Source: Candidatus Bathyarchaeia archaeon (GTDB lineage Archaea > Thermoproteota > Bathyarchaeia > Bathyarchaeales > Bathycorpusculaceae). Taken from it: DNA of 64,000 nucleotides. Positions within the stretch are counted from its first letter, which is position 1; every line of letters begins with the position of its first letter. The stretch covers positions 32,001 to 96,000 of the forward strand of contig JBEKSS010000010.1 in NCBI GenBank assembly GCA_049516875.1. The letters run 5' to 3'. This document shows, piece by piece, positions 1 to 64,000 of the stretch. The notes beneath the pieces are model-generated. The model was given only the letters and a program-made list of their open reading frames with translations, ran no database searches and was not told the DNA's origin. A program made the translations under genes and the position numbers.

Positions 1-2105
1 TTACTGGATGAAGAAGGCAGTAGATAGATGCCGTCTCCGTTGTTGTCTGCGACATTATTGTGGCTAATCGTGCTGTAGCTTGAGCGCACTAGAATGCCGC
101 AGCTTTGATATGTATACCCGCTGCTCCGTATCGTGAAGCCGGTGAGGTTGACGTTGTTGGCCGTTATGTTTACAACGGCTCCGGTTGAGGAGCCGTCAAT
201 TATCGTGGTTCTGCTATTCTCTCCCACTAACGACACTGACTTGTTCACAACTACGTGCTCGTAATACGTTCCAGCATCAACGAGGATTCCGTGTCCGTTT
301 AATGTCTCTGGCGCATCTATTGCCGCCTGAATAGTAGCGTAGTCCAACCCAGTGTTGACGTTGTGCACGGGAGAAAGGCTGTGCCTCAGGACTAGCGGAT
401 AGTGATCTGTATTGTTTGCGTCTATGACGTAGGGCGTGTCGCCGATGCCGTCGCTGCCCGGAAGATCCTGGTTAGGGCCACTCTCCAAGTCAGTACCAGT
501 ATAATCGCTCCAGTGATTGCCGCCCGAGGGATACCCGTTGTCCCAGATGTTTCGTCCTGCGCGATACACAATGTGAGTTGCTCCCACGCCGTTCACAGTG
601 TTATGATAGAAGGAATTGTTCGAGCTGTCATCAAAATCAATTCCGCAGAAACCGTTCACCTGAAGATAGTTATCCGCGATGTTGTTGTAACTACTTCCCA
701 GCACTTGGATGGTTGTGTTGCAGGAACGCAACGCGTTGTTCTCTACGTTGCAAGCTCTTGAGTTTATGAGTGAAACTCCAACGTTCGCGAGAGAGGAGTT
801 CGTGTTCTCTAAGGTGCAGTTGACGCAATTGACGAGTTGAACATTGACCGAGTTTTTCATCAACTCGAGACTCTCCACAATCATGTTTGAACAGTCAACC
901 AAGGTCACTTGTCCCGCATTCGAAGGAACCGTTTCATCAAGGTGGCCGATCCAATAGTAAACTGGTTTTCCATTTACCATGTTTGACGGGTCCATGTCAA
1001 GCTGGTCATACACGGTCGAACCCAACGCAAAATTATATCGGCTGTTGTTTTCCATCTCATTATTCCTAAAAGTGCCGTTAACTGCTCCTTCACCATAAAT
1101 ATTGATTCCTATCCCGTTGCTCGTGACCTGATTGTCGGAAATCCAATAATCACCTTGACCAATGCAGATTCCGCTTTCCGAATTGTACTCAACAAGGTTG
1201 TGCAGTATTACCCCGCGAGAGCTTTGAATACCTGCGCCCCAGTCACCCGCGTAGACGCCTGTCTGACCGTCCTGAATTGTAAAGTTGCAGAGGGAAACGT
1301 TGTCAGCACCCTTTATTCCCACAACATAACCTGAGCCGCTACCATCGATAATCGTCGCATCCCTGTCCTCTCCCAACAACGCCACCGTCTTGTTAGCGAC
1401 CACGTTCTCGTAATAAGTTCCTTTCCTGACTAATATCGAATCTCCACTGTTCACACTGTTAATCGCTTCCTGTATTGTCGGAAAAACGTCCGGCACTATC
1501 GTACCCTCTAAAATGTTAACTGAAAAAGTCTGGTTCAGAAAAGGTATATTGACACCGTTGCTGTCCAACAGAAACGTTTCCTGCGTGATGTGCTCTTTCA
1601 TGAAGGAGATGTTTGTCTCGCTTTTTTCTCCAACCTTGAAAGCCGTGAAGTTGATCATGCACAGTAATGCGTTGTCAACCGTCACGGCGTCGTTTGGGTT
1701 CGACAGAGTGGATCCAGCCACCACTTCTGGAGGTTGATAGTTGACATGGGGCAAGTCTACGGCTGAAATCTCGCTTTTTCCATGAAAGACATAGGAAGGA
1801 TCCGAAGAGGGTATCCAAACATTCGTGCAGTTCAAAGTGTTGTTGTCAAATGTTATTCCAACCTCCCAAGTCGCGAGGTTGCTTGTATGTCCCCTTAACG
1901 AGACGTTCAAGGTGAAGGGGATGCCTCTAGGAGGCAGCTCTTGAGTCTCGTTTCCGAGGGTTATGTTGCTCGAACCTGTTGTGAAGTCCGTAATTATAAT
2001 CGACCTAGAAACTGCTCCCTTTAAAGACCCAGAGTTCATTGAAGGAACGAACAAGCTCAGAAAGAGCAGAACGAGCATCATTCTGGAAACTGTTCTCTTT
2101 CGCAA
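1..2105 (-). CDS. Secreted NosD/CASH parallel beta-helix (PbH1) repeat surface protein with N-terminal cohesin-like domain; 3' end runs off the window
   Basis: Not in the ORF track. Manual minus-strand translation is open from TTG 2105 (or ATG 2081) to base 1. It has a signal peptide (RKRTVSRMMLVLLFLSLFVP), two repeat starts (VPDVFPTIQEAINS...GTYYENVVANKTV and VHNVNTGLDYATIQAAIDA...GTYYEHVVVNKSV) and the motif WDNGYPSGGNHWSDYTGTD...DGIGDTPYVID. Confidence 0.88.
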   Translation of the reverse strand, partial: MRKRTVSRMMLVLLFLSLFVPSMNSGSLKGAVSRSIIITDFTTGSSNITLGNETQELPPRGIPFTLNVSLRGHTSNLATWEVGITFDNNTLNCTNVWIPSSDPSYVFHGKSEISAVDLPHVNYQPPEVVAGSTLSNPNDAVTVDNALLCMINFTAFKVGEKSETNISFMKEHITQETFLLDSNGVNIPFLNQTFSVNILEGTIVPDVFPTIQEAINSVNSGDSILVRKGTYYENVVANKTVALLGEDRDATIIDGSGSGYVVGIKGADNVSLCNFTIQDGQTGVYAGDWGAGIQSSRGVILHNLVEYNSESGICIGQGDYWISDNQVTSNGIGINIYGEGAVNGTFRNNEMENNSRYNFALGSTVYDQLDMDPSNMVNGKPVYYWIGHLDETVPSNAGQVTLVDCSNMIVESLELMKNSVNVQLVNCVNCTLENTNSSLANVGVSLINSRACNVENNALRSCNTTIQVLGSSYNNIADNYLQVNGFCGIDFDDSSNNSFYHNTVNGVGATHIVYRAGRNIWDNGYPSGGNHWSDYTGTDLESGPNQDLPGSDGIGDTPYVIDANNTDHYPLVLRHSLSPVHNVNTGLDYATIQAAIDAPETLNGHGILVDAGTYYEHVVVNKSVSLVGENSRTTIIDGSSTGAVVNITANNVNLTGFTIRSSGYTYQSCGILVRSSYSTISHNNVADNNGDGIYLLPSSSS

Positions 2106-2401
2106 CTTCGCTTCTCGTAATTTAAATGATTCAAGCAGCAAATATGATTTTCGGAACAAGCCGAGACAGTTAACACTGGATTCATCTCTGTGGGTGTGCC
2201 CTCGCGGTTCCATCTTTCCTGCAACCACTTTCGTCCAAGGAAGCTGACGACTAACCATACCTCACAGGGCGATGTTTCGGAGGCAAACGGGATGGCTATA
2301 GCCCCCACTAAACTCGGCTCGGGGCTAAAACCGGAAAAAAGCGGCAAAGGCAGGAAGATTAAAGATTAATTAGGGCGCAGAGCCTTCTTGCAAAACAACT
2401 G

Positions 2402-2893
2402 TTGGGTGAAAAAGTGACAGGTAAAGTTGTGATCTTGATGGGGTCAGAGCGAGATTTGGAGTTGTGCCGTGAAATAGCTAGGCACGTGGAAGCTTTTGGT
2501 TTGGAGTACGAGTTTCGTGTTGCCTCTGCCCACAAGACCCCTGAAAAAGTCTTGGGAATCCTCAGAGAGTTTGAACAGCAGAAGATTGTCTACGTCACCG
2601 TCGCCGGCAGATCAAATGCTCTGAGCGCTTTTGTCGATGCGAACACCGCGAAACCAGTGATCGCCTGCCCACCCTATTCCGAAAAATTCGGCGGAGCAGA
2701 CATATACTCGTCTCTTCGAGTTCCAAGCGGTGTAGCCTCACTCTTGACGATTGAGCCTGAAGGAGCCGCACTCGCCGCGGCGAAAATCTTTGCTGCTGAA
2801 GACCGTGCTCTGGAAAAGAAAGTGCGAGACTATCAAAACGCGAAAAAGAGGGAGATCGAGAAAGCCGACGAGTCTGTTAGGAAACTAAAGTAG
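2402..2893 (+). CDS. purE: N5-CAIR mutase / AIR carboxylase
   Basis: ILMGSERD, RVASAHKTP and VIACPP motifs; adjacent to purC. Confidence 0.93.
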   Translation: MGEKVTGKVVILMGSERDLELCREIARHVEAFGLEYEFRVASAHKTPEKVLGILREFEQQKIVYVTVAGRSNALSAFVDANTAKPVIACPPYSEKFGGADIYSSLRVPSGVASLLTIEPEGAALAAAKIFAAEDRALEKKVRDYQNAKKREIEKADESVRKLK

Positions 2894-2902
2894 TGTGCGA
2901 TT

Positions 2903-3943
2903 ATGGGCAGCGTAAAAGACCTTGAAACGGTCAAGAAGCCGACAAAAAACGCTTTGGGCGTCGGCAGGTTCCACTTTTCAGATCGATACTCAGTTTTTGA
3001 CTGGGGAGAAATGCCTGACCAAATTGAGAACAAGGGAGCGGCTTTGTGCATCGTGGGAGCCTATTGCTTCGAGAAGCTGCAGGAGAGAGGCATCAAAACT
3101 CATTACAGGGGCCTGGTTGATAAGAGAGGGAAGGCTGTCACCGTTGAGGAGTTAAAGCAGCCAACGAGCATCATGGAAATAGACTTGGTCAACGTGTTCA
3201 GACCTAAAGCAGTTATGAAAGACGGAAGACTCCATTATAACTATCGCATGTACACGCCCAACCTGAGAAACTTTCTGATACCACTCGAAATTATCTACAG
3301 AAACGGGTTGCCCGAAGGCTCGTCAGTTTTCAAACGGCTAGAAGAAGGTGTAATCACTATTGAAACGTTGGGTTTAGATCATTATCCCATGCCGGGAGAG
3401 AGACTTTCGAAGCCGATTTTTGACGTAAGCACGAAGCTGGAAGAGGCGGACAGATACTTGACCTGTGACGAGGCAAGAGAAATCGCAGGGTTGACGGTTG
3501 AAGAGGTTGAAGACGTTAAGGCTTTGCTTCTAAGAGTCAACAAAATGATAACACAGATAGCATTGAAGGCCGATTTGGAAAATGAGGATGGAAAAATAGA
3601 GCTGGCGTTTGACCCTGAAAGAAAGCTCATGGTAGTTGACGTTGTGGGAACACTTGACGAGTGCAGATTCACCTACGACGGTCTGCACGTCAGCAAAGAG
3701 ACCGCCAGACAGTTCTACCGAAAAACAGATTGGTACAAGGATGTGGAAGAAGCAAAGAAAAGAGCAGAAAGAGAAGGAGTCAAAGACTGGAAGAAGCTTT
3801 GCACATCCAAACCGCCCAAGCTTGACCCAAGCTTGAAAAAGGCAATCAGCGAAATGTACATGGCCGTCGCAGATGAACTGACAGAAACAAGAATATTCGA
3901 TGTTCCAAGCCTTGCGGAAATAGTCGAACGCTACAGAAGCTAA
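2903..3943 (+). CDS. purC: SAICAR synthetase (long archaeal type)
   Basis: MGSVKD, FSDRYSVFDWG, DGKIE and DVVGTLDECRF motifs. Confidence 0.93.
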   Translation: MGSVKDLETVKKPTKNALGVGRFHFSDRYSVFDWGEMPDQIENKGAALCIVGAYCFEKLQERGIKTHYRGLVDKRGKAVTVEELKQPTSIMEIDLVNVFRPKAVMKDGRLHYNYRMYTPNLRNFLIPLEIIYRNGLPEGSSVFKRLEEGVITIETLGLDHYPMPGERLSKPIFDVSTKLEEADRYLTCDEAREIAGLTVEEVEDVKALLLRVNKMITQIALKADLENEDGKIELAFDPERKLMVVDVVGTLDECRFTYDGLHVSKETARQFYRKTDWYKDVEEAKKRAEREGVKDWKKLCTSKPPKLDPSLKKAISEMYMAVADELTETRIFDVPSLAEIVERYRS

Positions 3944-4127
3944 GACTCTACGATGATTCCTGCCGAAAACCTTCCTCATCACATACACGAAAGAACAGAA
4001 GGGACACGGTGGCAGCAAAACACAACCATTTTACGAGTTTAAATTAGAAATCACAATCATTAGGTCCTGTCATTGCTCCCAATTCATAAATTATATGTTA
4101 AACTAGCAATTTCTCATATCCGAGAAC

Positions 4128-4331
4128 GTGAACATGAAAACCATAGATGTTCTGATTGAAATTCCTTGTTTCAAGTGTCTCTATGCTGAACCGATAAAGG
4201 AGAGTCATCTACGCTGCAACCCTAACGAATGCGAAAAACTGACAGAGTGGCTCCTCACACAGGTTGAACATGATGAGAAGACTAAGGAGACCATAAGCCT
4301 CGCAATTTCTCACACCGAGAACCCTAGCTGA
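4128..4331 (+). CDS. Small Cys-rich hypothetical protein (possible Zn binder)
   Basis: 67 aa with CxxC...CxPxxC; AT-rich TATA-like stretch about 35 nt upstream. Confidence 0.6.
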   Translation: MNMKTIDVLIEIPCFKCLYAEPIKESHLRCNPNECEKLTEWLLTQVEHDEKTKETISLAISHTENPS

Positions 4332-4534
4332 CCATGGCGAACCACGTTTGAAACGGCCCCCATCACGTCTCCCACATATTGAAGAATGGGGCAAAACAGT
4401 CTTGCATTGGAGGCCAGTCATTGTCTTGAATACGTAAACGGATAGGTGCTCAGACTGTGGAGGCTTGGGGGTTTTTTTACGAAGGATGGGCTCGTGTGGC
4501 GTAAGGGAAACGTAAAGGAGTCTGGGCCAGGTGT

Positions 4535-5977
4535 TTAGGTGACTAGTTCGTGCAGCTTGTTTGCTTTCATTGCTCTTTTGATCTCTAGGGCTATTCGGTC
4601 GCCTGTGCTTAGCGGTTTTTTGTATTTCGCGTTTGCGTATTGTGAACCAAGGCCCATGTGAACGTTTGTGCCGCCTCCATGTCTGAGGGCAACGTCCTGT
4701 GTGACTGGGATGTGCATGTATGGGTCTCGTTCTCCTGGCACATCGTAAAGACCGTAATCTATCGCGGATTTGGCTTCGCCGCCACCTGTGTAGTCCAACT
4801 TGCATGCCGGTTTCAGTTCGTACTTGGAAACGCGGTCCCACGTGATGAGGGTTTGCAGGCACCATGCGCCGATGATTCCTGGAGACGAGTATTCTCGGCA
4901 GGCGAGCAGGAAGCGGTCAGCGTACCGATGAATGTCTTTTAACAAGGATTCTCTTAAGCTCAGTATTGCGTGCGCCGTGACCTCGAATGATGGGACTTTC
5001 CTTATTTTTTGTTGAACGTCCGTTGGAAGCCTCTTTATACCGTCAAGTATCGTCTCTCTTCGCTCATCGATGGACAGGAACTGATTGGCCAAGCAGACTC
5101 TTGCCTCTTCCATGTCCACGTTGTAAAGCTTCGCAAACCAATTGTCAGCGTCTCCCCACTCGCTTTTCGCATCCAATGGCGAGAAGAAGAAGTTGAAGTT
5201 CGCGTGCGGACCGAGGACTATCTGTTCAACCCGTCCCTTCTCAAGCGCTTCCTTGCTCAGGTTTCCAGCCTGAACCTCCCTCTCAACTTTTTCTTCCAAG
5301 TCATCCGAGTCCGCGGCAAAGATGAACTCTCTTTCAAAGGCTCTGTGAGCGTGCTCAGCCTTCAGAATCATGGGTTCGCCCACTGGTTTTTTGAATTTTA
5401 TGCCACCTTTGTGGACCTCGTAAGCGTAAGACTTGGGCGAAGGTATGTTAGCCTTGTCTGCAAACCAGTAATAGTCTTTTTCAATTTCGCCCCTGTTCTC
5501 GATTTTTAAGAGATTCCTTGAACCGAGTATCGGAACGGCATACTTGTCTTCAATCACACTGCAACGTTCGTCTCCGCCAACATAAACCGCAAAGGCCCTG
5601 TTCGTGATCTGCATGCATTCCAAATTGACAAGCTCGTCAACGTACTTGACTATGTCGGAATATTTCTCAAGAATTAGTATAATGGTTCTCCAGCCACCCC
5701 TCTTCTTTATGTCCTTAGGGTCGTTCACAACGCGGAGGTCTCGCTTCACCAAGCCTGGCAAATCCTCCACAATCTCTTCAGGTTTGCCGACCATGGGGTT
5801 TTGAAGGTAAATCCTTGCCCTGCTCGGCGTGGTGTAGATTATGCTTCTCACACCGTAGTTGCGCTGACCCTGCCAAGCATCCAAGGCCGAGTGAGAGCCC
5901 AAGTTCAACCCGATTGGTTCCCTATACTTCTTAACTATATCCTGCATCTCTTCCCTTTTTATGACCACAAGTAACAC
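4535..5977 (-). CDS. purP: PurP-family ATP-grasp formate-dependent AICAR formyltransferase (DUF1246/DUF1297)
   Basis: GSHSALD N-terminal motif, SLRESLL, PGIIGAWCLQ, RHGGGTN and STGDRIALEIK; purine gene context. Confidence 0.85.
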   Translation of the reverse strand: MLLVVIKREEMQDIVKKYREPIGLNLGSHSALDAWQGQRNYGVRSIIYTTPSRARIYLQNPMVGKPEEIVEDLPGLVKRDLRVVNDPKDIKKRGGWRTIILILEKYSDIVKYVDELVNLECMQITNRAFAVYVGGDERCSVIEDKYAVPILGSRNLLKIENRGEIEKDYYWFADKANIPSPKSYAYEVHKGGIKFKKPVGEPMILKAEHAHRAFEREFIFAADSDDLEEKVEREVQAGNLSKEALEKGRVEQIVLGPHANFNFFFSPLDAKSEWGDADNWFAKLYNVDMEEARVCLANQFLSIDERRETILDGIKRLPTDVQQKIRKVPSFEVTAHAILSLRESLLKDIHRYADRFLLACREYSSPGIIGAWCLQTLITWDRVSKYELKPACKLDYTGGGEAKSAIDYGLYDVPGERDPYMHIPVTQDVALRHGGGTNVHMGLGSQYANAKYKKPLSTGDRIALEIKRAMKANKLHELVT

Positions 5978-6205
5978 CTGCTAGACTATGCAAGCTAAAC
6001 ATTCAAACATTTTTTAAATCTTTCCACACATAGCTACAAAAACGTTGGCAGACCCACCATTCCACCTGGGACATTCCCAGAATTCTCTCTCAAGGTTTTC
6101 GACAACTCCAGATTTCGAAGAGTCTTCTAGAGTTCTGTTCTATTTTGTTCTTACAGGTGTAGTTATAAGAAAAGCAGCGCCATTTTTCAGACGGAGAGGG
6201 GAAGA

Positions 6206-6385
6206 ATGGCTGAATCTTGCAGCTGGCTGTTCGTTGAAAACGTGCCATTGCTCTATGACAAGGAAAAGGTTGCAAGACAGCTTAAGGTGGAAACCTGGCT
6301 CGACCTCACCCAACTTTTAAAGGAACTGAAAGACGAAGACACTGACAAGAAAAGCCCACAACAAGTAATAGACTACGTTGTATGA
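6206..6385 (+). CDS. Small hypothetical protein, 59 aa (MAESCSWLFVENVPLLYDKEKVARQLKVETWLDLTQLLKELKDEDTDKKSPQQVIDYVV)
   Basis: Below the ORF-track cutoff. ATG preceded by GGAGAGGG and TTATAAG at about 6163; stop overlaps the end of the convergent kinase. Confidence 0.6.
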   Translation: MAESCSWLFVENVPLLYDKEKVARQLKVETWLDLTQLLKELKDEDTDKKSPQQVIDYVV

Positions 6386-7140
6386 AGGTCACAAGCCTTC
6401 AAAACCGTCTCAAAACTCTCGCGGGTCCCACATTTCTTGTAAAATCTCAATGCTTCAATTATCGCCTTCTTATCTTTCTCACCGATTTTTTCAGCGACTT
6501 TTCCCGCAATGCCACTGATGAACAGGAACTGACAGATTGAGGTTACGTTAGCTGTCGCCCGGTTCACACTGGCTGTTTCGAAATCAACGATAAACGGTCT
6601 ATCTTTCCTGTCAATGATTATGTGTTTTGGCGCATGGCTCAACTCTCCATGATCCAAGCTAATGCCGTCCAAAAGCCAACACTGCTCCAAAACCTCGCGC
6701 AAGACCTTCTTAACCCGCAACTTTCCAACACGTTTTTCAAGCCATACCGGAAGAAGACAGCCGTCAATAAATTGCATCAAAAGCAAGTTGCTGGTAAACC
6801 CTAGCAGTCGAGGCCCGACTTTGACGGAATTAGCCTTTTCAAGCATTTCCGCTTCACGTCGCATCCTCAACCGGTCAGCATCCAACCTTCGAACCTTCAA
6901 AGCCACCTTCTTTTTGTCTACATAAGCTATTAGAACAATTCCAACACAACCTTTGCCCAAGACATTCAAATTAGAGACTTGCTTGTCTCCCCTGAATTCC
7001 AAGGCTTTGACCCCTAGCTTCTGCAGTTCCTTTAATCGCCTCTTCAGTTCCGCCTTTCCAGGTTTGGGATAACTCAGCATTATTGCATATGGCGTGTCGT
7101 ATGTCAGTCTTTCTAACGGCACCATGAGCGGTTTCTTCAA
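6373..7140 (-). CDS. Archaeal RIO/Bud32-like Ser/Thr protein kinase
   Basis: LGKGCVGIV glycine loop, VALK, HGELS catalytic loop and DFE. Confidence 0.85.
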   Translation of the reverse strand: MKKPLMVPLERLTYDTPYAIMLSYPKPGKAELKRRLKELQKLGVKALEFRGDKQVSNLNVLGKGCVGIVLIAYVDKKKVALKVRRLDADRLRMRREAEMLEKANSVKVGPRLLGFTSNLLLMQFIDGCLLPVWLEKRVGKLRVKKVLREVLEQCWLLDGISLDHGELSHAPKHIIIDRKDRPFIVDFETASVNRATANVTSICQFLFISGIAGKVAEKIGEKDKKAIIEALRFYKKCGTRESFETVLKACDLHTT

Positions 7141-7360
7141 ACCTTGACACTCTCATCGCTTTATTTCTAGCCAATCCGAATAAAAGCTAGCGGAACTTTG
7201 CCCGTTTGGAAGAAGGTTGGTAGAACGTTCAATATGTTCCAAAACAAGCTCCAAGGAAAAACCTGAATATTGCTTGGCCTAGAATGCTCATTCCCATCCG
7301 TCGTGGAAGTTTAAAAGCAAGAGGGAATATAGAAAAAAACAGTTGCAGGGAGAAACTGCT

Positions 7361-9556
7361 ATGCCGAGGTTTAAACAGACGGCGGAAATACTGAAACTGA
7401 TGGGTAGAAAAGAGGCTATACGCAACGTGGGCATAATTGCGCACATTGACCACGGAAAAACGACGATGACCGATTCACTCCTCGTTGAAGCCGGTTTGTT
7501 ATCTCCGCAAGTGGCAGGCTCAGCCAGAGTTCTGGACTACCTGGAAGAAGAGCAAAGGCGTGGAATCACAATAAAAACCGCGAACATTTCACTCCTGCAC
7601 GAGACGGGTGGTCATCCTTACCTGATCAACCTCGTTGACACTCCAGGCCACGTGGACTTCACTGGCAAGGTGACAAGGGCTTTACGGGCGATAGACGGCG
7701 CGGTTGTCGTCATTGACGCTGTGGAAGAAGTTATGGCGCAAACGGTAACTGTGACCCGTCAAGCTCTTGAAGAGAGAGTCAAACCAGTCCTTTTCATAAA
7801 CAAGCTTGATCGCTTGATAGAAGAAATGAAACTGGCCCCCGTGGAAATTCAGAGTAAGCTGACCCGCATAATCGCCGACTTCAACAATCTGATAGAGAAT
7901 TATGCTGAACCAGAATTCAGAAAGAAATGGAAAGTTGACCCTGAACAAGAAAGCGTCGTTTTCGGCTCCGCTCTCCATAAGTGGGGATTCACCCTCAAGA
8001 CAGCCGGTGAAAAAGGCATAAAATTCGGCGACAGAGACATTATGGAAGCCTACGGAAAAGGCAAACATCGGGCACTTTCAAGGCTGATCCCGCTCCCCAC
8101 AGCCATCCTGGACATGGTTGTCAAGAATCTTCCAAGTCCCATTGAAAGTCAAAAATACCGCGTGCCGAAAATCTGGAAGGGTGAAACTAGGTCTGAAATC
8201 GGCCAAGCGATGTTAAACTGTGACGACGAAGGACCAACAGTGATGTGCGTAACCATGGCCCAAACGGTTCCGGGAACAGGTTTGGTGGCGACTGGCAGAC
8301 TGTTCTCAGGCTCCATAAGAGAAGGAGACCAAATCTACTTGGTTGAGGCAGATAAGGAATACCGCGTCCAGCAGGTTTCCATGTACATGGGAGCCTTCAG
8401 AGAAGCCGTCAACAAAATCAGTGCAGGCAACATTGCCGGATTATCTGACCTCGGTCTGGCAAGGGCCGGACACACGCTCGTCGATTACAAGCACAGAGAA
8501 ACCATGGTTCCGTTCGAACGTGTAAAATACGTTGCGGAGCCCGTAATGACCATAACGATAGAGCCAAAAAAACCGAGCGACTTGCCAAAAGTAATGGAAG
8601 CCATGAACAGAATTTCGATAGAAGATCCTAACCTCCTAACCACCATTGACAAAGAAACAGGCCAGTACCTGATAAGCGGCATAGGAGAGCTTCACCTGGA
8701 GATTGCCATGAATTTCTTGAGACAGTACGTCGGCGAGGTGGAGCTTACTGCGTCCAGCCCGAACGCATCCTACAGAGAAACTGTTTCAAGACCAGGCAGA
8801 ACTGTAATGGCCAAAAGCCCAAACAAGCGCAACAAATTCTGGATAGAAGTAGAACCCTTAGAAAGCACGTTCTTGGAAATGATAGAAAACAGCAGGTTTT
8901 CGGAACAAATGATGGAAGAGCAACCCGCCGACTTGCAGTGGAAAGAGGCCGGTAACATCTGGGCCGTTGACAAAAACAAAAACGTGCTCGTCGACTTGAC
9001 TGAAGACGCCCAATACCTTCAAGACGCAAAAGCCAACATCATAACAGGGTTCCATTGGGCATGCAGAACCGGAGCTTTATGCATGGAACCTCTGAGAGGA
9101 ATAAAAGTCAAGCTGATGAAAACGCAACTTGACCCAGATCCATGCCTGCGCGAGACGACGCAGATAACACGAGGCGTAAGCCGTGCAATTCTAGGTTCAT
9201 GCTTGACGGCGAAACCAATCCTTCTCGAACCAATATACAAAATCGAGGTGTCTGTTCAAGCTCAATGGTTCGGCACATGTACCAACATTATATCCCGCAA
9301 GCGAGGGAAAATAGTCACCACCGAACAGAAAGGCTTTCTAATGACAATCATCGGCTACATCCCAGTCGCAGAAACCTTCGGCTTGTCTGCCGAAATGCGC
9401 TCCGCAACCTCAGGCTACGCCTTTTGGCAGTTCGCCTTCGATCATTGGAACAAGGTTCCAAGGAACCTTGCAAGTAAAGTAATCAGAAAACTTCGCGAGA
9501 GAAGAGGATTACCCGAAGAGATTCCTACACCACAAATGTTCGTGGATGAAGCTTGA
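7361..9556 (+). CDS. Elongation factor 2 paralog (aEF-2p type, lacks diphthamide His)
   Basis: AHIDHGKTT, RGITI, DTPGHVDF, NKLD and EF-2 domains III-V. The diphthamide loop reads DPCLRETTQI instead of DxxHRGxxQI. Confidence 0.92.
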   Translation: MPRFKQTAEILKLMGRKEAIRNVGIIAHIDHGKTTMTDSLLVEAGLLSPQVAGSARVLDYLEEEQRRGITIKTANISLLHETGGHPYLINLVDTPGHVDFTGKVTRALRAIDGAVVVIDAVEEVMAQTVTVTRQALEERVKPVLFINKLDRLIEEMKLAPVEIQSKLTRIIADFNNLIENYAEPEFRKKWKVDPEQESVVFGSALHKWGFTLKTAGEKGIKFGDRDIMEAYGKGKHRALSRLIPLPTAILDMVVKNLPSPIESQKYRVPKIWKGETRSEIGQAMLNCDDEGPTVMCVTMAQTVPGTGLVATGRLFSGSIREGDQIYLVEADKEYRVQQVSMYMGAFREAVNKISAGNIAGLSDLGLARAGHTLVDYKHRETMVPFERVKYVAEPVMTITIEPKKPSDLPKVMEAMNRISIEDPNLLTTIDKETGQYLISGIGELHLEIAMNFLRQYVGEVELTASSPNASYRETVSRPGRTVMAKSPNKRNKFWIEVEPLESTFLEMIENSRFSEQMMEEQPADLQWKEAGNIWAVDKNKNVLVDLTEDAQYLQDAKANIITGFHWACRTGALCMEPLRGIKVKLMKTQLDPDPCLRETTQITRGVSRAILGSCLTAKPILLEPIYKIEVSVQAQWFGTCTNIISRKRGKIVTTEQKGFLMTIIGYIPVAETFGLSAEMRSATSGYAFWQFAFDHWNKVPRNLASKVIRKLRERRGLPEEIPTPQMFVDEA

Positions 9557-10448
9557 CTGCACGGAAGTGAGAGCAATGACAATTCAGTTAAGTTCTTCAT
9601 GTCTGTTCAACCTCGATTTTACTCTTTGCTGCGGACAGACGTTCAGATGGGACAAGCATGGGGAGTGGTGGTACGGCGTCGTTGGAGAAGAAGTGTGTAA
9701 AATACGTCAGAAGTTTGAAACGTTAGAGTTTGAACGTGTAAACGCGAGTTTTGTCGAAAACTACTTTCGCTTACACGATGATTTGCCAAAAATACTCTCG
9801 CGTATCAACAAGGACAAGAACATTGAAGCAGCCATAAGCGAGTTCAGAGGTTTGCGCATCCTCCGTCAAGAACCTTGGGAATGCCTGATTTCATACATCT
9901 GTGCGACGTACAAGAGCATCTCAGCAATAAAGCGCATGTTGGCTGATCTTTCCAAAAGATTTGGAGAAGAAATCTGCCTAAACAGCCATGACTTTTACAC
10001 TTTTCCAAAACCAGCAGAGCTTGCAAGAGCAAGCGTGAAGGAGCTGGCGGCTTGCGGTCTGGGCTACCGAGCCAAGTACGTCTCTGAAACAGCAAAGCTC
10101 ATCTATGAAGACACTTTCGACCTTGAACGCTTGAAAAAAACAACTTATGAAAAAGTCAAAGAAGAATTGATGAATCTTCCAGGCGTAGGACCAAAGGTGG
10201 CAGATTGCGTCTTACTGTTTTCTTTGGAAAAACTTGAGGCTTTTCCCGTCGATGTGTGGATAAGACGAGTTATTCTGAAGTACTATGCAAGGCACTTTCC
10301 AGACGAATTCGTCAAGAAGATTTCTGCCCAAGAATCGCTAAGCAGTTCCGAGTATGAGAAATTGAGCTCCTTCGGAAGAGAATACTTCGGCAGCTATGCA
10401 GGATACGCGCAAGAGTACCTGTATCATTATGAACGCATGCAACACTAG
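9546..10448 (+). CDS. ogg1: 8-oxoguanine DNA glycosylase (OGG1 family, HhH-GPD)
   Basis: TLCCGQTFRW, GLGYRAKY, LPGVGPKVADC, PVDVW and YAGYAQEYLY. Confidence 0.9.
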   Translation: MKLDCTEVRAMTIQLSSSCLFNLDFTLCCGQTFRWDKHGEWWYGVVGEEVCKIRQKFETLEFERVNASFVENYFRLHDDLPKILSRINKDKNIEAAISEFRGLRILRQEPWECLISYICATYKSISAIKRMLADLSKRFGEEICLNSHDFYTFPKPAELARASVKELAACGLGYRAKYVSETAKLIYEDTFDLERLKKTTYEKVKEELMNLPGVGPKVADCVLLFSLEKLEAFPVDVWIRRVILKYYARHFPDEFVKKISAQESLSSSEYEKLSSFGREYFGSYAGYAQEYLYHYERMQH

Positions 10449-10619
10449 TTTGGGATTTCACACGCGTGCCAGAAACTTACCCAACACTTGTTTTTTTTCA
10501 ACCCGATAAAACCTTGCATTCAAGAGGAACGATAGACTCTTCAAGCCTTAAATAATCTAAACCCGGAAAACGTTTAAATTAACTTAAAAACAGCATAATA
10601 AGAGAAAACAGGCAAACGC

Positions 10620-10713
10620 GGGCCCGTAGCTCAGCTAGGTAGAGCGCCAGGCTCATAAGCGCACGAAGCGTTCAGAAACCTGTTGATCCCCGGTTCAAAT
10701 CCGGGCGGGCCCA
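10620..10713 (+). tRNA. tRNA with CAT anticodon, probably tRNA-Ile2 (agmatidine-modified), with a 20-nt intron at 37/38 (10658-10677)
   Basis: GGGCCCG/CGGGCCC acceptor stem, D arm GCTC..GAGC, CT-CAT-A loop interrupted by the intron, T arm CCCGG-TTCAAAT-CCGGG. A GGGCCC acceptor favours Ile2 over Met. TTTAAA box upstream. Confidence 0.92.
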
Positions 10714-10784
10714 CATCTCCAAGAATCAGAAGAACGGTTATGTTCACATTGCGCACTTTTCTGATAGAGCCCCATAACGAAACG

Positions 10785-11264
10785 CTATTCTTCAAGCTTC
10801 AGAACAAGATGTGCAACTCTTCTCCCGAGTTCTCTGCAGTATTCAATCTCTTTTGCGTGCGGGGCGCCTACGGCTGCCGAGCCAAAATGCTTGTCATCCG
10901 ATCTGCCCTGAATAATCATGCCGTGGACTAGCATGGTTTCAAGAATGGCGAGGAGTGTGGTTTCTGCCCCCGTTGCCGTCCCACCTGAGCTTGTGAAAGC
11001 CGCCCCGACTTTTCCTTCAAGCTTCCCGTGTATTTTGACCGAACTGTCGATAAAAGCCTTGAGTTTACCAGACATTTGCCCATAGTATGTCGGTGAACCC
11101 ATTATGATCCCGCCGGAGCTGCACAGGTCATCCAAGCTTGCCTGTTCAACCTTTTTCACGGTCACCTCAACATTCTTAATCTGCTTAACGCCCTCTGCAA
11201 CTGCAAACGCCATTTTCTCAGTGTTCCCACCCTCGGAATCATACACAACTAAAACTCTTGCCAT
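10785..11264 (-). CDS. Flavodoxin-like NAD(P)H-dependent oxidoreductase (WrbA family)
   Basis: YDSEGGNTEKMA, GSPTYYG and GKVGAAFTSSGG. Confidence 0.88.
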   Translation of the reverse strand: MARVLVVYDSEGGNTEKMAFAVAEGVKQIKNVEVTVKKVEQASLDDLCSSGGIIMGSPTYYGQMSGKLKAFIDSSVKIHGKLEGKVGAAFTSSGGTATGAETTLLAILETMLVHGMIIQGRSDDKHFGSAAVGAPHAKEIEYCRELGRRVAHLVLKLEE

Positions 11265-11639
11265 CTTGCCTCACAGCTTGAGTTCTTATGTTTGAATCAT
11301 GTTTTAAATCTTGAGTAACTATGCTCTGATGGGCTTTTTTGGCTGAATAGAACATTGTTCCACAAGCTATAAGTGTCAAAGAGTCGCTTTAAAATGAAGA
11401 TGAGGGAGATGGTAGCTTTACTCACGAGGGGAGAAAGGAGAGAAGGGAGCAAAAATTAACTACCATTTCCCTCATTCAAGTTCCATTATTCACACGTAGG
11501 TTGCTTTTAAGTTTTTCTTCGATTTTTGAATCGAATCTACACAAAACTAAAACATAAAGTTCTTTTGGCTGCTGCGCGCCTATTTTCTTCTTTGGATTTC
11601 TCTGTTTTCATGAAAAGCGCGTCTATCGACCTAGATTCA

Positions 11640-12224
11640 CTATGTTAAGATCGTTCTAGTTTGATTCTGAAAGATTCCCTTGATGATATCGTCAACCGTC
11701 AGTATCTTCGCGTTGTAGATGTTTTTTAAATATTTCAATCCTTGTTCGTGGTCCTCTTGCGTGAAAGCTTCCACGCCGTCCTTCGCCACTATTATCCCAT
11801 AGCCCCTGAAGAACGCATCGGCAGCCGTGTGCCTGACGCATATGTTAGTGTGTAACCCGGTCAGGATGACTGTTTTAACGCCTTCCCCACGGTACAGACT
11901 CCTAAGCAGCATGTCCAAGCCTGTTTCGTGAAAGCCACTGTACGTTCGCTTTTCAACAATGTAATCTTTTTTTTGAGGTCTGAGCTCAGGGATGACTTCT
12001 GCTCCTTTTGTGCCCTTTATCGCGTGTTTTCCCCATCTTTCAACGACTTCTTCATCAACGGGAAGGTGTGCATCGTTGCTGTAAATGACGGGCACTCTGT
12101 GTTTGTGAGCGGCTACTACCAACTTTTTCAGGTTTGGAATGATGTGCTTGGCCCTTTCACACTTCAAACCTCCGGTGACGAAGTCGTTTAGCATGTCAAG
12201 AACAATCACAGCTTGGTTGTTCAA
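11640..12224 (-). CDS. Isochorismatase-family cysteine hydrolase
   Basis: LDMLNDF, EKRTYSGF and GLHTNICVRHTAADA; likely TTG start at 12224. Confidence 0.9.
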   Translation of the reverse strand: MNNQAVIVLDMLNDFVTGGLKCERAKHIIPNLKKLVVAAHKHRVPVIYSNDAHLPVDEEVVERWGKHAIKGTKGAEVIPELRPQKKDYIVEKRTYSGFHETGLDMLLRSLYRGEGVKTVILTGLHTNICVRHTAADAFFRGYGIIVAKDGVEAFTQEDHEQGLKYLKNIYNAKILTVDDIIKGIFQNQTRTILT

Positions 12225-12280
12225 AGATTCAGATCCTTGGTAGACTCTGTTGCGAAGCATGAAAAAAAGTTTATGGTATA

Positions 12281-13351
12281 TTACTTTTCAGCTTCCAGAG
12301 TATACGGGCCTTTTGTGAGCTTCTCGGCTTTCTCTTCTTGCACGAGAACAGTGTCTTCTATGCGAATGCCTCCTAAGTTCGGAATGTATATGCCAGGCTC
12401 ATTTGTCACAACGTTTCCGGCAACTAATCTGTCCTTACTCGTAGCTGAGAGCGTGGGAGGTTCATGAATTTCCAATCCTACGCCGTGACCTAGGCCGTGG
12501 TCATACGGTACGTATCCTGCATCTTGTATCGTTTTCCTGGCTATTTGATCTATGTCTTTGGCTTTCGCTTTGGCCTTTATGGCTTGATAGGCTTTTTCCT
12601 GGGCTGTCTTGACAGTTTCGTACATTCTTTCTTGCTTCTCGGAGGGCTTTCCAGCCACCATGGTTCTTGTCATGTCGGAACAGTAATGTTCATAGATGGC
12701 GCCTATATCCACGACGACAAGATCGCCTTTGCCAATTTTTCGGTTCGCGCATCCGCCGTGAGGATACGCTGAACGGATACCTGAAGCGACGATGGTGTCG
12801 AATCCTGTTCCCCAACCTCCCTCCTTGCGCATCGCATACTCGATTTCCGCTGCAACTTCAATTTCGGTCACTCCCGGTTTTATGGTCTTATACGCTGCCT
12901 GCATGCCCACACTAGTTATTTTTCCGGCTTTTCGCATAAGTGGGAGTTCTTTCTCATCTTTCACTTTGCGCAGCTTCCAGATGAGACCGCCTTCCACCTT
13001 CAATCTGGCGCGCCCGCGGAGACCTTTGGCGAGTAGGCGATAGTAATCGTAGCTCAAGGTGTCTATCGCGAGTTTCTCGATCTTGAAAGCCTTGAGCATT
13101 GGAGCAAGTCTTTCAGTCAGTTTTTCGCCCGCTTTGAGAAGTTCAACTTTGAAACCTCTTGCTTCCGCCTTTGTCTGTTCGTAATTGACACCGTATGCGT
13201 AGACGGTGCTTTCGCCTTTCCTTGGAATCAGCAGGCAGAAGGCTCCCGGGGTTCCAGTCAAATATAACAGATTTTTTTCGTTGCCAACCAAAAATGCGCC
13301 AAACCCCTTCTCTTCGAAAGCCAATTCCCTGAGAACATCTACTCTATCCAT
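12281..13351 (-). CDS. Xaa-Pro aminopeptidase (M24B)
   Basis: DIGA..YCSDMTRT, HGLGHGVGLEIHE, TNEPGIY and RIED. Confidence 0.93.
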   Translation of the reverse strand: MDRVDVLRELAFEEKGFGAFLVGNEKNLLYLTGTPGAFCLLIPRKGESTVYAYGVNYEQTKAEARGFKVELLKAGEKLTERLAPMLKAFKIEKLAIDTLSYDYYRLLAKGLRGRARLKVEGGLIWKLRKVKDEKELPLMRKAGKITSVGMQAAYKTIKPGVTEIEVAAEIEYAMRKEGGWGTGFDTIVASGIRSAYPHGGCANRKIGKGDLVVVDIGAIYEHYCSDMTRTMVAGKPSEKQERMYETVKTAQEKAYQAIKAKAKAKDIDQIARKTIQDAGYVPYDHGLGHGVGLEIHEPPTLSATSKDRLVAGNVVTNEPGIYIPNLGGIRIEDTVLVQEEKAEKLTKGPYTLEAEK

Positions 13352-13412
13352 CGTTTTTCACCGTTAGGAAAGAAGTCGTTTAGCATTCTAGGCTAAAATG
13401 CTTTGCCCTTTT

Positions 13413-13712
13413 TTATCCGCCGCTTACAATCGGCATTAAGACCACGTGATCTCCATTCTTGAGTTTCGTTTCAACCCCATTCAACTGATTAAGCAGGTAA
13501 CCGTTAACAGTGGCTATGAAATTCGACTTTATGTCTTTGCCACCAGCTTCATAAACAGCCTTCTTGAACGATTCCCCATGTCTCTCAGAGAGCACAACAA
13601 GCAAGTCGCTGATTGAGGAGTCATCTTCTATGTCAATCTCCTCCTCTCGTCTGCTCTCTAGTATGTTCTTGATGTGACCCAGGTACTCGACTTTAACTCT
13701 CAAACCAGGCAC
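13413..13712 (-). CDS. MoaD/ThiS/SAMP ubiquitin-like sulfur carrier
   Basis: Beta-grasp size, VNG motif and C-terminal PIVSGG. Confidence 0.9.
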   Translation of the reverse strand: MPGLRVKVEYLGHIKNILESRREEEIDIEDDSSISDLLVVLSERHGESFKKAVYEAGGKDIKSNFIATVNGYLLNQLNGVETKLKNGDHVVLMPIVSGG

Positions 13713-13843
13713 CAGAACGCCGTTAATATCTAGATTTGAGGTCGATATATATCTGTTTCAGTGCCGCTCTCAGTTTTTGAACAGCGTAGCGTTCGGATAA
13801 TTCTTTTATGCTTCCCAGACAGTCTAGATTTGAGGTGCTCTCA

Positions 13844-15526
13844 TTGACATACGATAAGCAAAAACTGGATGAAATCTCTCAGCGCAAGGAAAAATGGGAA
13901 ACAGAGACAGTTCAAAAAAGCTTTGACAAGCTTCCAGAGAGAGGCGAGTTTTCAACGACCTCTCACATACCTGTAAGTCGAGTTTACTCTCCGATCGACG
14001 TCGCAGACGTCGATTACTTGCGTGACTTGGGGTTTCCAGGAGAGTTTCCATTCACCCGAGGCGTCTATCCAACGATGTACCGAGCGAGACTATGGACCAT
14101 GCGGCAGTATGCAGGCTTCGGCACCGCGGAGCAGACAAATCAACGCTTCAAGTACTTGCTGAGCCATGGGCAAACGGGATTGAGCGTGGCTTTTGATTTT
14201 CCAACGCAGGTTGGCTACGACTGTGACCATCCGATGGCGCTCGGCGAGGTCGGTAAGGTAGGTGTCAGTGCAAGCACGTTACGGGACATGGAAGTCCTGT
14301 TTGACGGAATTCCTCTTGACAAGGTTACTACTTCAATGACCATTAACGCTCCGGCAAACGTTCTACTTGCAATGTACGCTATAGTAGGGCAGAAGCAGGG
14401 GGTTGAGGGAGCCCGGCTCGGGGGGACGGTTCAGAATGACGTTCTAAAAGAATACGTTGCTAGAGGCATGTACATTTTCCCGCCTAAGCCCTCGATGCGT
14501 ATGGTAACAGACATTTTCGAGTACTGCTCCCAGAACATGCCCCAGTGGAACACTATCAGCATAAGCGGGTACCACATTCGGGAGGCAGGTTCCACAGCAG
14601 TTCAGGAAGTCGCATTCACCCTTGCCAACGCCATAGCGTACGTACAGGCCGCCATTGACAAGGGGCTGGATTTAGACAGGTTCGCCGGCAGGCTGTCATT
14701 CTTTTTCGCAGCACACAGCAACTTCCTCGAAGAAATTGCGAAGTTCAGGGCTGCACGTCGCCTATGGGCGCGAATTATGAGGGATCGCTTCGGAGCCAAG
14801 AACCCAAATTCCTGGATGCTGCGGTTCCACACCCAGACTTCAGGTGTATCACTGACGGCCCAACAGCCCCACAACAACATTGTACGCGTCGCGCTACAGG
14901 CGTTATCAGCCGTCCTGGGCGGAACGCAGTCTCTACATACGAACTCTTTTGATGAAGCTTATGCGCTGCCAAGTGAACAAGCAGTCACCGTTGCTCTAAG
15001 AACACAGCAGATAATCGCTCACGAGAGCGACGTGATAGAGACTGCAGATCCACTGGCAGGTTCCTACTACATTGAGTCTTTGACCAATGAGATTGAGGAA
15101 AGAGCTCAGAAATACATTGAACACATCGACGGCATGGGCGGAGCAGTTGCAGCTATCGAGAAAGGATTTATGCAGCGTGAAATCACCGAGAGCGCCTACC
15201 GTTTCCAGAAGGAGGTTGAAACCAAGAAGCGAATCGTGGTAGGTGTGAACGACTTCCTCAGCGAAGAGAAGGTTCCGATGAAACTGTTACAGATTGACCC
15301 AACGATTGAAAAAAGGCTTGTTGAACAATTGAAGCTGGTTAAACAGCGAAGAAACGAAACCAAGACACAGGAAGCCTTACTTAAGCTTCGAGGTGCGACT
15401 GAACAAGAAAATGTGAACCTGATGCCTTTCATACTCGAAGCCGCAAAGGGATATGCAACCTTAGGCGAGATCTGCGGCACTTTGCGTCAGGTTTTTGGTG
15501 AGTACAAACCGCCTTCTATATTTTAG
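13844..15526 (+). CDS. mcmA: Methylmalonyl-CoA mutase, large (substrate-binding) subunit
   Basis: [17 protein letters not shown] (Tyr typical of MCM), [18 protein letters not shown] and [10 protein letters not shown]. No B12-binding domain. GAGGTG SD before TTG 13844. Confidence 0.92.
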
Positions 15527-16077
15527 TTTATTACGAAAAGCGTTTCGCTTTCGTTCACAGGCGTCCCTTCAGCAACGTTTACCTCTTGGACGATTCCTGC
15601 CTTTGGTGCCGAGATTTCGTTCTCCATTTTCATGGCTTCAATCACGCATAAGACTTGACCAGCCTTAACTTGGTCACCCTTCTTCACTTTAACTTGAACA
15701 ATCTTGCCTGTCATAGGCGCGGTCACTGCACCTTCAACAGCGATCTTCCTATTCGTGCCAGTTTTCTTCATTGCCGCTTGTGATGTTGGTTCAAAACCTA
15801 TCAATGCCTGTCTCCTGCTGGCAATCTTCACTTCCACTTCAAACCCGGTGTCTTCAACCTTGACCGGAATCTTTTTTCCTTCGACTTTAGGCAGTTCGAC
15901 CTTGTAGGTTTTGCCATCTATTTCTATGGTAAATGCTTTCTCTGATACGATTCCATTTTCTTGAAGCTTGATTTCCCGAGGTTTGCCGTCTATCTTGGCT
16001 GCGTAAGAGTTCGGGGATGTTCTTGTCAGTTCGATTCTCCGTGGCTTGCCGTCTATGACGGCTTCGTAATCAGGCAT
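15523..16077 (-). CDS. Biotin carboxyl carrier protein (1.3S-like)
   Basis: EAMKMENEI biotinylation motif. Confidence 0.93.
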
Positions 16078-16078
16078 G

Positions 16079-17623
16079 CTAGGCGCCTCTTTCCGTCAGG
16101 TTTTGGCGACCAGCGAGTACCCAAGGCGATATCACGCCTTTGGGCCGCCGTTGTACTAGTGCCTGCAAGCTCGAGTTGCGTGTGGTGAAGGTGGCGATTG
16201 TGGCCGACAGTGCTGCAACTTCTTCAAGCTCGGCAAGCCTTTCAGGCGGGATTGTTGTCTTGATCTCTTCGCGTTTGGCTTTTCTCCTTTTGAAGAATTC
16301 CAATGCTGTTTGCGGAAAGAGTGCATAGGTAATCTTGTCTTCCTCGGTCTCTAAGTAGGGCTTCACATCACCCGGGATCTTGTCTAGTGCAGGCTCCAGC
16401 AGGTCGGCTGGACGGCCCGTTATGGGTTCTTCGTCACCGATGATTTTCTTCTTGACGTGGGGGTCAATCGGTGCTGGAGGTTTTCCATACAGGCCTCGGA
16501 CATAGTCTTTTATTTCTTTTGGGACAATGCCGTAGCGTTTACCTGAAATGACATTTAGAACAGCTTGTATCCCTACAAGCTGGCTGGTCGGCGTTACGAG
16601 CGGCGGATATCCAAGTTCTTTTCTGACTCTAGGCACTTCTTCAAGCACTTCGTTAAGTCTGTCGAGTGCTTTTTGCTCGCGTAGTTGCTCCAGCAAGTTA
16701 GAAAACATTCCGCCAGGAATCTGATGAACGATTATTGATGCATCGACTCGTTCAGCTTTTGGATCGATCAGTCTTAATGGATCGTAGTATTTTTCGCGCA
16801 GTTCTCGGAAATACTGTGCTATTTCGTCCAGAAGTTCATTGTCTAAGCCTGTGTCATACGGGGTTCCCTTAAGCGCTGCCACAACAGACTCAACAGGCGG
16901 CTGGGATGTGCCCCACGCCAGTGGCGAGAAAGCGGTGTCGAGGATGTCTACGCCTGCTTCACATGAGCGCAGGTAGGTCATCATGACCATTCCGCTTGTG
17001 CTGTGGCTGTGCAAGTGCACGGGCAAGCCTACTTCCCTTTTCAAAGCCCTGATAAGGTCGTATGCAGGCTGCGGCGCGAGCATACCGGCCATGTCTTTTA
17101 TGCAGATGGAGTCACAGTCTAACTCAGCCAGTTTTCTCGCGAATTCTACAAAGTGTTCGACAGTGTGGACTGGACTTATTGTGTAACTGATTGTTCCTTG
17201 AACATGTTTACCGACTCTCTTGACTGTTTTAATGGCGACTTCCATGTTTCTAACGTCGTTCAAGGCATCGAATATTCTGAAAATCTCAACACCATTTTCA
17301 GCAGCCTTTTCCACGAACTTTATGACAACATCATCGGGGTAGTTGCGATAACCGACAACATTTTGTCCGCGCAACAGCATTTGTAGAGGTGTTCGTTTGA
17401 CATGCTGTCTCAGCTTTCGTATGCGTTCCCAAGGGTCTTCATTTAGAAAACGTATTGCAACGTCGAAGGTTGCACCTCCCCATGCCTCAAGCGAGAAAAA
17501 GCCGACTTGATCCATTTTTTCAGCTATTGGAAGCATTGTTTCGGTTCGCATTCTCGTGGCTAGCAGGCTTTGATGCGCGTCTCGGAATGTCGTGTCGGTG
17601 ATTTTAACAGGTTTCGAGGCCAA
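16079..17623 (-). CDS. Pyruvate/oxaloacetate carboxyltransferase (PycB / OadA / transcarboxylase 5S-like) with no biotinyl domain
   Basis: DTTFRDAHQSL, WGGATFD, IKDMAG, HLHSH, IPGGM and PPLVTPTSQ. Confidence 0.92.
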   Translation of the reverse strand: MASKPVKITDTTFRDAHQSLLATRMRTETMLPIAEKMDQVGFFSLEAWGGATFDVAIRFLNEDPWERIRKLRQHVKRTPLQMLLRGQNVVGYRNYPDDVVIKFVEKAAENGVEIFRIFDALNDVRNMEVAIKTVKRVGKHVQGTISYTISPVHTVEHFVEFARKLAELDCDSICIKDMAGMLAPQPAYDLIRALKREVGLPVHLHSHSTSGMVMMTYLRSCEAGVDILDTAFSPLAWGTSQPPVESVVAALKGTPYDTGLDNELLDEIAQYFRELREKYYDPLRLIDPKAERVDASIIVHQIPGGMFSNLLEQLREQKALDRLNEVLEEVPRVRKELGYPPLVTPTSQLVGIQAVLNVISGKRYGIVPKEIKDYVRGLYGKPPAPIDPHVKKKIIGDEEPITGRPADLLEPALDKIPGDVKPYLETEEDKITYALFPQTALEFFKRRKAKREEIKTTIPPERLAELEEVAALSATIATFTTRNSSLQALVQRRPKGVISPWVLAGRQNLTERGA

Positions 17624-17687
17624 GCTGATTTGCTTCCTGTCATTGTCTTTATTTTGGATGTGAAAAATGAGTTGAAGCTCTATTAAT

Positions 17688-19256
17688 TTATAATGGTACG
17701 TTTGAGTGTTTTCTGGATGGACGAGATTCGCGTTTTGTAGCTAGACTTTCGAGGGCGCTGATGAGCTTCATTCGGGTTTCCGAGGGTATGATGACCTCGT
17801 CTATGTACCCTTTCTGCGCGGCAATATATGGGCTTGCAAATTTCTGGCGGTACTCACTCACAAGCTCGTTGTGTTTCTGTTGAGGGTCTTTGGCTTCTGC
17901 AATTTCCTTTCTGAAAATTATGTTGATGGCCCCGTGAGGACCCATGACCGCGATTTCGGCTGTCGGCCAAGCATAGTTGATGTCGGCGCCTGAGTGTTTG
18001 CTTCCCATCACGTCATAAGCTCCACCGTAGTCTTTTCTGAGGATAACCGTTATCTTTGGCACTGTGGCTTCACAATAAGCGTACAGAAGTTTGGAGCCGT
18101 GTTTGATTATTCCGCCATGCTCTTGTTCAATACCAGGCAAGAAGCCGGGCACGTCTACGAATGTTATTATTGGGATATTGAAGGCGTCGCAGAAACGGAC
18201 GAACCTGCCTGCTTTCATTGAACTGCTAATGTCTAATGCCCCAGCGTAGTGCGCAGGTTGATTAGCTACTATTCCTATGGCTTTCCTGTTTAGACGCGCG
18301 AAGCCTATCACAATGTTCTGTGCCCACAGAGGTTGAATTTCGAAGAATTCACCGTTGTCTACTACCCGAAAGATGATTTCTTTCACGTCATAAGGTTTGT
18401 CAGGGTCGTCTGGAAGCACCTTGACCAAGCCTTCATCGACGCGGTTCGGATCGTCTCCAGTTTCAACAACAGGAGGATCCTCCAAGTAGTTGCTGGGCAA
18501 GTAGCTTAGAATCTTCTTGATGATTTGGATGCACTGCTGTTCGTCTTTTGCGATGAAGTGGGCAACGCCGCTGGTTTGACTGTGAACCATGGCCCCACCA
18601 AGGTCTTCGAAAGACACTTCTTGCCCTAGCACCGTTCTTACCACGTCTGGGCCTGTGATAAACATGTGGCTTGTCTTATCCACCATGATTATGAAGTCAG
18701 TTAAGGCTGGTGAATAGACAGCCCCCCCGGCACAAGGCCCCATTACGGCAGAAATCTGTGGCACTACCCCTGAGCTTATCACGTTTCTGAAAAAGATGTC
18801 ACCGTACCCTGCGAGGCTTGCCACACCTTCTTGAATCCTAGCTCCGCCAGAGTCGTTCAAGCCTATGACTGGTGCGCCTGTTTTCAAAGCCAAATCCATT
18901 AGTTTGCAGACTTTCTTTGCAAACATCTCGCCCAAAGAACCTCCGAAGACCGTGAAGTCCTGCGAGAAGACATAGACGAGTCTACCGTCTATCGTCCCGT
19001 AGCCTGTTACCACGCCGTCGCCGAGGAATTTTCGGTCGGACATGCCAAATTCTATGCAGTGGTGGACAACAAACTGGTCAATCTCGTTGAAGCTGCCTTG
19101 GTCAAGCAAGAGTTCGATGCGTTCTCTAGCCGATAACTTGCCTTTAGCATGCTGTTCTTCGATTCTTTTCTTTCCACCACCCAGTTTGGCCTGCTCTCTT
19201 AAACCGTCCAACTGTTTGATCTTCTCATCGGCTGAAGGTTCTTTTGTTGCGGTCAT
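17688..19256 (-). CDS. Methylmalonyl-CoA carboxyltransferase (12S / PccB / MmdA family)
   Basis: [30 protein letters not shown] and KHSNVPL. Confidence 0.93.
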
Positions 19257-19470
19257 ACATTATTCCCTCAGTTTTGGCAGTAATATTGTCCTATTAAGTA
19301 TTTAGAACATATGGAGATTCTTGGAAATGCGCCCCAAGCTTTTGCGGAAGACTGATTTAGCCTCCAAATCTGACAGCGCGCGCTCAACAGGAAAGACATA
19401 TGCGTATTGAACACCACTTCTCTTTGGAGACGTGTGCCCTGTCTTGCGTAGAACAGTCACTGCAGATTCG

Positions 19471-20427
19471 ATGACACATCCCACGGGCCCTTCATCACCT
19501 GTCAAGAAAATTGTGGCTATTCTGCTAGTTGCAGTAATTCTTGGTTTTCTTCTGTTGAACGCTCCATCCCCATTGCAGATTTTTCAGAGAATGTTTGGAT
19601 TGCACAGATATCCAACCTACAGCCATGACGAACTGGTGAATTATGCATTGTCCCTCGTCAATTCTGACAGATCCCAAAACGGCCAATCAAACGTAAGCCT
19701 CAGTTCGGTTAGCTCAGGCCAACAGCATGCCGACGACATGCTTGAACACCACTACTTCAGCCATTGGGACGTGAATGGCTACAAACCATACATGAGGTAC
19801 ACGTTGGCCGAAGGAAGAGGCTCCGTGGAAGAAAACATCGCATGGTACCATAGCAGTGGTTCTTTTGATGCAAAAGAAGTGTTGAAAGATTTGGAATGGC
19901 AGATGATGTACAACGACTCTGGATCTAGTAATGGTCACATGTTCAACATTCTGAGCACTTCACACAACAGGGTCAATGTTGGAATAGCCCTCGACAGGAA
20001 CAACCTATACTTGGTCCAAGACTTTGAAAACGACTACGTACAATGGTCGACTTTCAATGTTTCCACAGACAATGAAGTGACAATGATAGGGATGCTGCAA
20101 GGAAAAAGTCTGTCAGTGAAACAGATGAGCATCTTCTACGATAGCCTACCCATAAACCTGACATCCGAGCAACTAGAACAGCCTCCGCACAGTGATGGCT
20201 ATAGCGCGGGCGGCTTTGTAGGCATGGCTCTTCCGGCAGGGTACAGGTCACCCAATGGCGTTACGATTGCAGCACAAACATGGACTCAAACTGGCCAAGC
20301 ACTACAAATACTGTTCGACATTTCTCCAGCTCTCGACGCACACGGCAAAGGCGTCTACACGTTATACCTTCAACCAAGCGCAAGTACATTGGACGCGCTG
20401 ACAAGTTACTCAATTTGGTACACCTAA
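19471..20427 (+). CDS. Membrane-anchored CAP/SCP domain protein
   Basis: N-terminal TM, LVNSDR, QHADDMLEHHYFSHW, ENIA and GHMFNIL. Confidence 0.85.
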   Translation: MTHPTGPSSPVKKIVAILLVAVILGFLLLNAPSPLQIFQRMFGLHRYPTYSHDELVNYALSLVNSDRSQNGQSNVSLSSVSSGQQHADDMLEHHYFSHWDVNGYKPYMRYTLAEGRGSVEENIAWYHSSGSFDAKEVLKDLEWQMMYNDSGSSNGHMFNILSTSHNRVNVGIALDRNNLYLVQDFENDYVQWSTFNVSTDNEVTMIGMLQGKSLSVKQMSIFYDSLPINLTSEQLEQPPHSDGYSAGGFVGMALPAGYRSPNGVTIAAQTWTQTGQALQILFDISPALDAHGKGVYTLYLQPSASTLDALTSYSIWYT

Positions 20428-21221
20428 CACTTCCCGAAGACAAGGTCGCCCACAAGAATTCGTCTTGTTGTTCCGTCTTCAAGCTTGAGAATCAGCGCAC
20501 CTTCAAGATCAACGTTCAACGCCAGACCGTTCAATTCTTCATCTTGATCTGTAACTACTACCTTATGTCCTAGAAACCCTGCGTACCTTTTCCACCTTTC
20601 TAGCAGAGAAGCAAAGCCGCCTCCCACGTACGTGTCGTAGATCCTCTCCATCTTCTCAAGCAACGCCTTAAGCAAGCTTTCCAAACGGATTTTTCTGCCA
20701 AGCTCGTTCTGAATGGAAGTCGCGGTAGTTTTCACCGATTCCGACAAAACGTCCTCCGCACAGAAGTTTGCGTTTATCCCGACGCCCAAGATAGCATAGT
20801 TGACGTTTTCGCATTTCGTGTTCATTTCGGCCAGTATGCCGCAGATCTTCTTGCCGTTCACGAGCACATCGTTAGGCCATTTAGTTTCGGTTCTCATTCC
20901 GTACTTCTCATGCAAGACTTCAGCCACAGCCAAACTGCCCACAAACACCAGCTTCACAGCTTCGTTGGCTTTCTGGTCGGGCCGCAGAACAATTGAAAAC
21001 CATAATCCGCCTCTCGGCGAGATCCACTCTCGCCCAAGTCTTCCTCGTCCAGCCATCTGAGTCTGGGCCACTGTGACTGTCCCCTCTTCTGCACCGATCT
21101 TGGCAAGTTCCTTGGCCCAATCGCTCGTCGAGTTGACTTCGCGACTGAAAAAGACGCGTTTCCCAAAACGTTTAGTGAGTAGACTTTCCTGAAGTCTTTC
21201 TAGGTTTATTTTTGCTGACAC
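20424..21221 (-). CDS. birA: Biotin-protein ligase
   Basis: QMAGRGRLGREWISP, KWPND and KICGIL; likely GTG start at 21221. Confidence 0.93.
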   Translation of the reverse strand: MSAKINLERLQESLLTKRFGKRVFFSREVNSTSDWAKELAKIGAEEGTVTVAQTQMAGRGRLGREWISPRGGLWFSIVLRPDQKANEAVKLVFVGSLAVAEVLHEKYGMRTETKWPNDVLVNGKKICGILAEMNTKCENVNYAILGVGINANFCAEDVLSESVKTTATSIQNELGRKIRLESLLKALLEKMERIYDTYVGGGFASLLERWKRYAGFLGHKVVVTDQDEELNGLALNVDLEGALILKLEDGTTRRILVGDLVFGKC

Positions 21222-21234
21222 GTAGGGCCCGCCA

Positions 21235-21648
21235 TCAGGGTGCTTCACAGAGTTCCAGAAGAACACCCTTGGTGCTTTTCGGATGGACGAAGGCAATTTT
21301 CTTTCCCTGTGCGCCCGCCCTCGGCTTCTCGTCAATCAACGTCAGGCCCTTCTGTTTGAACTTCTCAAGCACCGCTTCAATGTTCTTGACTTTCAACGCT
21401 ATATGGTGAATGCCTTCCCCGCGGCTTGCAAGAAACTTCGCGATGGTGCTTTCATTATCAAGCGGTTCCAAAAGTTCAATGTTTGTCTCGTTGCCGCTTG
21501 AGAAAAACGCTACTCTGAGCTTTCGATCATTCAAAACGTGAACACCCTCAAGCTTTAGACCCAAGACATCACGATAGAAACCGATTGCCTCATCCAGACT
21601 CTTCACCGCAACTCCGATATGATCCAATCCGTTAATCAATGTACTCAC
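21235..21648 (-). CDS. mce: Methylmalonyl-CoA epimerase
   Basis: DHIGVAV, IELLEP, GEGIHHIA and AFVHPKSTKGVLLEL. Confidence 0.92.
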   Translation of the reverse strand: MSTLINGLDHIGVAVKSLDEAIGFYRDVLGLKLEGVHVLNDRKLRVAFFSSGNETNIELLEPLDNESTIAKFLASRGEGIHHIALKVKNIEAVLEKFKQKGLTLIDEKPRAGAQGKKIAFVHPKSTKGVLLELCEAP

Positions 21649-21775
21649 CGGTTTTTTACAGTGACGCCAAAACATGCAGACGTCGGCAAGGATTTAAGCT
21701 TAACTTCTATCTATATTGACATGAAAGGCGGGTGGTAACGTATTCAGTATATTCGGGTTTGACCTGCCCTTTCTA

Positions 21776-22594
21776 ATGGCGTCCATGGTTCTAATTGCAA
21801 TGGGCTGCGTAGCCTTAGCTTTTTCTCTGATCTTGCGGAAAAAATCGCGTGCTCTTCAGAAATTTCCAAAAAGCCCGCAAATCAAAATATTCAAGAAAAC
21901 CTTCAATGTTTTCGACCCGTATTCAGAACAACGGAAGGTTATTCATGAACACCTTCAACTGCTCATTCTACTCGCTATTTACGGATCTTTTATCGGCATT
22001 GGTTTTGCGATATTGGCGATGCTTCAAGTTGGATTCTTGCTGGGCTTCATGGTGTTGATAGTTTGTCTCGGTTTCCTTTTGCTTGACGAGACTCTGGAGG
22101 TTCACAAGAACGCCAACATCTTTTTGAAAGCCTTCAAGAATGAAGTAAGCTTCGGCAAAGGTGATTTGGAAGCACTGGACTTTCTGAGACAGACCTTGCC
22201 AAGACTAAGTCACTACCATCTTTCGGTTGCAATCGCATTCTTTGCAACCTCTCTAGCAGTGCCATCCGTCGTGAACATCTTTGTGCTGGCCTTTGCTCAA
22301 TGGGCAGGCGTGATATTCGCGGCAAGCGCAGCTTTCTGGTTTTTCCCTCCCTTTGTACTTATCTGCACAGGTATCCTGTTTGCTGCCACTGTGTTCGTGG
22401 TGCAGTTTGCGGCCGGCAAGGTTAAGAGAAGGATTTTCAGTTTTCCTTCTCCTCAACCGCTGAACGGAATGAGTGAACAGTTCTATCGTATGAAAATGTT
22501 CGTAGGAATTCAACATCATCATCCAACACTTCACCTACCTGAAGTGGAGCAGAAGAAGACAGATGAAAAAGATGTTGAACAGACCGAAGCTTAA
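21776..22594 (+). CDS. Hypothetical integral membrane protein (about 5 TM)
   Basis: 272-aa ORF with several long hydrophobic segments. Confidence 0.7.
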   Translation: MASMVLIAMGCVALAFSLILRKKSRALQKFPKSPQIKIFKKTFNVFDPYSEQRKVIHEHLQLLILLAIYGSFIGIGFAILAMLQVGFLLGFMVLIVCLGFLLLDETLEVHKNANIFLKAFKNEVSFGKGDLEALDFLRQTLPRLSHYHLSVAIAFFATSLAVPSVVNIFVLAFAQWAGVIFAASAAFWFFPPFVLICTGILFAATVFVVQFAAGKVKRRIFSFPSPQPLNGMSEQFYRMKMFVGIQHHHPTLHLPEVEQKKTDEKDVEQTEA

Positions 22595-22713
22595 CTCATA
22601 CTTCTATGCCAAGTGCTGGAACAGCCTTGGAAATCCTTAGACACACTTGATAGACTGCAAATCGGCTTTCATCGGCAAACACTTTTAAATATTGCTTAAA
22701 ATATCAGTGAGCC

Positions 22714-22989
22714 ATGCCAGACAAGGTTCACTGTGCCCACATCCTCGTGAAATCGGAACAGGAAGCCAAAGCCATCTTGCAACGGTTGAACAAGGGTGAA
22801 AAATTCGCAAACATAGCCAAAGAAGTGTCACTCTGTCCATCTGGAAAGCGCGGTGGAGACCTCGGCACGTTCACAAGAGGAAAAATGGTCAAAGAATTCG
22901 AGACATGCGCCTTCGCGCTTCAGAAAGGACAAGTTTCGCCCATCGTGAAAACAAAATTCGGATATCACATAATAAAAAGACTAGACTGA
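22714..22989 (+). CDS. ppiC: Parvulin-type peptidyl-prolyl isomerase
   Basis: HILVK, SLCPSGKRGGDLG and TKFGYHII. Confidence 0.93.
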   Translation: MPDKVHCAHILVKSEQEAKAILQRLNKGEKFANIAKEVSLCPSGKRGGDLGTFTRGKMVKEFETCAFALQKGQVSPIVKTKFGYHIIKRLD

Positions 22990-23046
22990 ATAGCATCAAC
23001 ATCCCGATTGGCAATATGACTCCCAAAAGGGTGAGAAATCGCAGTT

Positions 23047-23622
23047 TCAACGGGACTTCGCGACGTTTGTGAAATTCCGAAGGATTTCTTCCCCATGCTC
23101 AGTGTTGTTCACTTCAGGGTGAAATTGAACCCCATAATACGGCTTTTCCATATGCTTCACAGCTTGGACACTGCAATTCTCTGATACAGCAAGCACCGCG
23201 AACCCGTTTGCAACCTTCACCTCGTCGTTATGCGACTCCCAAACAAGAAACTCTTTAGGCAACCCCTTGAATAGGTCATCCTCTTCAATGACCGTTATCC
23301 TTGCCAGCCCGTATTCTGGAACCTCAGAAGGCCCAGCCTTTCCACCGCAATACACAGCCATCAGCTGAAGCCCTACACATATGCCCAGAATCGGTCCCTT
23401 GAAATCCTGCAAGTAATCAATACACTTGCCCAGTTTCGGAGACTCCCAAGCGATTCTAGGTGCTCCCCCACTCAAAATCAACGCCTCAGCCTCTATTTCA
23501 TCTACAGGCGTAGTGTTAGCTATGATCTTCGAATCGCAACCGAGTTCCTTCAAGACCCTCCAAATCCTGTGAGTCCATTGGCCACCGTTGTCAACAACGT
23601 GAACTCTGACAGGCCTACTCAT
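23047..23622 (-). CDS. guaAA: GMP synthase glutamine amidotransferase subunit
   Basis: DNGGQWTHRI, GICVGLQ and QFHPEV. Confidence 0.92.
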   Translation of the reverse strand: MSRPVRVHVVDNGGQWTHRIWRVLKELGCDSKIIANTTPVDEIEAEALILSGGAPRIAWESPKLGKCIDYLQDFKGPILGICVGLQLMAVYCGGKAGPSEVPEYGLARITVIEEDDLFKGLPKEFLVWESHNDEVKVANGFAVLAVSENCSVQAVKHMEKPYYGVQFHPEVNNTEHGEEILRNFTNVAKSR

Positions 23623-24568
23623 ACTCAATCGTCCCCGGAGGTTTGTTCGTTACATCAAAAACAACTCTACTTACATCATCCTTCAGAGTATTCGTAATTC
23701 TCACAGATATCCTCTCCAACACCGTATGAGGAATCTTTGAGTACGCAGCGCTCATTCCATCCAGACTCTCAACCGAGCGAACTGCAACGACGTTCCCGTA
23801 GACTCTCACATCACCATGAACCCCGACTGTTTTGCATGGCAGCAACACGGCAAAGTACTGCCATGGTCTGCTCATCTCCTTGTTAGCTACAGCTTTTTCG
23901 ATCTCTTCTTCCACGATTGCGCATGCCTCTCTAACGATTCTCACGTTAATTGGAGTAGCTTCCCCAAGTATCCTCACAGCCAAGCCGGGGCCCGGAAAAG
24001 GCTGACGCTCATAAAGCTCTGAAGGTAGACCCAACTCTTTCCCAACAATTCTCACTTCATCTTTGTACAAATCTCTTAACGGTTCGACAATTTCAAATTC
24101 GATTTTTTCAGGCAGGCCTCCGACATTATGATGAGATTTAATTCTGTCCCTCAAACCGCCCCCGCTTTCTATCCAATCTGGAGCGATTGTTCCTTGAACA
24201 AAAAACTTCGCACTCTCCGTTCTGGCAACTTCCTCAAAAACTCTAATGAACAATTCACCAATGATTTTCCTTTTCTGCTCTGGGTCAACTGCGCCCTGGA
24301 GCTTCTCATAGAATCGTTCCTTGGCATCCACAACGATGACGTTCAAACCGAGTTTTTTCAACATTTTTTCATTGTTCCCTATCTCGTTCTTTCTCATGTA
24401 ACCAGTATCCACCAGAACACAGCGCAAGTTCTCCCCAACGGCTTTGTTCACCAAAATCGCTGCTGCAGTTGAATCAACACCGCCAGAAACGCCTATGACA
24501 GCAACACCCTTTATCCTCTCAGCCAATTCCTTAACCGCCTCATCTATGAACTTTGCAGCATTGAACAT
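23615..24568 (-). CDS. guaAB: GMP synthase ATP pyrophosphatase subunit
   Basis: SGGVDS, IKSHHNVGGL, PFPGPGL and KPPGTIEYE; ATG at 24568. Confidence 0.93.
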   Translation of the reverse strand: MFNAAKFIDEAVKELAERIKGVAVIGVSGGVDSTAAAILVNKAVGENLRCVLVDTGYMRKNEIGNNEKMLKKLGLNVIVVDAKERFYEKLQGAVDPEQKRKIIGELFIRVFEEVARTESAKFFVQGTIAPDWIESGGGLRDRIKSHHNVGGLPEKIEFEIVEPLRDLYKDEVRIVGKELGLPSELYERQPFPGPGLAVRILGEATPINVRIVREACAIVEEEIEKAVANKEMSRPWQYFAVLLPCKTVGVHGDVRVYGNVVAVRSVESLDGMSAAYSKIPHTVLERISVRITNTLKDDVSRVVFDVTNKPPGTIEYE

Positions 24569-24747
24569 GCAGGTACCACACGGTAGGATTGAACAGGGCA
24601 CGTATAAAAGTCTTGTAAACACTTTCAGGAATACACTCAGCCACGACACTAACATCATTATCGAGAAGAAAACTGGAAAAACTATAAAACACAGGTCACA
24701 GACTTACCTAGTCTCCATCAATAATCAAATCAAAACAGGCGAGTCTA

Positions 24748-26448
24748 GTGGAGAAATTGATTCATGACATAATAATCGTCGGCGCCGGCTTAGCCGGCCT
24801 TAGGAGTGCGGTCGCCGCTGCCGAAGTTGACAGCAAACTGGACATAGCCGTCATCTCAAAGCACCATCCTTTACGATCGCACTCTGTTTGTGCACAGGGC
24901 GGAACAGGAGCCGTTATGAACGAAAAAGACTCTTTTGACCTCCATGCCTATGATACCGTGAAGGGCGCGGATTTCCTCGCAGACCAAGACGTTGTGGAAT
25001 TCTTCGCCAGAGGGGCACCGAAAGAAATAGTCCTCACAGAACACTGGGGATGTCCGTGGAGCAGAACGGCTGACGGAAAAATAGATCAAAGAGCATTCGG
25101 CGGGCACACTTTTCCAAGAGCATGCTTTGCAGCAGACATGACAGGCTTTCATGAAATGCACGCCGTCTACGGAAAAGCGACATCTTATCATAACATAAAA
25201 TTCTACGACGAATGGTTCGTCACCTCCCTTGTCGTAGAAAACGCAACAGCCATAGGCCTTACGGCTTTGGAAATGAGGACGGGCCGAATGTACGCGCTCC
25301 AAGCTAAATCAATTGTGATGGCAACTGGAGGACACGAACGCATCTACGAGTTCACCACGTTTTCGCACACAACAACAGGCGACGGCATGGCAATGGCCTA
25401 CCGCGCAGGTGCACCGCTGGAGGACATGGAGTTCGTCCAGTTCCACCCAACAGGCATGGTCCCCTCAGGCGTACTGATAACGGAAGGGGCAAGAGGAGAA
25501 GGAGGCTACCTAATCAACGCCAACGGCGAACGCTTCATGAAAAAATACGCACCTGAAAAAATGGAACTAGCTCCACGAGACGTGGTTTCACGTGCAGAAC
25601 AAACAGAAATACTGAAAGGAAGGGGCTTGCAGGGACCCTACGGACCTTACATAGCTATAGACCTAAGACACCTAGGAGAAGAGAAAATAAACCTAAGGCT
25701 ACCGCTCATCAGAGACGTCGCGATAAAACTCGGCGGAGTAGACCCCGTCAAAGAACCGATACCGATCAGGCCAGCGGCTCACTACTCGATGGGAGGAATC
25801 AAGGCCAACATAAAAACCGAGACACCGATTTCAGGCTTATACGCCTCAGGAGAATGCTCATGCCTAAGCCTACACGGAGCAAACAGACTGGGCACAAACT
25901 CCACAGCAGAATGTCTAGTTTTCGGCGCAGTCTCAGGCGAACAAGCTGCCAAGCACGCGTTATCAACAGGCTTGCATGAACCCCCACAGGGAAAATTGGC
26001 TGCAGAAGAAAAGCGGGTCTTCGACCAGACATTGGGAAGCGAAGGCACCGAAAGGGTCCCGGACATCAGAGATGAAATGAGACGCATAATGAACGAGAAG
26101 GCATGGATATACAGAAGAGGAGACCAGCTTGAAAGCGGCCTGAAGGAAATCAGACAGCTTAAGCAAAGGTTCAAAAAGATAAGAGTCCAAGACAAAGGAC
26201 GACCATTCAACACTGGAATGTTAAACGCACTGCAACTTAATTTCATGCTGGATCTTGCCGAAGTCACCATGGTCGGTGCTCTGCCGCGTAATGAATCACG
26301 CGGAGCACATTCAAGAACCGACTATCCAAAACGCGATGACCAGAACTGGCTGAAACACACACTCGCCTACTACACGAAAGACGGACCGAGACTCGAGTAC
26401 ATTCCAGTCACGATAACCAGATGGCCTCCTGTGGCCAGAACCTACTAG
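24748..26448 (+). CDS. Succinate dehydrogenase / fumarate reductase flavoprotein (TfrA/FrdA-like)
   Basis: GAGLAG, RSHSVCAQGG, QFHPTG, ELAPRD, HYSMGG, HGANRLG and ESRGAH. Confidence 0.93.
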   Translation: MEKLIHDIIIVGAGLAGLRSAVAAAEVDSKLDIAVISKHHPLRSHSVCAQGGTGAVMNEKDSFDLHAYDTVKGADFLADQDVVEFFARGAPKEIVLTEHWGCPWSRTADGKIDQRAFGGHTFPRACFAADMTGFHEMHAVYGKATSYHNIKFYDEWFVTSLVVENATAIGLTALEMRTGRMYALQAKSIVMATGGHERIYEFTTFSHTTTGDGMAMAYRAGAPLEDMEFVQFHPTGMVPSGVLITEGARGEGGYLINANGERFMKKYAPEKMELAPRDVVSRAEQTEILKGRGLQGPYGPYIAIDLRHLGEEKINLRLPLIRDVAIKLGGVDPVKEPIPIRPAAHYSMGGIKANIKTETPISGLYASGECSCLSLHGANRLGTNSTAECLVFGAVSGEQAAKHALSTGLHEPPQGKLAAEEKRVFDQTLGSEGTERVPDIRDEMRRIMNEKAWIYRRGDQLESGLKEIRQLKQRFKKIRVQDKGRPFNTGMLNALQLNFMLDLAEVTMVGALPRNESRGAHSRTDYPKRDDQNWLKHTLAYYTKDGPRLEYIPVTITRWPPVARTY

Positions 26449-26462
26449 AAAGATGAAGTAAC

Positions 26463-28028
26463 ATGAGCACCAAAGTAGAGAAAACGGTTGAATTCAACAT
26501 AAGCCGATTTGAACCAGAACAGAAAAGACACTACGTATCAACATTCAAAGTCCCCATTCACCAAGGAACAACTCTCCTTGACGCCCTGCTTTATATCAAA
26601 GATCACTTTGACGATTCACTCACGTTTAGACAGTCATGCAGGATGGGCATCTGCGGAGACTGTGCAATCAACGTTAACGGCAAGCCGATGCTAGCCTGCT
26701 ACACGCAGGTGCTCGACCTCGGCGCAGACTCTCTGACCGTTGAACCGCTCTCAAATTCTCCTGTGATAAAAGACCTTGTTGTCGACATGCAACCGTTCTT
26801 CGAAACTTACAAGAGGATCAAACCGATCCTGATTAAGCCTGAAGAAGAATTCAAGAAACCTGATGAATTCTCTCAAAGTCCCGAGGATCTTAAAAAATAC
26901 TGGGACCTGACACTATGTATCAAATGCTCCATTTGCAACTCAGCCTGTCCAGCAGTCATAGACGAGAAATTCCTCGGACCCTCAGCGTTAACGGCTACTT
27001 ACAGATTCCTCACAGATTCAAGGGATCAAGGCTTGGATCAACGGTTGAAACCAATGGCCGACAACATCTGGCTCTGCACCCAATGCAACTCGTGCACGAT
27101 GTTCTGCCCCAAAAAACTAACCTGCGCAAACGCCATAGTTGACGATCACAGCCTCCTAGTCGAAGCCGGAGACATTCCAAGAACCGTCAAAGACGTGCTT
27201 GAAAGCGTATACAAATACCACAACCCCATGGGAACAACGCAGGCCAAAAGGATGGAATGGGCAAAAGATCTGAACGTTAAAACCTTTCCAACAACCACAA
27301 AAGCCGATGTCCTGTTTTTCACCTGCTGCTCAAATGTTTACGACCTGAGAAACCAAGAAGCAGCAAGAACCATGGCCTCAATATTCAATCACATGCAGGT
27401 CTCCTTTGCGACACTGGGCACTGAAGAATGGTGCTGCGGAGACCACATGCTAAGACTCGGCGAAAAAGGATTGTTCGAAGAACTCGCCGAACACAACATC
27501 TCAATGTTCAAGAAATTCAACCCAAAGAAAATCGTAACGTTATCACCACACTGTTACAACACGTTCAAGAATGACAAGCCTTACAGCGACGCTGGCCTGA
27601 ACGTCCAACACTACACCCAATTCCTCGCCGAGGCCCTTGAAAAAGGAAGCATCAAACTCTCGAAGCCCATAAGGAAAAGAATCGTCTACCATGACCCCTG
27701 CTTCCTAGGCAAACGCAACGATGTATTTGACGCACCACGACAGATCTTGCAGTCAATAAAAGGCGTAGAACTTATCGAAATGAGAAGGACAAAACAGAGC
27801 AGCTTCTGCTGCGGCGGAGGCGCTGGAAGGGTGTGGACAGAAGACGCGTTGCCTGAAAAGAGACCCAGCACAAACCGACTTCAAGAGGCACTCAGCCTCA
27901 ACGCTGACACTGTAGCTGTGGCCTGCCCATACTGCGTCACCACCTTAGAAGATGCGGTAAAAGTGCTAGACGTAGAAAACAAGATTTCGGTAAAGGACAT
28001 TCTGGAGCTCATTAAAGAAGCACTGTAA
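26463..28028 (+). CDS. Fumarate reductase Fe-S subunit fused to two CCG (HdrD/HdrB-like) domains, TfrB-like
   Basis: 2Fe-2S motif CRMGICGDC, 4Fe-4S motifs CIKCSICNSAC and CTQCNSCTMFC, then WCCG, HDPC, CCGGG and CPYC. Confidence 0.88.
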   Translation: MSTKVEKTVEFNISRFEPEQKRHYVSTFKVPIHQGTTLLDALLYIKDHFDDSLTFRQSCRMGICGDCAINVNGKPMLACYTQVLDLGADSLTVEPLSNSPVIKDLVVDMQPFFETYKRIKPILIKPEEEFKKPDEFSQSPEDLKKYWDLTLCIKCSICNSACPAVIDEKFLGPSALTATYRFLTDSRDQGLDQRLKPMADNIWLCTQCNSCTMFCPKKLTCANAIVDDHSLLVEAGDIPRTVKDVLESVYKYHNPMGTTQAKRMEWAKDLNVKTFPTTTKADVLFFTCCSNVYDLRNQEAARTMASIFNHMQVSFATLGTEEWCCGDHMLRLGEKGLFEELAEHNISMFKKFNPKKIVTLSPHCYNTFKNDKPYSDAGLNVQHYTQFLAEALEKGSIKLSKPIRKRIVYHDPCFLGKRNDVFDAPRQILQSIKGVELIEMRRTKQSSFCCGGGAGRVWTEDALPEKRPSTNRLQEALSLNADTVAVACPYCVTTLEDAVKVLDVENKISVKDILELIKEAL

Positions 28029-28183
28029 TCCCCAAGAATACCTGTATCCTATTCCTTTTTTCGGCGAAGAATCCATCAGCAGAACGTTGATTTATCTTCG
28101 TTCAGAAATCAGATTTTTAAACGATAAATTAATATTAAACATGCAGGTTCGTTAAGAACAAGAATGGTGTAGAGGGAACAGTA

Positions 28184-30031
28184 TTGTTTGGTTATGCAGG
28201 GCGTGTACTTTATGTTGATTTAACATCAGGAAAAACTCACACCGAACCCCTGAACGAAGAGTATGCCAAGAAATACATAGGTGGAATAGGCTTGGGCATG
28301 CGACTGTGGCTAGACAATTCTAAACCCAAGATAGACCCGTTCGACCCGGAAAACCCGCTGGTCATTGCAAATGGCCCGATATCGGGCACGATGTGGCCTA
28401 CAGGCGGAAATGGACACGCTTTTGTTTCCAAGTCCCCGCAGTCCTTTGGAATAGGTGAAGCCAAAGCTCACGGCACTTTTGGAACGGAATTGAAAAGAGC
28501 AGGATATGACGCTGTAGTGTTCAAGGGCAAAGCCGAAAAACCAGTTTACGTCTGGATTGATGATGATTCAGTTCAGCTTTTGGATGCTTCAGGCTTGATG
28601 GGAAAATCGCCCGGGGAGACTGAAGATGCCATAAGAGAAGAGCTGGGCGACTACTACATCCGCGTTGCCTCCATAGGTGTGGCTGGCGAAAAGCTTTCTC
28701 GAATGGCATGTATAATCAACGACAAGACCCGCGCGGCTGGAAGAACCGGCTTAGGCGCGGTTATGGGTTCAAAGAATCTCAAGGCGGTTGCTGTGCGTGG
28801 AACACACGATGTCACGGTTGCAAAACTCGATGAATTCATGGAGTACGTGAAGGAATTTCATGAAAGAATGAAAGGCCCTGCCACGCAGAAATACAGAACG
28901 CTCGGCACGTCTGAAAACGTCCTTGTGCACAATTCACTGTCTTGTATGCCTACAAGAAACTATAATAACTCAAGATTTGAAGGTGCGGAGAAGGTCAGCG
29001 GTGAATGTCTAAACGAGAAATACGTCGCAAAAATCATCGGATGCAGTTCTTGCGCGATGCGGTGTGAACACATGTGTGTAGTCCCAGAGGGACCATACAA
29101 GAACACGATGACACGGATGGAGTATGAAACGTTGTGGGCGCTTGGTCCCTACTGTGGGGTAGATAGACTTGACGCCATCATAAAAGGAATGGAACTTACG
29201 AACTACTACGGCATGGATGCAATCAGCGCAGGCGTAACTGTCGGTTTTGCAATGGACTGCTACGAAAGAGGCATATTGACTCAGAAGGAACTCGACGGGA
29301 TAGACGCGAAATTCGGCAACGCCGAAGCAATGGTTCAACTGGTTGAGAAAATCGGTAAACGTGAAGGCATCGGCGATGTGCTGGCGGATGGAGCCAAGTT
29401 TGCAGCTGACCGCATAGGCAAGGATTCCTACAAGTTGGCGGCAACCATAAAAGGGGTTGAAATCACAGGTTATGACTTGAGATGCCTCAAGACAGCCGCG
29501 TTAGGTTTTGCTGTTTCATTCCGGGGAGCTGACCACAACAGGCATGGAGCCTACGCTTTTGACGTAAAAGGAAAAGTCAACAGGCTTATAGCTGAAAAAG
29601 GCAGAGGCAAGCTTGTCAAAGACATGGAAGATGTCTACAACCTCATCGACTCATTCATCGTCTGCAAGTTTTCAAGAGGCACATACTACAAAGAACTGCC
29701 GGATATGGCAAAGCTTTACACTTTGGTAACCGGATTCGAAATGACACCTGAAGAACTGAAGAAAACAGGCGAAAGAATACAAAACATTGCCAAACTAATC
29801 AACATCAGAGAAGGATTAGGAAGGAAAGACGACACGTTGCCATACAAGGTCATGCACGAACCAATTCCAGACGAAGGCCCATCCAAAGGAGCCATGGTTA
29901 CACAGCAAGAACTGGACCTGCTTCTAGACGATTATTATGAGTCCCGAGGATGGACAAAAGAAGGAGTACCAACCGTGGAAAAGCTCAAGGAGTTAGGAAT
30001 TGACGACCTGATTCACGTCATCCACAAATAA
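28184..30031 (+). CDS. aor: Tungsten aldehyde:ferredoxin oxidoreductase family enzyme
   Basis: GYAGRVLYVDL, AGRTGLGAVMGSKNLKA, CSSCAMRC, EYET and YYESRGW. Confidence 0.9.
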   Translation: MFGYAGRVLYVDLTSGKTHTEPLNEEYAKKYIGGIGLGMRLWLDNSKPKIDPFDPENPLVIANGPISGTMWPTGGNGHAFVSKSPQSFGIGEAKAHGTFGTELKRAGYDAVVFKGKAEKPVYVWIDDDSVQLLDASGLMGKSPGETEDAIREELGDYYIRVASIGVAGEKLSRMACIINDKTRAAGRTGLGAVMGSKNLKAVAVRGTHDVTVAKLDEFMEYVKEFHERMKGPATQKYRTLGTSENVLVHNSLSCMPTRNYNNSRFEGAEKVSGECLNEKYVAKIIGCSSCAMRCEHMCVVPEGPYKNTMTRMEYETLWALGPYCGVDRLDAIIKGMELTNYYGMDAISAGVTVGFAMDCYERGILTQKELDGIDAKFGNAEAMVQLVEKIGKREGIGDVLADGAKFAADRIGKDSYKLAATIKGVEITGYDLRCLKTAALGFAVSFRGADHNRHGAYAFDVKGKVNRLIAEKGRGKLVKDMEDVYNLIDSFIVCKFSRGTYYKELPDMAKLYTLVTGFEMTPEELKKTGERIQNIAKLINIREGLGRKDDTLPYKVMHEPIPDEGPSKGAMVTQQELDLLLDDYYESRGWTKEGVPTVEKLKELGIDDLIHVIHK

Positions 30032-30555
30032 TGGAGGAAAAGAAAATGGTGAAGATTCATGAGAAAAAATTCGTTTCAGCAGACCCAGACAAGTGCGTAG
30101 GATGCCAAGTCTGCGAATACATCTGCTCATTAACTAAAGACAAGGCGTTCAACCCGCTGAAATCGAGAATACGAGTCGTCAGAATAAACCAGCTGATAAA
30201 CATGGCTGTTACATGCAGACTGTGCGAAGACCCGCCCTGCGTTGCTGCCTGCCCAAGAGAAGCATTGACCCAGTCTGAAGAAACAGGGGTGATAAGCGTA
30301 GACAAAGACAAGTGCAACGGATGCGGATGGTGCATCGAAGCATGCGACTATGGAGCAATCATGCTGCACCCGGAAAACAAGGTCGTCTACGTCTGTGACC
30401 TGTGCAAAGAAAAAGGAGAACCGCAATGCGTCAAATGGTGCCCAGAGGAAGCCCTAGAAGTAACCACAAGCGACGTCCTAGCCCAAAAAGCAAGAATAAC
30501 AGCCGTGAAAAAACTGTTCCAAGAAGCCGTGAAAGAAACCCAGAAAACCTCCTAG
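30031..30555 (+). CDS. 4Fe-4S dicluster protein (AOR partner, DmsB/CooF-like)
   Basis: Four CxxCxxCxxxC-type motifs; overlaps the aor stop (TAATG). Confidence 0.9.
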   Translation: MEEKKMVKIHEKKFVSADPDKCVGCQVCEYICSLTKDKAFNPLKSRIRVVRINQLINMAVTCRLCEDPPCVAACPREALTQSEETGVISVDKDKCNGCGWCIEACDYGAIMLHPENKVVYVCDLCKEKGEPQCVKWCPEEALEVTTSDVLAQKARITAVKKLFQEAVKETQKTS

Positions 30556-30697
30556 GCCTTTTTTCCCAGGATAGCTCTGGGTCAATTTTCATAGCACGTG
30601 CGATTCATTAAGGACGCGTGCTCTAGAGGTTCTAATGTTAGGTAATATTGGTAGTACCGAAAAAAGATGGGACAGCTGATGTGCCAGTCTGTAGTGT

Positions 30698-31828
30698 TCA
30701 CTCGAGGACGAAGATGTTCCTCGTGCGGCCCATTTCCTTCAGTATTTTCGGCCACACGGTGACGCTGACCTCGCCGAGGTGTGCTTTCTTAAGTATTGCC
30801 ATTTGGGTGCGGGACTGCCCTATGCCGCCTCCGATGCTTAGCGGAATCTCGTTTTTCATTATGGCCTGGTGGTACGGGTACTTGAGAAAGTCGAGCTGGC
30901 CAGACATCTCTAGTTGCTTCTTAAGAGTGTCTGCGTTGACTCGTATGCCCATCGATGACAGTTCGTGGCGGCGCTTCGTGACAGGGTTCCAGACGAGGAT
31001 GTCGCCGTTGAGACCGTGCATCGGTTTTCCGTCCTTTGACTTCGTCTCCGTTACCCAGTCATCATAGTCTGCCGCCCTCATTTCATGTGGATAACCGTCT
31101 TTGAGGGGCCAGCCGATTCCATAAATGAATATTCCGGGGTACTCCTGCAGAATTCTCGTCTCGCGCTGCTTGCGGGGTAAGTTGGGGTATTTGTCAAGGA
31201 TCTCCTCGGCGTGAAGGAATGTAAGCTTGTCTGGGAGGTCGGGATACTTGTCTGTCTTCAATTGAGGACAGAGTTTCTGTACGTGTTTCTCGGCGCCCTT
31301 GATGACCTTCCAGATTCTCTCCACGGTTTCGGTGAGGTACTTGAGGTTACGCTCCTTCTCGGTTATCGCCTTTTCCCAGTCCCACTGGTCAACGTAGGCA
31401 CTGTGGTCATGGTCGAGGAAATAGTCCTTGCGCACGGCACGCATGTCAGTGCACAGACCCTCGCCCGGCTTCATCCCGAATTCTTTCAGGGCCATCCGCT
31501 TCCACTTGGTCGCAGCCTGGACGATTTGAGCGTCGACCGGATGCTTGTCATAATCGTTTGAAATGTGGAACTGAATGGGTGTACGCGAGCCATCACGATC
31601 CAAAAGGTCGTTGACGCCGCTCTCGACGTCCACGATGAGGGGAACCTGGACCATTATCAGATTGAGCTCTTTGCACAGGTTTTCCTCGATGTAGGTCTTC
31701 ACTGCAGAGATCGCTTTCTGTGTGTCTTTCGGATTCAAAATAGAGTAGTAGTCTTTTGGCAGAATCTTCTCCAGCTCCTCGTAGCTGCCGATACCGGGGC
31801 CTGCGAGGTCGGCTTTCTTGTCCGACAT
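30698..31828 (-). CDS. asnA: Aspartate-ammonia ligase (asparagine synthetase A)
   Basis: KWKR, HSAYVDQWDWEK, RAADYDDW, ELSSMGIRV and SIGGGIGQSR. Confidence 0.92.
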   Translation of the reverse strand: MSDKKADLAGPGIGSYEELEKILPKDYYSILNPKDTQKAISAVKTYIEENLCKELNLIMVQVPLIVDVESGVNDLLDRDGSRTPIQFHISNDYDKHPVDAQIVQAATKWKRMALKEFGMKPGEGLCTDMRAVRKDYFLDHDHSAYVDQWDWEKAITEKERNLKYLTETVERIWKVIKGAEKHVQKLCPQLKTDKYPDLPDKLTFLHAEEILDKYPNLPRKQRETRILQEYPGIFIYGIGWPLKDGYPHEMRAADYDDWVTETKSKDGKPMHGLNGDILVWNPVTKRRHELSSMGIRVNADTLKKQLEMSGQLDFLKYPYHQAIMKNEIPLSIGGGIGQSRTQMAILKKAHLGEVSVTVWPKILKEMGRTRNIFVLE

Positions 31829-31951
31829 ATAATCACACATCGAATCCGATACTGAGCCCCATAATATAAGTTTTCAGTTGGGATCGCATGTGAATCCAAC
31901 ATTGCCATGGTAGTTGTGATCGGAATCAGAGGTCAACGCGCACTACTGTGA

Positions 31952-32449
31952 CTATCGCGGAAGCAGTTCAAGCAATGTCTGGACGATTTCCTTCTCAGAC
32001 GCTTGAACACTGGGGGTCAGACCCTCTCCAAAATCACTTTTTTCAGGTTCCACCAATAACAGGGCGATTTTTGCTTGCGTCGTCTCCGTAACATGCTCAC
32101 AGAATATCCGCAGTGGAAGCATGTGTGTCGAAAAAACAGGAGACATTGTTAATCGTTTAGGTTCAACAAGCTTGAAACTGCCAGGCTTCAAACCTAGAAG
32201 TGCAGCGTCTATCAGAAGGACATGCGTTGGACTGAAATCTATGATTTGTGGCATGAAATCTTCAGGAACCGTTTCGCATTCCATAAGGCAGACCTTTTCA
32301 GAAACCCTTCCCTGCAAATCTTGGACTACTCTGACTCCAACATAGTCGTCCATGCGAATGGGATTTCCAACACCAGCAAGAGCGACTCTTTCCGCCTTTG
32401 AAAACCATCTCTCAAGCTGTTTTTGTGCACTGGACTTTCTTGCAACCAC
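31952..32449 (-). CDS. hycI: Hydrogenase maturation protease (HycI-like)
   Basis: GVGNPIRMDDYVG, ETVPE, IDAA and STHMLPL. Confidence 0.9.
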   Translation of the reverse strand: MVARKSSAQKQLERWFSKAERVALAGVGNPIRMDDYVGVRVVQDLQGRVSEKVCLMECETVPEDFMPQIIDFSPTHVLLIDAALLGLKPGSFKLVEPKRLTMSPVFSTHMLPLRIFCEHVTETTQAKIALLLVEPEKSDFGEGLTPSVQASEKEIVQTLLELLPR

Positions 32450-32488
32450 TGGAAATCTCCATTAGAGTATTACAGAAAGAAATAGGGC

Positions 32489-33943
32489 TTATCTCTGAAC
32501 TTTTCTTAAAACTTTTCTGTCTGCATCGTAGATTTCTACAGTTAAAGGCATTTGTCCCACAGCGTAATGCGTGGCGCACCCGAAGCACGGGTCGTAAGCC
32601 CTGAAAGCCATTTCAACCATGTTAAGCAAGCCCTGATTCACTTTCCCGTCATGTATCAGACCTTTTGCCGCATCACGGATGGACATGCAGATCGCAGGAT
32701 AGTTGTTGGTTGTCGCCACAATCAGGTTAACATCCTTGATAAGCGCGTCCTTGTCCAGCACGTAGTGGTGATAAAGCGTGCCTCTTGCTGCCTCGACCAC
32801 TCCCACGCCCTCGCCTGGCTCGCCCGGCTTGTTCCGCACGTCCGTGCTGGTTATCTCTGGATCTCTGACAAGCTCAAGCGCTCGTTCAGTGGCGTAAAGC
32901 AGCTCTATCAGCCTTGCCCAGTGGAAAGCCAAAGTTCCATGCACTGGTTTTCCGCCCAGAGTCTTGTACATTACCTCATACTCTTCCTGTGCAAGCGGCG
33001 TTGCCATGCCGTCCGAAGCGTTGAGTCTTCCAAGCGGACCGACACGGTAGACTCCGCTGTCCGGGCCGTAGACTTGGCCTTTCCAGCCTACCTTCTTCAA
33101 GAACGGGAACTTTGAGTAGGTCCACTCTTCCACGTGCTCGCCGATATAGGTCAGGTAGTCTTTGGGTTCAAACTTCAGGAATTCGCCGCCGCTGGGATAG
33201 ACAACTCTGATTTTGCCGTCGTAAAAGTTGACCTTGTTGTGTTCATCAACCAGACCCATGTAGTAGGTGTTCATCGTGTACGCGTCGCTCTTGATCATGT
33301 CAACGTACTTCGGGTTTCCAAGAACAATGTCATGGAATATCTTCAGGGTGAGCTTTGCGAACTCCAAGGACGACGCTGCCATCTTCTCGATTTCCTGCCT
33401 GTTCTCTTCGCTCAACGGCTTCGAGATGCCGCCGGGCAACCCGCACACTGGATGCGTCGCTTTTCCGCCCAGAATCTCAGTTATCTTTTGTCCGTAGGCT
33501 CGGTGCTTAATGACTTCTTTGGCTACGTCCATTCCGACTTTTTCAATGACTCCTAGAATGTTCCTTTTCTCAGGCGGAGCGTCGGGCCCAACGATGAAGT
33601 CCGGTCCACCCAGATAGTAGAAGTGCAGTGTGTGGTCATAGATAATGTATCCAGCGTACATGAGTTCTCTGAGCTTCTTGGCGGCTGATGGAGGTTCAAC
33701 GTTGAACGCCGCGTCCAAGGCTTTCGTTGCCGCAAAATGGTGAGCGACTGGGCAGACTCCGCAGATTCTGGTCGTCAGAATCGGCATGAGTTCAGCCCTT
33801 CTGCCGACGCAGAACTTCTCGAACCCCCTGAGTTCAGGTATCTTGAGATAGGCGTTTTCAACTTCGCCCTCGTTGTTCAGGAATATCGAAACGTTTCCAT
33901 GGCCTTCCAGTCTTGTTATTGGATCTATCACTATTTCCTTCAT
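32489..33943 (-). CDS. mvhA: [NiFe] hydrogenase large subunit, group 3c
   Basis: ITRLEGHG, L1 RICGVC, L2 DPCFGCATH plus a cleavable C-terminal tail; hdr/mvh context. Confidence 0.93.
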
Positions 33944-34920
33944 TGTCCCATCACTTTCCTCCTGAGAATTGATGACGGTAAAGAGTACATGTAGAACGTT
34001 CCGAGAGGATCTTTGATTTGGTTCATCAGATTGTCAACATCCTCCTGAGTGTAGTGTTCTGTCTCTCCCTCTAACCCAAGTATTGAAGCTAACGCGCCTA
34101 TCATGGCTGCTCCTTGTTCCGGCGAGTTGGGACAGGGCCCACCGCATCCCGTGCAGGGCATGTCAACCGTGAGGCATTGAGCCCCGCATCCACTGCGAGT
34201 TGCTGGTCCCATGCATATTATCCCCTGTTCGAGCAAGCACTTCTCCGGTTCGGGGACCTTCTCATGGACTCGGTATATCTTTGAGATTCTCTTGTTCTCC
34301 TTCTTTCTTGGGCATTCATCGCAGACAGATTTTAACGGTGCGAGTACGGAACCTTTGGGGGGAAGTTCGTTCTTTGCTATGGCGTCAACGGCGTTTAGGA
34401 TGAGTTTGACTGGAGGTGGGCAACCTGGTAGGTAATAGTCAACTTCAACTGTCTGATCTAGGGTTTTGACGGTGTCATAGAACTCTGGGAGCTTCAGGAC
34501 GCCTTCTTTTGCTTCAAACCTGGTTTTGGGTTCGACTCTTTTTGGATTTGCGATTGACTTGCTTTCAAGGTAGACCTTGCTGAAAATCTCTTTCCGATCA
34601 TGGAGATTCGCTAGGCCAGGTATGCATCCTTCTTGGGCGCAAGAGCCGAATGCAACGAGCACCTTGGCCTTTTGTCTCAAGAGTTTGGCCATGTGTTCCT
34701 GCTCTTCGCTCCTGACTGAGCCATTAAAGAAGCATATGTCCATGTACTTGTCGGGCATGGCTTCAACGTCTTTGTATTTGACGTCCATAGCAACAGGCCA
34801 GAACACTATGTCCGCAATCTTTACCACGTCCAGTATTTTCTCGTTTATGTCCAACACTGCGATTTCGCATCCGCCACAGCTTGCAGCCCAGTAGAAACCC
34901 AGTTTCAATTTTTCAGCCAT
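33940..34920 (-). CDS. mvhG: [NiFe] hydrogenase small subunit
   Basis: SCGGC, GSCA, PGCPP and CMGPATRSGC...CTGCGG. Confidence 0.92.
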   Translation of the reverse strand: MAEKLKLGFYWAASCGGCEIAVLDINEKILDVVKIADIVFWPVAMDVKYKDVEAMPDKYMDICFFNGSVRSEEQEHMAKLLRQKAKVLVAFGSCAQEGCIPGLANLHDRKEIFSKVYLESKSIANPKRVEPKTRFEAKEGVLKLPEFYDTVKTLDQTVEVDYYLPGCPPPVKLILNAVDAIAKNELPPKGSVLAPLKSVCDECPRKKENKRISKIYRVHEKVPEPEKCLLEQGIICMGPATRSGCGAQCLTVDMPCTGCGGPCPNSPEQGAAMIGALASILGLEGETEHYTQEDVDNLMNQIKDPLGTFYMYSLPSSILRRKVMGQ

Positions 34921-35811
34921 CTATTTTCCACCTTCACACACTTGTCCCAATATTTTTGAACAGTCAACGCGAAGCTCATTGAAAGCCAGTTCACCAGGCG
35001 ACATCCCCATTGCCAAACCCAGCAGTTGGGGATAATGCAGAATCGGAATACCGTAAACCTCGTTGAACATCTTTTCTATACGCAGCTCGTTCGTGTCGTA
35101 CATGATGTGACAGAACGGGCAGATAGTTATCATCGCCTGTGCATCCACAGTTTTGATGTGGTTCAGCTTGTCCCTTGCAAGCTGCAGGGCGATCTTGTCG
35201 TTTACTCCAACGCTAGGAGCGCCGCAACATTCTGTCTCGTCCAAGTAATCCAAACATGTTGCTCCAGTTGTTTCGATCAGAGTTTTGAGTGTTTTAGGAT
35301 CTTCAGGATCGTCAAAACCGATGTATTCTTTAGGCCTCAAAATGTGGCAACCGTTGTGCTCAGCGACTTTCACGTTTGTAAGCGGCTTAACAATCGTTTC
35401 TTTTATCTTCTCCAACCCAACGTCTTCAACCAGGACCTGCAACAAGTGCTTGGCTGTAACTGTTCCCTTGAACTCAAGTCCAGCTTCCTTCAAATGCTTG
35501 TTTATCTCTTCACGCATTTGCTCGTCTTCTTTCAACATCTTGCTGACTTTCTTCAGAGTTCCAGCACAGCCTGGGCACAGGGCCACGATGTCTAATCCCT
35601 TCTGCTCTGCCATAGCGAGGTTTCTGGCTGCCAAGATAAGCATCGTTTCGTGGCTTACAGGATCTAAGGGGAGACCACAACAGTTGAATTCGGGCATTTC
35701 AACTATTTCCACGCCGAGTCTTTTGAGGATTTTCCGTGCTGAAATCTCGTACGCAGCCACACGGTATGGAATTGCGCATCCCAGAAACATGAGATATTTG
35801 CGTTCGGCCAC
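34921..35811 (-). CDS. hdrB: Heterodisulfide reductase subunit B
   Basis: FLGC, NCCG, CPGC, GCH, ECCG and CPFCH CCG motifs; GTG at 35811. Confidence 0.92.
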   Translation of the reverse strand: MAERKYLMFLGCAIPYRVAAYEISARKILKRLGVEIVEMPEFNCCGLPLDPVSHETMLILAARNLAMAEQKGLDIVALCPGCAGTLKKVSKMLKEDEQMREEINKHLKEAGLEFKGTVTAKHLLQVLVEDVGLEKIKETIVKPLTNVKVAEHNGCHILRPKEYIGFDDPEDPKTLKTLIETTGATCLDYLDETECCGAPSVGVNDKIALQLARDKLNHIKTVDAQAMITICPFCHIMYDTNELRIEKMFNEVYGIPILHYPQLLGLAMGMSPGELAFNELRVDCSKILGQVCEGGK

Positions 35812-35812
35812 T

Positions 35813-36337
35813 CTAGCCTCCCTTCTTTTCAACGCATTTGAGGAAACCTATTTCGCGCAGTGTTTTGCCTATGCTTTCGGGGTTGCCTTTCGGCAGTGGC
35901 GGCAGGCCTAGGGTTTCTCTTTTCTTTAATCTTAACTCTGGAATTCGGTAGGCGTATCCTGACTCGAGTATGCTTGATGCTTCCTCTTTGAACACTTGAG
36001 GCACGATGCCCTTCTCAGCTGCTAGATTTCTCAGAACGCGTATGACGCTGGCTACTTCGACATCTTGTGGACACCGGTCTGTACATGTGAAGCAAGCTGC
36101 ACAAAGCCACAGTGTGTCGCTGTTCAGCACTCTGTTTCTAAGTCCGAGCTGTGCCATGCGGATTATCTGTCTCGGCCTGTAAGTTTCGCTGAACCTTGCA
36201 ACCGGACAGTCTGATGTGCATGTTCCACACTGGAAGCAGCGCATCACTTTTTCTCCGCCGCGCATCTTTGAGATTTCGTACTTGAATTTGGGGTCGATTT
36301 CTGAAGCCTTTATCGGCTTTTCAGCTGTTTCTGCCAT
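35813..36337 (-). CDS. hdrC: Heterodisulfide reductase subunit C
   Basis: CFQCGTCTSDCP and WLCAACFTCTDRCP. Confidence 0.92.
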   Translation of the reverse strand: MAETAEKPIKASEIDPKFKYEISKMRGGEKVMRCFQCGTCTSDCPVARFSETYRPRQIIRMAQLGLRNRVLNSDTLWLCAACFTCTDRCPQDVEVASVIRVLRNLAAEKGIVPQVFKEEASSILESGYAYRIPELRLKKRETLGLPPLPKGNPESIGKTLREIGFLKCVEKKGG

Positions 36338-36774
36338 TAGGCTTCAGCTTCCATAGCTTTCACCGGGCTTGGACCAAGCTTCTTCAAGTCTTCCACCATG
36401 CTTCTGACCACGGCTGCCCATTTGTCTCCTTCACTTGCCGAGATCCATTCTAACCGTAAACGCTCAGGTTCAATTCCGAAGTCTTTCAAGACTCTCTTCA
36501 ACAGGTTTATTCTTCTCATGGCCTTGAAGTTCCCGCTGATGTAGTGACAGTCTGATGGTAAGTGGCAACCTGCGACGAGCACGCCGTCCGCGCCGTCTTT
36601 GAATGCTTCTAACACGAACGCGGGGTCTATTCTGCCGCTGCACATCACACGTATGATTCTGATGTTTGGAGGATACTGAATTCTGCTTACGCCTGCCAGG
36701 TCTGCGCCTGCGTAGGCGCACCAGTTGCATAGAAAACCGATTATTTTCGGTTCAAACCCGTTGTTCTTGTTCAT
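36337..36774 (-). CDS. mvhD: Hydrogenase/Hdr [2Fe-2S] delta subunit
   Basis: [31 protein letters not shown] and WISASEG; ATG 36774 overlaps the hdrA stop. Confidence 0.93.
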
Positions 36775-39700
36775 TATTCTGCCTCCACTAGAGCTGCTTT
36801 GACTTGAGCAAGTATTTCCTGGTTGGTGAAGTGTCCCATCGTGATGGCTTTGGTTGGACAGGCCGTACCGCATGCGCCGCAACCTTTGCACAGGGCTTCA
36901 ATCACGTGCGCAATTGGTTTTCCGTCCTTATCCTTCATTTCGAGTGCACCATATGGGCATAGATACTCACAGATTCTGCAGCCACTACATAAATCTTCGT
37001 CAACGTTTGCGATGATTCCTTCCATCTCAAGCGTATTCTTGGAGAGTATCGTTGTTGCCCTTGAGGCGGCTGCGCATGCTTGTGCGATGCTTTCTTCGAT
37101 GTACTTTGGCGAGTGAGCCATTCCGCACAGGAAAACGCCGTCCGTCGCGAAGTCCACTGGACGGAGTTTCATGTGTGCTTCGAGGAATGAGCCGTCCTTT
37201 GTCAGTGGTACCTTGAGCATTTCTGCTATGTGCTTGTTCTCAGGGTTTGGAATTGTGGCGGCGCTTAGGACCACGAGGTCGGGTTCAATCTCGACCTGCT
37301 GTTTCAGCACGGACTCCCAGAAAGTCATCTTGAGTTCGTTTCCTTCCTTGGTGAGCTCCGGCTTGCGTTCATCGTCATAATTTATGAACGTGACCCCTTT
37401 CATTGCTGCGTCCCGGTAGTAGTCTTCCTTGAACCCGTAGGATCTGATGTCCTTGAACAGCACGTAGACTTCGGTCTGCGGGCTTACCTGCTTGATTTTC
37501 AGCGCGTTCTTTATGGCTTGTCCACAGCATATTCTTGAGCAGTTGGGTCTTTCCTTTGTCCTCGCGCCGATGCATTGGACCATGACGACGTTTTTGGCGT
37601 TGAACTCTCCGTTGGCAAGGTCTTCTTCCAACTCATGCTGCGTCACGACCCTCGGGTCCTTGTCGTAGAAGTACTCTGTGGGTCTGTATTCCACCGCGCC
37701 GGTAGCAACTATTACTATGCCGTGCTCAACTTCTTTTTCACTGCCGCTCTGCTGGCGCATCTTTGACTTGTAGTTGCCCACGAAACCATAGATGTCGGTA
37801 ACTTCTGCTCCGGTGTAAACGTGTATCTTGTCGTTTTTCATGACCTCGCTGACGAGGGCGTTCAGTTTTTCTTTCGGGTCTTCTTTTTCTCCGAGCAGGT
37901 AGTAGATGGTGCGAAGATGACCGCCCAGTTCTTTCTCTTTTTCAACCAAGTGAACTTCGAACCCCTGTTTTGCGAGCTCCAGGGCTGCGGTCATGCCTGA
38001 GACTCCGCCTCCTATGACGAGTCCGACTTGGGTGACGTTTATCACTGGTTTCTTCAATGGTTTCAACAGGGCGGATTTGGCGACTATTGATCTAACGAGA
38101 TCTTTGGCTTTTTTCGTGGCCTCTTTCGGCTCGTGCATGTGCACCCAGCTGCACTGGTCTCGGATGTTTGTCATTTCGAACAGGTACGGGTTCAGTCCTG
38201 CTTCCTGGAGGGTTTCTTTGAACAAGGGTTCATGCGTCCTCGGCGTGCACGAAGCAACTATGACGCGGTTCAGCTTGTTCTGCTGGATTTTTTCACGGAT
38301 AAGCTTCTGTGTGTCCTGTGAGCAGGTGTAAACGTTTGCCTCCGCATAGACCACGTTTGGCAGGGTCTTCGCATACTCCACGACTTGTGGCACGTTTACG
38401 ACTCCGCCGATGTTGATTCCGCAGTGACAGACGAAGACGCCGATGCGAGGCTCTTCCTTGCTCACGTCTCTCTCAGGCGGATATTCTCTTGCACCGACTT
38501 GAGTTCCTCTTGCGTCTGCTATTATGCCCATGGCTCTTGCCGCTGCACCGCTCGCTTGGGCTACGCTTTCAGGTATGTCTTTCGGTGCTGAGAAGGCGCC
38601 GCAGACGAAGATGCCCGGTTTCGAAGTGTCCATTGGAGAAAAAGTCTGCGTTTCACAGAAATTGTACTTGTTAAGCTTGATTCCCAGGTTTTTGGCCAGT
38701 TCTTCAACGTCTTTCGGCGGCTTCATTCCGATTGAAAGAACGACCATGTCGAACTCTTCCGTCTTGGGCGTTTCGTCCTGTACGTAATGCACGAATAGAT
38801 TGCCCGTCAACGGATCTTCGGTCACTCCGGCGACGCGTGATCGTGTGAATCTTATGCCGTACTCTTCTTCGGCGCGGTTGCGATAGGCGTCGAATTCCTT
38901 TCCGTAGGAACGCATGTCCATGTAGAAGATTGATGCGTCCATCTGGATGGGTGTGTGCTCTTTTGCTATGACGGCTTCTTTCATGCCGTACATGCAGCAG
39001 GCTGCAGAGCAGTAGTTGTTTCCGAGCTGGTAGTCTCTTGAGCCGACGCATTGGATGAAGGCTACCCGTTTGGGTATTTCGCCGTCTGATGATCGCAGGA
39101 CAAGTCCACCGTAGGGGCCGGAAGCACTCAGGATGCGTTCGAATTCGATGCTTGTGACGACGTTTTGGAAGCGTCCGTAACCGTATTCGCTTTTGAGTCT
39201 TGCATCGAAGGGTTCGAATCCGGGAGCGAGGATTATTGAGCCGACTTTCAGGGTTGTTTCGCTCTCTTTCTGGTCGTACGCGATTGCTCTTGCTTTGCAG
39301 ATTTCGTAGCACGTTCCGCAGCCTATGCATTTTTCGCGGTCAATCTTGTACTTCAGCGGGACTGCCTGTGGATACTCTACGTAGACTGCGCCTCTGTTCG
39401 CGAGGCCTTCGTTAAACATGTCAACAGCTTCGATTGGACATTTCTGCGCGCAGATGCCGCAGCCGTTGCACTTTTCTTCAATTATGTAGCGGCTGTTTTT
39501 TCGAATCTTTACTTCGAAGTTTCCAGCTTCACCGTTCAGTCCTGTGATGTCCGTGTTTGTAAGAATCGTGATGTTCGGGTGTCTTCCGGTTGCAACAAGT
39601 TTGGGTGAGAGGATGCACATTGAACAATCGTTTGTTGGAAATGTCTTGTCGAGTTGAGCCATCACCCCGCCTATGCTTGGTCCCTTGTCAACTAGGTACA

Positions 39701-39794
39701 CTTTGAATCCGGAGTCGGCTAGGTCTAGGGATGCTTGTATGCCAGCGACCCCTCCGCCGACAACCATTACTGCTCCAACTTTCTGGTTTTCCAT
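36774..39794 (-). CDS. hdrA: Heterodisulfide reductase subunit A, long form (about 1006 aa, two FAD modules)
   Basis: [36 protein letters not shown], second [13 protein letters not shown] and C-terminal 2x[4Fe-4S]. Confidence 0.93.
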
Positions 39795-39795
39795 T

Positions 39796-40557
39796 CTACT
39801 CAACCTCCAACGCCTTGTAAAGGGGTGTTGTTCCTTCAATACTGTCTAGAGCTATCATATTTTTTCTGCGCATGTTCACGATCTGTTTGAGAACTGCTGC
39901 TGGCTTCATTTCGGTTACTTCTGCTAAGGCTTTAACTGAAAGCGGTTTGGTTTTTGTGAGAACGTGAATTTTGTATCTGATGAATTCATCTTCAACAACA
40001 TCATCCATCAACGTGTCGAACTCTTCGCGTGTGAGTTTGTCGCCGTAAACGTTCACACCTTCTGTGAGCTCTTTCTCTCTTCCCAGCAAGACTCTCAGGC
40101 GAAACTCGCTGGCAGCGTTCTTGGCAGCTAGGAGATTCACCATTGGCATAGATTCGCTGTCTGCATCTTTCAGCGGGGAAGCTCCCAGTTTTCCTATTTC
40201 CCTGGAGAACTCTTTCGCTGAGCGTGTAAAACTCGTTTCTTCTAAGGGCGAGTACCAGAGCAGGTTTAAGCGTTCAGATTCCAAGCCTGCCAGTGCCAAG
40301 AGCTTCTTCAGCATTTTGACGGCGCGTTCTGCTTGCAGGTTGCCTTCAACGAAGTGGCAGTCTGGAGGTTTGCAGCCTGCCAGCATCACGGCGTCGGCGC
40401 CTTTTTTGAACATTTCGAGAACTATCGTCGGGTCTATTTCTCCGATGCAGTTTACGCGTGTTACGTTAACGTTGGAGGGTACCGGGTTCTCGCTGTTGCA
40501 AAAAGCGAAATTGCACATCAAACAAACAATTCTGGGTTCTTTGTCTGTCATGTTCAT
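39796..40557 (-). CDS. Divergent MvhD-like [2Fe-2S] protein with C-terminal helical/winged-helix extension
   Basis: RVNCIGEIDP, GADAVMLAGCKPPDCHFVEGN and ERLNLLW; C-terminal LSVKALAEVTEMKPAAVLKQIVNMRRKNMI. Confidence 0.82.
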   Translation of the reverse strand: MNMTDKEPRIVCLMCNFAFCNSENPVPSNVNVTRVNCIGEIDPTIVLEMFKKGADAVMLAGCKPPDCHFVEGNLQAERAVKMLKKLLALAGLESERLNLLWYSPLEETSFTRSAKEFSREIGKLGASPLKDADSESMPMVNLLAAKNAASEFRLRVLLGREKELTEGVNVYGDKLTREEFDTLMDDVVEDEFIRYKIHVLTKTKPLSVKALAEVTEMKPAAVLKQIVNMRRKNMIALDSIEGTTPLYKALEVE

Positions 40558-42276
40558 CTACTCCTTGGCTGTTGCCATGGCGAAGCTTACTATGCGCTCG
40601 TTGGTCACTTTCTTCATCGTTATCGCCCTTGTTGGACATCTTGCTGCACAGATTCCACAGCCCTTGCACAGGTCTTCATCTATTCGTGCGATGTTGTTCT
40701 CGTCTTTTACAGCTGCTCCGAATGGGCAGACGACCGCGCACACGTTGCAGCCTATGCAGAGTGCTTCGTCGACAACTGCTTTGTCGCCCTCGCACAGGTC
40801 TGTGGTTCCGAGGCATTCTGCGCAAGGTCCGCAGCCTAGGCAGCGGTAAGCTTCAAACTTGGCGTCTCTCTCCAGCTTTTCCAGAAAGTCTTGCACTTCT
40901 TCAAAAGTGGCGTGAGATTTCTCTGGGAGAGGATTGTACCGGCGTTCTTTTTTCGTTATTTGCTTCCGGTTTTTGGCCCAGCTTGTTTCTTCGATGTTTT
41001 CTTCTCTTCCTTTGTGCATGTCTTGTCCGCTAAGGTAGAGGTGAATTGACGCGGCTGCTCGTTTTCCTTGTCCCACGGCTTCGATTATGCTTGCAGGTCC
41101 AGTGGCTATGTCGCCGCCTGCGAAGACGCCGGGAACTTTGGTCTCGAGTGTTAATGGATCCGTGGTTATCGTTGGAACCCTTGCTTTCTCATCCTGCAGG
41201 GTCTTCGGGATGCATGAGGTCTCTGCCAGTTGGCCCAGGGCAGGGATGACCATGTCCACCTCGTACTTATACTCAGAACCTGGGATTGGCACTGGGCGCC
41301 TTCTGCCGCTTTCGTCAGGTTCACCCAGCTTCATCCTCAAGCAGTCTATAGCTGTGACTTCGCCGTTTTGCCCGATAATCTGTTTTGGTGCGACCAGAAT
41401 CTCTATCTTGACACCGTCTTTTTCGGCTTCTGCCACTTCGCTGGGTAAGGCAGGCATTTCCTCGCGGGAACGTCTGTACAGAAGGGTGACTTCTTTTGCA
41501 CCCTGTCTTTTGGCTGTTCTGGCAGCGTCTATCGCGCTGTTCCCGCCTCCGACGACGGCTACTCTTTGTCCGACTTCCACTTGTTTTCCAAGGGCTATGT
41601 CCCTCAGGAAGTCAACGGCGTTTACCACGCCTTTCAGGTCTTCACCTGGAACGTTGAGCATCATGCCTTTCTGGGTGCCGATGGCCACAAAAATAGCCTT
41701 GTAGCCTTCTTGGCGTAGGCTCTCAATTGTGATGTCTTTTCCGAATTCTACGCCTGTTTTGATTTGCACGCCTAGATCTCTGATGTAGTTTGCTTCGTTT
41801 TCAACAACGAATTTTTCAAGGCGGAAATCGGGTATGCAGTAGCGCATCATTCCTCCGGGCTCGGACATGCGTTCAAAAACTGTCACGGGGTAACCGAGTT
41901 TTGCGAGTTCGTATGCTGCCGTTAGGCCTGCTGGACCTGCTCCGATGATGGCGACTTGCTCGGTGTGCCTTTTGGGTATGGGTTTGGGTTTGACCTTTCT
42001 TTGTTGGCGTTCAATGTCGGCGACGAATTTCTTTAATGCGCGTATGGCTACAGCTTGGTCGACATCGGTTCTTGCACACTCGTCCTCACACGGGCTGAAG
42101 CATACTCTTCCACAGATTGCTGGGAAGGGCATGTCGTTGCGTATGATGTCAACCGCTTCTTTGTACTTTCCTCTTTGAATCAGAGAGACGTATGCTTGAA
42201 CGTTGACGTGTGCTGGGCATGCAGAGCGGCATGGCGGTAGCTTTCTTTTTACGCTTGTCACAGTCTCAGTTGCCAT
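40558..42276 (-). CDS. GltD/NfnB-like FAD/NAD(P)H oxidoreductase with C-terminal 2x[4Fe-4S] (HdrL-like module)
   Basis: PPCRSACP, ICGRVC..PCE..C, GAGPAG, GGGNSAID, YRRSREEMPA, FAGGD, RCLGC and two ferredoxin motifs. Confidence 0.88.
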   Translation of the reverse strand: MATETVTSVKRKLPPCRSACPAHVNVQAYVSLIQRGKYKEAVDIIRNDMPFPAICGRVCFSPCEDECARTDVDQAVAIRALKKFVADIERQQRKVKPKPIPKRHTEQVAIIGAGPAGLTAAYELAKLGYPVTVFERMSEPGGMMRYCIPDFRLEKFVVENEANYIRDLGVQIKTGVEFGKDITIESLRQEGYKAIFVAIGTQKGMMLNVPGEDLKGVVNAVDFLRDIALGKQVEVGQRVAVVGGGNSAIDAARTAKRQGAKEVTLLYRRSREEMPALPSEVAEAEKDGVKIEILVAPKQIIGQNGEVTAIDCLRMKLGEPDESGRRRPVPIPGSEYKYEVDMVIPALGQLAETSCIPKTLQDEKARVPTITTDPLTLETKVPGVFAGGDIATGPASIIEAVGQGKRAAASIHLYLSGQDMHKGREENIEETSWAKNRKQITKKERRYNPLPEKSHATFEEVQDFLEKLERDAKFEAYRCLGCGPCAECLGTTDLCEGDKAVVDEALCIGCNVCAVVCPFGAAVKDENNIARIDEDLCKGCGICAARCPTRAITMKKVTNERIVSFAMATAKE

Positions 42277-42404
42277 TCTTGAACCCCGCTTTAATCATCA
42301 AGTATTGTTTCCAAGGCGAACTTATTAAAGCACCTAAGCCACGCTTGGCGCATGCGTGGCATATGTCAAACGTGCTTATTTGATACGTCATCTTAAAATC
42401 GAGA

Positions 42405-42995
42405 TTACTCATGTGATCTTTCCTCCAGCTTATCGACCCATTTGTTGTATTCACGCGCACCCATCAGGCTGTCAAGCTCTTGCTTCAAGGTCAAGGAATT
42501 GTTCGGTTTGATTTCCACGATCCATCCTTGCCCGTACGGGTCTTCGTTGACCATGGTGGGCTTTTCTTTGAGTTTTTCGTTGATTTTGACTATTTGGCCG
42601 CTGATCGGTGAATAGAGGTCAAACAGCAGCATCCATGTTTCAGCGACTCCGAATGGATCCATTTTGTTGAATTCTTTTCCAACCGGTTCTGTTCTGACTT
42701 GAGCCAGACCTCTGAGTCGTCTTTGTGCATAGTCAGATATGCCGACGCGCACGTTTCCTTCCGTTGTCGTTTGAGCCCACGTGTGTTTCGGCGTATACAA
42801 CAACTGATCAGGCGTGGAAGGCATTTCTTGGCTCTTGCCTGAAGAGAATCCTTCCGTGCGCGTGAGCTCTTCCAGACGCAGGCGAATGGCTTCTGACACA
42901 AATTCTGAAATGCTTCGGTAACGACCTGTTTTAATGATTTTTTCGATTTCTTTTATGAGTTCCTGTCTGATGCTGATTGTTTTCCACTCAGACAT
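42405..42995 (-). CDS. Ribbon-helix-helix (CopG/Arc/MetJ) domain fused to a glycine-cleavage H-protein-like domain lacking the lipoyl Lys
   Basis: N-terminal WKTISIRQELIKEIEKII..GRYRSISEFVSEAIR; C-terminal LLYTPKHTW, VGISDYAQ, DLYSPISGQIVKIN and VNEDPYGQGWI. Confidence 0.85.
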   Translation of the reverse strand: MSEWKTISIRQELIKEIEKIIKTGRYRSISEFVSEAIRLRLEELTRTEGFSSGKSQEMPSTPDQLLYTPKHTWAQTTTEGNVRVGISDYAQRRLRGLAQVRTEPVGKEFNKMDPFGVAETWMLLFDLYSPISGQIVKINEKLKEKPTMVNEDPYGQGWIVEIKPNNSLTLKQELDSLMGAREYNKWVDKLEERSHE

Positions 42996-43221
42996 TCATC
43001 AGCCCTCCCTAAGCTTTGAGTTAGGTGTGCATTAAACTTGAGTTATTTAGGGTTTTCCTTGACTGCTTAGGAAACAGTCCATAGTCTAGACACAAATCAA
43101 AATGGGCAAACTGGCGACTTTCAACACGGAGTGCGGTTGAAAACATGGCTTAAAAGTCGATGTGGATGCTTCGAAAAGCATGGCTAACTGAGTCTTCAGA
43201 ACAGTTGTCAACGGTAATAGG

Positions 43222-46023
43222 TTAGCTTGGCATGGGTTCTGTTTTTTTCTGTCCTTTTGGTTCCAGTTGCGTTTCTGTCTGGTTCTTAGCCTGTGTTTCC
43301 TCGATCATCTTCGGTTCTGTGCACTTTGCTTCTTCTTCTCTGATGTTCAGTGTTCCTTTCACGGTTCCGTCGTCCATATATTTGACGGTGAAACCCATTT
43401 TCTTCATGAGGCCGATTGCCCTGTAATTGTCGGCAAGCATTATGGCGTAGATTGTTTCGAGTTTCATGTCTGCGCAGATTTCCAGCACGTAATCTACCAT
43501 TTTGGTGCCCAGTCCTAGGCCTTGCCATGGGTCGGCGACGATGAAGGCGATTTCACCTGTTTTTCCGTCGGGTTCTATGCTCACCCGCGATACGCCGAGG
43601 ATTCTTTTGCGTCCTTCCTCAGTTAGTTCTGCGACTATGGCGATTTCTCGGTCGTAGTCTATGTTGCAGTAGCGAACTCTGGTTTCGTGCGGTGTGTCTT
43701 TGAGTATCTGGAAGAATCTGTAGCGTATTGACTCTTCTGAGAAGTTCTGGAACATTTCCAACCACAATGGCTCGTCTTCAGGCTTTATCGGTCTCAGTAT
43801 GACTGTTCGGCCGTCTCGGAGTTTCCACATGGTTTCGTATTTTGTCGGATATGGTGATATGACAAGATGCTGGTGAAGTTCAAACTTGGTGAACACCTTT
43901 TTTGCGTCAATCACCATGCGTGCATCTAAGGCGAAGGCCTCTTTTTCATTTATGAAAAGTGGGTTGATGTCAACTTCTTTGAGCTGCGGAAAATCAACGA
44001 GCATTTGGCTGAAGCGAACCAGTATCTCTTCAAGGAGTTTGATGTTGGCTGGAGGCACGTTTCGGTAGCCTTTAAGAAGCTGATAAACCTTGGTTTCTTC
44101 CATCATTCTTCTGACGAGAGTTTGGTTTAACGGTGGAATTCCTATGGCGAAGTCTTTGAAAAGCTCTACTCCGACTCCTCCCATCCCAAACAGCATGACC
44201 GGACCGAAGAGTGAGTCAGCTTTGGCTCCGATGATTAGTTCGTAGCCCTGCCCCTTTATCATGGGCTGGACAGTCACACCCAGAATCTCAGCGTCCGGGT
44301 TGTATTCCTTTGCTTTCTGCGTTATCCGGTTGAATGCCTCTCGAACCTCAGCTTCGTTTGCTATGTTCAACATGATGCCACTTGCTTCGGTCTTGTGTGC
44401 TATTTGGGGAGACAAAATCTTCAGAACGACCGGATAACCCATCTGCGAAGCCAGCTGAACTGCTTCGTTTTCCGTTTGTGCAGCTTTCGTTTTTACAACG
44501 GGAAAGTTGTAGTATTCCAGGAATGTTTTGGCTTCAGCTTCGGTGAGTATTTCACGGTTTTCAGATGCGACGCTTCTCATTATGGTTAGGAGTGGTCGTT
44601 TTGGCGGTACCACGTCTACCGGAAGTTCTTCCGGCGTTTCATAGAGCAGTTCGAGGTTGCGTTTGTACTGGTACATGTATTGATATGTCTTTATTGCCTG
44701 TTCAGGCGTTGAGTACGTTGGAATGTTGTTCTCGATGAATATCCGGTTAGCTTCTTCCACTGCTCCATAGCCCATGAACGAAGTCAGTATCGTCTTGTTG
44801 TGATAAGTTCGGCTTCTTATCAGTTCAGCGAGGCTCTTGGCAACTTCCACGGGTTCTGCTACAGCTTGGGGAGTGTATATTATTACTATGCCGTCGACGT
44901 TATCGTCGTTGAGGCAGGCTTCAACTACTACCCTGTACCTGTCGGCCTTGGCGTCCCCGAGGATGTCAATAGGGTTTCCTCTGCTCCAGAAATGGGGCAG
45001 AATGCTGTTAAGCGTATCCATTGTTTTTTCACTGAGCTTTGCAAGCGTTCCTCCCTGTGCGATTAAGGCGTCGGTCGCCATGACTCCTGGGCCGCCAGCG
45101 TTGGTGATTATGGCAAGGTTGGGACCTCTTGGTATGGGCTGCATGCCCAGGACTGCCGCGCTGTTGAAAAGGTCGGCGATTTCTTCTACTCTAACCATGC
45201 CTGCTCTTTTGAATGCCTTGTCGTAAATCATGTCCTCGCCGGTGAGCGAGCCAGTGTGAGAGGCAGCGGCTTTTGCGCTTTCGCTGAATTTTCCAGCCTT
45301 TACGACGATTATCGGTTTTGTTCTTGCGAAGTGTCTTGCAGCGCTCATGAATTTTCTGGCGTCAGTTATTCCTTCAATATACATGAGTATGCTTTTTGTT
45401 TTCGGATCAGTGCCGAAGTAGTCGATGAGGTCGCCGAAGTCCACGTCGATCATTGAGCCTAGGGATACGAAGTTGCTGAACCCTATGTTTTCGTGCATTG
45501 CCCAGTCGAGGATTGCTGAGCCTAAAGCGCCACTTTGAGAAATGAATGCTATGTTGCCTGGCTTCGGCATCTTGCTTATGAAAGTCGCGTTTAAGCGCAT
45601 GATTGGGCGAATTACCCCCAGGCAGTTTGGTCCAACGATTCGCATGCTGTATTTCTTTTTGATTTCAGTTATCTTTTCCTCTAGCGCTCTGCCTTCAGGC
45701 CCGATTTCTTTGAAGCCTGCGGAGATTATGATTATGCCGTTTATGCTGGCTTTTCCGCACTGTTCAAGCACGTCGGGCACTGTTCTCGCGGGTGTGGCAA
45801 TCACGGCAAGGTCTATGGGTTCGGGGATTTGTTCCACACTCTGATATGCCGTTAAGCCGAAGACCTCAGTCTTCTTGAGGTTGACCGGGAAAACATGGCC
45901 TGCGAAATCTGATTCTGTGAAATTCTTGATCAACGCGCAGCCGACTGAACCCTCTTCATCGCTTGCTCCTATGACGGCGACGCTTTTCGGGTTGAAAATC
46001 TTGTCAAGATTCAAGGTAACCAA
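43222..46023 (-). CDS. Acyl-CoA synthetase (NDP-forming) alpha/beta fused to a C-terminal GNAT (Pat/PatZ-like)
   Basis: VAVIGAS, VGPNCLG, SQSGALG, ASHTGSL, TNAGGPGV, NPIDILGDA, ATP-grasp region, DINP and GNAT motif WQGLGLGT. Confidence 0.9.
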   Translation of the reverse strand: MVTLNLDKIFNPKSVAVIGASDEEGSVGCALIKNFTESDFAGHVFPVNLKKTEVFGLTAYQSVEQIPEPIDLAVIATPARTVPDVLEQCGKASINGIIIISAGFKEIGPEGRALEEKITEIKKKYSMRIVGPNCLGVIRPIMRLNATFISKMPKPGNIAFISQSGALGSAILDWAMHENIGFSNFVSLGSMIDVDFGDLIDYFGTDPKTKSILMYIEGITDARKFMSAARHFARTKPIIVVKAGKFSESAKAAASHTGSLTGEDMIYDKAFKRAGMVRVEEIADLFNSAAVLGMQPIPRGPNLAIITNAGGPGVMATDALIAQGGTLAKLSEKTMDTLNSILPHFWSRGNPIDILGDAKADRYRVVVEACLNDDNVDGIVIIYTPQAVAEPVEVAKSLAELIRSRTYHNKTILTSFMGYGAVEEANRIFIENNIPTYSTPEQAIKTYQYMYQYKRNLELLYETPEELPVDVVPPKRPLLTIMRSVASENREILTEAEAKTFLEYYNFPVVKTKAAQTENEAVQLASQMGYPVVLKILSPQIAHKTEASGIMLNIANEAEVREAFNRITQKAKEYNPDAEILGVTVQPMIKGQGYELIIGAKADSLFGPVMLFGMGGVGVELFKDFAIGIPPLNQTLVRRMMEETKVYQLLKGYRNVPPANIKLLEEILVRFSQMLVDFPQLKEVDINPLFINEKEAFALDARMVIDAKKVFTKFELHQHLVISPYPTKYETMWKLRDGRTVILRPIKPEDEPLWLEMFQNFSEESIRYRFFQILKDTPHETRVRYCNIDYDREIAIVAELTEEGRKRILGVSRVSIEPDGKTGEIAFIVADPWQGLGLGTKMVDYVLEICADMKLETIYAIMLADNYRAIGLMKKMGFTVKYMDDGTVKGTLNIREEEAKCTEPKMIEETQAKNQTETQLEPKGQKKTEPMPS

Positions 46024-46217
46024 GACTGTAACCTTCCTAGTGTACGAGTTGAGTCAGGGGTGGAAAAATTAAAGCTTTATGTATTGATACTACGGTTTCT
46101 TCCGAGAAACGCGAAGGCCCAGAGCGGGTTGAAGGTTGAAAAAAGCATCATGACTGCAAAAGGTTAATCCTTTATGCTAAGAACGCCAATAGGCGCTAGT
46201 GAGGATCGCGGATAGGA

Positions 46218-46607
46218 ATGTTTGCCCATACGAGTATTAGGACGTCGAACATGGACAGGTCTATTGACTTCTACACAAGATTGATGGGTTTGAAGCTTCA
46301 GAGTCGACGTGAGATAAAGCAGAACAACGCTGAAATAGCGTTTCTGCAGGATCCTGAAGAAAAAGGTGCCAAACTTGAGCTGACCTACTACAGAAACCAG
46401 AAGAAGTTCATCCAGGCAGACTATGAAGAGCGATTGTTCGATCACCTCGCTTTTGAGATTAAAGACATGGACAAAACCATCTCCAAGTTGCGAAGTGAGA
46501 AAATCACGGTTACCGATGAACCTTTCAGGCTGGGGCCTGCAGGTCCACTCATAGCGTTCATTGAAGACCCTGATGGAATTCTGATAGAACTGATCGAGAA
46601 AAAATAG
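46218..46607 (+). CDS. Glyoxalase I / VOC family protein
   Basis: HTSIR, LELTY, DHLAF and EDPDGILIELIE. Confidence 0.88.
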   Translation: MFAHTSIRTSNMDRSIDFYTRLMGLKLQSRREIKQNNAEIAFLQDPEEKGAKLELTYYRNQKKFIQADYEERLFDHLAFEIKDMDKTISKLRSEKITVTDEPFRLGPAGPLIAFIEDPDGILIELIEKK

Positions 46608-46738
46608 GCGCGATAGATCATTCCAATGGAAGTTCTAGAAGAATGTTATAGAAGCATCTTCTATGAGCCTGCCAGTTGAGGTTCTCCTACGCGCTGAAGA
46701 GGAAGGAACGGAGAAAGTCTTTCGTTGCCTCAAGTTGC

Positions 46739-47539
46739 TTAAATGTATTTCAGTATCATTTGAACGCCTACGATGACTATGACTAGGCCGAAGATTCGAC
46801 GAAGGTTCTTACCTGAAGTCTTCTTGGAAAGGTAGGCTCCAACCTGAGCGCCGAGGACGGTTCCTAACGCTAGCAGCAGTGCGTATTCGAAGTTTGTTTG
46901 TTTTGCGAAGTAGTGTTGTATTGCTTCGGAGGTTGAGGTAAAAGTCATTGTAAACATGGAAGTTGCAGTGGCAAAATGTATCGGCATGCCTACGACAAGA
47001 GTTAAAATTGGCACTATTAGCACGCCACCTCCAATTCCCAACAGCCCTGAAGCAATTCCGCCTAGAAAGCTCAAGATTGCGCAAAGTAGCATCTTCCGTA
47101 AGGAACTAAACGAGGCACTATCAGATTTTGTAGCGGGCTTGCCAGCTCCAGAGGTGGACGAATGTTTCAGTCTGATGGAGTTTGGGTCAATAGACATCGG
47201 CAGAGCAACAAAGATAATCACAAAGAATCCGAAGAAGGCGCCTAACAGTTTTGCAGAGATCACCGTGGTCAAGTATACTCCTAGGATCCCTCCTGGTGCT
47301 GTTGCTACGGCAAGCAGCGCGCCAGTTCTGTAAGATATTCGTCTTTGTTTTGAATAGTTTAAAGTGGAAGCTAAGGCTGTGAAGACTATTACCGTGAGAC
47401 TAGTTCCTGCGGCATTTGCAGGTGAAAAGGCGTAGAATAGAGTTAGTAGAGGAACTATGAAAACGCCTCCTCCGATTCCGGTCAAGGCTGCGACTGTTCC
47501 TATCAAGAACCCCAGGAACGGCAGCAGTATTTCCCACAT
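46739..47539 (-). CDS. TauE/SafE family sulfite exporter
   Basis: Duplicated GIGGG...VP...A(T/G)TS membrane repeats. Confidence 0.88.
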   Translation of the reverse strand: MWEILLPFLGFLIGTVAALTGIGGGVFIVPLLTLFYAFSPANAAGTSLTVIVFTALASTLNYSKQRRISYRTGALLAVATAPGGILGVYLTTVISAKLLGAFFGFFVIIFVALPMSIDPNSIRLKHSSTSGAGKPATKSDSASFSSLRKMLLCAILSFLGGIASGLLGIGGGVLIVPILTLVVGMPIHFATATSMFTMTFTSTSEAIQHYFAKQTNFEYALLLALGTVLGAQVGAYLSKKTSGKNLRRIFGLVIVIVGVQMILKYI

Positions 47540-47825
47540 TCACGTCACGTCGATGTTTTACTGCTGAACGATGATATTCCCTTTAGCATAGTGAACTGAC
47601 TCTGCTATTAAACCTGTTAACCCGATTACCGATACTTGTGACCAAATGAAAAGAGCTGCGGGCGCAGGTTTTTCGGAAAAACAGCCTCCGAGATATTCGG
47701 TCTAATCAATTTGCATGTGCCGTACATGTATATCTACAATTCGAAAATGAAGAATGCTATGCGTTGTTAGCTCAGCTTTGCATACGGCAAAGTCAGTGAG
47801 GAAGCTTTGCAGCGAAAAGCGAAAG

Positions 47826-48200
47826 TTAAAGTCTCTGCAGACAAGTGCTTCTGGAGTTTGCTTTTTTCAGGCTCTCCAGGTATGCTTTTTCACCAGTTGC
47901 TTTCATGATTTGCTGTTGCCCGTTTACAAAGTTCATTGTGTGGTAGATCGATTCTTCTCCCGTTAACTGCTGGCCAAAATAACAACCTTTCTCGATGCCC
48001 TTCAAGCTTTTCAGATGATCCAGGGCATATGTGCAGTGTCCAACGATTTCGCATGAAGCGCATTTTCCCCAATCCTCTGGATAGAGGCAAGGACCGCACG
48101 TCAAATGACATGCTCTTTTTCCCGGAGTCAGATTTAGGTTAGTGTCTCCTTCACAACGGCAACACTTGCTTTCCCAAGACTCATTCTCGTTCATTACCAT
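47826..48200 (-). CDS. Cys-rich hypothetical protein
   Basis: 124 aa with 11 Cys (CCRC, CHLTCGPC, CASC..HC); AAGGGG SD; divergent from the Lrp gene. Confidence 0.7.
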   Translation of the reverse strand: MVMNENESWESKCCRCEGDTNLNLTPGKRACHLTCGPCLYPEDWGKCASCEIVGHCTYALDHLKSLKGIEKGCYFGQQLTGEESIYHTMNFVNGQQQIMKATGEKAYLESLKKANSRSTCLQRL

Positions 48201-48371
48201 TCAGCCCCTTAAGAAGCTACACATATATTAGCGTCGAAATACTGTTATAAGCCTTTCTCTTCTCGATTATAAGCCGTCATGGTCGTGTCGCTTATATTTC
48301 AGAAGCCACTCATATATACTACCCTGTACTCTATTATGACACTGTTGCCGCACCTGAAAGGGGAAAAGACT

Positions 48372-48935
48372 TTGACAGGTAAGTTGGATGATATGGACAA
48401 GAAGATTATGTCTTTGCTATCTCAGGATCCAGATGTTTCTCAAGGTGAACTTGCGAAACAGTTGAAGATTTCACAACCGGCTGTGAGTGCCAGAATACGC
48501 AAGCTCGAGGAAAAAGGAGCGTTAGCTTACATGGTAGGCACTGACGTTAAGAAGGCTCAGCTCTTCCTCGCCAACCTTGACGTTGCAACAAATCACGTTG
48601 AACAATTTTTGAAGTCTCTTGATGGGTGTCCTTTATACCTTAACAGCTTTTTGACATCTGGAAAAAACAACCTGACTGTGTTGCTGGTAGGCGAAAACAT
48701 CAGATCCATAATGTCCTGTGTAGATTCACACTTGAGGCAGAATCCTCTAGTAAAGGACACGGAACTCGACTTGATAATAACGCCTGTTCGGCCTTTCATA
48801 ATACCGATAAGATCCAGTGTGGAAAAGAAGAAGACAACGCCCTGTAACGCAGATTGTGGCAGTTGCACGTTGTACGCAAGTGATAGATGTCTAGGCTGTC
48901 CTGCCACCGTTTATTATAAGGGAGAATTGCTTTAA
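48372..48935 (+). CDS. Lrp/AsnC family regulator with C-terminal Cys cluster
   Basis: HTH LDDMDKKIMSLL..SQGELAKQLKISQPAVSARIRKLEEKG; tail CNADCGSC..RCLGCP; likely TTG start at 48372. Confidence 0.85.
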   Translation: MTGKLDDMDKKIMSLLSQDPDVSQGELAKQLKISQPAVSARIRKLEEKGALAYMVGTDVKKAQLFLANLDVATNHVEQFLKSLDGCPLYLNSFLTSGKNNLTVLLVGENIRSIMSCVDSHLRQNPLVKDTELDLIITPVRPFIIPIRSSVEKKKTTPCNADCGSCTLYASDRCLGCPATVYYKGELL

Positions 48936-49059
48936 GATGCGTTGAAGAAGAGAAGTCCATTCCAGAATTTGATTGAAGCTGGATGAGTCTAACGTGTAGG
49001 AACTAGACGTTCGAAAAGCTGATTAACCAGAAATCTAGAGTATAGAAGGGGTTTAAGAT

Positions 49060-49296
49060 TTGACAGTTGCATACGTGTTGGCAAAAGTCGAAGCAGGACT
49101 AGATCAGGAAGTCCTCATGGAAGTCAAGAAAATAGCCGGAGTCAAGCAAGCGACTCCAACTTACGGTGTGTATGACTTGCATGTTGAAGTTTCGTTTGAC
49201 AAGATGGAAGATCTTGACAAGTTCATTTTTGAGGGCATCCGAAGGATCCGCGGGATAAAGGAAACTGCAACATTGATAGCTTTCAAAGGGATATAG
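49060..49296 (+). CDS. Stand-alone Lrp/AsnC ligand-binding (RAM) domain protein
   Basis: AYVLAKVEAG, YGVYDL and IRRIRGIKETATLI. Confidence 0.85.
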   Translation: MTVAYVLAKVEAGLDQEVLMEVKKIAGVKQATPTYGVYDLHVEVSFDKMEDLDKFIFEGIRRIRGIKETATLIAFKGI

Positions 49297-49611
49297 ATGC
49301 CTAGGATGGGTTGCAGAGAAGTCCATTTTATCAAGGCAACGCAGCCGAGCCAAGTTGATTTCTTGATTGACAAGGTCAAGGAAGCTGTGGAAGGAATGAA
49401 GCTTCCTCCAGAGTATGATGTGAGGATCTACAAGAATGTTTACACGTGCTGCGGAGTTGGAGGACTGGGCTTAATCATCGAAGTGGTTGGGCCTGAAGAA
49501 GAGAAGATAAAGGAGATTGACTTGAGAGCCGTTTCAAAGGTGCTGGAGTTCTGTGAGAAAGAAGGTTTGGACGTAGGGCATCACACTCTGGAAAAACACG
49601 AATCCATCTAG
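49297..49611 (+). CDS. Hypothetical protein with YTCCG motif
   Basis: 104 aa, starts immediately after the upstream stop. Confidence 0.7.
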   Translation: MPRMGCREVHFIKATQPSQVDFLIDKVKEAVEGMKLPPEYDVRIYKNVYTCCGVGGLGLIIEVVGPEEEKIKEIDLRAVSKVLEFCEKEGLDVGHHTLEKHESI

Positions 49612-49735
49612 ACATGCAGTTGATCATTTATAGCATCTCTTGCATAGAGAACGAGTGCCGTTTTTGCTTGGGGTAAAATCAGCGCAACACGCGCACTGTT
49701 GAAAAGGGAAATATTCGTGGACATAAGAGCGTGCC

Positions 49736-49969
49736 CTATAGCTCGCGTTCAATCATTGTCGCTGTTGTCCTAACATTTCCAAGTTTTCTAATATGGGACA
49801 CAATCTGGTTAAGCTCATCAATCGTGTTCGCGGTCACCTTTGCTATTATGTCGTAATCCCCAAGAACATAGAAGGCTTCGTCAAAGCCTTGAACCTTCTT
49901 TAGAGCTTTTAAGACGCCAGTTTCACAACCCAGATTCACGTTCATCATGATAAACGCCTTGAACTTCAC
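49736..49969 (-). CDS. Stand-alone Lrp/AsnC ligand-binding domain protein
   Basis: AFIMMNV, GDYDII and IRKLGNVRTTATMI; GGAGG SD. Confidence 0.85.
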   Translation of the reverse strand: MKFKAFIMMNVNLGCETGVLKALKKVQGFDEAFYVLGDYDIIAKVTANTIDELNQIVSHIRKLGNVRTTATMIEREL

Positions 49970-50362
49970 TTGAATCCTCCACCATTATGCCTGCGTCTGC
50001 GTACAGATATTTAGAGCTTTTGTCTTTCCCAATTTAATGCTTGCTACTCTCGGGCGCGCGACACTGCAAAAGACTGCGGGATAGAACCGTTCAGGACGCC
50101 ATACGGGGCACCGCAAGTTTCTGGAGCTTGGCTGTGCGCACAATGTAGCGCACTGGTTTTTCATGTTCCTTTCTGTGCAATAATTCCTTGGCTGGGTCTC
50201 CTAACATGCGTCATTCTGATGCTCTCTTGAAGACTTGAGAATCTTGGATCGCCGCGCGTGCCTTTGACGAAATCTCTCTATGATGCCCGCGCGCATGACG
50301 ACTAGCGCGCTTCGTTGCGTTAATATAGCTTATGAGAAAGACATTGAGTGTAAATCTCGGCG

Positions 50363-51196
50363 ATGGTTGATCTCATGGAGAAACTGCACGGGGAAAATCG
50401 AATTGAAGAATTCAGGAAAATTGCAGAGTTGCTCAAATCAAAGATTGCCTCGTATGAAGGTGTTTCTGGCATTGTTTGTGCTGGCGGTTTGATTAGACGT
50501 TTTGCTGACAAGTATTCTGATGTGGACATTATTGTCTTGTTAGGCGAGAAGGACAAGGACTTGAGGAAGAAGGTTCGAAAGATTGGGAAGGAAGAACAGA
50601 GACGCTCGGGCGTTGACGTGGATTTGGAAGTTCACTTTCTTGAAGACTTCAGGACCCGGAAATGGGATGAGATGGCTAGGTGGGATTTTTCGCATTCGGA
50701 GATAGTCTTTGATCTTGAAGGAAAGGTGCGGAAGCTGTTCAAGAAGAAGTTGAGAGTTTCCAAGAGTTTTTGGCTGAAGCGGATTGTCATTTATGGAGAA
50801 TACCTTAAGTGGTATTGTTTCCCGCCTCAGGATAATGTGGGAACTATCGTTGATGCATGGGTCGATAGAGGTGACTTGATCTCTGCCCATTACTGTCTGG
50901 ACTATGCTTTGGGCCTCCTGATCAGGATAATATTCGCCTTGAACAGGGAGTTTCTGCCTCCTCCCAAATGGGAATTCTTCTACTCTTGCAATTTAAAGTG
51001 GCTGCCCTCGAATTACAAGAAACGTATCAGCGAAGCCTTGACCGTTAAGAACCTGTCAAAGAGCGACTTGGACCGAAGGCTAAGGGCAACTGGAGAACTT
51101 TGGCGTGAAGTTCTGCCCAAGATAAGAGAAGAAACAGGTTTGACCCCAGAATTGATGTCAAAACAGTATGCCAGACACGTGCTTAGGCAATCCTGA
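50363..51196 (+). CDS. Pol-beta-family nucleotidyltransferase with helical C-terminal domain (DUF4037-like)
   Basis: GGLIRRFADKYSDVDI and IFALNREFLPPPKW. Confidence 0.8.
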   Translation: MVDLMEKLHGENRIEEFRKIAELLKSKIASYEGVSGIVCAGGLIRRFADKYSDVDIIVLLGEKDKDLRKKVRKIGKEEQRRSGVDVDLEVHFLEDFRTRKWDEMARWDFSHSEIVFDLEGKVRKLFKKKLRVSKSFWLKRIVIYGEYLKWYCFPPQDNVGTIVDAWVDRGDLISAHYCLDYALGLLIRIIFALNREFLPPPKWEFFYSCNLKWLPSNYKKRISEALTVKNLSKSDLDRRLRATGELWREVLPKIREETGLTPELMSKQYARHVLRQS

Positions 51197-51288
51197 TGTC
51201 TTGCGAGCGCTGAGAAGATATGTTTACATACTTCCCTCAACAAACAAGAGCATGAATCGAGAGTCAAGACAGTGAAGGAGGTTGAAAT

Positions 51289-51468
51289 TTGGCGAAAGAT
51301 CCGATTTGTGGAATGGAAGTGAATGAGAAGACGGCGAAACACAAGACGGAGTACAAGGGCAAAATCTACTACTTCTGCACGCAGATGTGCAAGACAACGT
51401 TTGACAAGAGCCCTGCCGAGTACGCCAGTGGCCAAACGCAGCCTTCAGGTCACATGGGGCATTCCTAG
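51289..51468 (+). CDS. YHS/TRASH metal-binding small protein, 59 aa
   Basis: Not in the ORF track. MAKDPICGMEV...YKGKIYYFCTQMCKTTFDKSP with a His-containing tail; AAGGAGG SD. Confidence 0.88.
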   Translation: MAKDPICGMEVNEKTAKHKTEYKGKIYYFCTQMCKTTFDKSPAEYASGQTQPSGHMGHS

Positions 51469-51601
51469 ATTGAAGAGACCCATGCCTTCAGAGCTAGGAT
51501 GTTTCAACTGTGTTTCCTTTTTTTCAAGTTGATGTTTCAATGTTTTATATCGGCTTGCGCTTTTGAGAATTGTTAGACCAGACGCTATTAAGGTGGGAGA
51601 C

Positions 51602-52387
51602 GTGAAAATAGGGGCAGGGTATCCGACCGTTGAGCATGAACGAGCTTCAAAGGCCATTGTGAACTTTTTCTCCAAGGCTCCAGATGTCGAAGCTGTGATA
51701 CTCACTGGTTCTTGTGCACGTGGGAAAGCCACAAAAGACAGTTGTTTGGACATAATGGTCCTCTTGCCTCCGAAAGCGTCAATGAGCAAAAGGTCCAAGT
51801 TGGAACGTGGGTGGAGCGACTTCTATGAAAATAGTGCTGTTTTTGACAAATTGCGAAGAGTCGGCAGGTACTCGCATGTGGATTTGGATTTTGTTGACGG
51901 CTGTCTTGTGCCCAAGACGCGCGGCTGGACCTCTGGACCGGATGAGTTTGAGCTGGAAATAGGCAACTTACTGGTGTACAGCGTACCACTCTGGGAGCGC
52001 GGTGACTGCTTTAGGCGTCTTAAGACCAAGTGGCTACCCTATTATGACGAGAAACTTCGACAAGAAAGATTAGCAACTGTACGTCAGTTCTGCCTCAATA
52101 ACCTTGATCATGTTCCTCTGTATGTGGACAGAGGTCTATATTTTCAAGCCTTCGACCGCTTGTACAATGCATTTCAAGAATTCCTTCAGGCTCTATTCAT
52201 CGCGCGCCGAACCTACCCCATTGCATATGACAAGTGGATCAGAGAACAGATTGAAGAGATACTCGGCATGCCAGAGCTCTACAGGCAATTGCCCAAACTT
52301 TTCGAAATCAAACACTTTGAAAGTCAAGAGATTGCGCTAAAGGCAAGAGAACTAAACCGCCTCTTCGAAAAGTGTGTCCAAGAATAG
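51602..52387 (+). CDS. Pol-beta-family nucleotidyltransferase domain protein
   Basis: LTGSCARGKATKDSCLDI and YPIAYDKWIRE; likely GTG start at 51602. Confidence 0.78.
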   Translation: MKIGAGYPTVEHERASKAIVNFFSKAPDVEAVILTGSCARGKATKDSCLDIMVLLPPKASMSKRSKLERGWSDFYENSAVFDKLRRVGRYSHVDLDFVDGCLVPKTRGWTSGPDEFELEIGNLLVYSVPLWERGDCFRRLKTKWLPYYDEKLRQERLATVRQFCLNNLDHVPLYVDRGLYFQAFDRLYNAFQEFLQALFIARRTYPIAYDKWIREQIEEILGMPELYRQLPKLFEIKHFESQEIALKARELNRLFEKCVQE

Positions 52388-52507
52388 CATGGACTGACTC
52401 CTCTCCGGCGATATCTCCCGTATTCCCGTTTGACATAGATAGCGCCAAGAAGAGACGGGTCAAACCATCTTAAAAAGAGTGATGGAGAATTGTTCTATGG
52501 TGAAAAA

Positions 52508-52660
52508 ATGAGTGACGCTCGACCGGTAAGATGCCAAAAATGCGGAAAACCTTTGGGCTATGTGACTGTGTTAGCAAAAGGTCTAACATCGTTTCAGCAA
52601 CCTATTCAAAACGTCAAAATAGTTGCTATCTGTATGGAATGTTTCCAAAAGAAAAAGTAG
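52508..52660 (+). CDS. Small zinc-ribbon protein, 50 aa
   Basis: Not in the ORF track. MSDARPVRCQKCGKPLGYV...VAICMECFQKKK with two CxxC; GGTGA SD. Confidence 0.72.
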   Translation: MSDARPVRCQKCGKPLGYVTVLAKGLTSFQQPIQNVKIVAICMECFQKKK

Positions 52661-52739
52661 GCAACGGGTCAGAGTGCCTTAAAAAGAGTATTAGAAGTGT
52701 CTTCCAGTTGAGTTAGAGGTTTTAGTGTCAGTTTTCGTG

Positions 52740-53267
52740 CTAAGCAGTTTTTGTCAGTATCTTTGGTTCTTTCCATTCTTCTCTGAGAATACTGTACATA
52801 TGAGCAATCGTCCATTTTCCCCTTATGAACGAGTATTTTCTCAAAGTTCCCTCTCTCAGGAAACCAACTTTCTCCACAACCTTCTGGGATGACTTGTTCT
52901 CAATGTTTATTATTGCTTGGATGCGAACTATGTCTTTAGACAGAAACAGAAAATCTACAAGGATTTGTGCCGCCTCAGTGCAGTATCCTTTTCTTCTCTC
53001 GCTTGGAATCAAGAAAGTGCCCAAAGTTGGCACCCTATCAATAAGGAAATGAGAAATGAGTCCAATCTTGCTTCCATCCTTCTTTTCGATAACAAAAGTC
53101 TGCTGTTCTGGATGGGCTTCGCCGTAACGTTTCTCCAACTCTGACCTTGAAATTTGCGTAAATCCTTCATGTTCACCCAAAACATCTGGAGTATTCAGCC
53201 ATTCCACAACCAGCGGCAAGTCCTCTTTCTCATCAGCCCTCAAATTCACATTTTTACCTTCAAGCAA
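52740..53267 (-). CDS. RimJ/RimL-type GNAT acetyltransferase
   Basis: LEGKNVNLR, RRKGYCTEA, NKSSQKVVEKVGFLREG and YSILREEW. Confidence 0.88.
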   Translation of the reverse strand: MLEGKNVNLRADEKEDLPLVVEWLNTPDVLGEHEGFTQISRSELEKRYGEAHPEQQTFVIEKKDGSKIGLISHFLIDRVPTLGTFLIPSERRKGYCTEAAQILVDFLFLSKDIVRIQAIINIENKSSQKVVEKVGFLREGTLRKYSFIRGKWTIAHMYSILREEWKEPKILTKTA

Positions 53268-53334
53268 ATACCTGCACCAGTCCAAAATGATTGAGTTGGT
53301 TCGGCTACAACTTTTCCGCAAAATCGAAACTGGC

Positions 53335-54330
53335 TTAATCCAATAGATAATATGGTAATTCTTGAAAAGAAACAGACCATTCTTTTCTGCAGGCAATTAG
53401 TGCGCACAGGAGCGTAAGAATGAACATTGAAGGGATAAGGATCGATGGAAATTCTGGAATAGCCTGTGGGCTGTTTTGAAAAGTCATCGATGTGCCGTCC
53501 GTTGACGCTATTATTGTTCCTGACTTGAAAGTGCCGTATATTGTTACTCCATGAGCTAGGAGCCTTTGCACTGTCTCCGGGTGGGGGTGTCCGTAAGGAT
53601 TGTCTTTTCCTGCGCTTATGATTCCATACGTTGGCTTGACCCTGTCTAGATATTCATCTGTCGTAGCGTAACGGCTTCCATGATGCCCGACTTTCAAGAC
53701 ATTGCTCTTCAGGTCCAGTCCACAGTTGAGCATGCTCTGCTCGGCATTTGCCTCTGCATCGCCTTCCAGCAAGAAGCTTGTCTCACCCACCTGTAGCCTC
53801 ATCACGATACTGTTTTCATTTTGATCAGTGAATTCGATTGGTTGAACTGGATTCAGTATAGTGAGGCTTGCTGTTGCAGTAAGATTGTAGACTTGCCCTC
53901 GCTGAGCCGCGAGAACTGTGTGACTTTTGGCGAGGTTCATGAAGTTCGTGTACACGAGCGTGCTGTCGGGTTGATTGTTGACCAGTATTTCGTCCACCTG
54001 AACAGTCGAACTCAAAATAGTGATTAGCCCGCCAATGTGGTCTTCGTGCATGTGGGTTGCCACCATCAGACCAATACGTGTAATGTTTAAGCCGCTCACG
54101 TAGTTTAGCACTGTTGCTCCTGCCGCTTCTGTTCCACCGTCTATCAGTACGTCCACGCCCGATGTGTCAATCAAAATCGAGTCGCCCTGCCCCACATCGA
54201 TGAAGTGCACTGTGACGTTTGTATAAGTCGCCGCAAATGTGAAGCCGTCTGTTCTCATGTTTGATAATATCAACATTGATACAAGAAGTATAGTGGACAG
54301 AGACAACTGAAAAACGCACTTTTTTCCCAT
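53335..54330 (-). CDS. Secreted ComEC/Rec2-type metallo-beta-lactamase nuclease with PEF-CTERM-like tail
   Basis: Signal peptide; DVGQGDS, THMHEDHIGG, KVGHHGS and NPYGHP; IPEFP followed by TM and RK. Confidence 0.88.
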   Translation of the reverse strand: MGKKCVFQLSLSTILLVSMLILSNMRTDGFTFAATYTNVTVHFIDVGQGDSILIDTSGVDVLIDGGTEAAGATVLNYVSGLNITRIGLMVATHMHEDHIGGLITILSSTVQVDEILVNNQPDSTLVYTNFMNLAKSHTVLAAQRGQVYNLTATASLTILNPVQPIEFTDQNENSIVMRLQVGETSFLLEGDAEANAEQSMLNCGLDLKSNVLKVGHHGSRYATTDEYLDRVKPTYGIISAGKDNPYGHPHPETVQRLLAHGVTIYGTFKSGTIIASTDGTSMTFQNSPQAIPEFPSILIPSMFILTLLCALIACRKEWSVSFQELPYYLLD

Positions 54331-54388
54331 AAATGTTGGTCTAGTGTAGCATACATAAAAGAGTTTTGCGTGCTTCGTTATCTATGTG

Positions 54389-56542
54389 CTACGGTTTCCA
54401 TCTTCTCAGGAGCATGGAGTTTCCGACGACTGTGAGGTCGCTGAGTATCATCGAGGTTGCCGCAGCTTCGGGTGGGATTAGAATGTGAAGTGGCAAATAG
54501 AGCAGGCCTGCGGCCAAGGGAATCATTATGACGTTGTAGAAGAAGGCCCAGAACAGGTTTTGTTTGATTTTGCTCAGCGTTTTCTTGCTGAGGTCGATGC
54601 TGGTGGCCACATCTCTTGGGTCATCTTTGATTAAGACTATGTCTCCTGCTTCGATTGCTACGTCGGTTCCGCTTCCGATGGCTATGCCCACGTTGGCTTG
54701 CGTTATTGCTGGTGCATCGTTTATTCCGTCTCCGACCATGGCGACGAATCGGCCTTGGCTTTGCAGCTTCTTTATCTCTTCAACCTTCTGGGCTGGAACC
54801 ACTTCGGCCAAGACTTCGGTTATGCCTAGCTGTCCGGCAATCGCCTCTGCCGTTCTTTTGGTATCACCGCTGAGCATTACAACTTTCAAGCCCATCTTAT
54901 GGAGTGTTTCAACTGCCTCTTTCGAATGCTCCTTAAGCGTGTCAGAAACAGCTAACAACCCCACAGCATTACTGGCTACGGCCACTACAAGCACCGTTTT
55001 GCCTTCGCCTTCCAATCTCTGAACATCGCTTTCAAAGCGTTCGATCGGAATTCCGTTGTTCTTCATCAAGGCGCGGTTCCCTATCAGAACCTTCTTGCCT
55101 TCAACCTCAGCTACTACGCCGAAGCCTGGTAAAGCTTCAAAAGACTCCGGTTCGCCGAAACTGATTTTTTCAGCTTCAGCCTTTTTGACTATGGCCTGAC
55201 CTATTGGGTGTTCAGACCATTTTTCCGCGGCGCCTGCAACCTGCAGGATGAAGTTCTTGTCTCCTGCAACGATGTCGGTGACTTCCAGTTTGCCCCTAGT
55301 CAACGTACCGGTCTTGTCAAAAACCACCGTGTCCAGATTTCTAACAACCTCCAAGATGGCGTTATTCTTGATGAGAATTCCGTTTTCAGCACCGTTGCCT
55401 ACTCCAATCATGATGGCCGCTGGAGTTGCTATCCCCAGAGCACATGGACACGAGATGGCGAGGACGGAAACCATGGTTGTCAAAGCCAGCGCGTCGTCTA
55501 CGACGAAATGCCATATGAGAAAAACGGCTACTGCAATTGAGACAACGACTGGGACGAATATGTTGACAACCTTGTCTGCGATTCTTTGGATTGGCGCTTT
55601 GCTCGCCTGGACTTCTCTTGCCAGTCTGACTATTTGAGCCAAAGTGGTTTCGAGTCCCACCTTTTCTGCCGTGAACTTCAAGGTGCCGGTTTTGTTTATC
55701 GTACCGCTGAAAACCGTGTCTCCCAAAACTTTTTCAACTGGAACTGACTCGCCGGTGATCATCGACTCATCTATAAACGTGCGACCTTCAAAAACTGCCC
55801 CGTCAACAGGAATTCTTTCGCCGGGTTTTACGATGACTGTGTCGCCAACCTGAACTTCGTCGACTGGAATTTCCTTTTCTTCGCTGTCACGGACAACGAA
55901 TGCTGTTTTGGGTTGAAGAGCCATGAGCTTCTTTATCGTCTCACCCGTCCGTTCGACAGCCATGTCTTCCAACAACATGCCCAACGTTATTGTCGTGATA
56001 ACGACGGCTGAAGCATCAAAGAACACCATGCCCTGCAGGATGAAGATCGAATAAACAGAGTAGACATATGCTGCCGTAGCGCTTAGAGCTACCAGCACGT
56101 TCATGTCGGCAAACCTGTTTCTGATCGAAGAGTACGCGCCTCGATAGAAGTGCCAGCCCACGACAAACTGAACTGGGGTCGCCAAAGCCAGCAGAACGTA
56201 GCTCTTTCCTGGAAAATCAAGAAGATAAGAAATTAGCACGATGGGAATTGTCAGGGCGAGGCCCAGCAAGAAAAGCAGCATCCTGTTCCTGACATGTTTT
56301 CGGCGTTTTTCAGTCGTGTCCTCAACCTGCTCAACAGCTTCGTACCCGCCTCTCTTTATCACCGCCTTGATCTTGTCCAAGCCTATCTTGTCTTCATCAA
56401 ACCTGACAATGGCTTCTTTTGAAGCGAAATTCACCTTTGCCTCTATGACACCGTCCATTCTGGCTAAGCCTGTCTGAATTCCTTCCGAACAGGATGGACA
56501 ACTCATGCCCAGGATTTGGAGAACGACTTCTCTTTCTTTCAT
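54389..56542 (-). CDS. copA: Copper-translocating P1B-type ATPase
   Basis: GMSCPSC HMA domain, TGES, CPC, DKTGT, SEHP, GDGINDAP and YN motif. Confidence 0.93.
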   Translation of the reverse strand: MKEREVVLQILGMSCPSCSEGIQTGLARMDGVIEAKVNFASKEAIVRFDEDKIGLDKIKAVIKRGGYEAVEQVEDTTEKRRKHVRNRMLLFLLGLALTIPIVLISYLLDFPGKSYVLLALATPVQFVVGWHFYRGAYSSIRNRFADMNVLVALSATAAYVYSVYSIFILQGMVFFDASAVVITTITLGMLLEDMAVERTGETIKKLMALQPKTAFVVRDSEEKEIPVDEVQVGDTVIVKPGERIPVDGAVFEGRTFIDESMITGESVPVEKVLGDTVFSGTINKTGTLKFTAEKVGLETTLAQIVRLAREVQASKAPIQRIADKVVNIFVPVVVSIAVAVFLIWHFVVDDALALTTMVSVLAISCPCALGIATPAAIMIGVGNGAENGILIKNNAILEVVRNLDTVVFDKTGTLTRGKLEVTDIVAGDKNFILQVAGAAEKWSEHPIGQAIVKKAEAEKISFGEPESFEALPGFGVVAEVEGKKVLIGNRALMKNNGIPIERFESDVQRLEGEGKTVLVVAVASNAVGLLAVSDTLKEHSKEAVETLHKMGLKVVMLSGDTKRTAEAIAGQLGITEVLAEVVPAQKVEEIKKLQSQGRFVAMVGDGINDAPAITQANVGIAIGSGTDVAIEAGDIVLIKDDPRDVATSIDLSKKTLSKIKQNLFWAFFYNVIMIPLAAGLLYLPLHILIPPEAAATSMILSDLTVVGNSMLLRRWKP

Positions 56543-56578
56543 CTCACGTCAACCTTAACGCTCCAGATTCATTCGAGC

Positions 56579-57223
56579 TCAAATAGTGGCCTTCAACACT
56601 TGCTCCAGAAACATGTCCTCTGGAACCGCTCCCACGAATTCGATTTTTTCGTTGACCACTATTTTTGGGACGCCCATGACGCCATACTTTATGGCCATAT
56701 CTGAAAATTCGTTAGCATCGATCACTTCGGCAGTTATGAGGCTGTTTTCTATGGCAAACTTGTGAGCCATGGTTGCAGCCGTTGGGCAGTGTGGGCACGT
56801 CAGGGTCGTGAAAACCTTTATATTGATTGGAATTTTGATTTCTCGCAGCTTCTGCTTTGTTTGTTCTGAAAGGTTAGTTTGGCCTCTGGAAACTGAAGCC
56901 AACGCCTCCATCAATGTTTGGAACTCGTAGCCGTATGGGAACCCGTAGAACCTTATTCCATAATCTTTTTCGCTTCTGATGACGATTGCTGGAATCTTGT
57001 CAACGCCGTACTGTTGAGCCAGTTGAGTGTCAGCCACAAAATCATGAACTTCAGCTTGAATCTTCTCGTTTAATTCTGCCAGTTCATAAATCAGTTGTTT
57101 GGTGTCCGCGCAGAACTTGCATTCCATCACCTGTGTGAACATTATGACTCTCACTGGACCAACCAGTTTTTCCACAAGTTCACTTCTGATACGCTCTCTC
57201 TGTTCGTCAGGTATCAAACTCAT
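56579..57223 (-). CDS. Protein disulfide oxidoreductase (two thioredoxin folds, PDO/AhpF-N like)
   Basis: CKFC and CPHC; RFYGFPYGYEF; GVMGVP. Confidence 0.9.
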   Translation of the reverse strand: MSLIPDEQRERIRSELVEKLVGPVRVIMFTQVMECKFCADTKQLIYELAELNEKIQAEVHDFVADTQLAQQYGVDKIPAIVIRSEKDYGIRFYGFPYGYEFQTLMEALASVSRGQTNLSEQTKQKLREIKIPINIKVFTTLTCPHCPTAATMAHKFAIENSLITAEVIDANEFSDMAIKYGVMGVPKIVVNEKIEFVGAVPEDMFLEQVLKATI

Positions 57224-57657
57224 CTTTCATTCACTTCATAACTGGTCTTTTCAGCTTTTCCTGAAGCAATGCGGGACAGATTCCTTTCACTCCTTCCATA
57301 GATTCAATTCTCTCCGATAATATTAGCCTTGTCAGTCCCCGTCCGTCATGCGTCCATGTTTCAGTCATCACCACACGCTCTCCGCCTAAAGTGGCAACAC
57401 ATCTTGCCTAGTCTAATTCACAGAGTCTCTGAGCCGCTTCAAGCAGGTTCGGGGGGTCGAACTCCGCTCCAACGTTGCGAAGAAATATAAGACAGTACCA
57501 AAATGAAAGGATTTTGTCCAAGAATGAGAAAAAAGGTGTCAAGAATGGAAACAAAAACTGGCCTATCCAATGCAAATATCGCACGCTGTGCAGAGAGAGA
57601 CTCTCATGGAAATTCCCCCTTTTCCTTGACCAAATGGCTTGCGGGAGGTGATAGGTT

Positions 57658-58077
57658 TTGACGAAGTTGAATGCAACCGCAAGGCTGGTCAAGAATTACA
57701 GGATAGATGTTGACGACGGCAGGGCTCACGCAATATGTCTTGATCTTGAACAGGACGATGGAGGAACTGACATGGGACCTTCAGCTCTTGAACTAGCATT
57801 GATGAGCTTTGCGGGATGCTATGCAGCAATATTCATGCTCACAGCAAACAAGATGCGGAAGACCATAAAGGACTTGGAGGTAAAGGCGGAAGCAGTCAAG
57901 TCCGAAGAGGCAGGAACCATAATAGAAACAAAATTTGACATTACAATAAAAGCAGACATGCCAGAAGACAGAGTACACAGACTACATGAATTAACAGTAA
58001 AAGGCTGCCCAGTTGGAAAAATCTTTGAAAAGGCCGGAGTCAAAATAAAGTACAACATCAAAATAGAAAAGCAGTAG
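57658..58077 (+). CDS. OsmC/Ohr family protein
   Basis: GGTDMGPSALEL..SFAGC and GCPV; GGAGGTGA SD. Confidence 0.88.
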   Translation: MTKLNATARLVKNYRIDVDDGRAHAICLDLEQDDGGTDMGPSALELALMSFAGCYAAIFMLTANKMRKTIKDLEVKAEAVKSEEAGTIIETKFDITIKADMPEDRVHRLHELTVKGCPVGKIFEKAGVKIKYNIKIEKQ

Positions 58078-58402
58078 CGCGATATTTTCTTTTTGGAACA
58101 TCTCTTGCTTGAGTTCTTGGTAGCGGCGACAATGAAAACAGACGAATTACGATTAGTGGCGAAAGGCAAATTGGAGCGCGCGCGCTAGTTGCTGTAGCGT
58201 GCTCTGCAGTAATTCACGAAATCAGGAGCGAACAATACTAGAAAACAGATTGCCCCAAAGATTTCATCTCTGCTTGAGCAAGAATGACGAAGCCTGCGAA
58301 AGTTTCTCCTTAAGCCCTAATAAATGGGCGAAAGACTCTTAACAGTCCTTCAAGATTTGTCTGTGCTTATGCCCTGTATTGCGGTCTGCGTAGTATGGAG
58401 AT

Positions 58403-59686
58403 ATGTGTGGCGTAATGGATGTTCAAACGAAAAGCTCGAAGTTCAAAATAGCGATAAGTCAGCGGTTGCGCCGCGTCTCCTCTAAGCTTGGACTCTCAGG
58501 CCACCCGTTTCAGATATACGTCATGCTGACTGCAAGCCTCCTCTTCTCGTTTGGAAGAAACATCGCTTTTCCGTATCTTGCCATGTTTCTCAACGGAAAA
58601 ACTCAGGACGGAGGACTGGGGTTTGACTCGTCGCTCGTGGGCTTCATGATAATGATTGGAGGGCTGAGCTCTACTCTCGCGTTGCTGGTGACGGGAAGCC
58701 TGTGCGACAGGTTTGGAAGAAAAAGAATGATGATATTCTCGATAATCCCGCAGACCATACTGACAGCTGGCTTCGCATATTCTCATGCTTATACTGAATT
58801 CCTGCTGCTTTACGCTGCAACGGGAGTGATTGGAGCTTTCTACGATCCGGCTTACAGCGCCATGGTAGCAGACCTTGTACAACCTGAAAGAAGAGAACAG
58901 GTCTACGGTTTGAGTTACATGATAGGCAACGTCGGCACGATGATCGGCCCGCCAATTGGCGGTATAATCGCGAGCATGAACGGCTACTCCGTGTTGTTTC
59001 TCTACGCGGCCTTCTTTGCCGCTGGAGCCGCAGTAACGGTTACGCTTCTGGTCAAGGAAACACAGCCCAAAGACGCCTGCTACGCGTCCTTCTCTCAGTT
59101 CGCGGGAATCTTCAAGGACAGGATATTCATTTTCTTCTGCTTCTTGGGCGCCATGACAAGCCTTGTCTACAGCCAACTATACGGGCTGCTTTCCGTGTAC
59201 ACGCAGTACATCGGCTTTGAACCCTACGTTTTCGGCATCTTCTTCTCAGTCAACGGGCTGATGGTGGTTCTTCTGCAGATCCCACTGAGGTTGGGAACGA
59301 TGAGAATCGGTGCCACCAAAGCGTTCATTATTGCCCAAACACTCTACGCTGTGGGCTTTACATCCTTCATGTTTGCCACGAGCTTCCAGCAGTTTTTGGC
59401 AGGCGTAGTCGTTCTGACACTGGGCGAAATAGTATTCGTCCCTGCAAGCTCGGCCTTCGTCGCGAACATCGCACCTGCAGATATGAGAGGAAGATACATG
59501 GCTATGGCAGGACTGTTCTTCGGCATCGGAAGCTCAGCGGGTTCACAAATCGCCTTCAGCATCTTCGGAGCACTGACTGACAAGCAGCTCACGTGGGGAA
59601 TCTTGGGAATCATAGGGTTTGCCACATCCATCGGCTACGCTCTAATGCTCAAAATGACTCGCAAAAAGCAACCACAGACCTGTTAA
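58403..59686 (+). CDS. Major facilitator superfamily transporter
   Basis: GSLCDRFGRKR motif A, about 12 TM, APADMRGRY. Confidence 0.9.
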   Translation: MCGVMDVQTKSSKFKIAISQRLRRVSSKLGLSGHPFQIYVMLTASLLFSFGRNIAFPYLAMFLNGKTQDGGLGFDSSLVGFMIMIGGLSSTLALLVTGSLCDRFGRKRMMIFSIIPQTILTAGFAYSHAYTEFLLLYAATGVIGAFYDPAYSAMVADLVQPERREQVYGLSYMIGNVGTMIGPPIGGIIASMNGYSVLFLYAAFFAAGAAVTVTLLVKETQPKDACYASFSQFAGIFKDRIFIFFCFLGAMTSLVYSQLYGLLSVYTQYIGFEPYVFGIFFSVNGLMVVLLQIPLRLGTMRIGATKAFIIAQTLYAVGFTSFMFATSFQQFLAGVVVLTLGEIVFVPASSAFVANIAPADMRGRYMAMAGLFFGIGSSAGSQIAFSIFGALTDKQLTWGILGIIGFATSIGYALMLKMTRKKQPQTC

Positions 59687-59906
59687 TCACTACTATACAC
59701 ACTACCGCAAACATAAGTGTCGAAGACAGTTTGTTACAATCGCCCCAGTAGTTCACGCGATTAGCGTAGAGTTGTTCTTTTACCGTCGCGATAGTCAATG
59801 CTGCAAAACCCTTCGTGGAACTAGAATTCTCTACAGCCGAGCGTCGCAAGCGAGCCATGAAAAGGCTTTTCAGAGACTTGTTGGTAACTCTCTAGTGGTT
59901 TGTAGG

Positions 59907-62900
59907 TTGTCGAAGGCATCAAGTGTGGAAGAAACTCTGCATCAGGCTGAAGAACTGGAAAAAGAGTACGATTGGTGTGGAGCTGCCAAGTGCTATGAGA
60001 AAGCGATAGGCTTGATGTCTGCCGAAGACTTCTCAAGGATGAGCGAGACTCAGGAGCGGTTGGGTTATGCGTTCTATCGTGCCGCCTTTCAAGTTGAAAG
60101 CAATAATGAGTTTATGGAAAGGATGCGTCAGGCTGTCGCAGCTTATGAGAATGCCAGAAAATTCTATGGAAGATTGAATGGGTTGGTAAAGACGCCCAGA
60201 ATATTGCGTTGCAATGCGATGACCGCCTACATGAGTTATTGGCTTGCATCCGAAGTGCCTGAGAAGAAGAGGCTGATCAACGAGTGTTGGAGACTGACGA
60301 AGGAGTCACTAAAGACCTTCGAGGAAGCTGGCGCCACTTTGGAATATGGAAAAACGTACAACCAACTTTCAGCGAGCGCTTGTTTTGGATTCTTCTTTGA
60401 ACGAGATCTTCAACCCCGAGAAAAAGTCGTGAAAGAGGCTATAGAACGAGGAGAAAGGGCAATCCAGTTCCTTTCCAAGTTAGAGGACTCTCATGAACTT
60501 GCGAAAGCTCTTGTCAGGACGGCTGGTTTCCTTGAACTGTTTGGCTACTATTTCCTTGACTCAGATGAGCGGGAGAGGTATTCTGAAAGAGCCAAAAGCT
60601 GCTGGCAGAGAGCCAAAGAACTTTCTGAAATGACAGCCATGATTGAATTATTGTGTATTCTGGCGCCGCTTGGTCTGAGTTGGGGTGTTGGTACAGATGA
60701 GACTTTGACGATTTTTCACAAAGCGTTAGAGTACGCTAGCAAAACGAAAGACAGGTTCATCGTTGGGTGCGCGCTTGAGTGGCTATCACTTAATACTTTT
60801 TGGAAGACTAGTCTTAGTGAAGATCCAGATGAACGGATGGAACTCGGAAAGAGGGCTTTACAGTATGCTGAAGACGCGAAACGTCACTATTCTTTAGTTT
60901 CTTTCATAAGTCCACTTGGTGATGTGCTCTGGGTAGAGGCACCTTACACTGAGTACTATTGGGCATCGGCCGGGGCGGAGACGAATCTGGCCAAGAGACG
61001 ACAACTTTTGGAAAAAGCACTCGAGACCGCCCCTGACACGTTGAGGCGAGCTGAAAATTCTGGAATCCCACAAAACATGCTTTATGCGCATCATGTATTC
61101 GCCAAAGTACTGGCATCTTTGGCCCTAACGGAAACTGACTCCGATGAGAAAAAAAGGCTCTTGGAAAAAGCTCTAATGCACAGGAAGGAATCTATTGAAT
61201 TCACCGAATTACTCGGACCGTTCGACTATTGGAATCGGGGGGTTATGCAGAGCTACCTCGCTGAGATAAAATCTGGGCTAGCCGACTTGTCTAAGGACAA
61301 TGAGACGAAAAAGAGCATGTTACAAGAGGCTATACTTGACAAGGAAAACTCCTTGAAACTCTGCATTAAGGGAGTGGCATTCTTTGGAGGAAAAGGCCCA
61401 TCCGCGCAATTGTGGAACATAGCGTTTTGGCAGATTGAATGTGGCACGTGGCTGAAGCGTCTTTATCAGTTAACTCACAACAATGAGGATCTGAGAAATG
61501 CCATAGGAGCCTTTGAGAACGCAGCTGAAACCAGTCAGAAGGCAAAAATGGAAAGCGGTATGGCTTGGTGCTACTGGAAAGCGGCTCAAGCCTATGATGA
61601 TCTGGGCGAGCATCCAGAGGCGGCAAAAAGATTCATCCTTGCCGCGAGCAACTTCAGGAACGCCGCAGACAAGATTCCTCAGTTGAAAGATCTTTACCAC
61701 GACCAGGCCCTCTATATGCAGGCTTGGAGCGAAATCGAAGAAGCAAGACATCATCATGAACGACAAGAATACGCTATGGCAAAAGAGCATTTTCAGAAAG
61801 CTGCCGAACTCCACAAGCCGCTGAAAAAATGGAACTATCTGGTGCCCAACTATTCCGCTTGGGCAAGGGTCGAAAATGCAGAAGAGCTTAGCAGGAAAGA
61901 ACAGAGTGAAGAGGCAATCAAAGCGTTTGAGGACGCAGCAACGCTCTTCGGGGAAACTAGAGACTCGCTGCAAACACAGCTTAGCAAGATTGAGGATACG
62001 GATGAAAAGCAAATGGTCTCCAGCATGATAAAGGCCTCAGGCCTGAGACAGGATTACTGCGACGTCAGGATAGCCCTTGAAGAGGCGAAAATCCTGGACA
62101 AGAAAGGCAACCACTATTCCAGCTCAGAAAAATATGGTTCAGCAGCCGAAGCTTTCGAGAAAATTGGCCAAGCCTTGGAGTCAGAACAGGAGCGAAGGGA
62201 ATTCAGATTTATTATCAATCTCTCTCGGGCTTGGCAGAAAATGACGTTGGCCGAAGCAGAATCGGCACCGGCGCTGTTTTTAGAAGCCTCTCAGCTTTTT
62301 GAGCAGGCGAAGGATTTTAGCCCAAACGAGAAGACGAAAATGCTGGTCTTAGGACACAGCAGATTCTGTAGGGCACTTGAGGCGGGAACGAGATTTGCCG
62401 ACACGGCGGATGCAACGTTGCATGCGACCGCCATCCAGCAACTGGAAAGTGCTGCCAAGTACTATGTGAGGGCGGAATTCCAGAACGCTTCTGAATATGC
62501 CAGAGCTACTAAACTGCTCTTCGATGCTTATCTCTACATGGACAATGCTGGAAAGGAAAGCGACCCTGAGAAGAAAGCCAAACTCTACGTGATGGCCGAG
62601 AAGGTCCTGCAAACGTCAGCCGGCTCATACATGAAAGCAGAGCATCCTGAGAAGATGGAGCAAGTCTCGAAACTGCTGGAAAAGACAAAAGAAGAACGAG
62701 AACTCGCAACTTCACTGACTGAAGTGTTGCACGCTCCGCCGATCCTCTCGACAACGAAGGCTTTCACCATTCCAACCCCGACCAGTGAAGAAGCGGTCGG
62801 CTCAGAAAGGTTTGAAAACGCCGATGTACAAGCAAACCTGATAGTCAGACAAAAGGAACTGAAGATCGGCGAACCCCTCAGCCTAGAAATAGAACTTGTC

Positions 62901-63212
62901 AACGCTGGAAAAGGCCCTGCTCTTCTGATCAAGATCAATGAAGCCATCCCTGAAGGTTTCGAACTGATCGAAAAACCGGAAAATTGCCGAGTAGAAGACA
63001 GCTTCATCAACATGAAGGGAAAACGGCTTGATCCCTTGAAGACTGAAGAGCTGAAACTGATTCTCAAACCGAAGGTTCAGGGCACGTTCACTCTGAAACC
63101 CACGATTTTGTATCTCGATGAGAACGGCAAATACAAGTCTCATGAACCAGAACCGATAAACATAACAGTCAAAGAACTCGGAATCAAGGGCTGGCTCAAA
63201 GGAGAAAGATGA
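59907..63212 (+). CDS. Large TPR/alpha-solenoid protein with C-terminal Ig-like (BatD/CARDB-like) domain
   Basis: About 1100 aa of repeated A..yekA helical units; beta-rich C-terminus (EIELVNAGKGPA, GTFTLKPTILY); likely TTG start at 59907. Confidence 0.8.
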   Translation: MSKASSVEETLHQAEELEKEYDWCGAAKCYEKAIGLMSAEDFSRMSETQERLGYAFYRAAFQVESNNEFMERMRQAVAAYENARKFYGRLNGLVKTPRILRCNAMTAYMSYWLASEVPEKKRLINECWRLTKESLKTFEEAGATLEYGKTYNQLSASACFGFFFERDLQPREKVVKEAIERGERAIQFLSKLEDSHELAKALVRTAGFLELFGYYFLDSDERERYSERAKSCWQRAKELSEMTAMIELLCILAPLGLSWGVGTDETLTIFHKALEYASKTKDRFIVGCALEWLSLNTFWKTSLSEDPDERMELGKRALQYAEDAKRHYSLVSFISPLGDVLWVEAPYTEYYWASAGAETNLAKRRQLLEKALETAPDTLRRAENSGIPQNMLYAHHVFAKVLASLALTETDSDEKKRLLEKALMHRKESIEFTELLGPFDYWNRGVMQSYLAEIKSGLADLSKDNETKKSMLQEAILDKENSLKLCIKGVAFFGGKGPSAQLWNIAFWQIECGTWLKRLYQLTHNNEDLRNAIGAFENAAETSQKAKMESGMAWCYWKAAQAYDDLGEHPEAAKRFILAASNFRNAADKIPQLKDLYHDQALYMQAWSEIEEARHHHERQEYAMAKEHFQKAAELHKPLKKWNYLVPNYSAWARVENAEELSRKEQSEEAIKAFEDAATLFGETRDSLQTQLSKIEDTDEKQMVSSMIKASGLRQDYCDVRIALEEAKILDKKGNHYSSSEKYGSAAEAFEKIGQALESEQERREFRFIINLSRAWQKMTLAEAESAPALFLEASQLFEQAKDFSPNEKTKMLVLGHSRFCRALEAGTRFADTADATLHATAIQQLESAAKYYVRAEFQNASEYARATKLLFDAYLYMDNAGKESDPEKKAKLYVMAEKVLQTSAGSYMKAEHPEKMEQVSKLLEKTKEERELATSLTEVLHAPPILSTTKAFTIPTPTSEEAVGSERFENADVQANLIVRQKELKIGEPLSLEIELVNAGKGPALLIKINEAIPEGFELIEKPENCRVEDSFINMKGKRLDPLKTEELKLILKPKVQGTFTLKPTILYLDENGKYKSHEPEPINITVKELGIKGWLKGER

Positions 63213-63256
63213 CCAAGCAAGGATGTTTTGCCAAATCCTTTGTGCGTGCATGAATA

Positions 63257-63419
63257 GCGCGCGCGAACACTTCTTGAGAAAGCCCAGAGCTATTGTCGAG
63301 AAAAAGGTTATTCAAGAATTCTGCTCATAGTATCTGTGAATAATGCGAATGCCATAGGACTATACAACAAGATGAGTTTCAGAGTAGAACAGATGTACAT
63401 GGGAAAAGTACTAAGCTGA
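63257..63419 (+). pseudogene. C-terminal fragment of a GNAT acetyltransferase
   Basis: ARTLLEKAQSYCREKGYSRILLIVSVNNANAIGLYNKMSF; no start codon, in-frame TGA just upstream, begins at a GCGCGCGCG run. Confidence 0.65.
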
Positions 63420-63623
63420 AAGCACATCAATGAACAGCATAACTCTGCTGACATTTTTCTATGTGTCAAAGTTGCTGTCTGTTAGACTTGAGCTTCTTTT
63501 CTATCTGATATTCTTTTCATGATGCAGTCTTTAATACTAATTCACCTAATCTTATCTTTTGGGTGTCAATGGTGGTTGACATACAGACTGTTTCTGGCGC
63601 GCGTGATGAAGGGGGCAGGCGGA

Positions 63624-64000
63624 TTGGACCTTAGAGGAAAAACGCTTATAGTAACAGGAGCTTCAAGGGGAATAGGCCGAGCTCTAGCTTCAGAACTGGC
63701 TCAAAATGGTGTCAACCTTGTCTTGAACGCCCGAAGCGAAGCACCCCTCGAGGAAGTGGCTATTGCTGCCCGAGGGAAAGGTGTGAACGCATTGACAGTA
63801 GTGGGCGATGCCGCGTTAGCCCGCAACGCCCGGGAGATGGTGAAAGCCGCGGTTGGCATTGGCGAATTCATTGGTTTCATTCACAACGCGGGAACCGCTC
63901 ATCCAGGTCCATTCTTGTACGAACTACCTGAAGCCACGTTCGAGGATGTCTGGCGATCCAACGTGTTAGCTGGTTACCAGATAGTGCGCTTCTCCTATCC
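63624..64000 (+). CDS. Short-chain dehydrogenase/reductase (truncated by window end)
   Basis: LRGKTLIVTGASRGIGRA, LNARS, GDAA and HNAG. Confidence 0.88.
   Translation, partial: MDLRGKTLIVTGASRGIGRALASELAQNGVNLVLNARSEAPLEEVAIAARGKGVNALTVVGDAALARNAREMVKAAVGIGEFIGFIHNAGTAHPGPFLYELPEATFEDVWRSNVLAGYQIVRFSY

Follow-up and report, generated by a model that had tools for sequence, protein, structure and literature searches.

Closest described systems

The methylmalonyl-CoA:pyruvate transcarboxylase of Propionibacterium has the composition 12S+5S+1.3S, is ATP-independent, and has been characterized in bacteria. In Propionibacterium freudenreichii subsp. shermanii (EC 2.1.3.1), it combines two carboxyltransferase folds with a small biotinyl protein and does so without a biotin carboxylase (BC). 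The small 1.3S protein consists of a short N-terminal peptide, a flexible linker, and a biotinyl domain. The reaction is freely reversible, and syntrophic propionate oxidizers run the methylmalonyl-CoA route in the oxidative direction, away from propionyl-CoA. Fumarate reduction by a CCG-type reductase that has no membrane anchor is established for Tfr of Methanothermobacter.

An archaeal transcarboxylase has already been inferred in print: the available text of Imachi et al. 2020 (PMC7015854) describes transcarboxylase-type gene sets, inferred for Asgard archaea. The case that we describe is from another phylum, and it differs in that other Bathyarchaeia, relatives of the organism, still have BC, which makes its loss visible.

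A methylmalonyl-CoA gene cluster in a Bathyarchaeia genome

We analyzed a stretch of 64,000 nt from Candidatus Bathyarchaeia archaeon (JBEKSS010000010.1:32001-96000, in GCA_049516875.1), which we call the window. The source organism is a peat-dwelling archaeon and, according to the record names, of the class Bathyarchaeia. Its genome assembly has 2.43 Mb in 20 contigs, with a completeness of 97.46% (about 2.5% of markers are missing) and an estimated contamination of 5.38%. The stretch also occurs in DNA runs from peat and wetland metagenomes; there was no RNA run among those listed as containing it.

A first-pass annotation of the window had described co-oriented genes for an acyl-CoA carboxyltransferase, a pyruvate carboxyltransferase, and a biotin carrier, flanked by a Tyr-type methylmalonyl-CoA mutase (MCM), birA, and the epimerase gene mce, with a fumarate reductase about 3 kb further on. 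ORF calls and searches of Pfam and NCBIfam reproduced this layout (the flanking genes match TIGR00641, TIGR00121, and TIGR03081). The order across the window is MCM, then carrier-5S-12S, then BirA-MCE, and a TfrAB-type fumarate reductase lies 3.07 kb beyond (3,072 bases from mce to the flavoprotein gene).

Five genes of the biotin and mutase pathway are on the minus strand, all co-oriented: the biotin carrier (184 aa; 15523..16077), the 5S-type pyruvate/oxaloacetate carboxyltransferase (514 aa; 16079..17623), the 12S-type acyl-CoA (methylmalonyl/propionyl-CoA) carboxyltransferase (522 aa; 17688..19256), the biotin-protein ligase BirA (20424..21335; TIGR00121, 204 bits, cut-off 83), and the methylmalonyl-CoA epimerase (mce, 21235..21675; TIGR03081, 166 bits, cut-off 115). 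The single break in this run is a CAP-domain ORF on the plus strand (19432-20427). As called, the BirA ORF overlaps mce by about 100 bases. A relative's BirA aligns to 20445-21221 in the window (tblastn), and the BirA proteins of relatives are only 258-265 aa long, which puts the probable true start close to 21221.

The catalytic (large) subunit of MCM (572 aa; 13808..15526, plus strand) matches PF01642 at 763 bits and TIGR00641 at 805 bits and has no B12 domain. Its gene converges on the carrier gene, and the two ORF ends overlap by 4 bases. At two positions that we take to decide substrate specificity (methylmalonyl-CoA versus isobutyryl-CoA-type), it has Tyr and Arg, within the motifs GVYPTMY and VARGMY; a paralogue on another contig (C6) has His and Gln. 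The genome's only small B12-binding subunit is also on contig C6, together with MeaB and an adenosyltransferase, and the mutase in the window would work with this subunit and with MeaB.

We propose that the carrier, 5S-type, and 12S-type genes together encode an ATP-independent methylmalonyl-CoA:pyruvate transcarboxylase, and judging from sequence we put the probability of this at roughly 0.75. The 12S-type subunit would move the carboxyl group of (S)-methylmalonyl-CoA to the biotin of the 184-aa carrier, and the 5S-type subunit would pass it from the biotin to pyruvate, which would yield propionyl-CoA and oxaloacetate. The reaction would be equally possible in reverse.

Two carboxyltransferases and a biotin carrier

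The 12S-type subunit (PF01039, 671 bits) is the sole Carboxyl_trans protein found in the genome by profile search. Its match to 1vrg_A has 733 bits, its matches to solved PccB chains have 703-733 bits, and its match to the Propionibacterium 12S subunit (1on3_A) has 599 bits, over residues 10-521. In NCBIfam, it scores 859 bits for mmdA (TIGR01117), which is under the cut-off of 999. Its sequence does not separate it from PccB or MmdA.

The 5S-type subunit (PF00682 and PF02436; NF006761, 791 bits, cut-off 402) is likewise the sole PYC_OADA protein in the genome, and it has no fused BC or biotinyl domain. Three of its stretches (TDTTFRDAHQS, CIKDMAGM, and HLHSHSTSG) align with 1rqb, 5ks8, and 2nx9, at the metal/carbamyl-lysine sites of these solved enzymes, and are conserved. 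The best solved match is the two-subunit pyruvate carboxylase of Methylobacillus flagellatus (PycB, 5ks8_C, 549 bits; Choi et al. 2016), ahead of OadA (2nx9_A, 505 bits) and Propionibacterium 5S (1rqb_A, 468 bits). The equivalog scores in NCBIfam are 728 bits for OadA (cut-off 718) and 563 for 5S, under its cut-off of 827. Because the subunit is closer in sequence to PycB and OadA than to Propionibacterium 5S, from which it also differs by a BC-type docking tail, the transcarboxylase reading is not based on orthology; it rests on composition, on the loss of alternatives, and on selection.

In contrast to Propionibacterium 1.3S, the carrier has a full eight-stranded BT-like barrel (residues ~3-85), which a disordered linker (87-113) joins to the biotinyl domain (114-184; PF00364, 80 bits), where the motif EAMKME lies. 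Its AF2 model (pLDDT 77.7) matches the BT+BCCP part of the alpha subunit of propionyl-CoA carboxylase (PCC; Foldseek, E 2.7e-12). The N-terminal domain alone matches human PCCA (7ybu_A) with a TM of 0.73 and an rmsd of 2.4 Å over 86 columns (E 1.2e-3), and this barrel has no central helix. The PCC_BT profile stays under threshold in 17 of 32 carrier orthologues and gives the window carrier an E of 0.023. The biotinyl domain resembles that of 1.3S (1dd2, Z 13.4). The carrier, a barrel of ~85 residues fused to a BCCP domain, does not share the 1.3S architecture. The first-pass annotation had named a 12S+5S+1.3S composition; two carboxyltransferases and a biotinyl carrier are indeed present, but the carrier is a BT-like barrel joined to BCCP and not of the 1.3S build.

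A possible assembly

At its C terminus, the 5S-type subunit has a tail (residues ~458-514; 16082..16252, minus strand) that comprises an Ala-rich helix and then the motif SPWVLAGR. This tail is conserved across 32 orthologues and is homologous to the one at the C terminus of the BC subunits of relatives (hhalign 98.7%, E 2.1e-16, 57 columns), so the enzyme looks as if it were built on the scaffold of PCC. Gene order is also shared with the split PccA of these Bathyarchaeia relatives (BC and BT-BCCP). Compared with PCC itself, an alpha6beta6 enzyme (3n6r, 7ybu), the 12S-type subunit is a PccB homologue and the carrier resembles in build the C-terminal, BT-BCCP part of PCC alpha, whereas the genome has no BC domain.

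We propose that the 5S tail plugs the BT barrel of the carrier and hooks the 12S core. The Ala-rich helix would fill the helix-less barrel, and the resulting "alpha-like" unit would have the pyruvate carboxyltransferase in the position that biotin carboxylase has in PccA. Because there is no BC in this unit, the enzyme as proposed cannot use ATP and bicarbonate. The alpha-like unit would bind the 12S hexamer, and the holoenzyme is probably built like PCC.

There is a precedent for a barrel that is completed in trans. According to the available text on the two-subunit pyruvate carboxylase of M. flagellatus, a C-terminal Ala-rich helix completes its BT-like domain in this way, and deletion of the helix abolished the holoenzyme (PMC5059739). 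In that enzyme, as the same text describes it, BC contributes the helix, and two beta subunits contribute the strands (PMC5059739). In the window, the carboxyltransferase itself would supply the helix and a separate carrier the whole barrel, with no BC.

Complex prediction gives weak support to docking of the tail on the carrier: the pair scored 0.55 and the best of three controls 0.01, in a range (passing, but 0.60 or less) that included 7 of 80 solved complexes and both of the mismatches that passed. In all, 58 of the 80 solved complexes and 2 of 110 mismatches got to the mark. The runs used our own alignments and shared at least 85% of contacts, with a partner pLDDT of at least 66; domains like these have already been solved, and the pass may reflect memory.

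The fumarate reductase, the rest of the pathway, and its direction

The fumarate reductase is encoded on the plus strand by a TfrA-like Sdh/Frd flavoprotein (24748..26448; PF00890 and PF02910; NF004724, 869 bits, cut-off 826) and a TfrB-like iron-sulfur subunit (26463..28028; Fer2_3, Fer4_8, and 2 x CCG), in which an SdhB-type N-terminal half is fused to two CCG (HdrB-like) domains. Methanothermobacter TfrAB has the same two-subunit domain content and no anchor gene, but the window pair is under both equivalog cut-offs (TfrA, 487 bits versus 718; TfrB, 319 versus 385). We examined the neighboring genes and found no membrane-anchor gene beside the reductase genes. The enzyme would presumably be soluble and thiol-dependent; CoM-SH and CoB-SH are doubtful as its donors because this archaeon is not known to be a methanogen. 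The next genes encode an aldehyde:ferredoxin oxidoreductase and a 4Fe-4S protein. Further downstream, 4 kb from the reductase, there is a cluster of the Mvh/Hdr type, and a gene for aspartate-ammonia ligase is 2.7 kb from the reductase genes. Among 87 Bathyarchaeia loci that we fetched, many of them too short to tell, TfrAB adjoins the biotin cluster in 12.

Several of the genes that the first-pass annotation had listed for a search of the rest of the genome turned up there: besides the small subunit of MCM, these are malate dehydrogenase (397 bits, cut-off 283), class I fumarase (alpha and beta), and a CoA-transferase (a class I pair). The genome also encodes succinyl-CoA synthetase (alpha and beta), pieces of an ADP-forming acyl-CoA synthetase, malic enzyme, and seven matches to POR_N (2-oxoacid:ferredoxin oxidoreductase, alpha-type). 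Mutase, epimerase, and fumarate reduction form a pathway context that is shared with Propionibacterium. Unlike Propionibacterium, this organism is an archaeon, has a CCG-type fumarate reductase that lacks a membrane anchor, and has succinyl-CoA synthetase, and its candidate CoA-transferase is of class I, whereas the propionibacterial CoA-transferase belongs to another class.

The transcarboxylase would close a methylmalonyl-CoA cycle with malate dehydrogenase, class I fumarase, the TfrAB-type reductase, succinyl-CoA synthetase, the mutase, and the epimerase. In the reductive direction, pyruvate would be converted to propionyl-CoA and then, by ADP-forming acyl-CoA synthetase, to propionate and ATP, and in this way a peat archaeon that ferments peptides or pyruvate would have an electron sink. 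We take this to be the most likely direction of flux, as an anchor-less reductase of the CCG type suggests that fumarate is reduced. With succinyl-CoA synthetase and the ADP-forming synthetase both in the route, the reductive branch is ATP-neutral, and its benefit is redox balance only, unless the reduction of fumarate is linked to some other process. Taken as one statement, the transcarboxylase, the cycle, and the reductive direction have our preference by a narrow majority.

The same transcarboxylase might instead run in reverse, which we consider unlikely but not far-fetched. Propionyl-CoA, formed from propionate, from Val, Ile, Met, or Thr, or by odd-chain breakdown, would take the carboxyl group of oxaloacetate and be oxidized or assimilated via methylmalonyl-CoA, succinyl-CoA, and succinate, with ATP formed at succinyl-CoA synthetase. 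The reversibility of the Propionibacterium reaction is consistent with this, and the full propionyl-CoA carboxylase that relatives have in the same cluster works this way. The seven 2-oxoacid:ferredoxin oxidoreductase genes suggest breakdown of amino acids to propionyl-CoA; succinyl-CoA synthetase is present and not a CoA-transferase alone; the Mvh/Hdr-type cluster is close to the reductase; and the metagenomes with this stretch (DNA only) are from peat and wetland, where propionate turns over. The difficulty is the reductase: there is no known driver for succinate oxidation by a CCG-type enzyme without an anchor, and the propionate oxidizers known to us use membrane-bound, quinone-linked enzymes. 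By analogy, the available text of Imachi et al. states that no Asgard archaeon possesses the complete set of genes for syntrophic degradation (PMC7015854), which also speaks against the reverse direction.

It is less probable that the enzyme is mainly anaplerotic, as the sole route from pyruvate to oxaloacetate. This route would be paid for by methylmalonyl-CoA from succinyl-CoA (made, for example, from glutamate via 2-oxoglutarate), and propionyl-CoA would be an ATP-yielding by-product. In the 97.5% complete genome, we found no pyruvate carboxylase, GTP-PEPCK, ATP-PEPCK, or archaeal PEP carboxylase, although for PEP carboxylase the search was for the archaeal type and not separately for the bacterial one (PF00311). 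The abundance of 2-oxoacid oxidoreductases and the nearby aspartate-ammonia ligase would also fit. Against this, malic enzyme is present, a peptide fermenter can obtain oxaloacetate from aspartate, and the tight synteny with fumarate reductase is more in keeping with a cycle than with a drain in one direction.

Loss of biotin carboxylase and selection on the remaining genes

The first-pass annotation had seen neither BC nor OAD_beta in the window, and both are absent from the whole genome as well. Biotin_carb_C has 0 matches in the genome, CPSase_L_D2 has only two (20-22 bits; one falls within succinyl-CoA synthetase beta), and a relative's BC finds no match by tblastn. Neither BC nor OAD_beta (OadB/MmdB, PF03977) was found in any of five close relatives, one of which is a single-chromosome record. 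More distant Bathyarchaeia have BC plus a second carrier within the cluster, which places the window in a clade that lost BC. In the 5S tree, 14 loci of the 51-row Bathyarchaeia clade have BC and BT-BCCP in the cluster, and none in the window's 18-row subclade (support 98) does. BC and its own BT-BCCP are absent together, and the second carrier is retained. The position that BC occupies in relatives is in the middle of a long contig in the window; other genes are found there, and there are no BC remnants in it.

The relatives with BC in the cluster show that these 12S and 5S subunits can also serve ATP-dependent carboxylases, so the function of the window genes is argued from loss. If the BC were merely missing from the assembly, the 12S and 5S would each be half of an ordinary ATP-dependent carboxylase (of propionyl-CoA and of pyruvate). 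Three relatives (G077, G008, and G062) and the 14 of 51 loci with BC in or near the cluster would fit this, as would an assembly in 20 contigs that lacks 2.5% of markers. But BC is absent from six of six subclade genomes, including the single-chromosome record, its position is mid-contig without a remnant, and it went together with its own BT-BCCP while the second carrier was kept, so we regard this explanation as very improbable. The chance is slimmer still that the genes encode biotin-dependent methylmalonyl-CoA and/or oxaloacetate decarboxylases, Na+-pumping or soluble, as the database label has it: this fits the record name "oxaloacetate decarboxylase subunit alpha," the OadA and mmdA scores (728 bits, cut-off 718, and 859 bits), and the OadB gene that adjoins the PYC_OADA gene in 7 of the 12 class genomes that have one, but OAD_beta is absent from the genome and five relatives, we know of no such enzyme in which carboxybiotin is decarboxylated without the beta subunit, and the 5S-like proteins linked to OadB branch separately in the tree and have a different C-terminal hairpin.

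The genes that remain are under strong purifying selection (dN/dS of 0.03-0.15). Comparing the window to two related loci (L018/L019), dN/dS is 0.040/0.030 for 5S, 0.045/0.043 for 12S, and 0.149/0.154 for the carrier. Purifying selection after the loss of BC argues for a job that is independent of BC, namely methylmalonyl-CoA:pyruvate transcarboxylation. Overall, our analysis supports the transcarboxylase that the first-pass annotation had suggested, and the searches for BC and OadB/MmdB returned nothing that contradicts it. If this is correct, then in this archaeon the carboxyl group would pass directly between methylmalonyl-CoA and pyruvate, as it does in propionic-acid bacteria.

Gene content of the cluster

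We scanned the open reading frames (ORFs) between 10 and 32 kb of the window against Pfam and NCBIfam. The catalytic subunit of methylmalonyl-CoA mutase (MCM; 13808-15526, + strand, 572 amino acids) lacks a B12 domain. Beside it, on the - strand, lie genes for a biotin carrier (15523-16077, 184 amino acids), a pyruvate/oxaloacetate carboxyltransferase (5S; 16079-17623, 514 amino acids, with HMGL-like and PYC_OADA domains and no fused carrier), and an acyl-CoA carboxyltransferase (12S; 17688-19256, 522 amino acids, Carboxyl_trans at 671 bits). BirA (20424-21335) and methylmalonyl-CoA epimerase (MCE, gene mce; 21235-21675) are on the same strand, separated from 12S by an unrelated ORF on the opposite strand (19432-20427, +; CAP domain, cysteine-rich secretory protein family). 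In relatives, BirA adjoins 12S, and in some of them about 1.5 kb is inserted between 12S and 5S instead. A Sdh/Frd flavoprotein (24748-26448, +) lies 3,072 bases past mce, together with an SdhB-type subunit that carries two fused CCG domains (26463-28028, +). No membrane-anchor gene adjoins these reductase genes (24748-28028). Every gene named in the first-pass annotation was found at its place by the ORF listing, Pfam, and NCBIfam, and its interpretation, a methylmalonyl-CoA route built on a transcarboxylase, is supported at the gene level.

In the window's mutase, Tyr and Arg occupy both specificity positions; we take these two positions to distinguish methylmalonyl-CoA mutases from isobutyryl-CoA-type mutases.

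Rfam matched a single tRNA in the entire window and no riboswitch near the cluster. The tRNA match (10620-10713, +) covers 94 bases for a 71-position model and probably contains an intron. Elsewhere in the window, a 1146-amino-acid ORF (59772-63212, +) has no Pfam match at E ≤ 1e-5. DNA nearly identical to 15523-19256 (at least half of the sampled words) is present in 20 listed runs from 18 studies, all of them metagenomes from peat, wetland, or freshwater sediment. The assembly may itself derive from four of the 20, and none of the listed runs containing this segment is RNA.

Searches for a biotin carboxylase or a decarboxylase beta subunit

The first-pass annotation read 12S, 5S, and the carrier as an ATP-independent methylmalonyl-CoA:pyruvate transcarboxylase, a reading that would fall if the genome encoded biotin carboxylase (BC) or the beta subunit of a decarboxylase (OadB/MmdB) outside the window. 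We found neither. The window covers C10:32001-96000 of a genome whose 20 contigs total 2,430,117 bases, with completeness put at 97.46% and contamination at 5.38%. This genome has no match to Biotin_carb_C or to OAD_beta, and with a relative's BC as the query, tblastn returned nothing at E ≤ 1e-3. Carboxyl_trans and PYC_OADA each occur in exactly one gene, and both genes are the window's own. The only two matches to CPSase_L_D2 are at 20-22 bits, and one of these is inside a succinyl-CoA synthetase beta gene. (With no strong match to this profile, the large chain of carbamoyl-phosphate synthetase also went undetected in the whole-genome profile search.)

As a control for assembly gaps, we looked for both in the full genomes that contain five of the nearest related loci (L018, L019, L021, L022, and L025); L022 lies on a record titled as one chromosome of 2,172,046 bases. 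BC and OAD_beta were each found in none of the five.

Relatives and the probable loss of biotin carboxylase

The source names of the closest proteins put the window's organism in the archaeal class Bathyarchaeia. In an even sample of 101 genomes from this class, BC (Biotin_carb_C) was matched in 14, PYC_OADA in 12, and OAD_beta in 21 (20 above the cut-off). OadB adjoins PYC_OADA in seven of the 12 genomes with PYC_OADA (G005, G017, G023, G029, G053, G074, and G097), and BC is present in three (G008, G062, and G077). Both are absent from two: G000, which is the window's own genome, and G072. In G077, the gene order is TfrB-TfrA (the CCG-type fumarate reductase pair), then BC, BT/BCCP (194 amino acids), MCE, BirA, 12S, 5S, and BCCP (184 amino acids), and then MCM, so this cluster contains a complete split propionyl-CoA carboxylase (PCC) as well as the 5S/carrier pair.

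A scan of a collection of species-representative genomes gave 80 loci, on which we mapped the genes with tblastn. The core of 12S, 5S, and carrier next to MCM is conserved across Bathyarchaeia. In a FastTree phylogeny of 80 5S-like proteins, the Bathyarchaeia rows form a single 51-member clade (support 99), and 14 of these 51 loci include BC. The window belongs to an 18-member subclade (support 98) without BC in any of its loci, and the neighbouring loci L040 and L023 do have BC; many of the loci are short, which makes the absence of BC weak for some members, and whole-genome searches cover six members of the subclade. BC-bearing loci are scattered over the deep branches of this unrooted tree, and for that reason loss of BC, though unproven, is a more economical reading than gain. 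The gaps between mce and the reductase in the window and in four relatives (L018, L019, L020, and L027) gave only chance matches (E ≥ 3) in searches for remnants of BC or BT-BCCP. Separately, the BC of G008, in the same family, is split between overlapping frames of 119 and 297 amino acids at a contig end (L011:14175-15481), and BT-BCCP in this locus matches the biotinyl profile only in part; this could reflect either decay of the BC module or sequencing error.

If the 5S/carrier pair depended on BC, then it would be expected to decay once BC was lost. We computed dN/dS (Nei-Gojobori) for the window against L018 and L019; synonymous sites are saturated in comparisons with more distant members. 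The values against L018 and L019 were 0.040 and 0.030 for 5S, 0.045 and 0.043 for 12S, and 0.149 and 0.154 for the carrier, which indicates that all three genes continue to be under selection. The lack of decay argues that the pair has a BC-independent job of its own. To our knowledge, transcarboxylation is the sole job that is independent of both BC and the beta subunit for two carboxyltransferases with a common biotin.

The carrier and the tail of 5S

The predicted structure of the carrier (pLDDT 77.7) is no look-alike of 1.3S. Residues 3-85 are modelled as eight strands and residues 87-113 as a disordered linker, followed by the biotinyl domain. With the entire carrier as the query, Foldseek matched its full length to the BT and BCCP part of PCC alpha (8xl3_A, E = 2.7e-12), and a VIA alignment paired human PCCA 558-728 with residues 1-184 of the model. 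The TM of the Foldseek search with the entire carrier is low (0.38-0.40) because two domains flank a flexible linker, so we folded the N-terminal domain (pLDDT 72.7) and searched with it by itself. It matches almost exclusively BT domains: 7ybu_A (TM 0.73, rmsd 2.4 Å over 86 columns, E = 1.2e-3) is followed by the BT domains of ACC and MCC, and then by a few designed beta-barrels at TM near 0.35. The Pfam family PCC_BT has sub-threshold matches in 17 of 32 orthologues (best E = 3.1e-4; E = 0.023 for the window's own carrier). In the model, the barrel is without its central helix.

Past its catalytic domain, 5S has a conserved C-terminal tail of 57 residues, with an Ala-rich helix and then SPWVLAGR. 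BC subunits from relatives share this kind of ending, in their case with SLWKLAGR. An alignment of 5S tails matches an alignment of BC tails with an hhalign probability of 98.7% (E = 2.1e-16, 57 columns, 35% identity). A like tail is found on 12S-adjacent 5S-like proteins from Chloroflexota, two other bacteria, and one Methanomassiliicoccus. In 5S-like proteins of the Archaeoglobaceae type (L096, L091, L079, and L080, from one member of the Archaeoglobaceae and three other archaea) and in OadB-linked ones from other Bathyarchaeia (L016 and L093), a beta-hairpin end of the type E-V-E-I-x-G-x-K-Y replaces the helix tail, which suggests a second docking mode.

A model for assembly

In two-subunit pyruvate carboxylase, an Ala-rich helix at the C-terminus is the core on which a BT-like domain assembles in trans, and the holoenzyme is lost when this helix is deleted (PMC5059739). 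This precedent, the fold of the carrier, and the homology of the tails lead us to propose that the helix-less barrel of the carrier is filled by the tail helix of 5S. The outcome would be an alpha-like unit with the pyruvate carboxyltransferase standing where BC would be, and this unit would then dock onto the 12S hexamer.

Complex prediction for 5S 440-514 with carrier 1-95, run with custom alignments, scored 0.55, to which the predictor's memory may contribute since domains of like kind have already been solved; the best of three controls scored 0.01. Contact agreement between runs was at least 85%, and partner pLDDT was at least 66. Of 80 solved complexes, 58 came up to the mark for a pass, as did 2 of 110 mismatched pairs, but passing scores of 0.60 or below came from only 7 of those 80 complexes and yet from both mismatches. 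The prediction thus lends weak support to pairing of the 5S tail with the carrier barrel.

More broadly, a plug-and-socket system might operate in Bathyarchaeia, some Chloroflexota, and Methanomassiliicoccus (the latter two are counted because of their tails). A module, either BC or pyruvate carboxyltransferase, would end in an Ala-rich helix and a W-x-L-A-G-R-type hook, which would be captured by the helix-less BT barrel of a carrier. Each module would have its own biotin carrier and would hang on one 12S hexamer. Taken jointly with fumarate reduction linked to Mvh/Hdr (see below), we give this reading roughly three chances in ten.

Pathway and direction

Other contigs encode further enzymes of the pathway. 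Both subunits of succinyl-CoA synthetase (alpha and beta) are on C1 and both of class I fumarase (alpha and beta) on C16, while C2 has a malate dehydrogenase (397 bits; cut-off 283) and C14 an L-lactate dehydrogenase. We also found pieces of ADP-forming acyl-CoA synthetase, a class I CoA-transferase pair, malic enzyme, and seven matches to POR_N. Neither type of PEPCK nor the archaeal PEP carboxylase was found in this genome, and the CoA-transferase families AcetylCoA_hyd_C and CoA_transf_3 were each found in none of four genomes.

Contig C6 has a second large subunit of an acyl-CoA mutase and, with it, the genome's only small B12-binding subunit, so the window's mutase must borrow that subunit. 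The C6 mutase (C6:25407-27089, or L114:4407-6089, -; 560 amino acids) has His and Gln in place of the Tyr and Arg and is probably not a methylmalonyl-CoA mutase. The small subunit, MeaB, and an adenosyltransferase adjoin it (L114:2482-4394).

Among 87 loci examined, TfrAB adjoins the biotin cluster in 12 from Bathyarchaeia and one from another archaeon (L091), a synteny that connects the methylmalonyl-CoA genes with fumarate reduction. The reductase is of the CCG type and has no anchor, like the methanogen enzyme, and on this ground we favour the reductive direction, with propionate as the product; its scores, though, fall below the curated (NCBIfam) cut-offs for the methanogen-type Tfr enzyme. 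The rivals to propionate formation are that the pathway runs in the oxidative direction or that the enzyme has an anaplerotic role. As for the substrate of 5S, we dropped 2-oxoglutarate (a CfiA-like activity), because among curated families 5S matches PycB and OadA best.

The fumarate reductase is followed, 4 kb downstream, by an Mvh/Hdr-type cluster (31952-42276, -) that encodes a hydrogenase maturation protease, the large and small subunits of a NiFe hydrogenase, HdrB-like (two CCG domains) and HdrC-like proteins, a 1021-amino-acid HdrA-like protein, MvhD, and a 572-amino-acid GltD/NfnB-like protein; a GcvH-like protein (42405-42995) is next. A link between this cluster and the CCG-type reductase is speculation. 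In a bolder step, the fumarate reductase would hand a disulfide to the Mvh/Hdr complex. If so, fumarate reduction would power flavin-based electron bifurcation, and no membrane-bound reductase would be needed for the propionate branch to conserve energy.

The window also encodes a 933-amino-acid protein (43222-46023, -) in which a GNAT acetyltransferase domain is fused to the C-terminal end of a complete ADP-forming acyl-CoA synthetase (CoA_binding_2, Succ_CoA_lig, Ligase_CoA_2, and ATP-grasp_5); long forms like this one are present in all sampled members of the family. On contig C1, ATP-grasp_5 matches three fragments with TGA, TAG, and TAA stops breaking them up (C1:311849-312389), which read as a broken copy of the beta gene of an ADP-forming acyl-CoA synthetase.

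Implications

The idea of an archaeal transcarboxylase is not a first: Imachi et al. 2020 (PMC7015854) inferred the enzyme for Asgard archaea and took the same three types of gene as a sign that these archaea metabolize propionate. Judging from the sequences, the window's putative transcarboxylase is a variant of this known kind of enzyme, with a different carrier and probably a different assembly. The literature that we searched, which misses most subscription journals, yielded no description of the cluster in Bathyarchaeia and, within the portions available, no BT-type carrier in a transcarboxylase. The accessible portions of four other papers (PMC7565565, PMC13248872, PMC8164749, and PMC11212195) have no bearing on Bathyarchaeia.

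The enzyme appears to be mislabelled in records from Bathyarchaeia: the closest proteins are named "oxaloacetate decarboxylase alpha" or carboxylase subunits, and with these labels, metabolic reconstructions may miss an ATP-free methylmalonyl-CoA cycle. The clade that probably lost BC is a natural experiment which indicates that the 5S/carrier pair has a separate job. If the plug-and-socket reading is true, then relatives with both modules would own one particle that is PCC, pyruvate carboxylase, and transcarboxylase, and the window's clade would have the ATP-free form, stripped down from this three-activity particle. The homology of the tails suggests that a transcarboxylase may arise from PCC through the swap of one module.

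What the first reader, a model, noticed from the sequence alone, without database searches (positions are those of the whole stretch)
42405..42995. DNA-binding RHH domain fused to a lipoyl-less glycine-cleavage H-protein domain at the head of the Hdr/Mvh cluster
Seen: residues 1-45 form a ribbon-helix-helix. The rest matches the H-protein fold (LLYTPKHTW, VGISDYAQ, DLYSPISG.IV.IN, VNEDPYGQGWI). The lipoylation hairpin reads AETWMLLFD against the canonical AESVKAASD, so the Lys becomes Met amid a new hydrophobic W-M-L-L-F patch. The gene is first in the co-oriented 11-kb hdr/mvh run. Known: GcvH-like lipoate-binding proteins (LbpA) partner sHdr systems of sulfur oxidizers, but they keep the Lys and have no DNA-binding domain. 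Inference: a transcription factor whose sensor is a repurposed H-protein domain. It might bind free lipoate or a thiol/disulfide cofactor, or dock on lipoyl-recognising enzymes, linking disulfide redox state to Hdr expression. I know of no characterised protein with this architecture.
Basis: partly seen in the sequence, partly recalled or inferred. Interest (0 to 1): 0.85.

Follow-up and report, generated by a model that had tools for sequence, protein, structure and literature searches.

The report
DNA-binding protein with lysine-less H-protein domain
A small Bathyarchaeia protein joins a ribbon-helix-helix DNA-binding motif to a glycine-cleavage H-protein fold that has lost its cofactor-carrying lysine; it is probably an undescribed local regulator of the hydrogenase/heterodisulfide-reductase operon next to it, and databases wrongly call it GcvH.

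Summary
The ORF at 42405-42995 (-) encodes 196 aa: an N-terminal ribbon-helix-helix (RHH), a disordered linker and a complete H-protein fold. The lipoyl lysine is Met122 inside the hairpin ETWMLLFD. This is not a one-off: 75 of 76 distinct close relatives have Met there, and no RHH-bearing relative I examined has Lys. The genome has a separate canonical GcvH, GcvT and GcvP.

The fusion occurs in one order of Bathyarchaeia (13 of 51 sampled genomes, 0 of 150 from other orders). In 71 of 80 species-level loci it lies directly upstream of the same gltD-like/mvhD/hdrA/hdrCB/mvhGA operon.

That operon's promoter carries a conserved repeat and palindrome array abutting the TATA box. A matrix built from other clades finds this array exactly once in the 2.43-Mb genome, at window 42330-42362.

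Best reading (about 0.55): a dedicated RHH regulator of this operon, with the dead H-domain as its effector or oligomerisation module. DNA binding, ligand and oligomer state are untested.

Charge reversals beside the hairpin and the absence of cysteine argue against docking on lipoyl enzymes and against thiol sensing by the protein itself.

Earlier agents of this scan found the same family on other genomes. Four literature searches found no description.

The parts
42405..42995 (-). CDS of the RHH / Lys-less GcvH-like fusion protein (196 aa, type B)
42855..42986 (-). Ribbon-helix-helix domain, residues 4-47: strand KTISIR, helix 9-22, G-x-Y-x-S-x-S-E turn, helix 29-47
   Evidence: Pfam RHH_1 over cut-off; hhalign 94.7% to bona fide RHH_1 set; AF2 helices; weak PDB hits to ParD/NikR RHH
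42810..42854 (-). Flexible linker, residues 48-62
   Evidence: pLDDT below 50 for residues 49-62; poorly conserved
42432..42803 (-). H-protein (GCV_H) fold, residues 65-188
   Evidence: Pfam E 7.8e-31; Foldseek TM 0.84-0.95 to solved GcvH
42618..42641 (-). Remodelled lipoylation hairpin E119-T-W-M-L-L-F-D126; Met122 codon at 42630-42632 replaces the lipoyl Lys
43003..43009 (-). Shine-Dalgarno GGGAGGG of the fusion gene
43016..43063 (-). Block conserved in the window and its two nearest relatives, likely the gene's own promoter. It holds candidate TATA boxes CTAAATAAC (43042-43050) and GTTTAATG (43030-43037), and two TAACTCAA direct repeats 22 bp apart (43038-43045, 43016-43023)
   Evidence: 3-sequence alignment; coordinates; function inferred
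42321..42329 (-). TATA box TTTAATAAG of the gltD-like/hdr/mvh operon, 45 nt before the gltD-like ATG
   Evidence: aligned with cTTAATATAT in 62 of 72 regions
42330..42362 (-). Candidate operator array abutting the TATA box: direct repeat ATGCCAC / GCGCCAAG (11-bp phase), near-palindrome GCCAAGCGTGGC (42338-42349), CTTAGGTG (42331-42338)
   Evidence: footprint; position-specific palindrome; unique genome-wide PWM hit at 26.7 bits against next best 12.4; binder not identified
40558..42276 (-). gltD/NfnB-like flavoprotein with C-terminal 2x[4Fe-4S]; first gene of the presumed target operon
31952..40557 (-). Rest of the operon: mvhD (39796-40557), double hdrA (36774-39839), mvhD (36337-36891), hdrC (35813-36337), hdrB (34921-35832), mvhG (33940-34920), mvhA (32489-33943), hycI protease (31952-32449)

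Best explanation
The gene encodes a lineage-specific ribbon-helix-helix transcription regulator. Two RHH domains pair and read DNA. The C-terminal domain is a paralogue of GcvH that lost the lipoyl lysine. Its hairpin became a conserved hydrophobic T-W-M-F/L-x-F surface. This domain serves as the effector-binding and/or higher-order oligomerisation module, as the C-terminal domain does in NikR.

The most likely target is the promoter of the adjacent gltD-like/mvhD/hdrA/hdrCB/mvhGA operon. There a conserved array of 11-bp-phased repeats and a near-palindrome directly abuts the TATA box, so an occupied array would compete with TBP/TFB and repress.

Shown: the architecture, its conservation, the gene linkage, and the conserved and unique promoter array.
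Inferred: DNA binding, that this protein rather than another factor binds the array, the sign of regulation, and any signal.
For: 1. RHH plus GCV_H domains.
2. The Lys-less hairpin is under selection. In 76 distinct type-B relatives T120 and W121 are 100%, M122 99% and F125 99%. In 105 canonical representatives the Lys is 100%. Every RHH-bearing representative cluster in the alignment (10 clusters at 50% identity) lacks Lys. Of the 8 Lys-bearing representatives with N-terminal extensions, none has an RHH; two further extended proteins scanned in the same call had none either.
3. The genome has a separate canonical GcvH with ESVKA, plus GcvT and GcvP. The fusion is therefore an extra, diverted paralogue.
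4. Synteny. The gltD-like gene follows within 400 bp in 71 of 80 species-level loci. In 37 of the 46 loci with at least 7.9 kb of downstream sequence, gltD-like, mvhD, hdrA, hdrC and hdrB are all present. In the 201-genome class sample, 8 of the 9 genomes with a full-length gltD-like orthologue at 64% identity or more also have the fusion next to it.
5. Promoter footprint. It is present in 62 of 72 regions. A 12-mer at -21 from the TATA box is palindromic at that offset only: mean 3.42 of 6 symmetric pairs, and 15 of 62 loci have at least 5 pairs. At the 33 other offsets the mean is at most 2.4 and at most 3 loci reach 5 pairs.
6. Uniqueness. A PWM trained on 55 sites from other clades hits the window's site at 26.7 bits. 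The next best of about 4.9 million positions in the genome scores 12.4.
7. A paired functional unit. Tandem A+B paralogue pairs occur in 13 of 80 loci, and a natural single chain A+B exists (P0121, 417 aa).
Against: - There is no direct evidence of DNA binding.
- Pfam RHH_1 reaches E<=0.01 in only 2 of 29 family members.
- The promoter array could be bound by another factor. In 69 of 80 loci a divergent AbrB-PhoU regulator gene sits beside the fusion. The window's clade lacks that neighbour and the genome holds only 28-29%-identical paralogues.
- Symmetric positions of the palindrome show no covariation beyond column composition: 168 of 306 cells observed against 165.8 expected, reached in 782 of 2000 shuffles.
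- No motif other than TATA-like words is shared between the fusion gene's own promoter and the operon promoter.
- In one genus the downstream genes are TauE plus Hox hydrogenase, without this array.
- Two loci with tandem pairs have no hdr genes within 8 kb (L123, L124).
- Conservation of an orthologous intergenic block can partly reflect common descent.
Confidence: 0.55

Rival explanations
1. It is a regulator, but the H-like domain senses nothing. The hydrophobic hairpin is only a dimer-of-dimers interface that lets RHH dimers bind the phased repeats cooperatively.
For: The hairpin residues W-M-F/L-x-F are bulky and hydrophobic and strictly conserved. The candidate operator has 11-bp-phased repeats. 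Tandem paralogue pairs and a single-chain double exist. No metal- or thiol-ligand residues are present: 0 Cys and 2 His.
Against: Other positions away from the hairpin are also family-specific and conserved: T77-P-E-G-N81, R83, K134, K137, E161 and W186. That is more than an interface alone would need. Oligomer state was not determined.
Confidence: 0.22
2. It is not a transcription factor. It is an accessory or adaptor subunit, or a pseudo-substrate, of the Hdr/Mvh (or Hox) complex. The H-like domain docks on the enzyme as LbpA does on sHdr, and the N-terminus is only a dimerisation motif.
For: Gene linkage to Hdr/hydrogenase clusters is tight. GcvH-like LbpA proteins are genuine partners of Hdr-like complexes (PMC6067878, abstract and passage).
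Against: In most relatives the gene has its own TATA box, and a T-rich tract follows the stop codon. The operon has a separate promoter. The protein has no Lys and no Cys to carry a substrate. The N-terminus is homologous to DNA-binding RHH domains. Some copies lie away from any hdr gene (L123, L124, L045).
Confidence: 0.13
3. It is a ligand-sensing regulator. The former lipoyl-arm cleft binds free lipoate, lipoamide or the unknown disulfide/thiol substrate of HdrB. This couples operon expression to that pool.
For: The H-fold core is fully retained. The target operon encodes a disulfide reductase whose substrate in non-methanogens is unknown (my own knowledge). A TauE-family transporter gene recurs nearby.
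Against: No binding pocket was analysed and no ligand tested. Hairpin length and sequence vary widely among distant subfamilies (ETVARWPLV, ETPGWW, ETTSN, LTRF), which fits poorly with one conserved small ligand.
Confidence: 0.1

Closest known systems
NikR (RHH plus C-terminal regulatory domain, nickel-responsive repressor)
   Same: Same design: an N-terminal RHH followed by a C-terminal domain that mediates oligomerisation and effector response. It often controls hydrogenase-related genes (recalled). NikR RHH domains are among the best weak PDB and NCBIfam matches to the N-terminus.
   Different: The C-terminal domain here is an H-protein fold, not NikR's ACT-like metal-binding domain. There is no His/Cys nickel site (0 Cys, 2 His).
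GcvH, glycine cleavage system H protein (PF01597, TIGR00527)
   Same: Same fold and clear sequence homology: E 7.8e-31, TM 0.84-0.95, 31-37% identity. Core motifs are retained: HxW, GxxDYAQ, DLYxPxSG, NxDPY, GW.
   Different: The lipoyl Lys is replaced by Met. Neighbours S/V/A/S become T/W/F(L)/F. Charges are reversed at 134 and 137, and D96 becomes G. An RHH is added at the N-terminus. The score is below the TIGR00527 equivalog cut-off, 103.2 against 115.85. The gene is not beside gcvT or gcvP, and the genome has its own canonical GcvH.
LbpA, lipoate-binding proteins of sHdr sulfur-oxidation systems
   Same: A GcvH-like protein genetically tied to an Hdr-type complex.
   Different: All 95 LbpA proteins analysed keep the lysine, and most carry two conserved Cys (PMC6067878, passage read). 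This protein has neither. It carries an RHH, and it accompanies Mvh/HdrABC-type clusters that include a [NiFe] hydrogenase.
CopG/ParD/omega-type small RHH repressors
   Same: A homologous N-terminal domain. The candidate operator, built of phased direct and inverted short repeats, resembles operators of this class (recalled).
   Different: Those are usually 45-90 aa without a large C-terminal domain. ParD pairs with a toxin gene, and none is adjacent here.
GcvH-L of Streptococcus pyogenes (PDB 5a35)
   Same: A diverged H-protein paralogue diverted from glycine cleavage. It is structural match rank 22, E 7e-6.
   Different: Only 16% identity. It has no DNA-binding domain, and its function is as a modified carrier protein (recalled).

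Membership tests
GcvH (functional H-protein) | H-protein fold and GCV_H profile match | tested here: met
   Pfam 107 bits, E 7.8e-31; Foldseek TM 0.84-0.95
GcvH (functional H-protein) | Lipoyl-lysine at the hairpin tip (E-S-V-K-A) | tested here: not met
   Met122 aligns with the Lys of solved H-proteins. Met in 75 of 76 distinct close relatives; Lys in 105 of 105 canonical representatives
GcvH (functional H-protein) | Score over the equivalog cut-off (TIGR00527) | tested here: not met
   103.2 against 115.85 bits. The looser subfamily model NF002270 is passed, 121.9 against 117
GcvH (functional H-protein) | Acts with GcvT/GcvP; sole or main H-protein of the genome | tested here: not met
   A canonical GcvH with ESVKA lies on contig 3, GcvT on contig 1 and GcvP on contig 5. 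None is near this gene
Ribbon-helix-helix (CopG/Arc/MetJ) DNA-binding proteins | N-terminal strand-helix-helix motif homologous to RHH families | tested here: met
   RHH_1 23.3 against 20.5 bits. hhalign 94.7%, E 6e-8, against controls of 0.1-18%. Helices 9-22 and 29-47 in the model. Only 2 of 29 relatives reach E<=0.01 in Pfam on their own
Ribbon-helix-helix (CopG/Arc/MetJ) DNA-binding proteins | Dimer with an antiparallel beta-ribbon | tested here: inconclusive
   The monomer model leaves residues 1-8 unstructured. The model of the natural double protein P0121 was of low confidence in both N-terminal regions
Ribbon-helix-helix (CopG/Arc/MetJ) DNA-binding proteins | Sequence-specific DNA binding | not testable with these tools
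   Only a candidate operator could be defined
NikR family | C-terminal ACT-like tetramerisation domain with a His/Cys nickel site | tested here: not met
   The C-terminal domain is GCV_H. 0 Cys; His only at 71 and 195. NikR NCBIfam models score 14-15 bits against cut-offs of 83-119
LbpA (sHdr lipoate-binding protein) | Strictly conserved lipoyl lysine, and in most members two conserved Cys | tested here: not met
   No Lys at the site and no Cys at all. Criterion taken from PMC6067878
ParD-type antitoxin | Adjacent cognate toxin gene | tested here: not met
   The neighbours are a Pat-like ACS-GNAT protein and the gltD-like flavoprotein. The ParD model scores 23 against a cut-off of 46.2 bits

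The most novel reading that the evidence does not exclude
The Lys-less H-domain is a pseudo-substrate or ligand sensor. It either reports the state of the electron-bifurcating Hdr/Mvh complex or binds its still unknown physiological disulfide/thiol. This would make the protein the founding member of a class of archaeal redox regulators built on a lipoyl-carrier fold, and its ligand would identify what HdrBC reduces in non-methanogenic archaea.
Probability: 0.12. Interest if true: 0.85.

Novelty: new variant of a known kind. Interest (0 to 1): 0.55.

Why it matters
Bathyarchaeia are abundant and uncultured, and nothing is known about how they control their hydrogenase/heterodisulfide-reductase machinery. 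This protein is a conserved candidate regulator placed directly at that operon, with a defined and unique candidate operator, so it is an experimentally tractable entry point.

It also shows an H-protein (lipoyl carrier) fold reused as the C-terminal module of a DNA-binding protein, a domain combination for which I found no description.

There is a practical consequence too. Public annotation (JGI, NCBI) names these proteins 'glycine cleavage system protein GcvH'. That over-counts glycine-cleavage capacity in metabolic reconstructions.

Tried and rejected
- Homodimer prediction (two copies with alignment A3): no verdict. Median score 0.35 against a mark of 0.42, with controls at 0.00-0.16. It counts neither for nor against binding.
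- Structure of the natural single-chain double protein P0121 with alignment A4: mean pLDDT 61.6 and pTM 0.37, with both RHH regions below 50. It gave no information on RHH pairing or on contacts between H-domains. MAFFT aligned all single-copy relatives to the second half only.
- Expression: no RNA holder was listed for window 39800-46100.
- Covariation in the 12-bp palindrome: none beyond column composition. I dropped the idea that symmetric positions co-vary. The apparent compensatory change between the window and L049 in the longer inverted repeat GCCACGC-N9-GCGTGGC rests on three sequences only.
- Shared operator between the fusion gene's own promoter and the operon promoter: only TATA-like words are shared. 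The GCTTAGG word upstream of the window's gene is not conserved in its two nearest relatives.
- Nickel sensing as in NikR: rejected, because there are no ligand residues.
- One-off mutation or sequencing error at codon 122: rejected.
- Antitoxin: rejected, because there is no toxin neighbour.
- ESM Atlas: returned only this family's own clusters and plain GcvH.
- Supplementary files of papers were not consulted because they are closed. The LbpA alignment supplement of PMC6067878 could refine the comparison.
Full report
WHAT IS THERE

The minus-strand ORF at 42405-42995 encodes 196 aa. It starts at an ATG preceded by GGGAGGG.

Pfam finds GCV_H at residues 65-188 (E 7.8e-31) and RHH_1 at residues 6-43, with 23.3 bits against a cut-off of 20.5. 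NCBIfam passes the loose GcvH subfamily model (121.9 against 117 bits) but fails the GcvH equivalog (103.2 against 115.85). It also shows weak ParD, CdrS and NikR matches on the N-terminus.

An AlphaFold model built with 19 aligned sequences has mean pLDDT 86.5. It shows two N-terminal helices (9-22, 29-47), a disordered linker (49-62) and a confident beta-rich domain. That domain superposes on solved H-proteins at TM 0.84-0.95 and rmsd 1.1-2.0 A.

Alignment to solved H-proteins places their lipoyl lysine on Met122: 'vestksvsdly' against 'aetwmllfdly'. The protein has no cysteine and only two histidines.

IS THE RHH REAL?

On Pfam alone it is marginal for the family. Only 2 of 29 relatives reach E<=0.01 for RHH_1, and 2 of 29 for RHH_6. 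Only 3 of the 120 best homologues carry a precomputed PF01402 hit. Single-sequence and profile searches of the PDB give only weak hits (E 0.03-0.6), though most are ParD, NikR, HicB or CopG-family RHH domains.

I therefore built a profile of the first 50 residues of 17 family members. I compared it with a profile of 17 RHH_1 domains that pass Pfam's cut-off in related Bathyarchaeia genomes. hhalign gives probability 94.7% and E 6e-8 over residues 6-43. The reversed control gave 0.2% and five column-shuffled controls gave 0.1-18.3%. I take the RHH as established at the level of homology. Dimerisation and DNA binding are not shown.

IS THE LYSINE LOSS CONSERVED?

Yes.
- Among 15 close homologues, W121 is invariant and M122 is present in 14; the other has Val.
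- Among 78 type-B sequences from species-level genomes (76 distinct), T120 and W121 are 100%, M122 99%, position 123 is Phe in 96% (Leu in the window) and F125 99%. In 105 canonical representatives the Lys is 100%.
- A search of 1.84 billion representatives found 7532 GcvH-like proteins at E<=1e-3 and 15 at E<=1e-30. Every RHH-bearing cluster aligned (10 clusters at 50% identity) lacks Lys. Their hairpins read ETWM, LTRF, ETVARWP, ETTSN, ETPGWW, ETPAW, ETWL, ESWW and ETFAPRCPF.
- I classified 152 rows: the top 150 representatives, the window protein and the genome's own GcvH. Of these, 106 have Lys without an extension, 8 have Lys with an N-terminal extension, 20 lack Lys with an extension and 18 lack Lys without one.
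- None of the 8 Lys-bearing extended proteins, nor 2 further extended proteins scanned with them, has an RHH (0 of 10).
- A tree was built of 133 H-domains; 19 rows were dropped for domain lengths outside 105-150. All 15 Lys-less extended rows and 8 Lys-less short rows fall in one clade with no Lys-bearing member. Support is weak (SH-aLRT 59), and four other Lys-less rows lie elsewhere. A single origin is compatible with the data but not proven.

IT IS AN EXTRA PARALOGUE

The same genome has a canonical 136-aa GcvH with ESVKA on contig 3, GcvT on contig 1, GcvP on contig 5 and two BPL/LplA-family genes. The third GCV_H 'hit' in the window is a biotin carrier protein at 15523-16077.

DISTRIBUTION

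In 201 sampled Bathyarchaeia genomes, full-length matches occur in 13, counting the window's own. All 13 are among the 51 genomes of the same order. In the 150 genomes of other orders, no listed match carried an intact RHH part; a few alignments there reach back to residues 25-48, and all of them read through stop codons. One further genome has the two halves in different frames.

A scan of one genome per species found 183 relatives, of which the best 80 loci were kept. All but two of these are titled Bathyarchaeia or Bathyarchaeota. One distant 180-aa cluster (P0131, 51 members) carries a 'Candidatus Baldrarchaeota' label. I did not follow this up.

GENE CONTEXT

Downstream of the fusion in the window lie, tightly packed:
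- a gltD-like flavoprotein with 2x[4Fe-4S]
- mvhD
- a 1021-aa double hdrA
- mvhD
- hdrC
- hdrB
- mvhG
- mvhA
- hycI

By tblastn, the gltD-like gene follows the fusion within 400 bp in 71 of 80 loci, and at 686 bp in one more. In 37 of the 46 loci with at least 7.9 kb of downstream sequence, gltD-like, mvhD, hdrA, hdrC and hdrB are all present.

The exceptions are as follows. Four loci have no recognised gene downstream. Three have only a hypothetical gene at about 1.1-1.3 kb. One has a convergent Hox cluster. In one genus the fusion is followed by TauE, a hypothetical gene and HoxEFUYH. This was checked by Pfam for L038, and L040 and L041 show matching hydrogenase hits at the same distance.

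In the class sample, 8 of the 9 genomes with a full-length gltD-like orthologue at 64% identity or more have the fusion beside it. G093 does not.

Upstream, 69 of 80 loci have a divergent AbrB(MazE)-PhoU regulator gene. Only L049 and L050, the window's nearest relatives at 91% and 87% identity, share the window's arrangement with a co-oriented Pat-like ACS-GNAT gene. The window's genome has only 28-29%-identical AbrB-PhoU paralogues elsewhere. That does not hold for this window.

TWO PARALOGUE TYPES

Thirteen of 80 loci carry tandem pairs.
- Type A is the upstream copy. Its hairpin reads E-T/S-W-W-F-T and its linker motif is LAKERVSEYLERD.
- Type B is the downstream copy. Its hairpin reads ETWMFxFD. 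The window's protein is of this type.

P0121 (417 aa, two members) is a natural single chain of A plus B. This suggests that the working unit is a pair.

CIS ELEMENTS

In relatives, a T-rich tract follows the fusion's stop codon. The operon also has its own TATA box, cTTAATATAT, with a median of 48.5 nt before the gltD-like ATG. It could be anchored in 62 of 72 regions; the 10 that could not be anchored are all tandem-pair loci with short spacers.

Upstream of this TATA box the consensus is tttTanGttAtntTTntGttAAnntTnatTtAGaTGnc. This means GTTA-type repeats at an 11-bp phase, with TTAGRTG abutting the TATA box. The window reads ATGCCACGCATGCGCCAAGCGTGGCTTAGGTGC-TTTAATAAG (42321-42362).

The 12-mer at -21 is palindromic only at that offset. 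It has a mean of 3.42 of 6 symmetric pairs, and 15 of 62 loci have at least 5. At the 33 other offsets the mean is at most 2.4 and at most 3 loci reach 5. The window has 5 of 6 (GCCAAGCGTGGC). There is no covariation beyond column composition. That pattern fits a protein site with a symmetric consensus better than a nucleic-acid hairpin.

A weight matrix was trained on 55 distinct sites, excluding the window and its two nearest relatives. It scores the window's site at 26.7 bits, while the next best position in the whole 2.43-Mb genome on both strands scores 12.4. The element is therefore conserved across clades and unique in the genome, as expected for a dedicated local operator. Common descent contributes to this signal, and the binder is not identified.

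The fusion gene's own upstream region in the window is conserved only with its two nearest relatives. It shares no motif with the operon promoter.

WHAT THE H-LIKE DOMAIN MIGHT DO

Besides the hairpin, several positions are conserved within the family but differ from canonical GcvH:
- T77-P-E-G-N81
- R83
- G96, which is Asp in 68% of canonical sequences
- K134 and K137, which are Glu in 44% and 62% of canonical sequences
- E161
- a two-residue insertion near 170
- W186 and K189

The acidic-to-basic changes lie on the strand that follows the hairpin. They argue against continued recognition by enzymes that handle lipoyl-H-protein. That inference rests on my recollection that this face of H-protein is acidic and contacts its partner enzymes.

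With no Cys, the protein cannot itself be a thiol switch. Whether the hydrophobic hairpin is an oligomer interface, a partner-docking loop or part of a ligand site cannot be decided here. The homodimer prediction gave no verdict. The model of the natural double protein was too poor to use. No RNA run was listed.

LITERATURE

Four full-text searches found no description of an RHH-GcvH fusion or of a regulator of these Bathyarchaeia operons. I saw only listings and abstracts, except for PMC6067878. [quoted passage not shown]

EARLIER NOTES OF THIS SCAN

The same family was noted on other genomes, and two follow-up agents reached a similar reading. My tests agree, with the qualification about the AbrB-PhoU partner given above.

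VERDICT

This is a new domain combination within a known design: an RHH regulator with a C-terminal module. It is conserved and tightly linked to an Hdr/Mvh operon with a defined candidate operator. The mechanism is inferred, not shown.

Noticed in passing
L001:1465-3233 (own genome, contig 3): The canonical lipoylatable GcvH (136 aa, ESVKA) overlaps by 25 nt a 460-aa pyridine-nucleotide-disulfide oxidoreductase of CoA-disulfide-reductase/NADH-oxidase type. It lies apart from gcvT (contig 1) and gcvP (contig 5).
   Followed up: partly
L116-L127 and L097 (e.g. L117:7370-8564); protein P0121: Thirteen of 80 loci carry tandem type-A/type-B paralogue pairs of the fusion, and P0121 is a natural 417-aa single chain of both. 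Type A has a conserved linker motif LAKERVSEYLERD that is absent from the window's type B.
   Followed up: partly
L051-L127, about 100-600 bp upstream of the fusion (e.g. L038:15832-16914): A divergent AbrB(MazE)-PhoU regulator gene accompanies the fusion in 69 of 80 loci, usually between two separate Hdr/Mvh clusters. It is missing at this place in the window and its two nearest relatives, where a Pat-like gene sits instead.
   Followed up: partly
window 43222-46023 (-): A 933-aa protein with an ADP-forming acyl-CoA synthetase-like region plus a C-terminal GNAT domain, the Pat-type protein acetyltransferase architecture. It lies directly upstream of and co-oriented with the fusion gene.
   Followed up: no
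window 46739-47539 (-); L038:14061-15041; L043 about 1700-2800: A TauE/SafE-family membrane transporter gene recurs near the fusion. It lies about 3.7 kb upstream in the window, directly downstream in the Hox-linked genus, and between the fusion and gltD-like in G020.
   Followed up: no
window 36774-39839 (-) and 40558-42276 (-): A 1021-aa HdrA-like protein with two flavin modules, and a gltD/NfnB-like flavoprotein with a C-terminal 2x[4Fe-4S]. Each is followed by its own mvhD-like gene. Some relatives have the hdrA-mvhD unit duplicated (L101, L109, L116).
   Followed up: no
window 48279-48935 (+), 49060-49296 (+), 49736-49969 (-): An AsnC-type HTH protein with a Cys-rich C-terminus, and two stand-alone Lrp/AsnC ligand-binding-domain proteins, lie a few kb from the locus.
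   Followed up: no
L047:14589-15166 (G062): In one genome the RHH part (residues 1-56) and the H-like part (residues 61-193) match in different frames. This is either a frameshift or a genuine split.
   Followed up: no
protein cluster P0131 (180 aa, 51 members); L115: A distant short-linker version of the fusion carries a 'Candidatus Baldrarchaeota' label, and one locus is titled 'Nanoarchaeia'. This indicates either a wider range or mis-binning.
   Followed up: no
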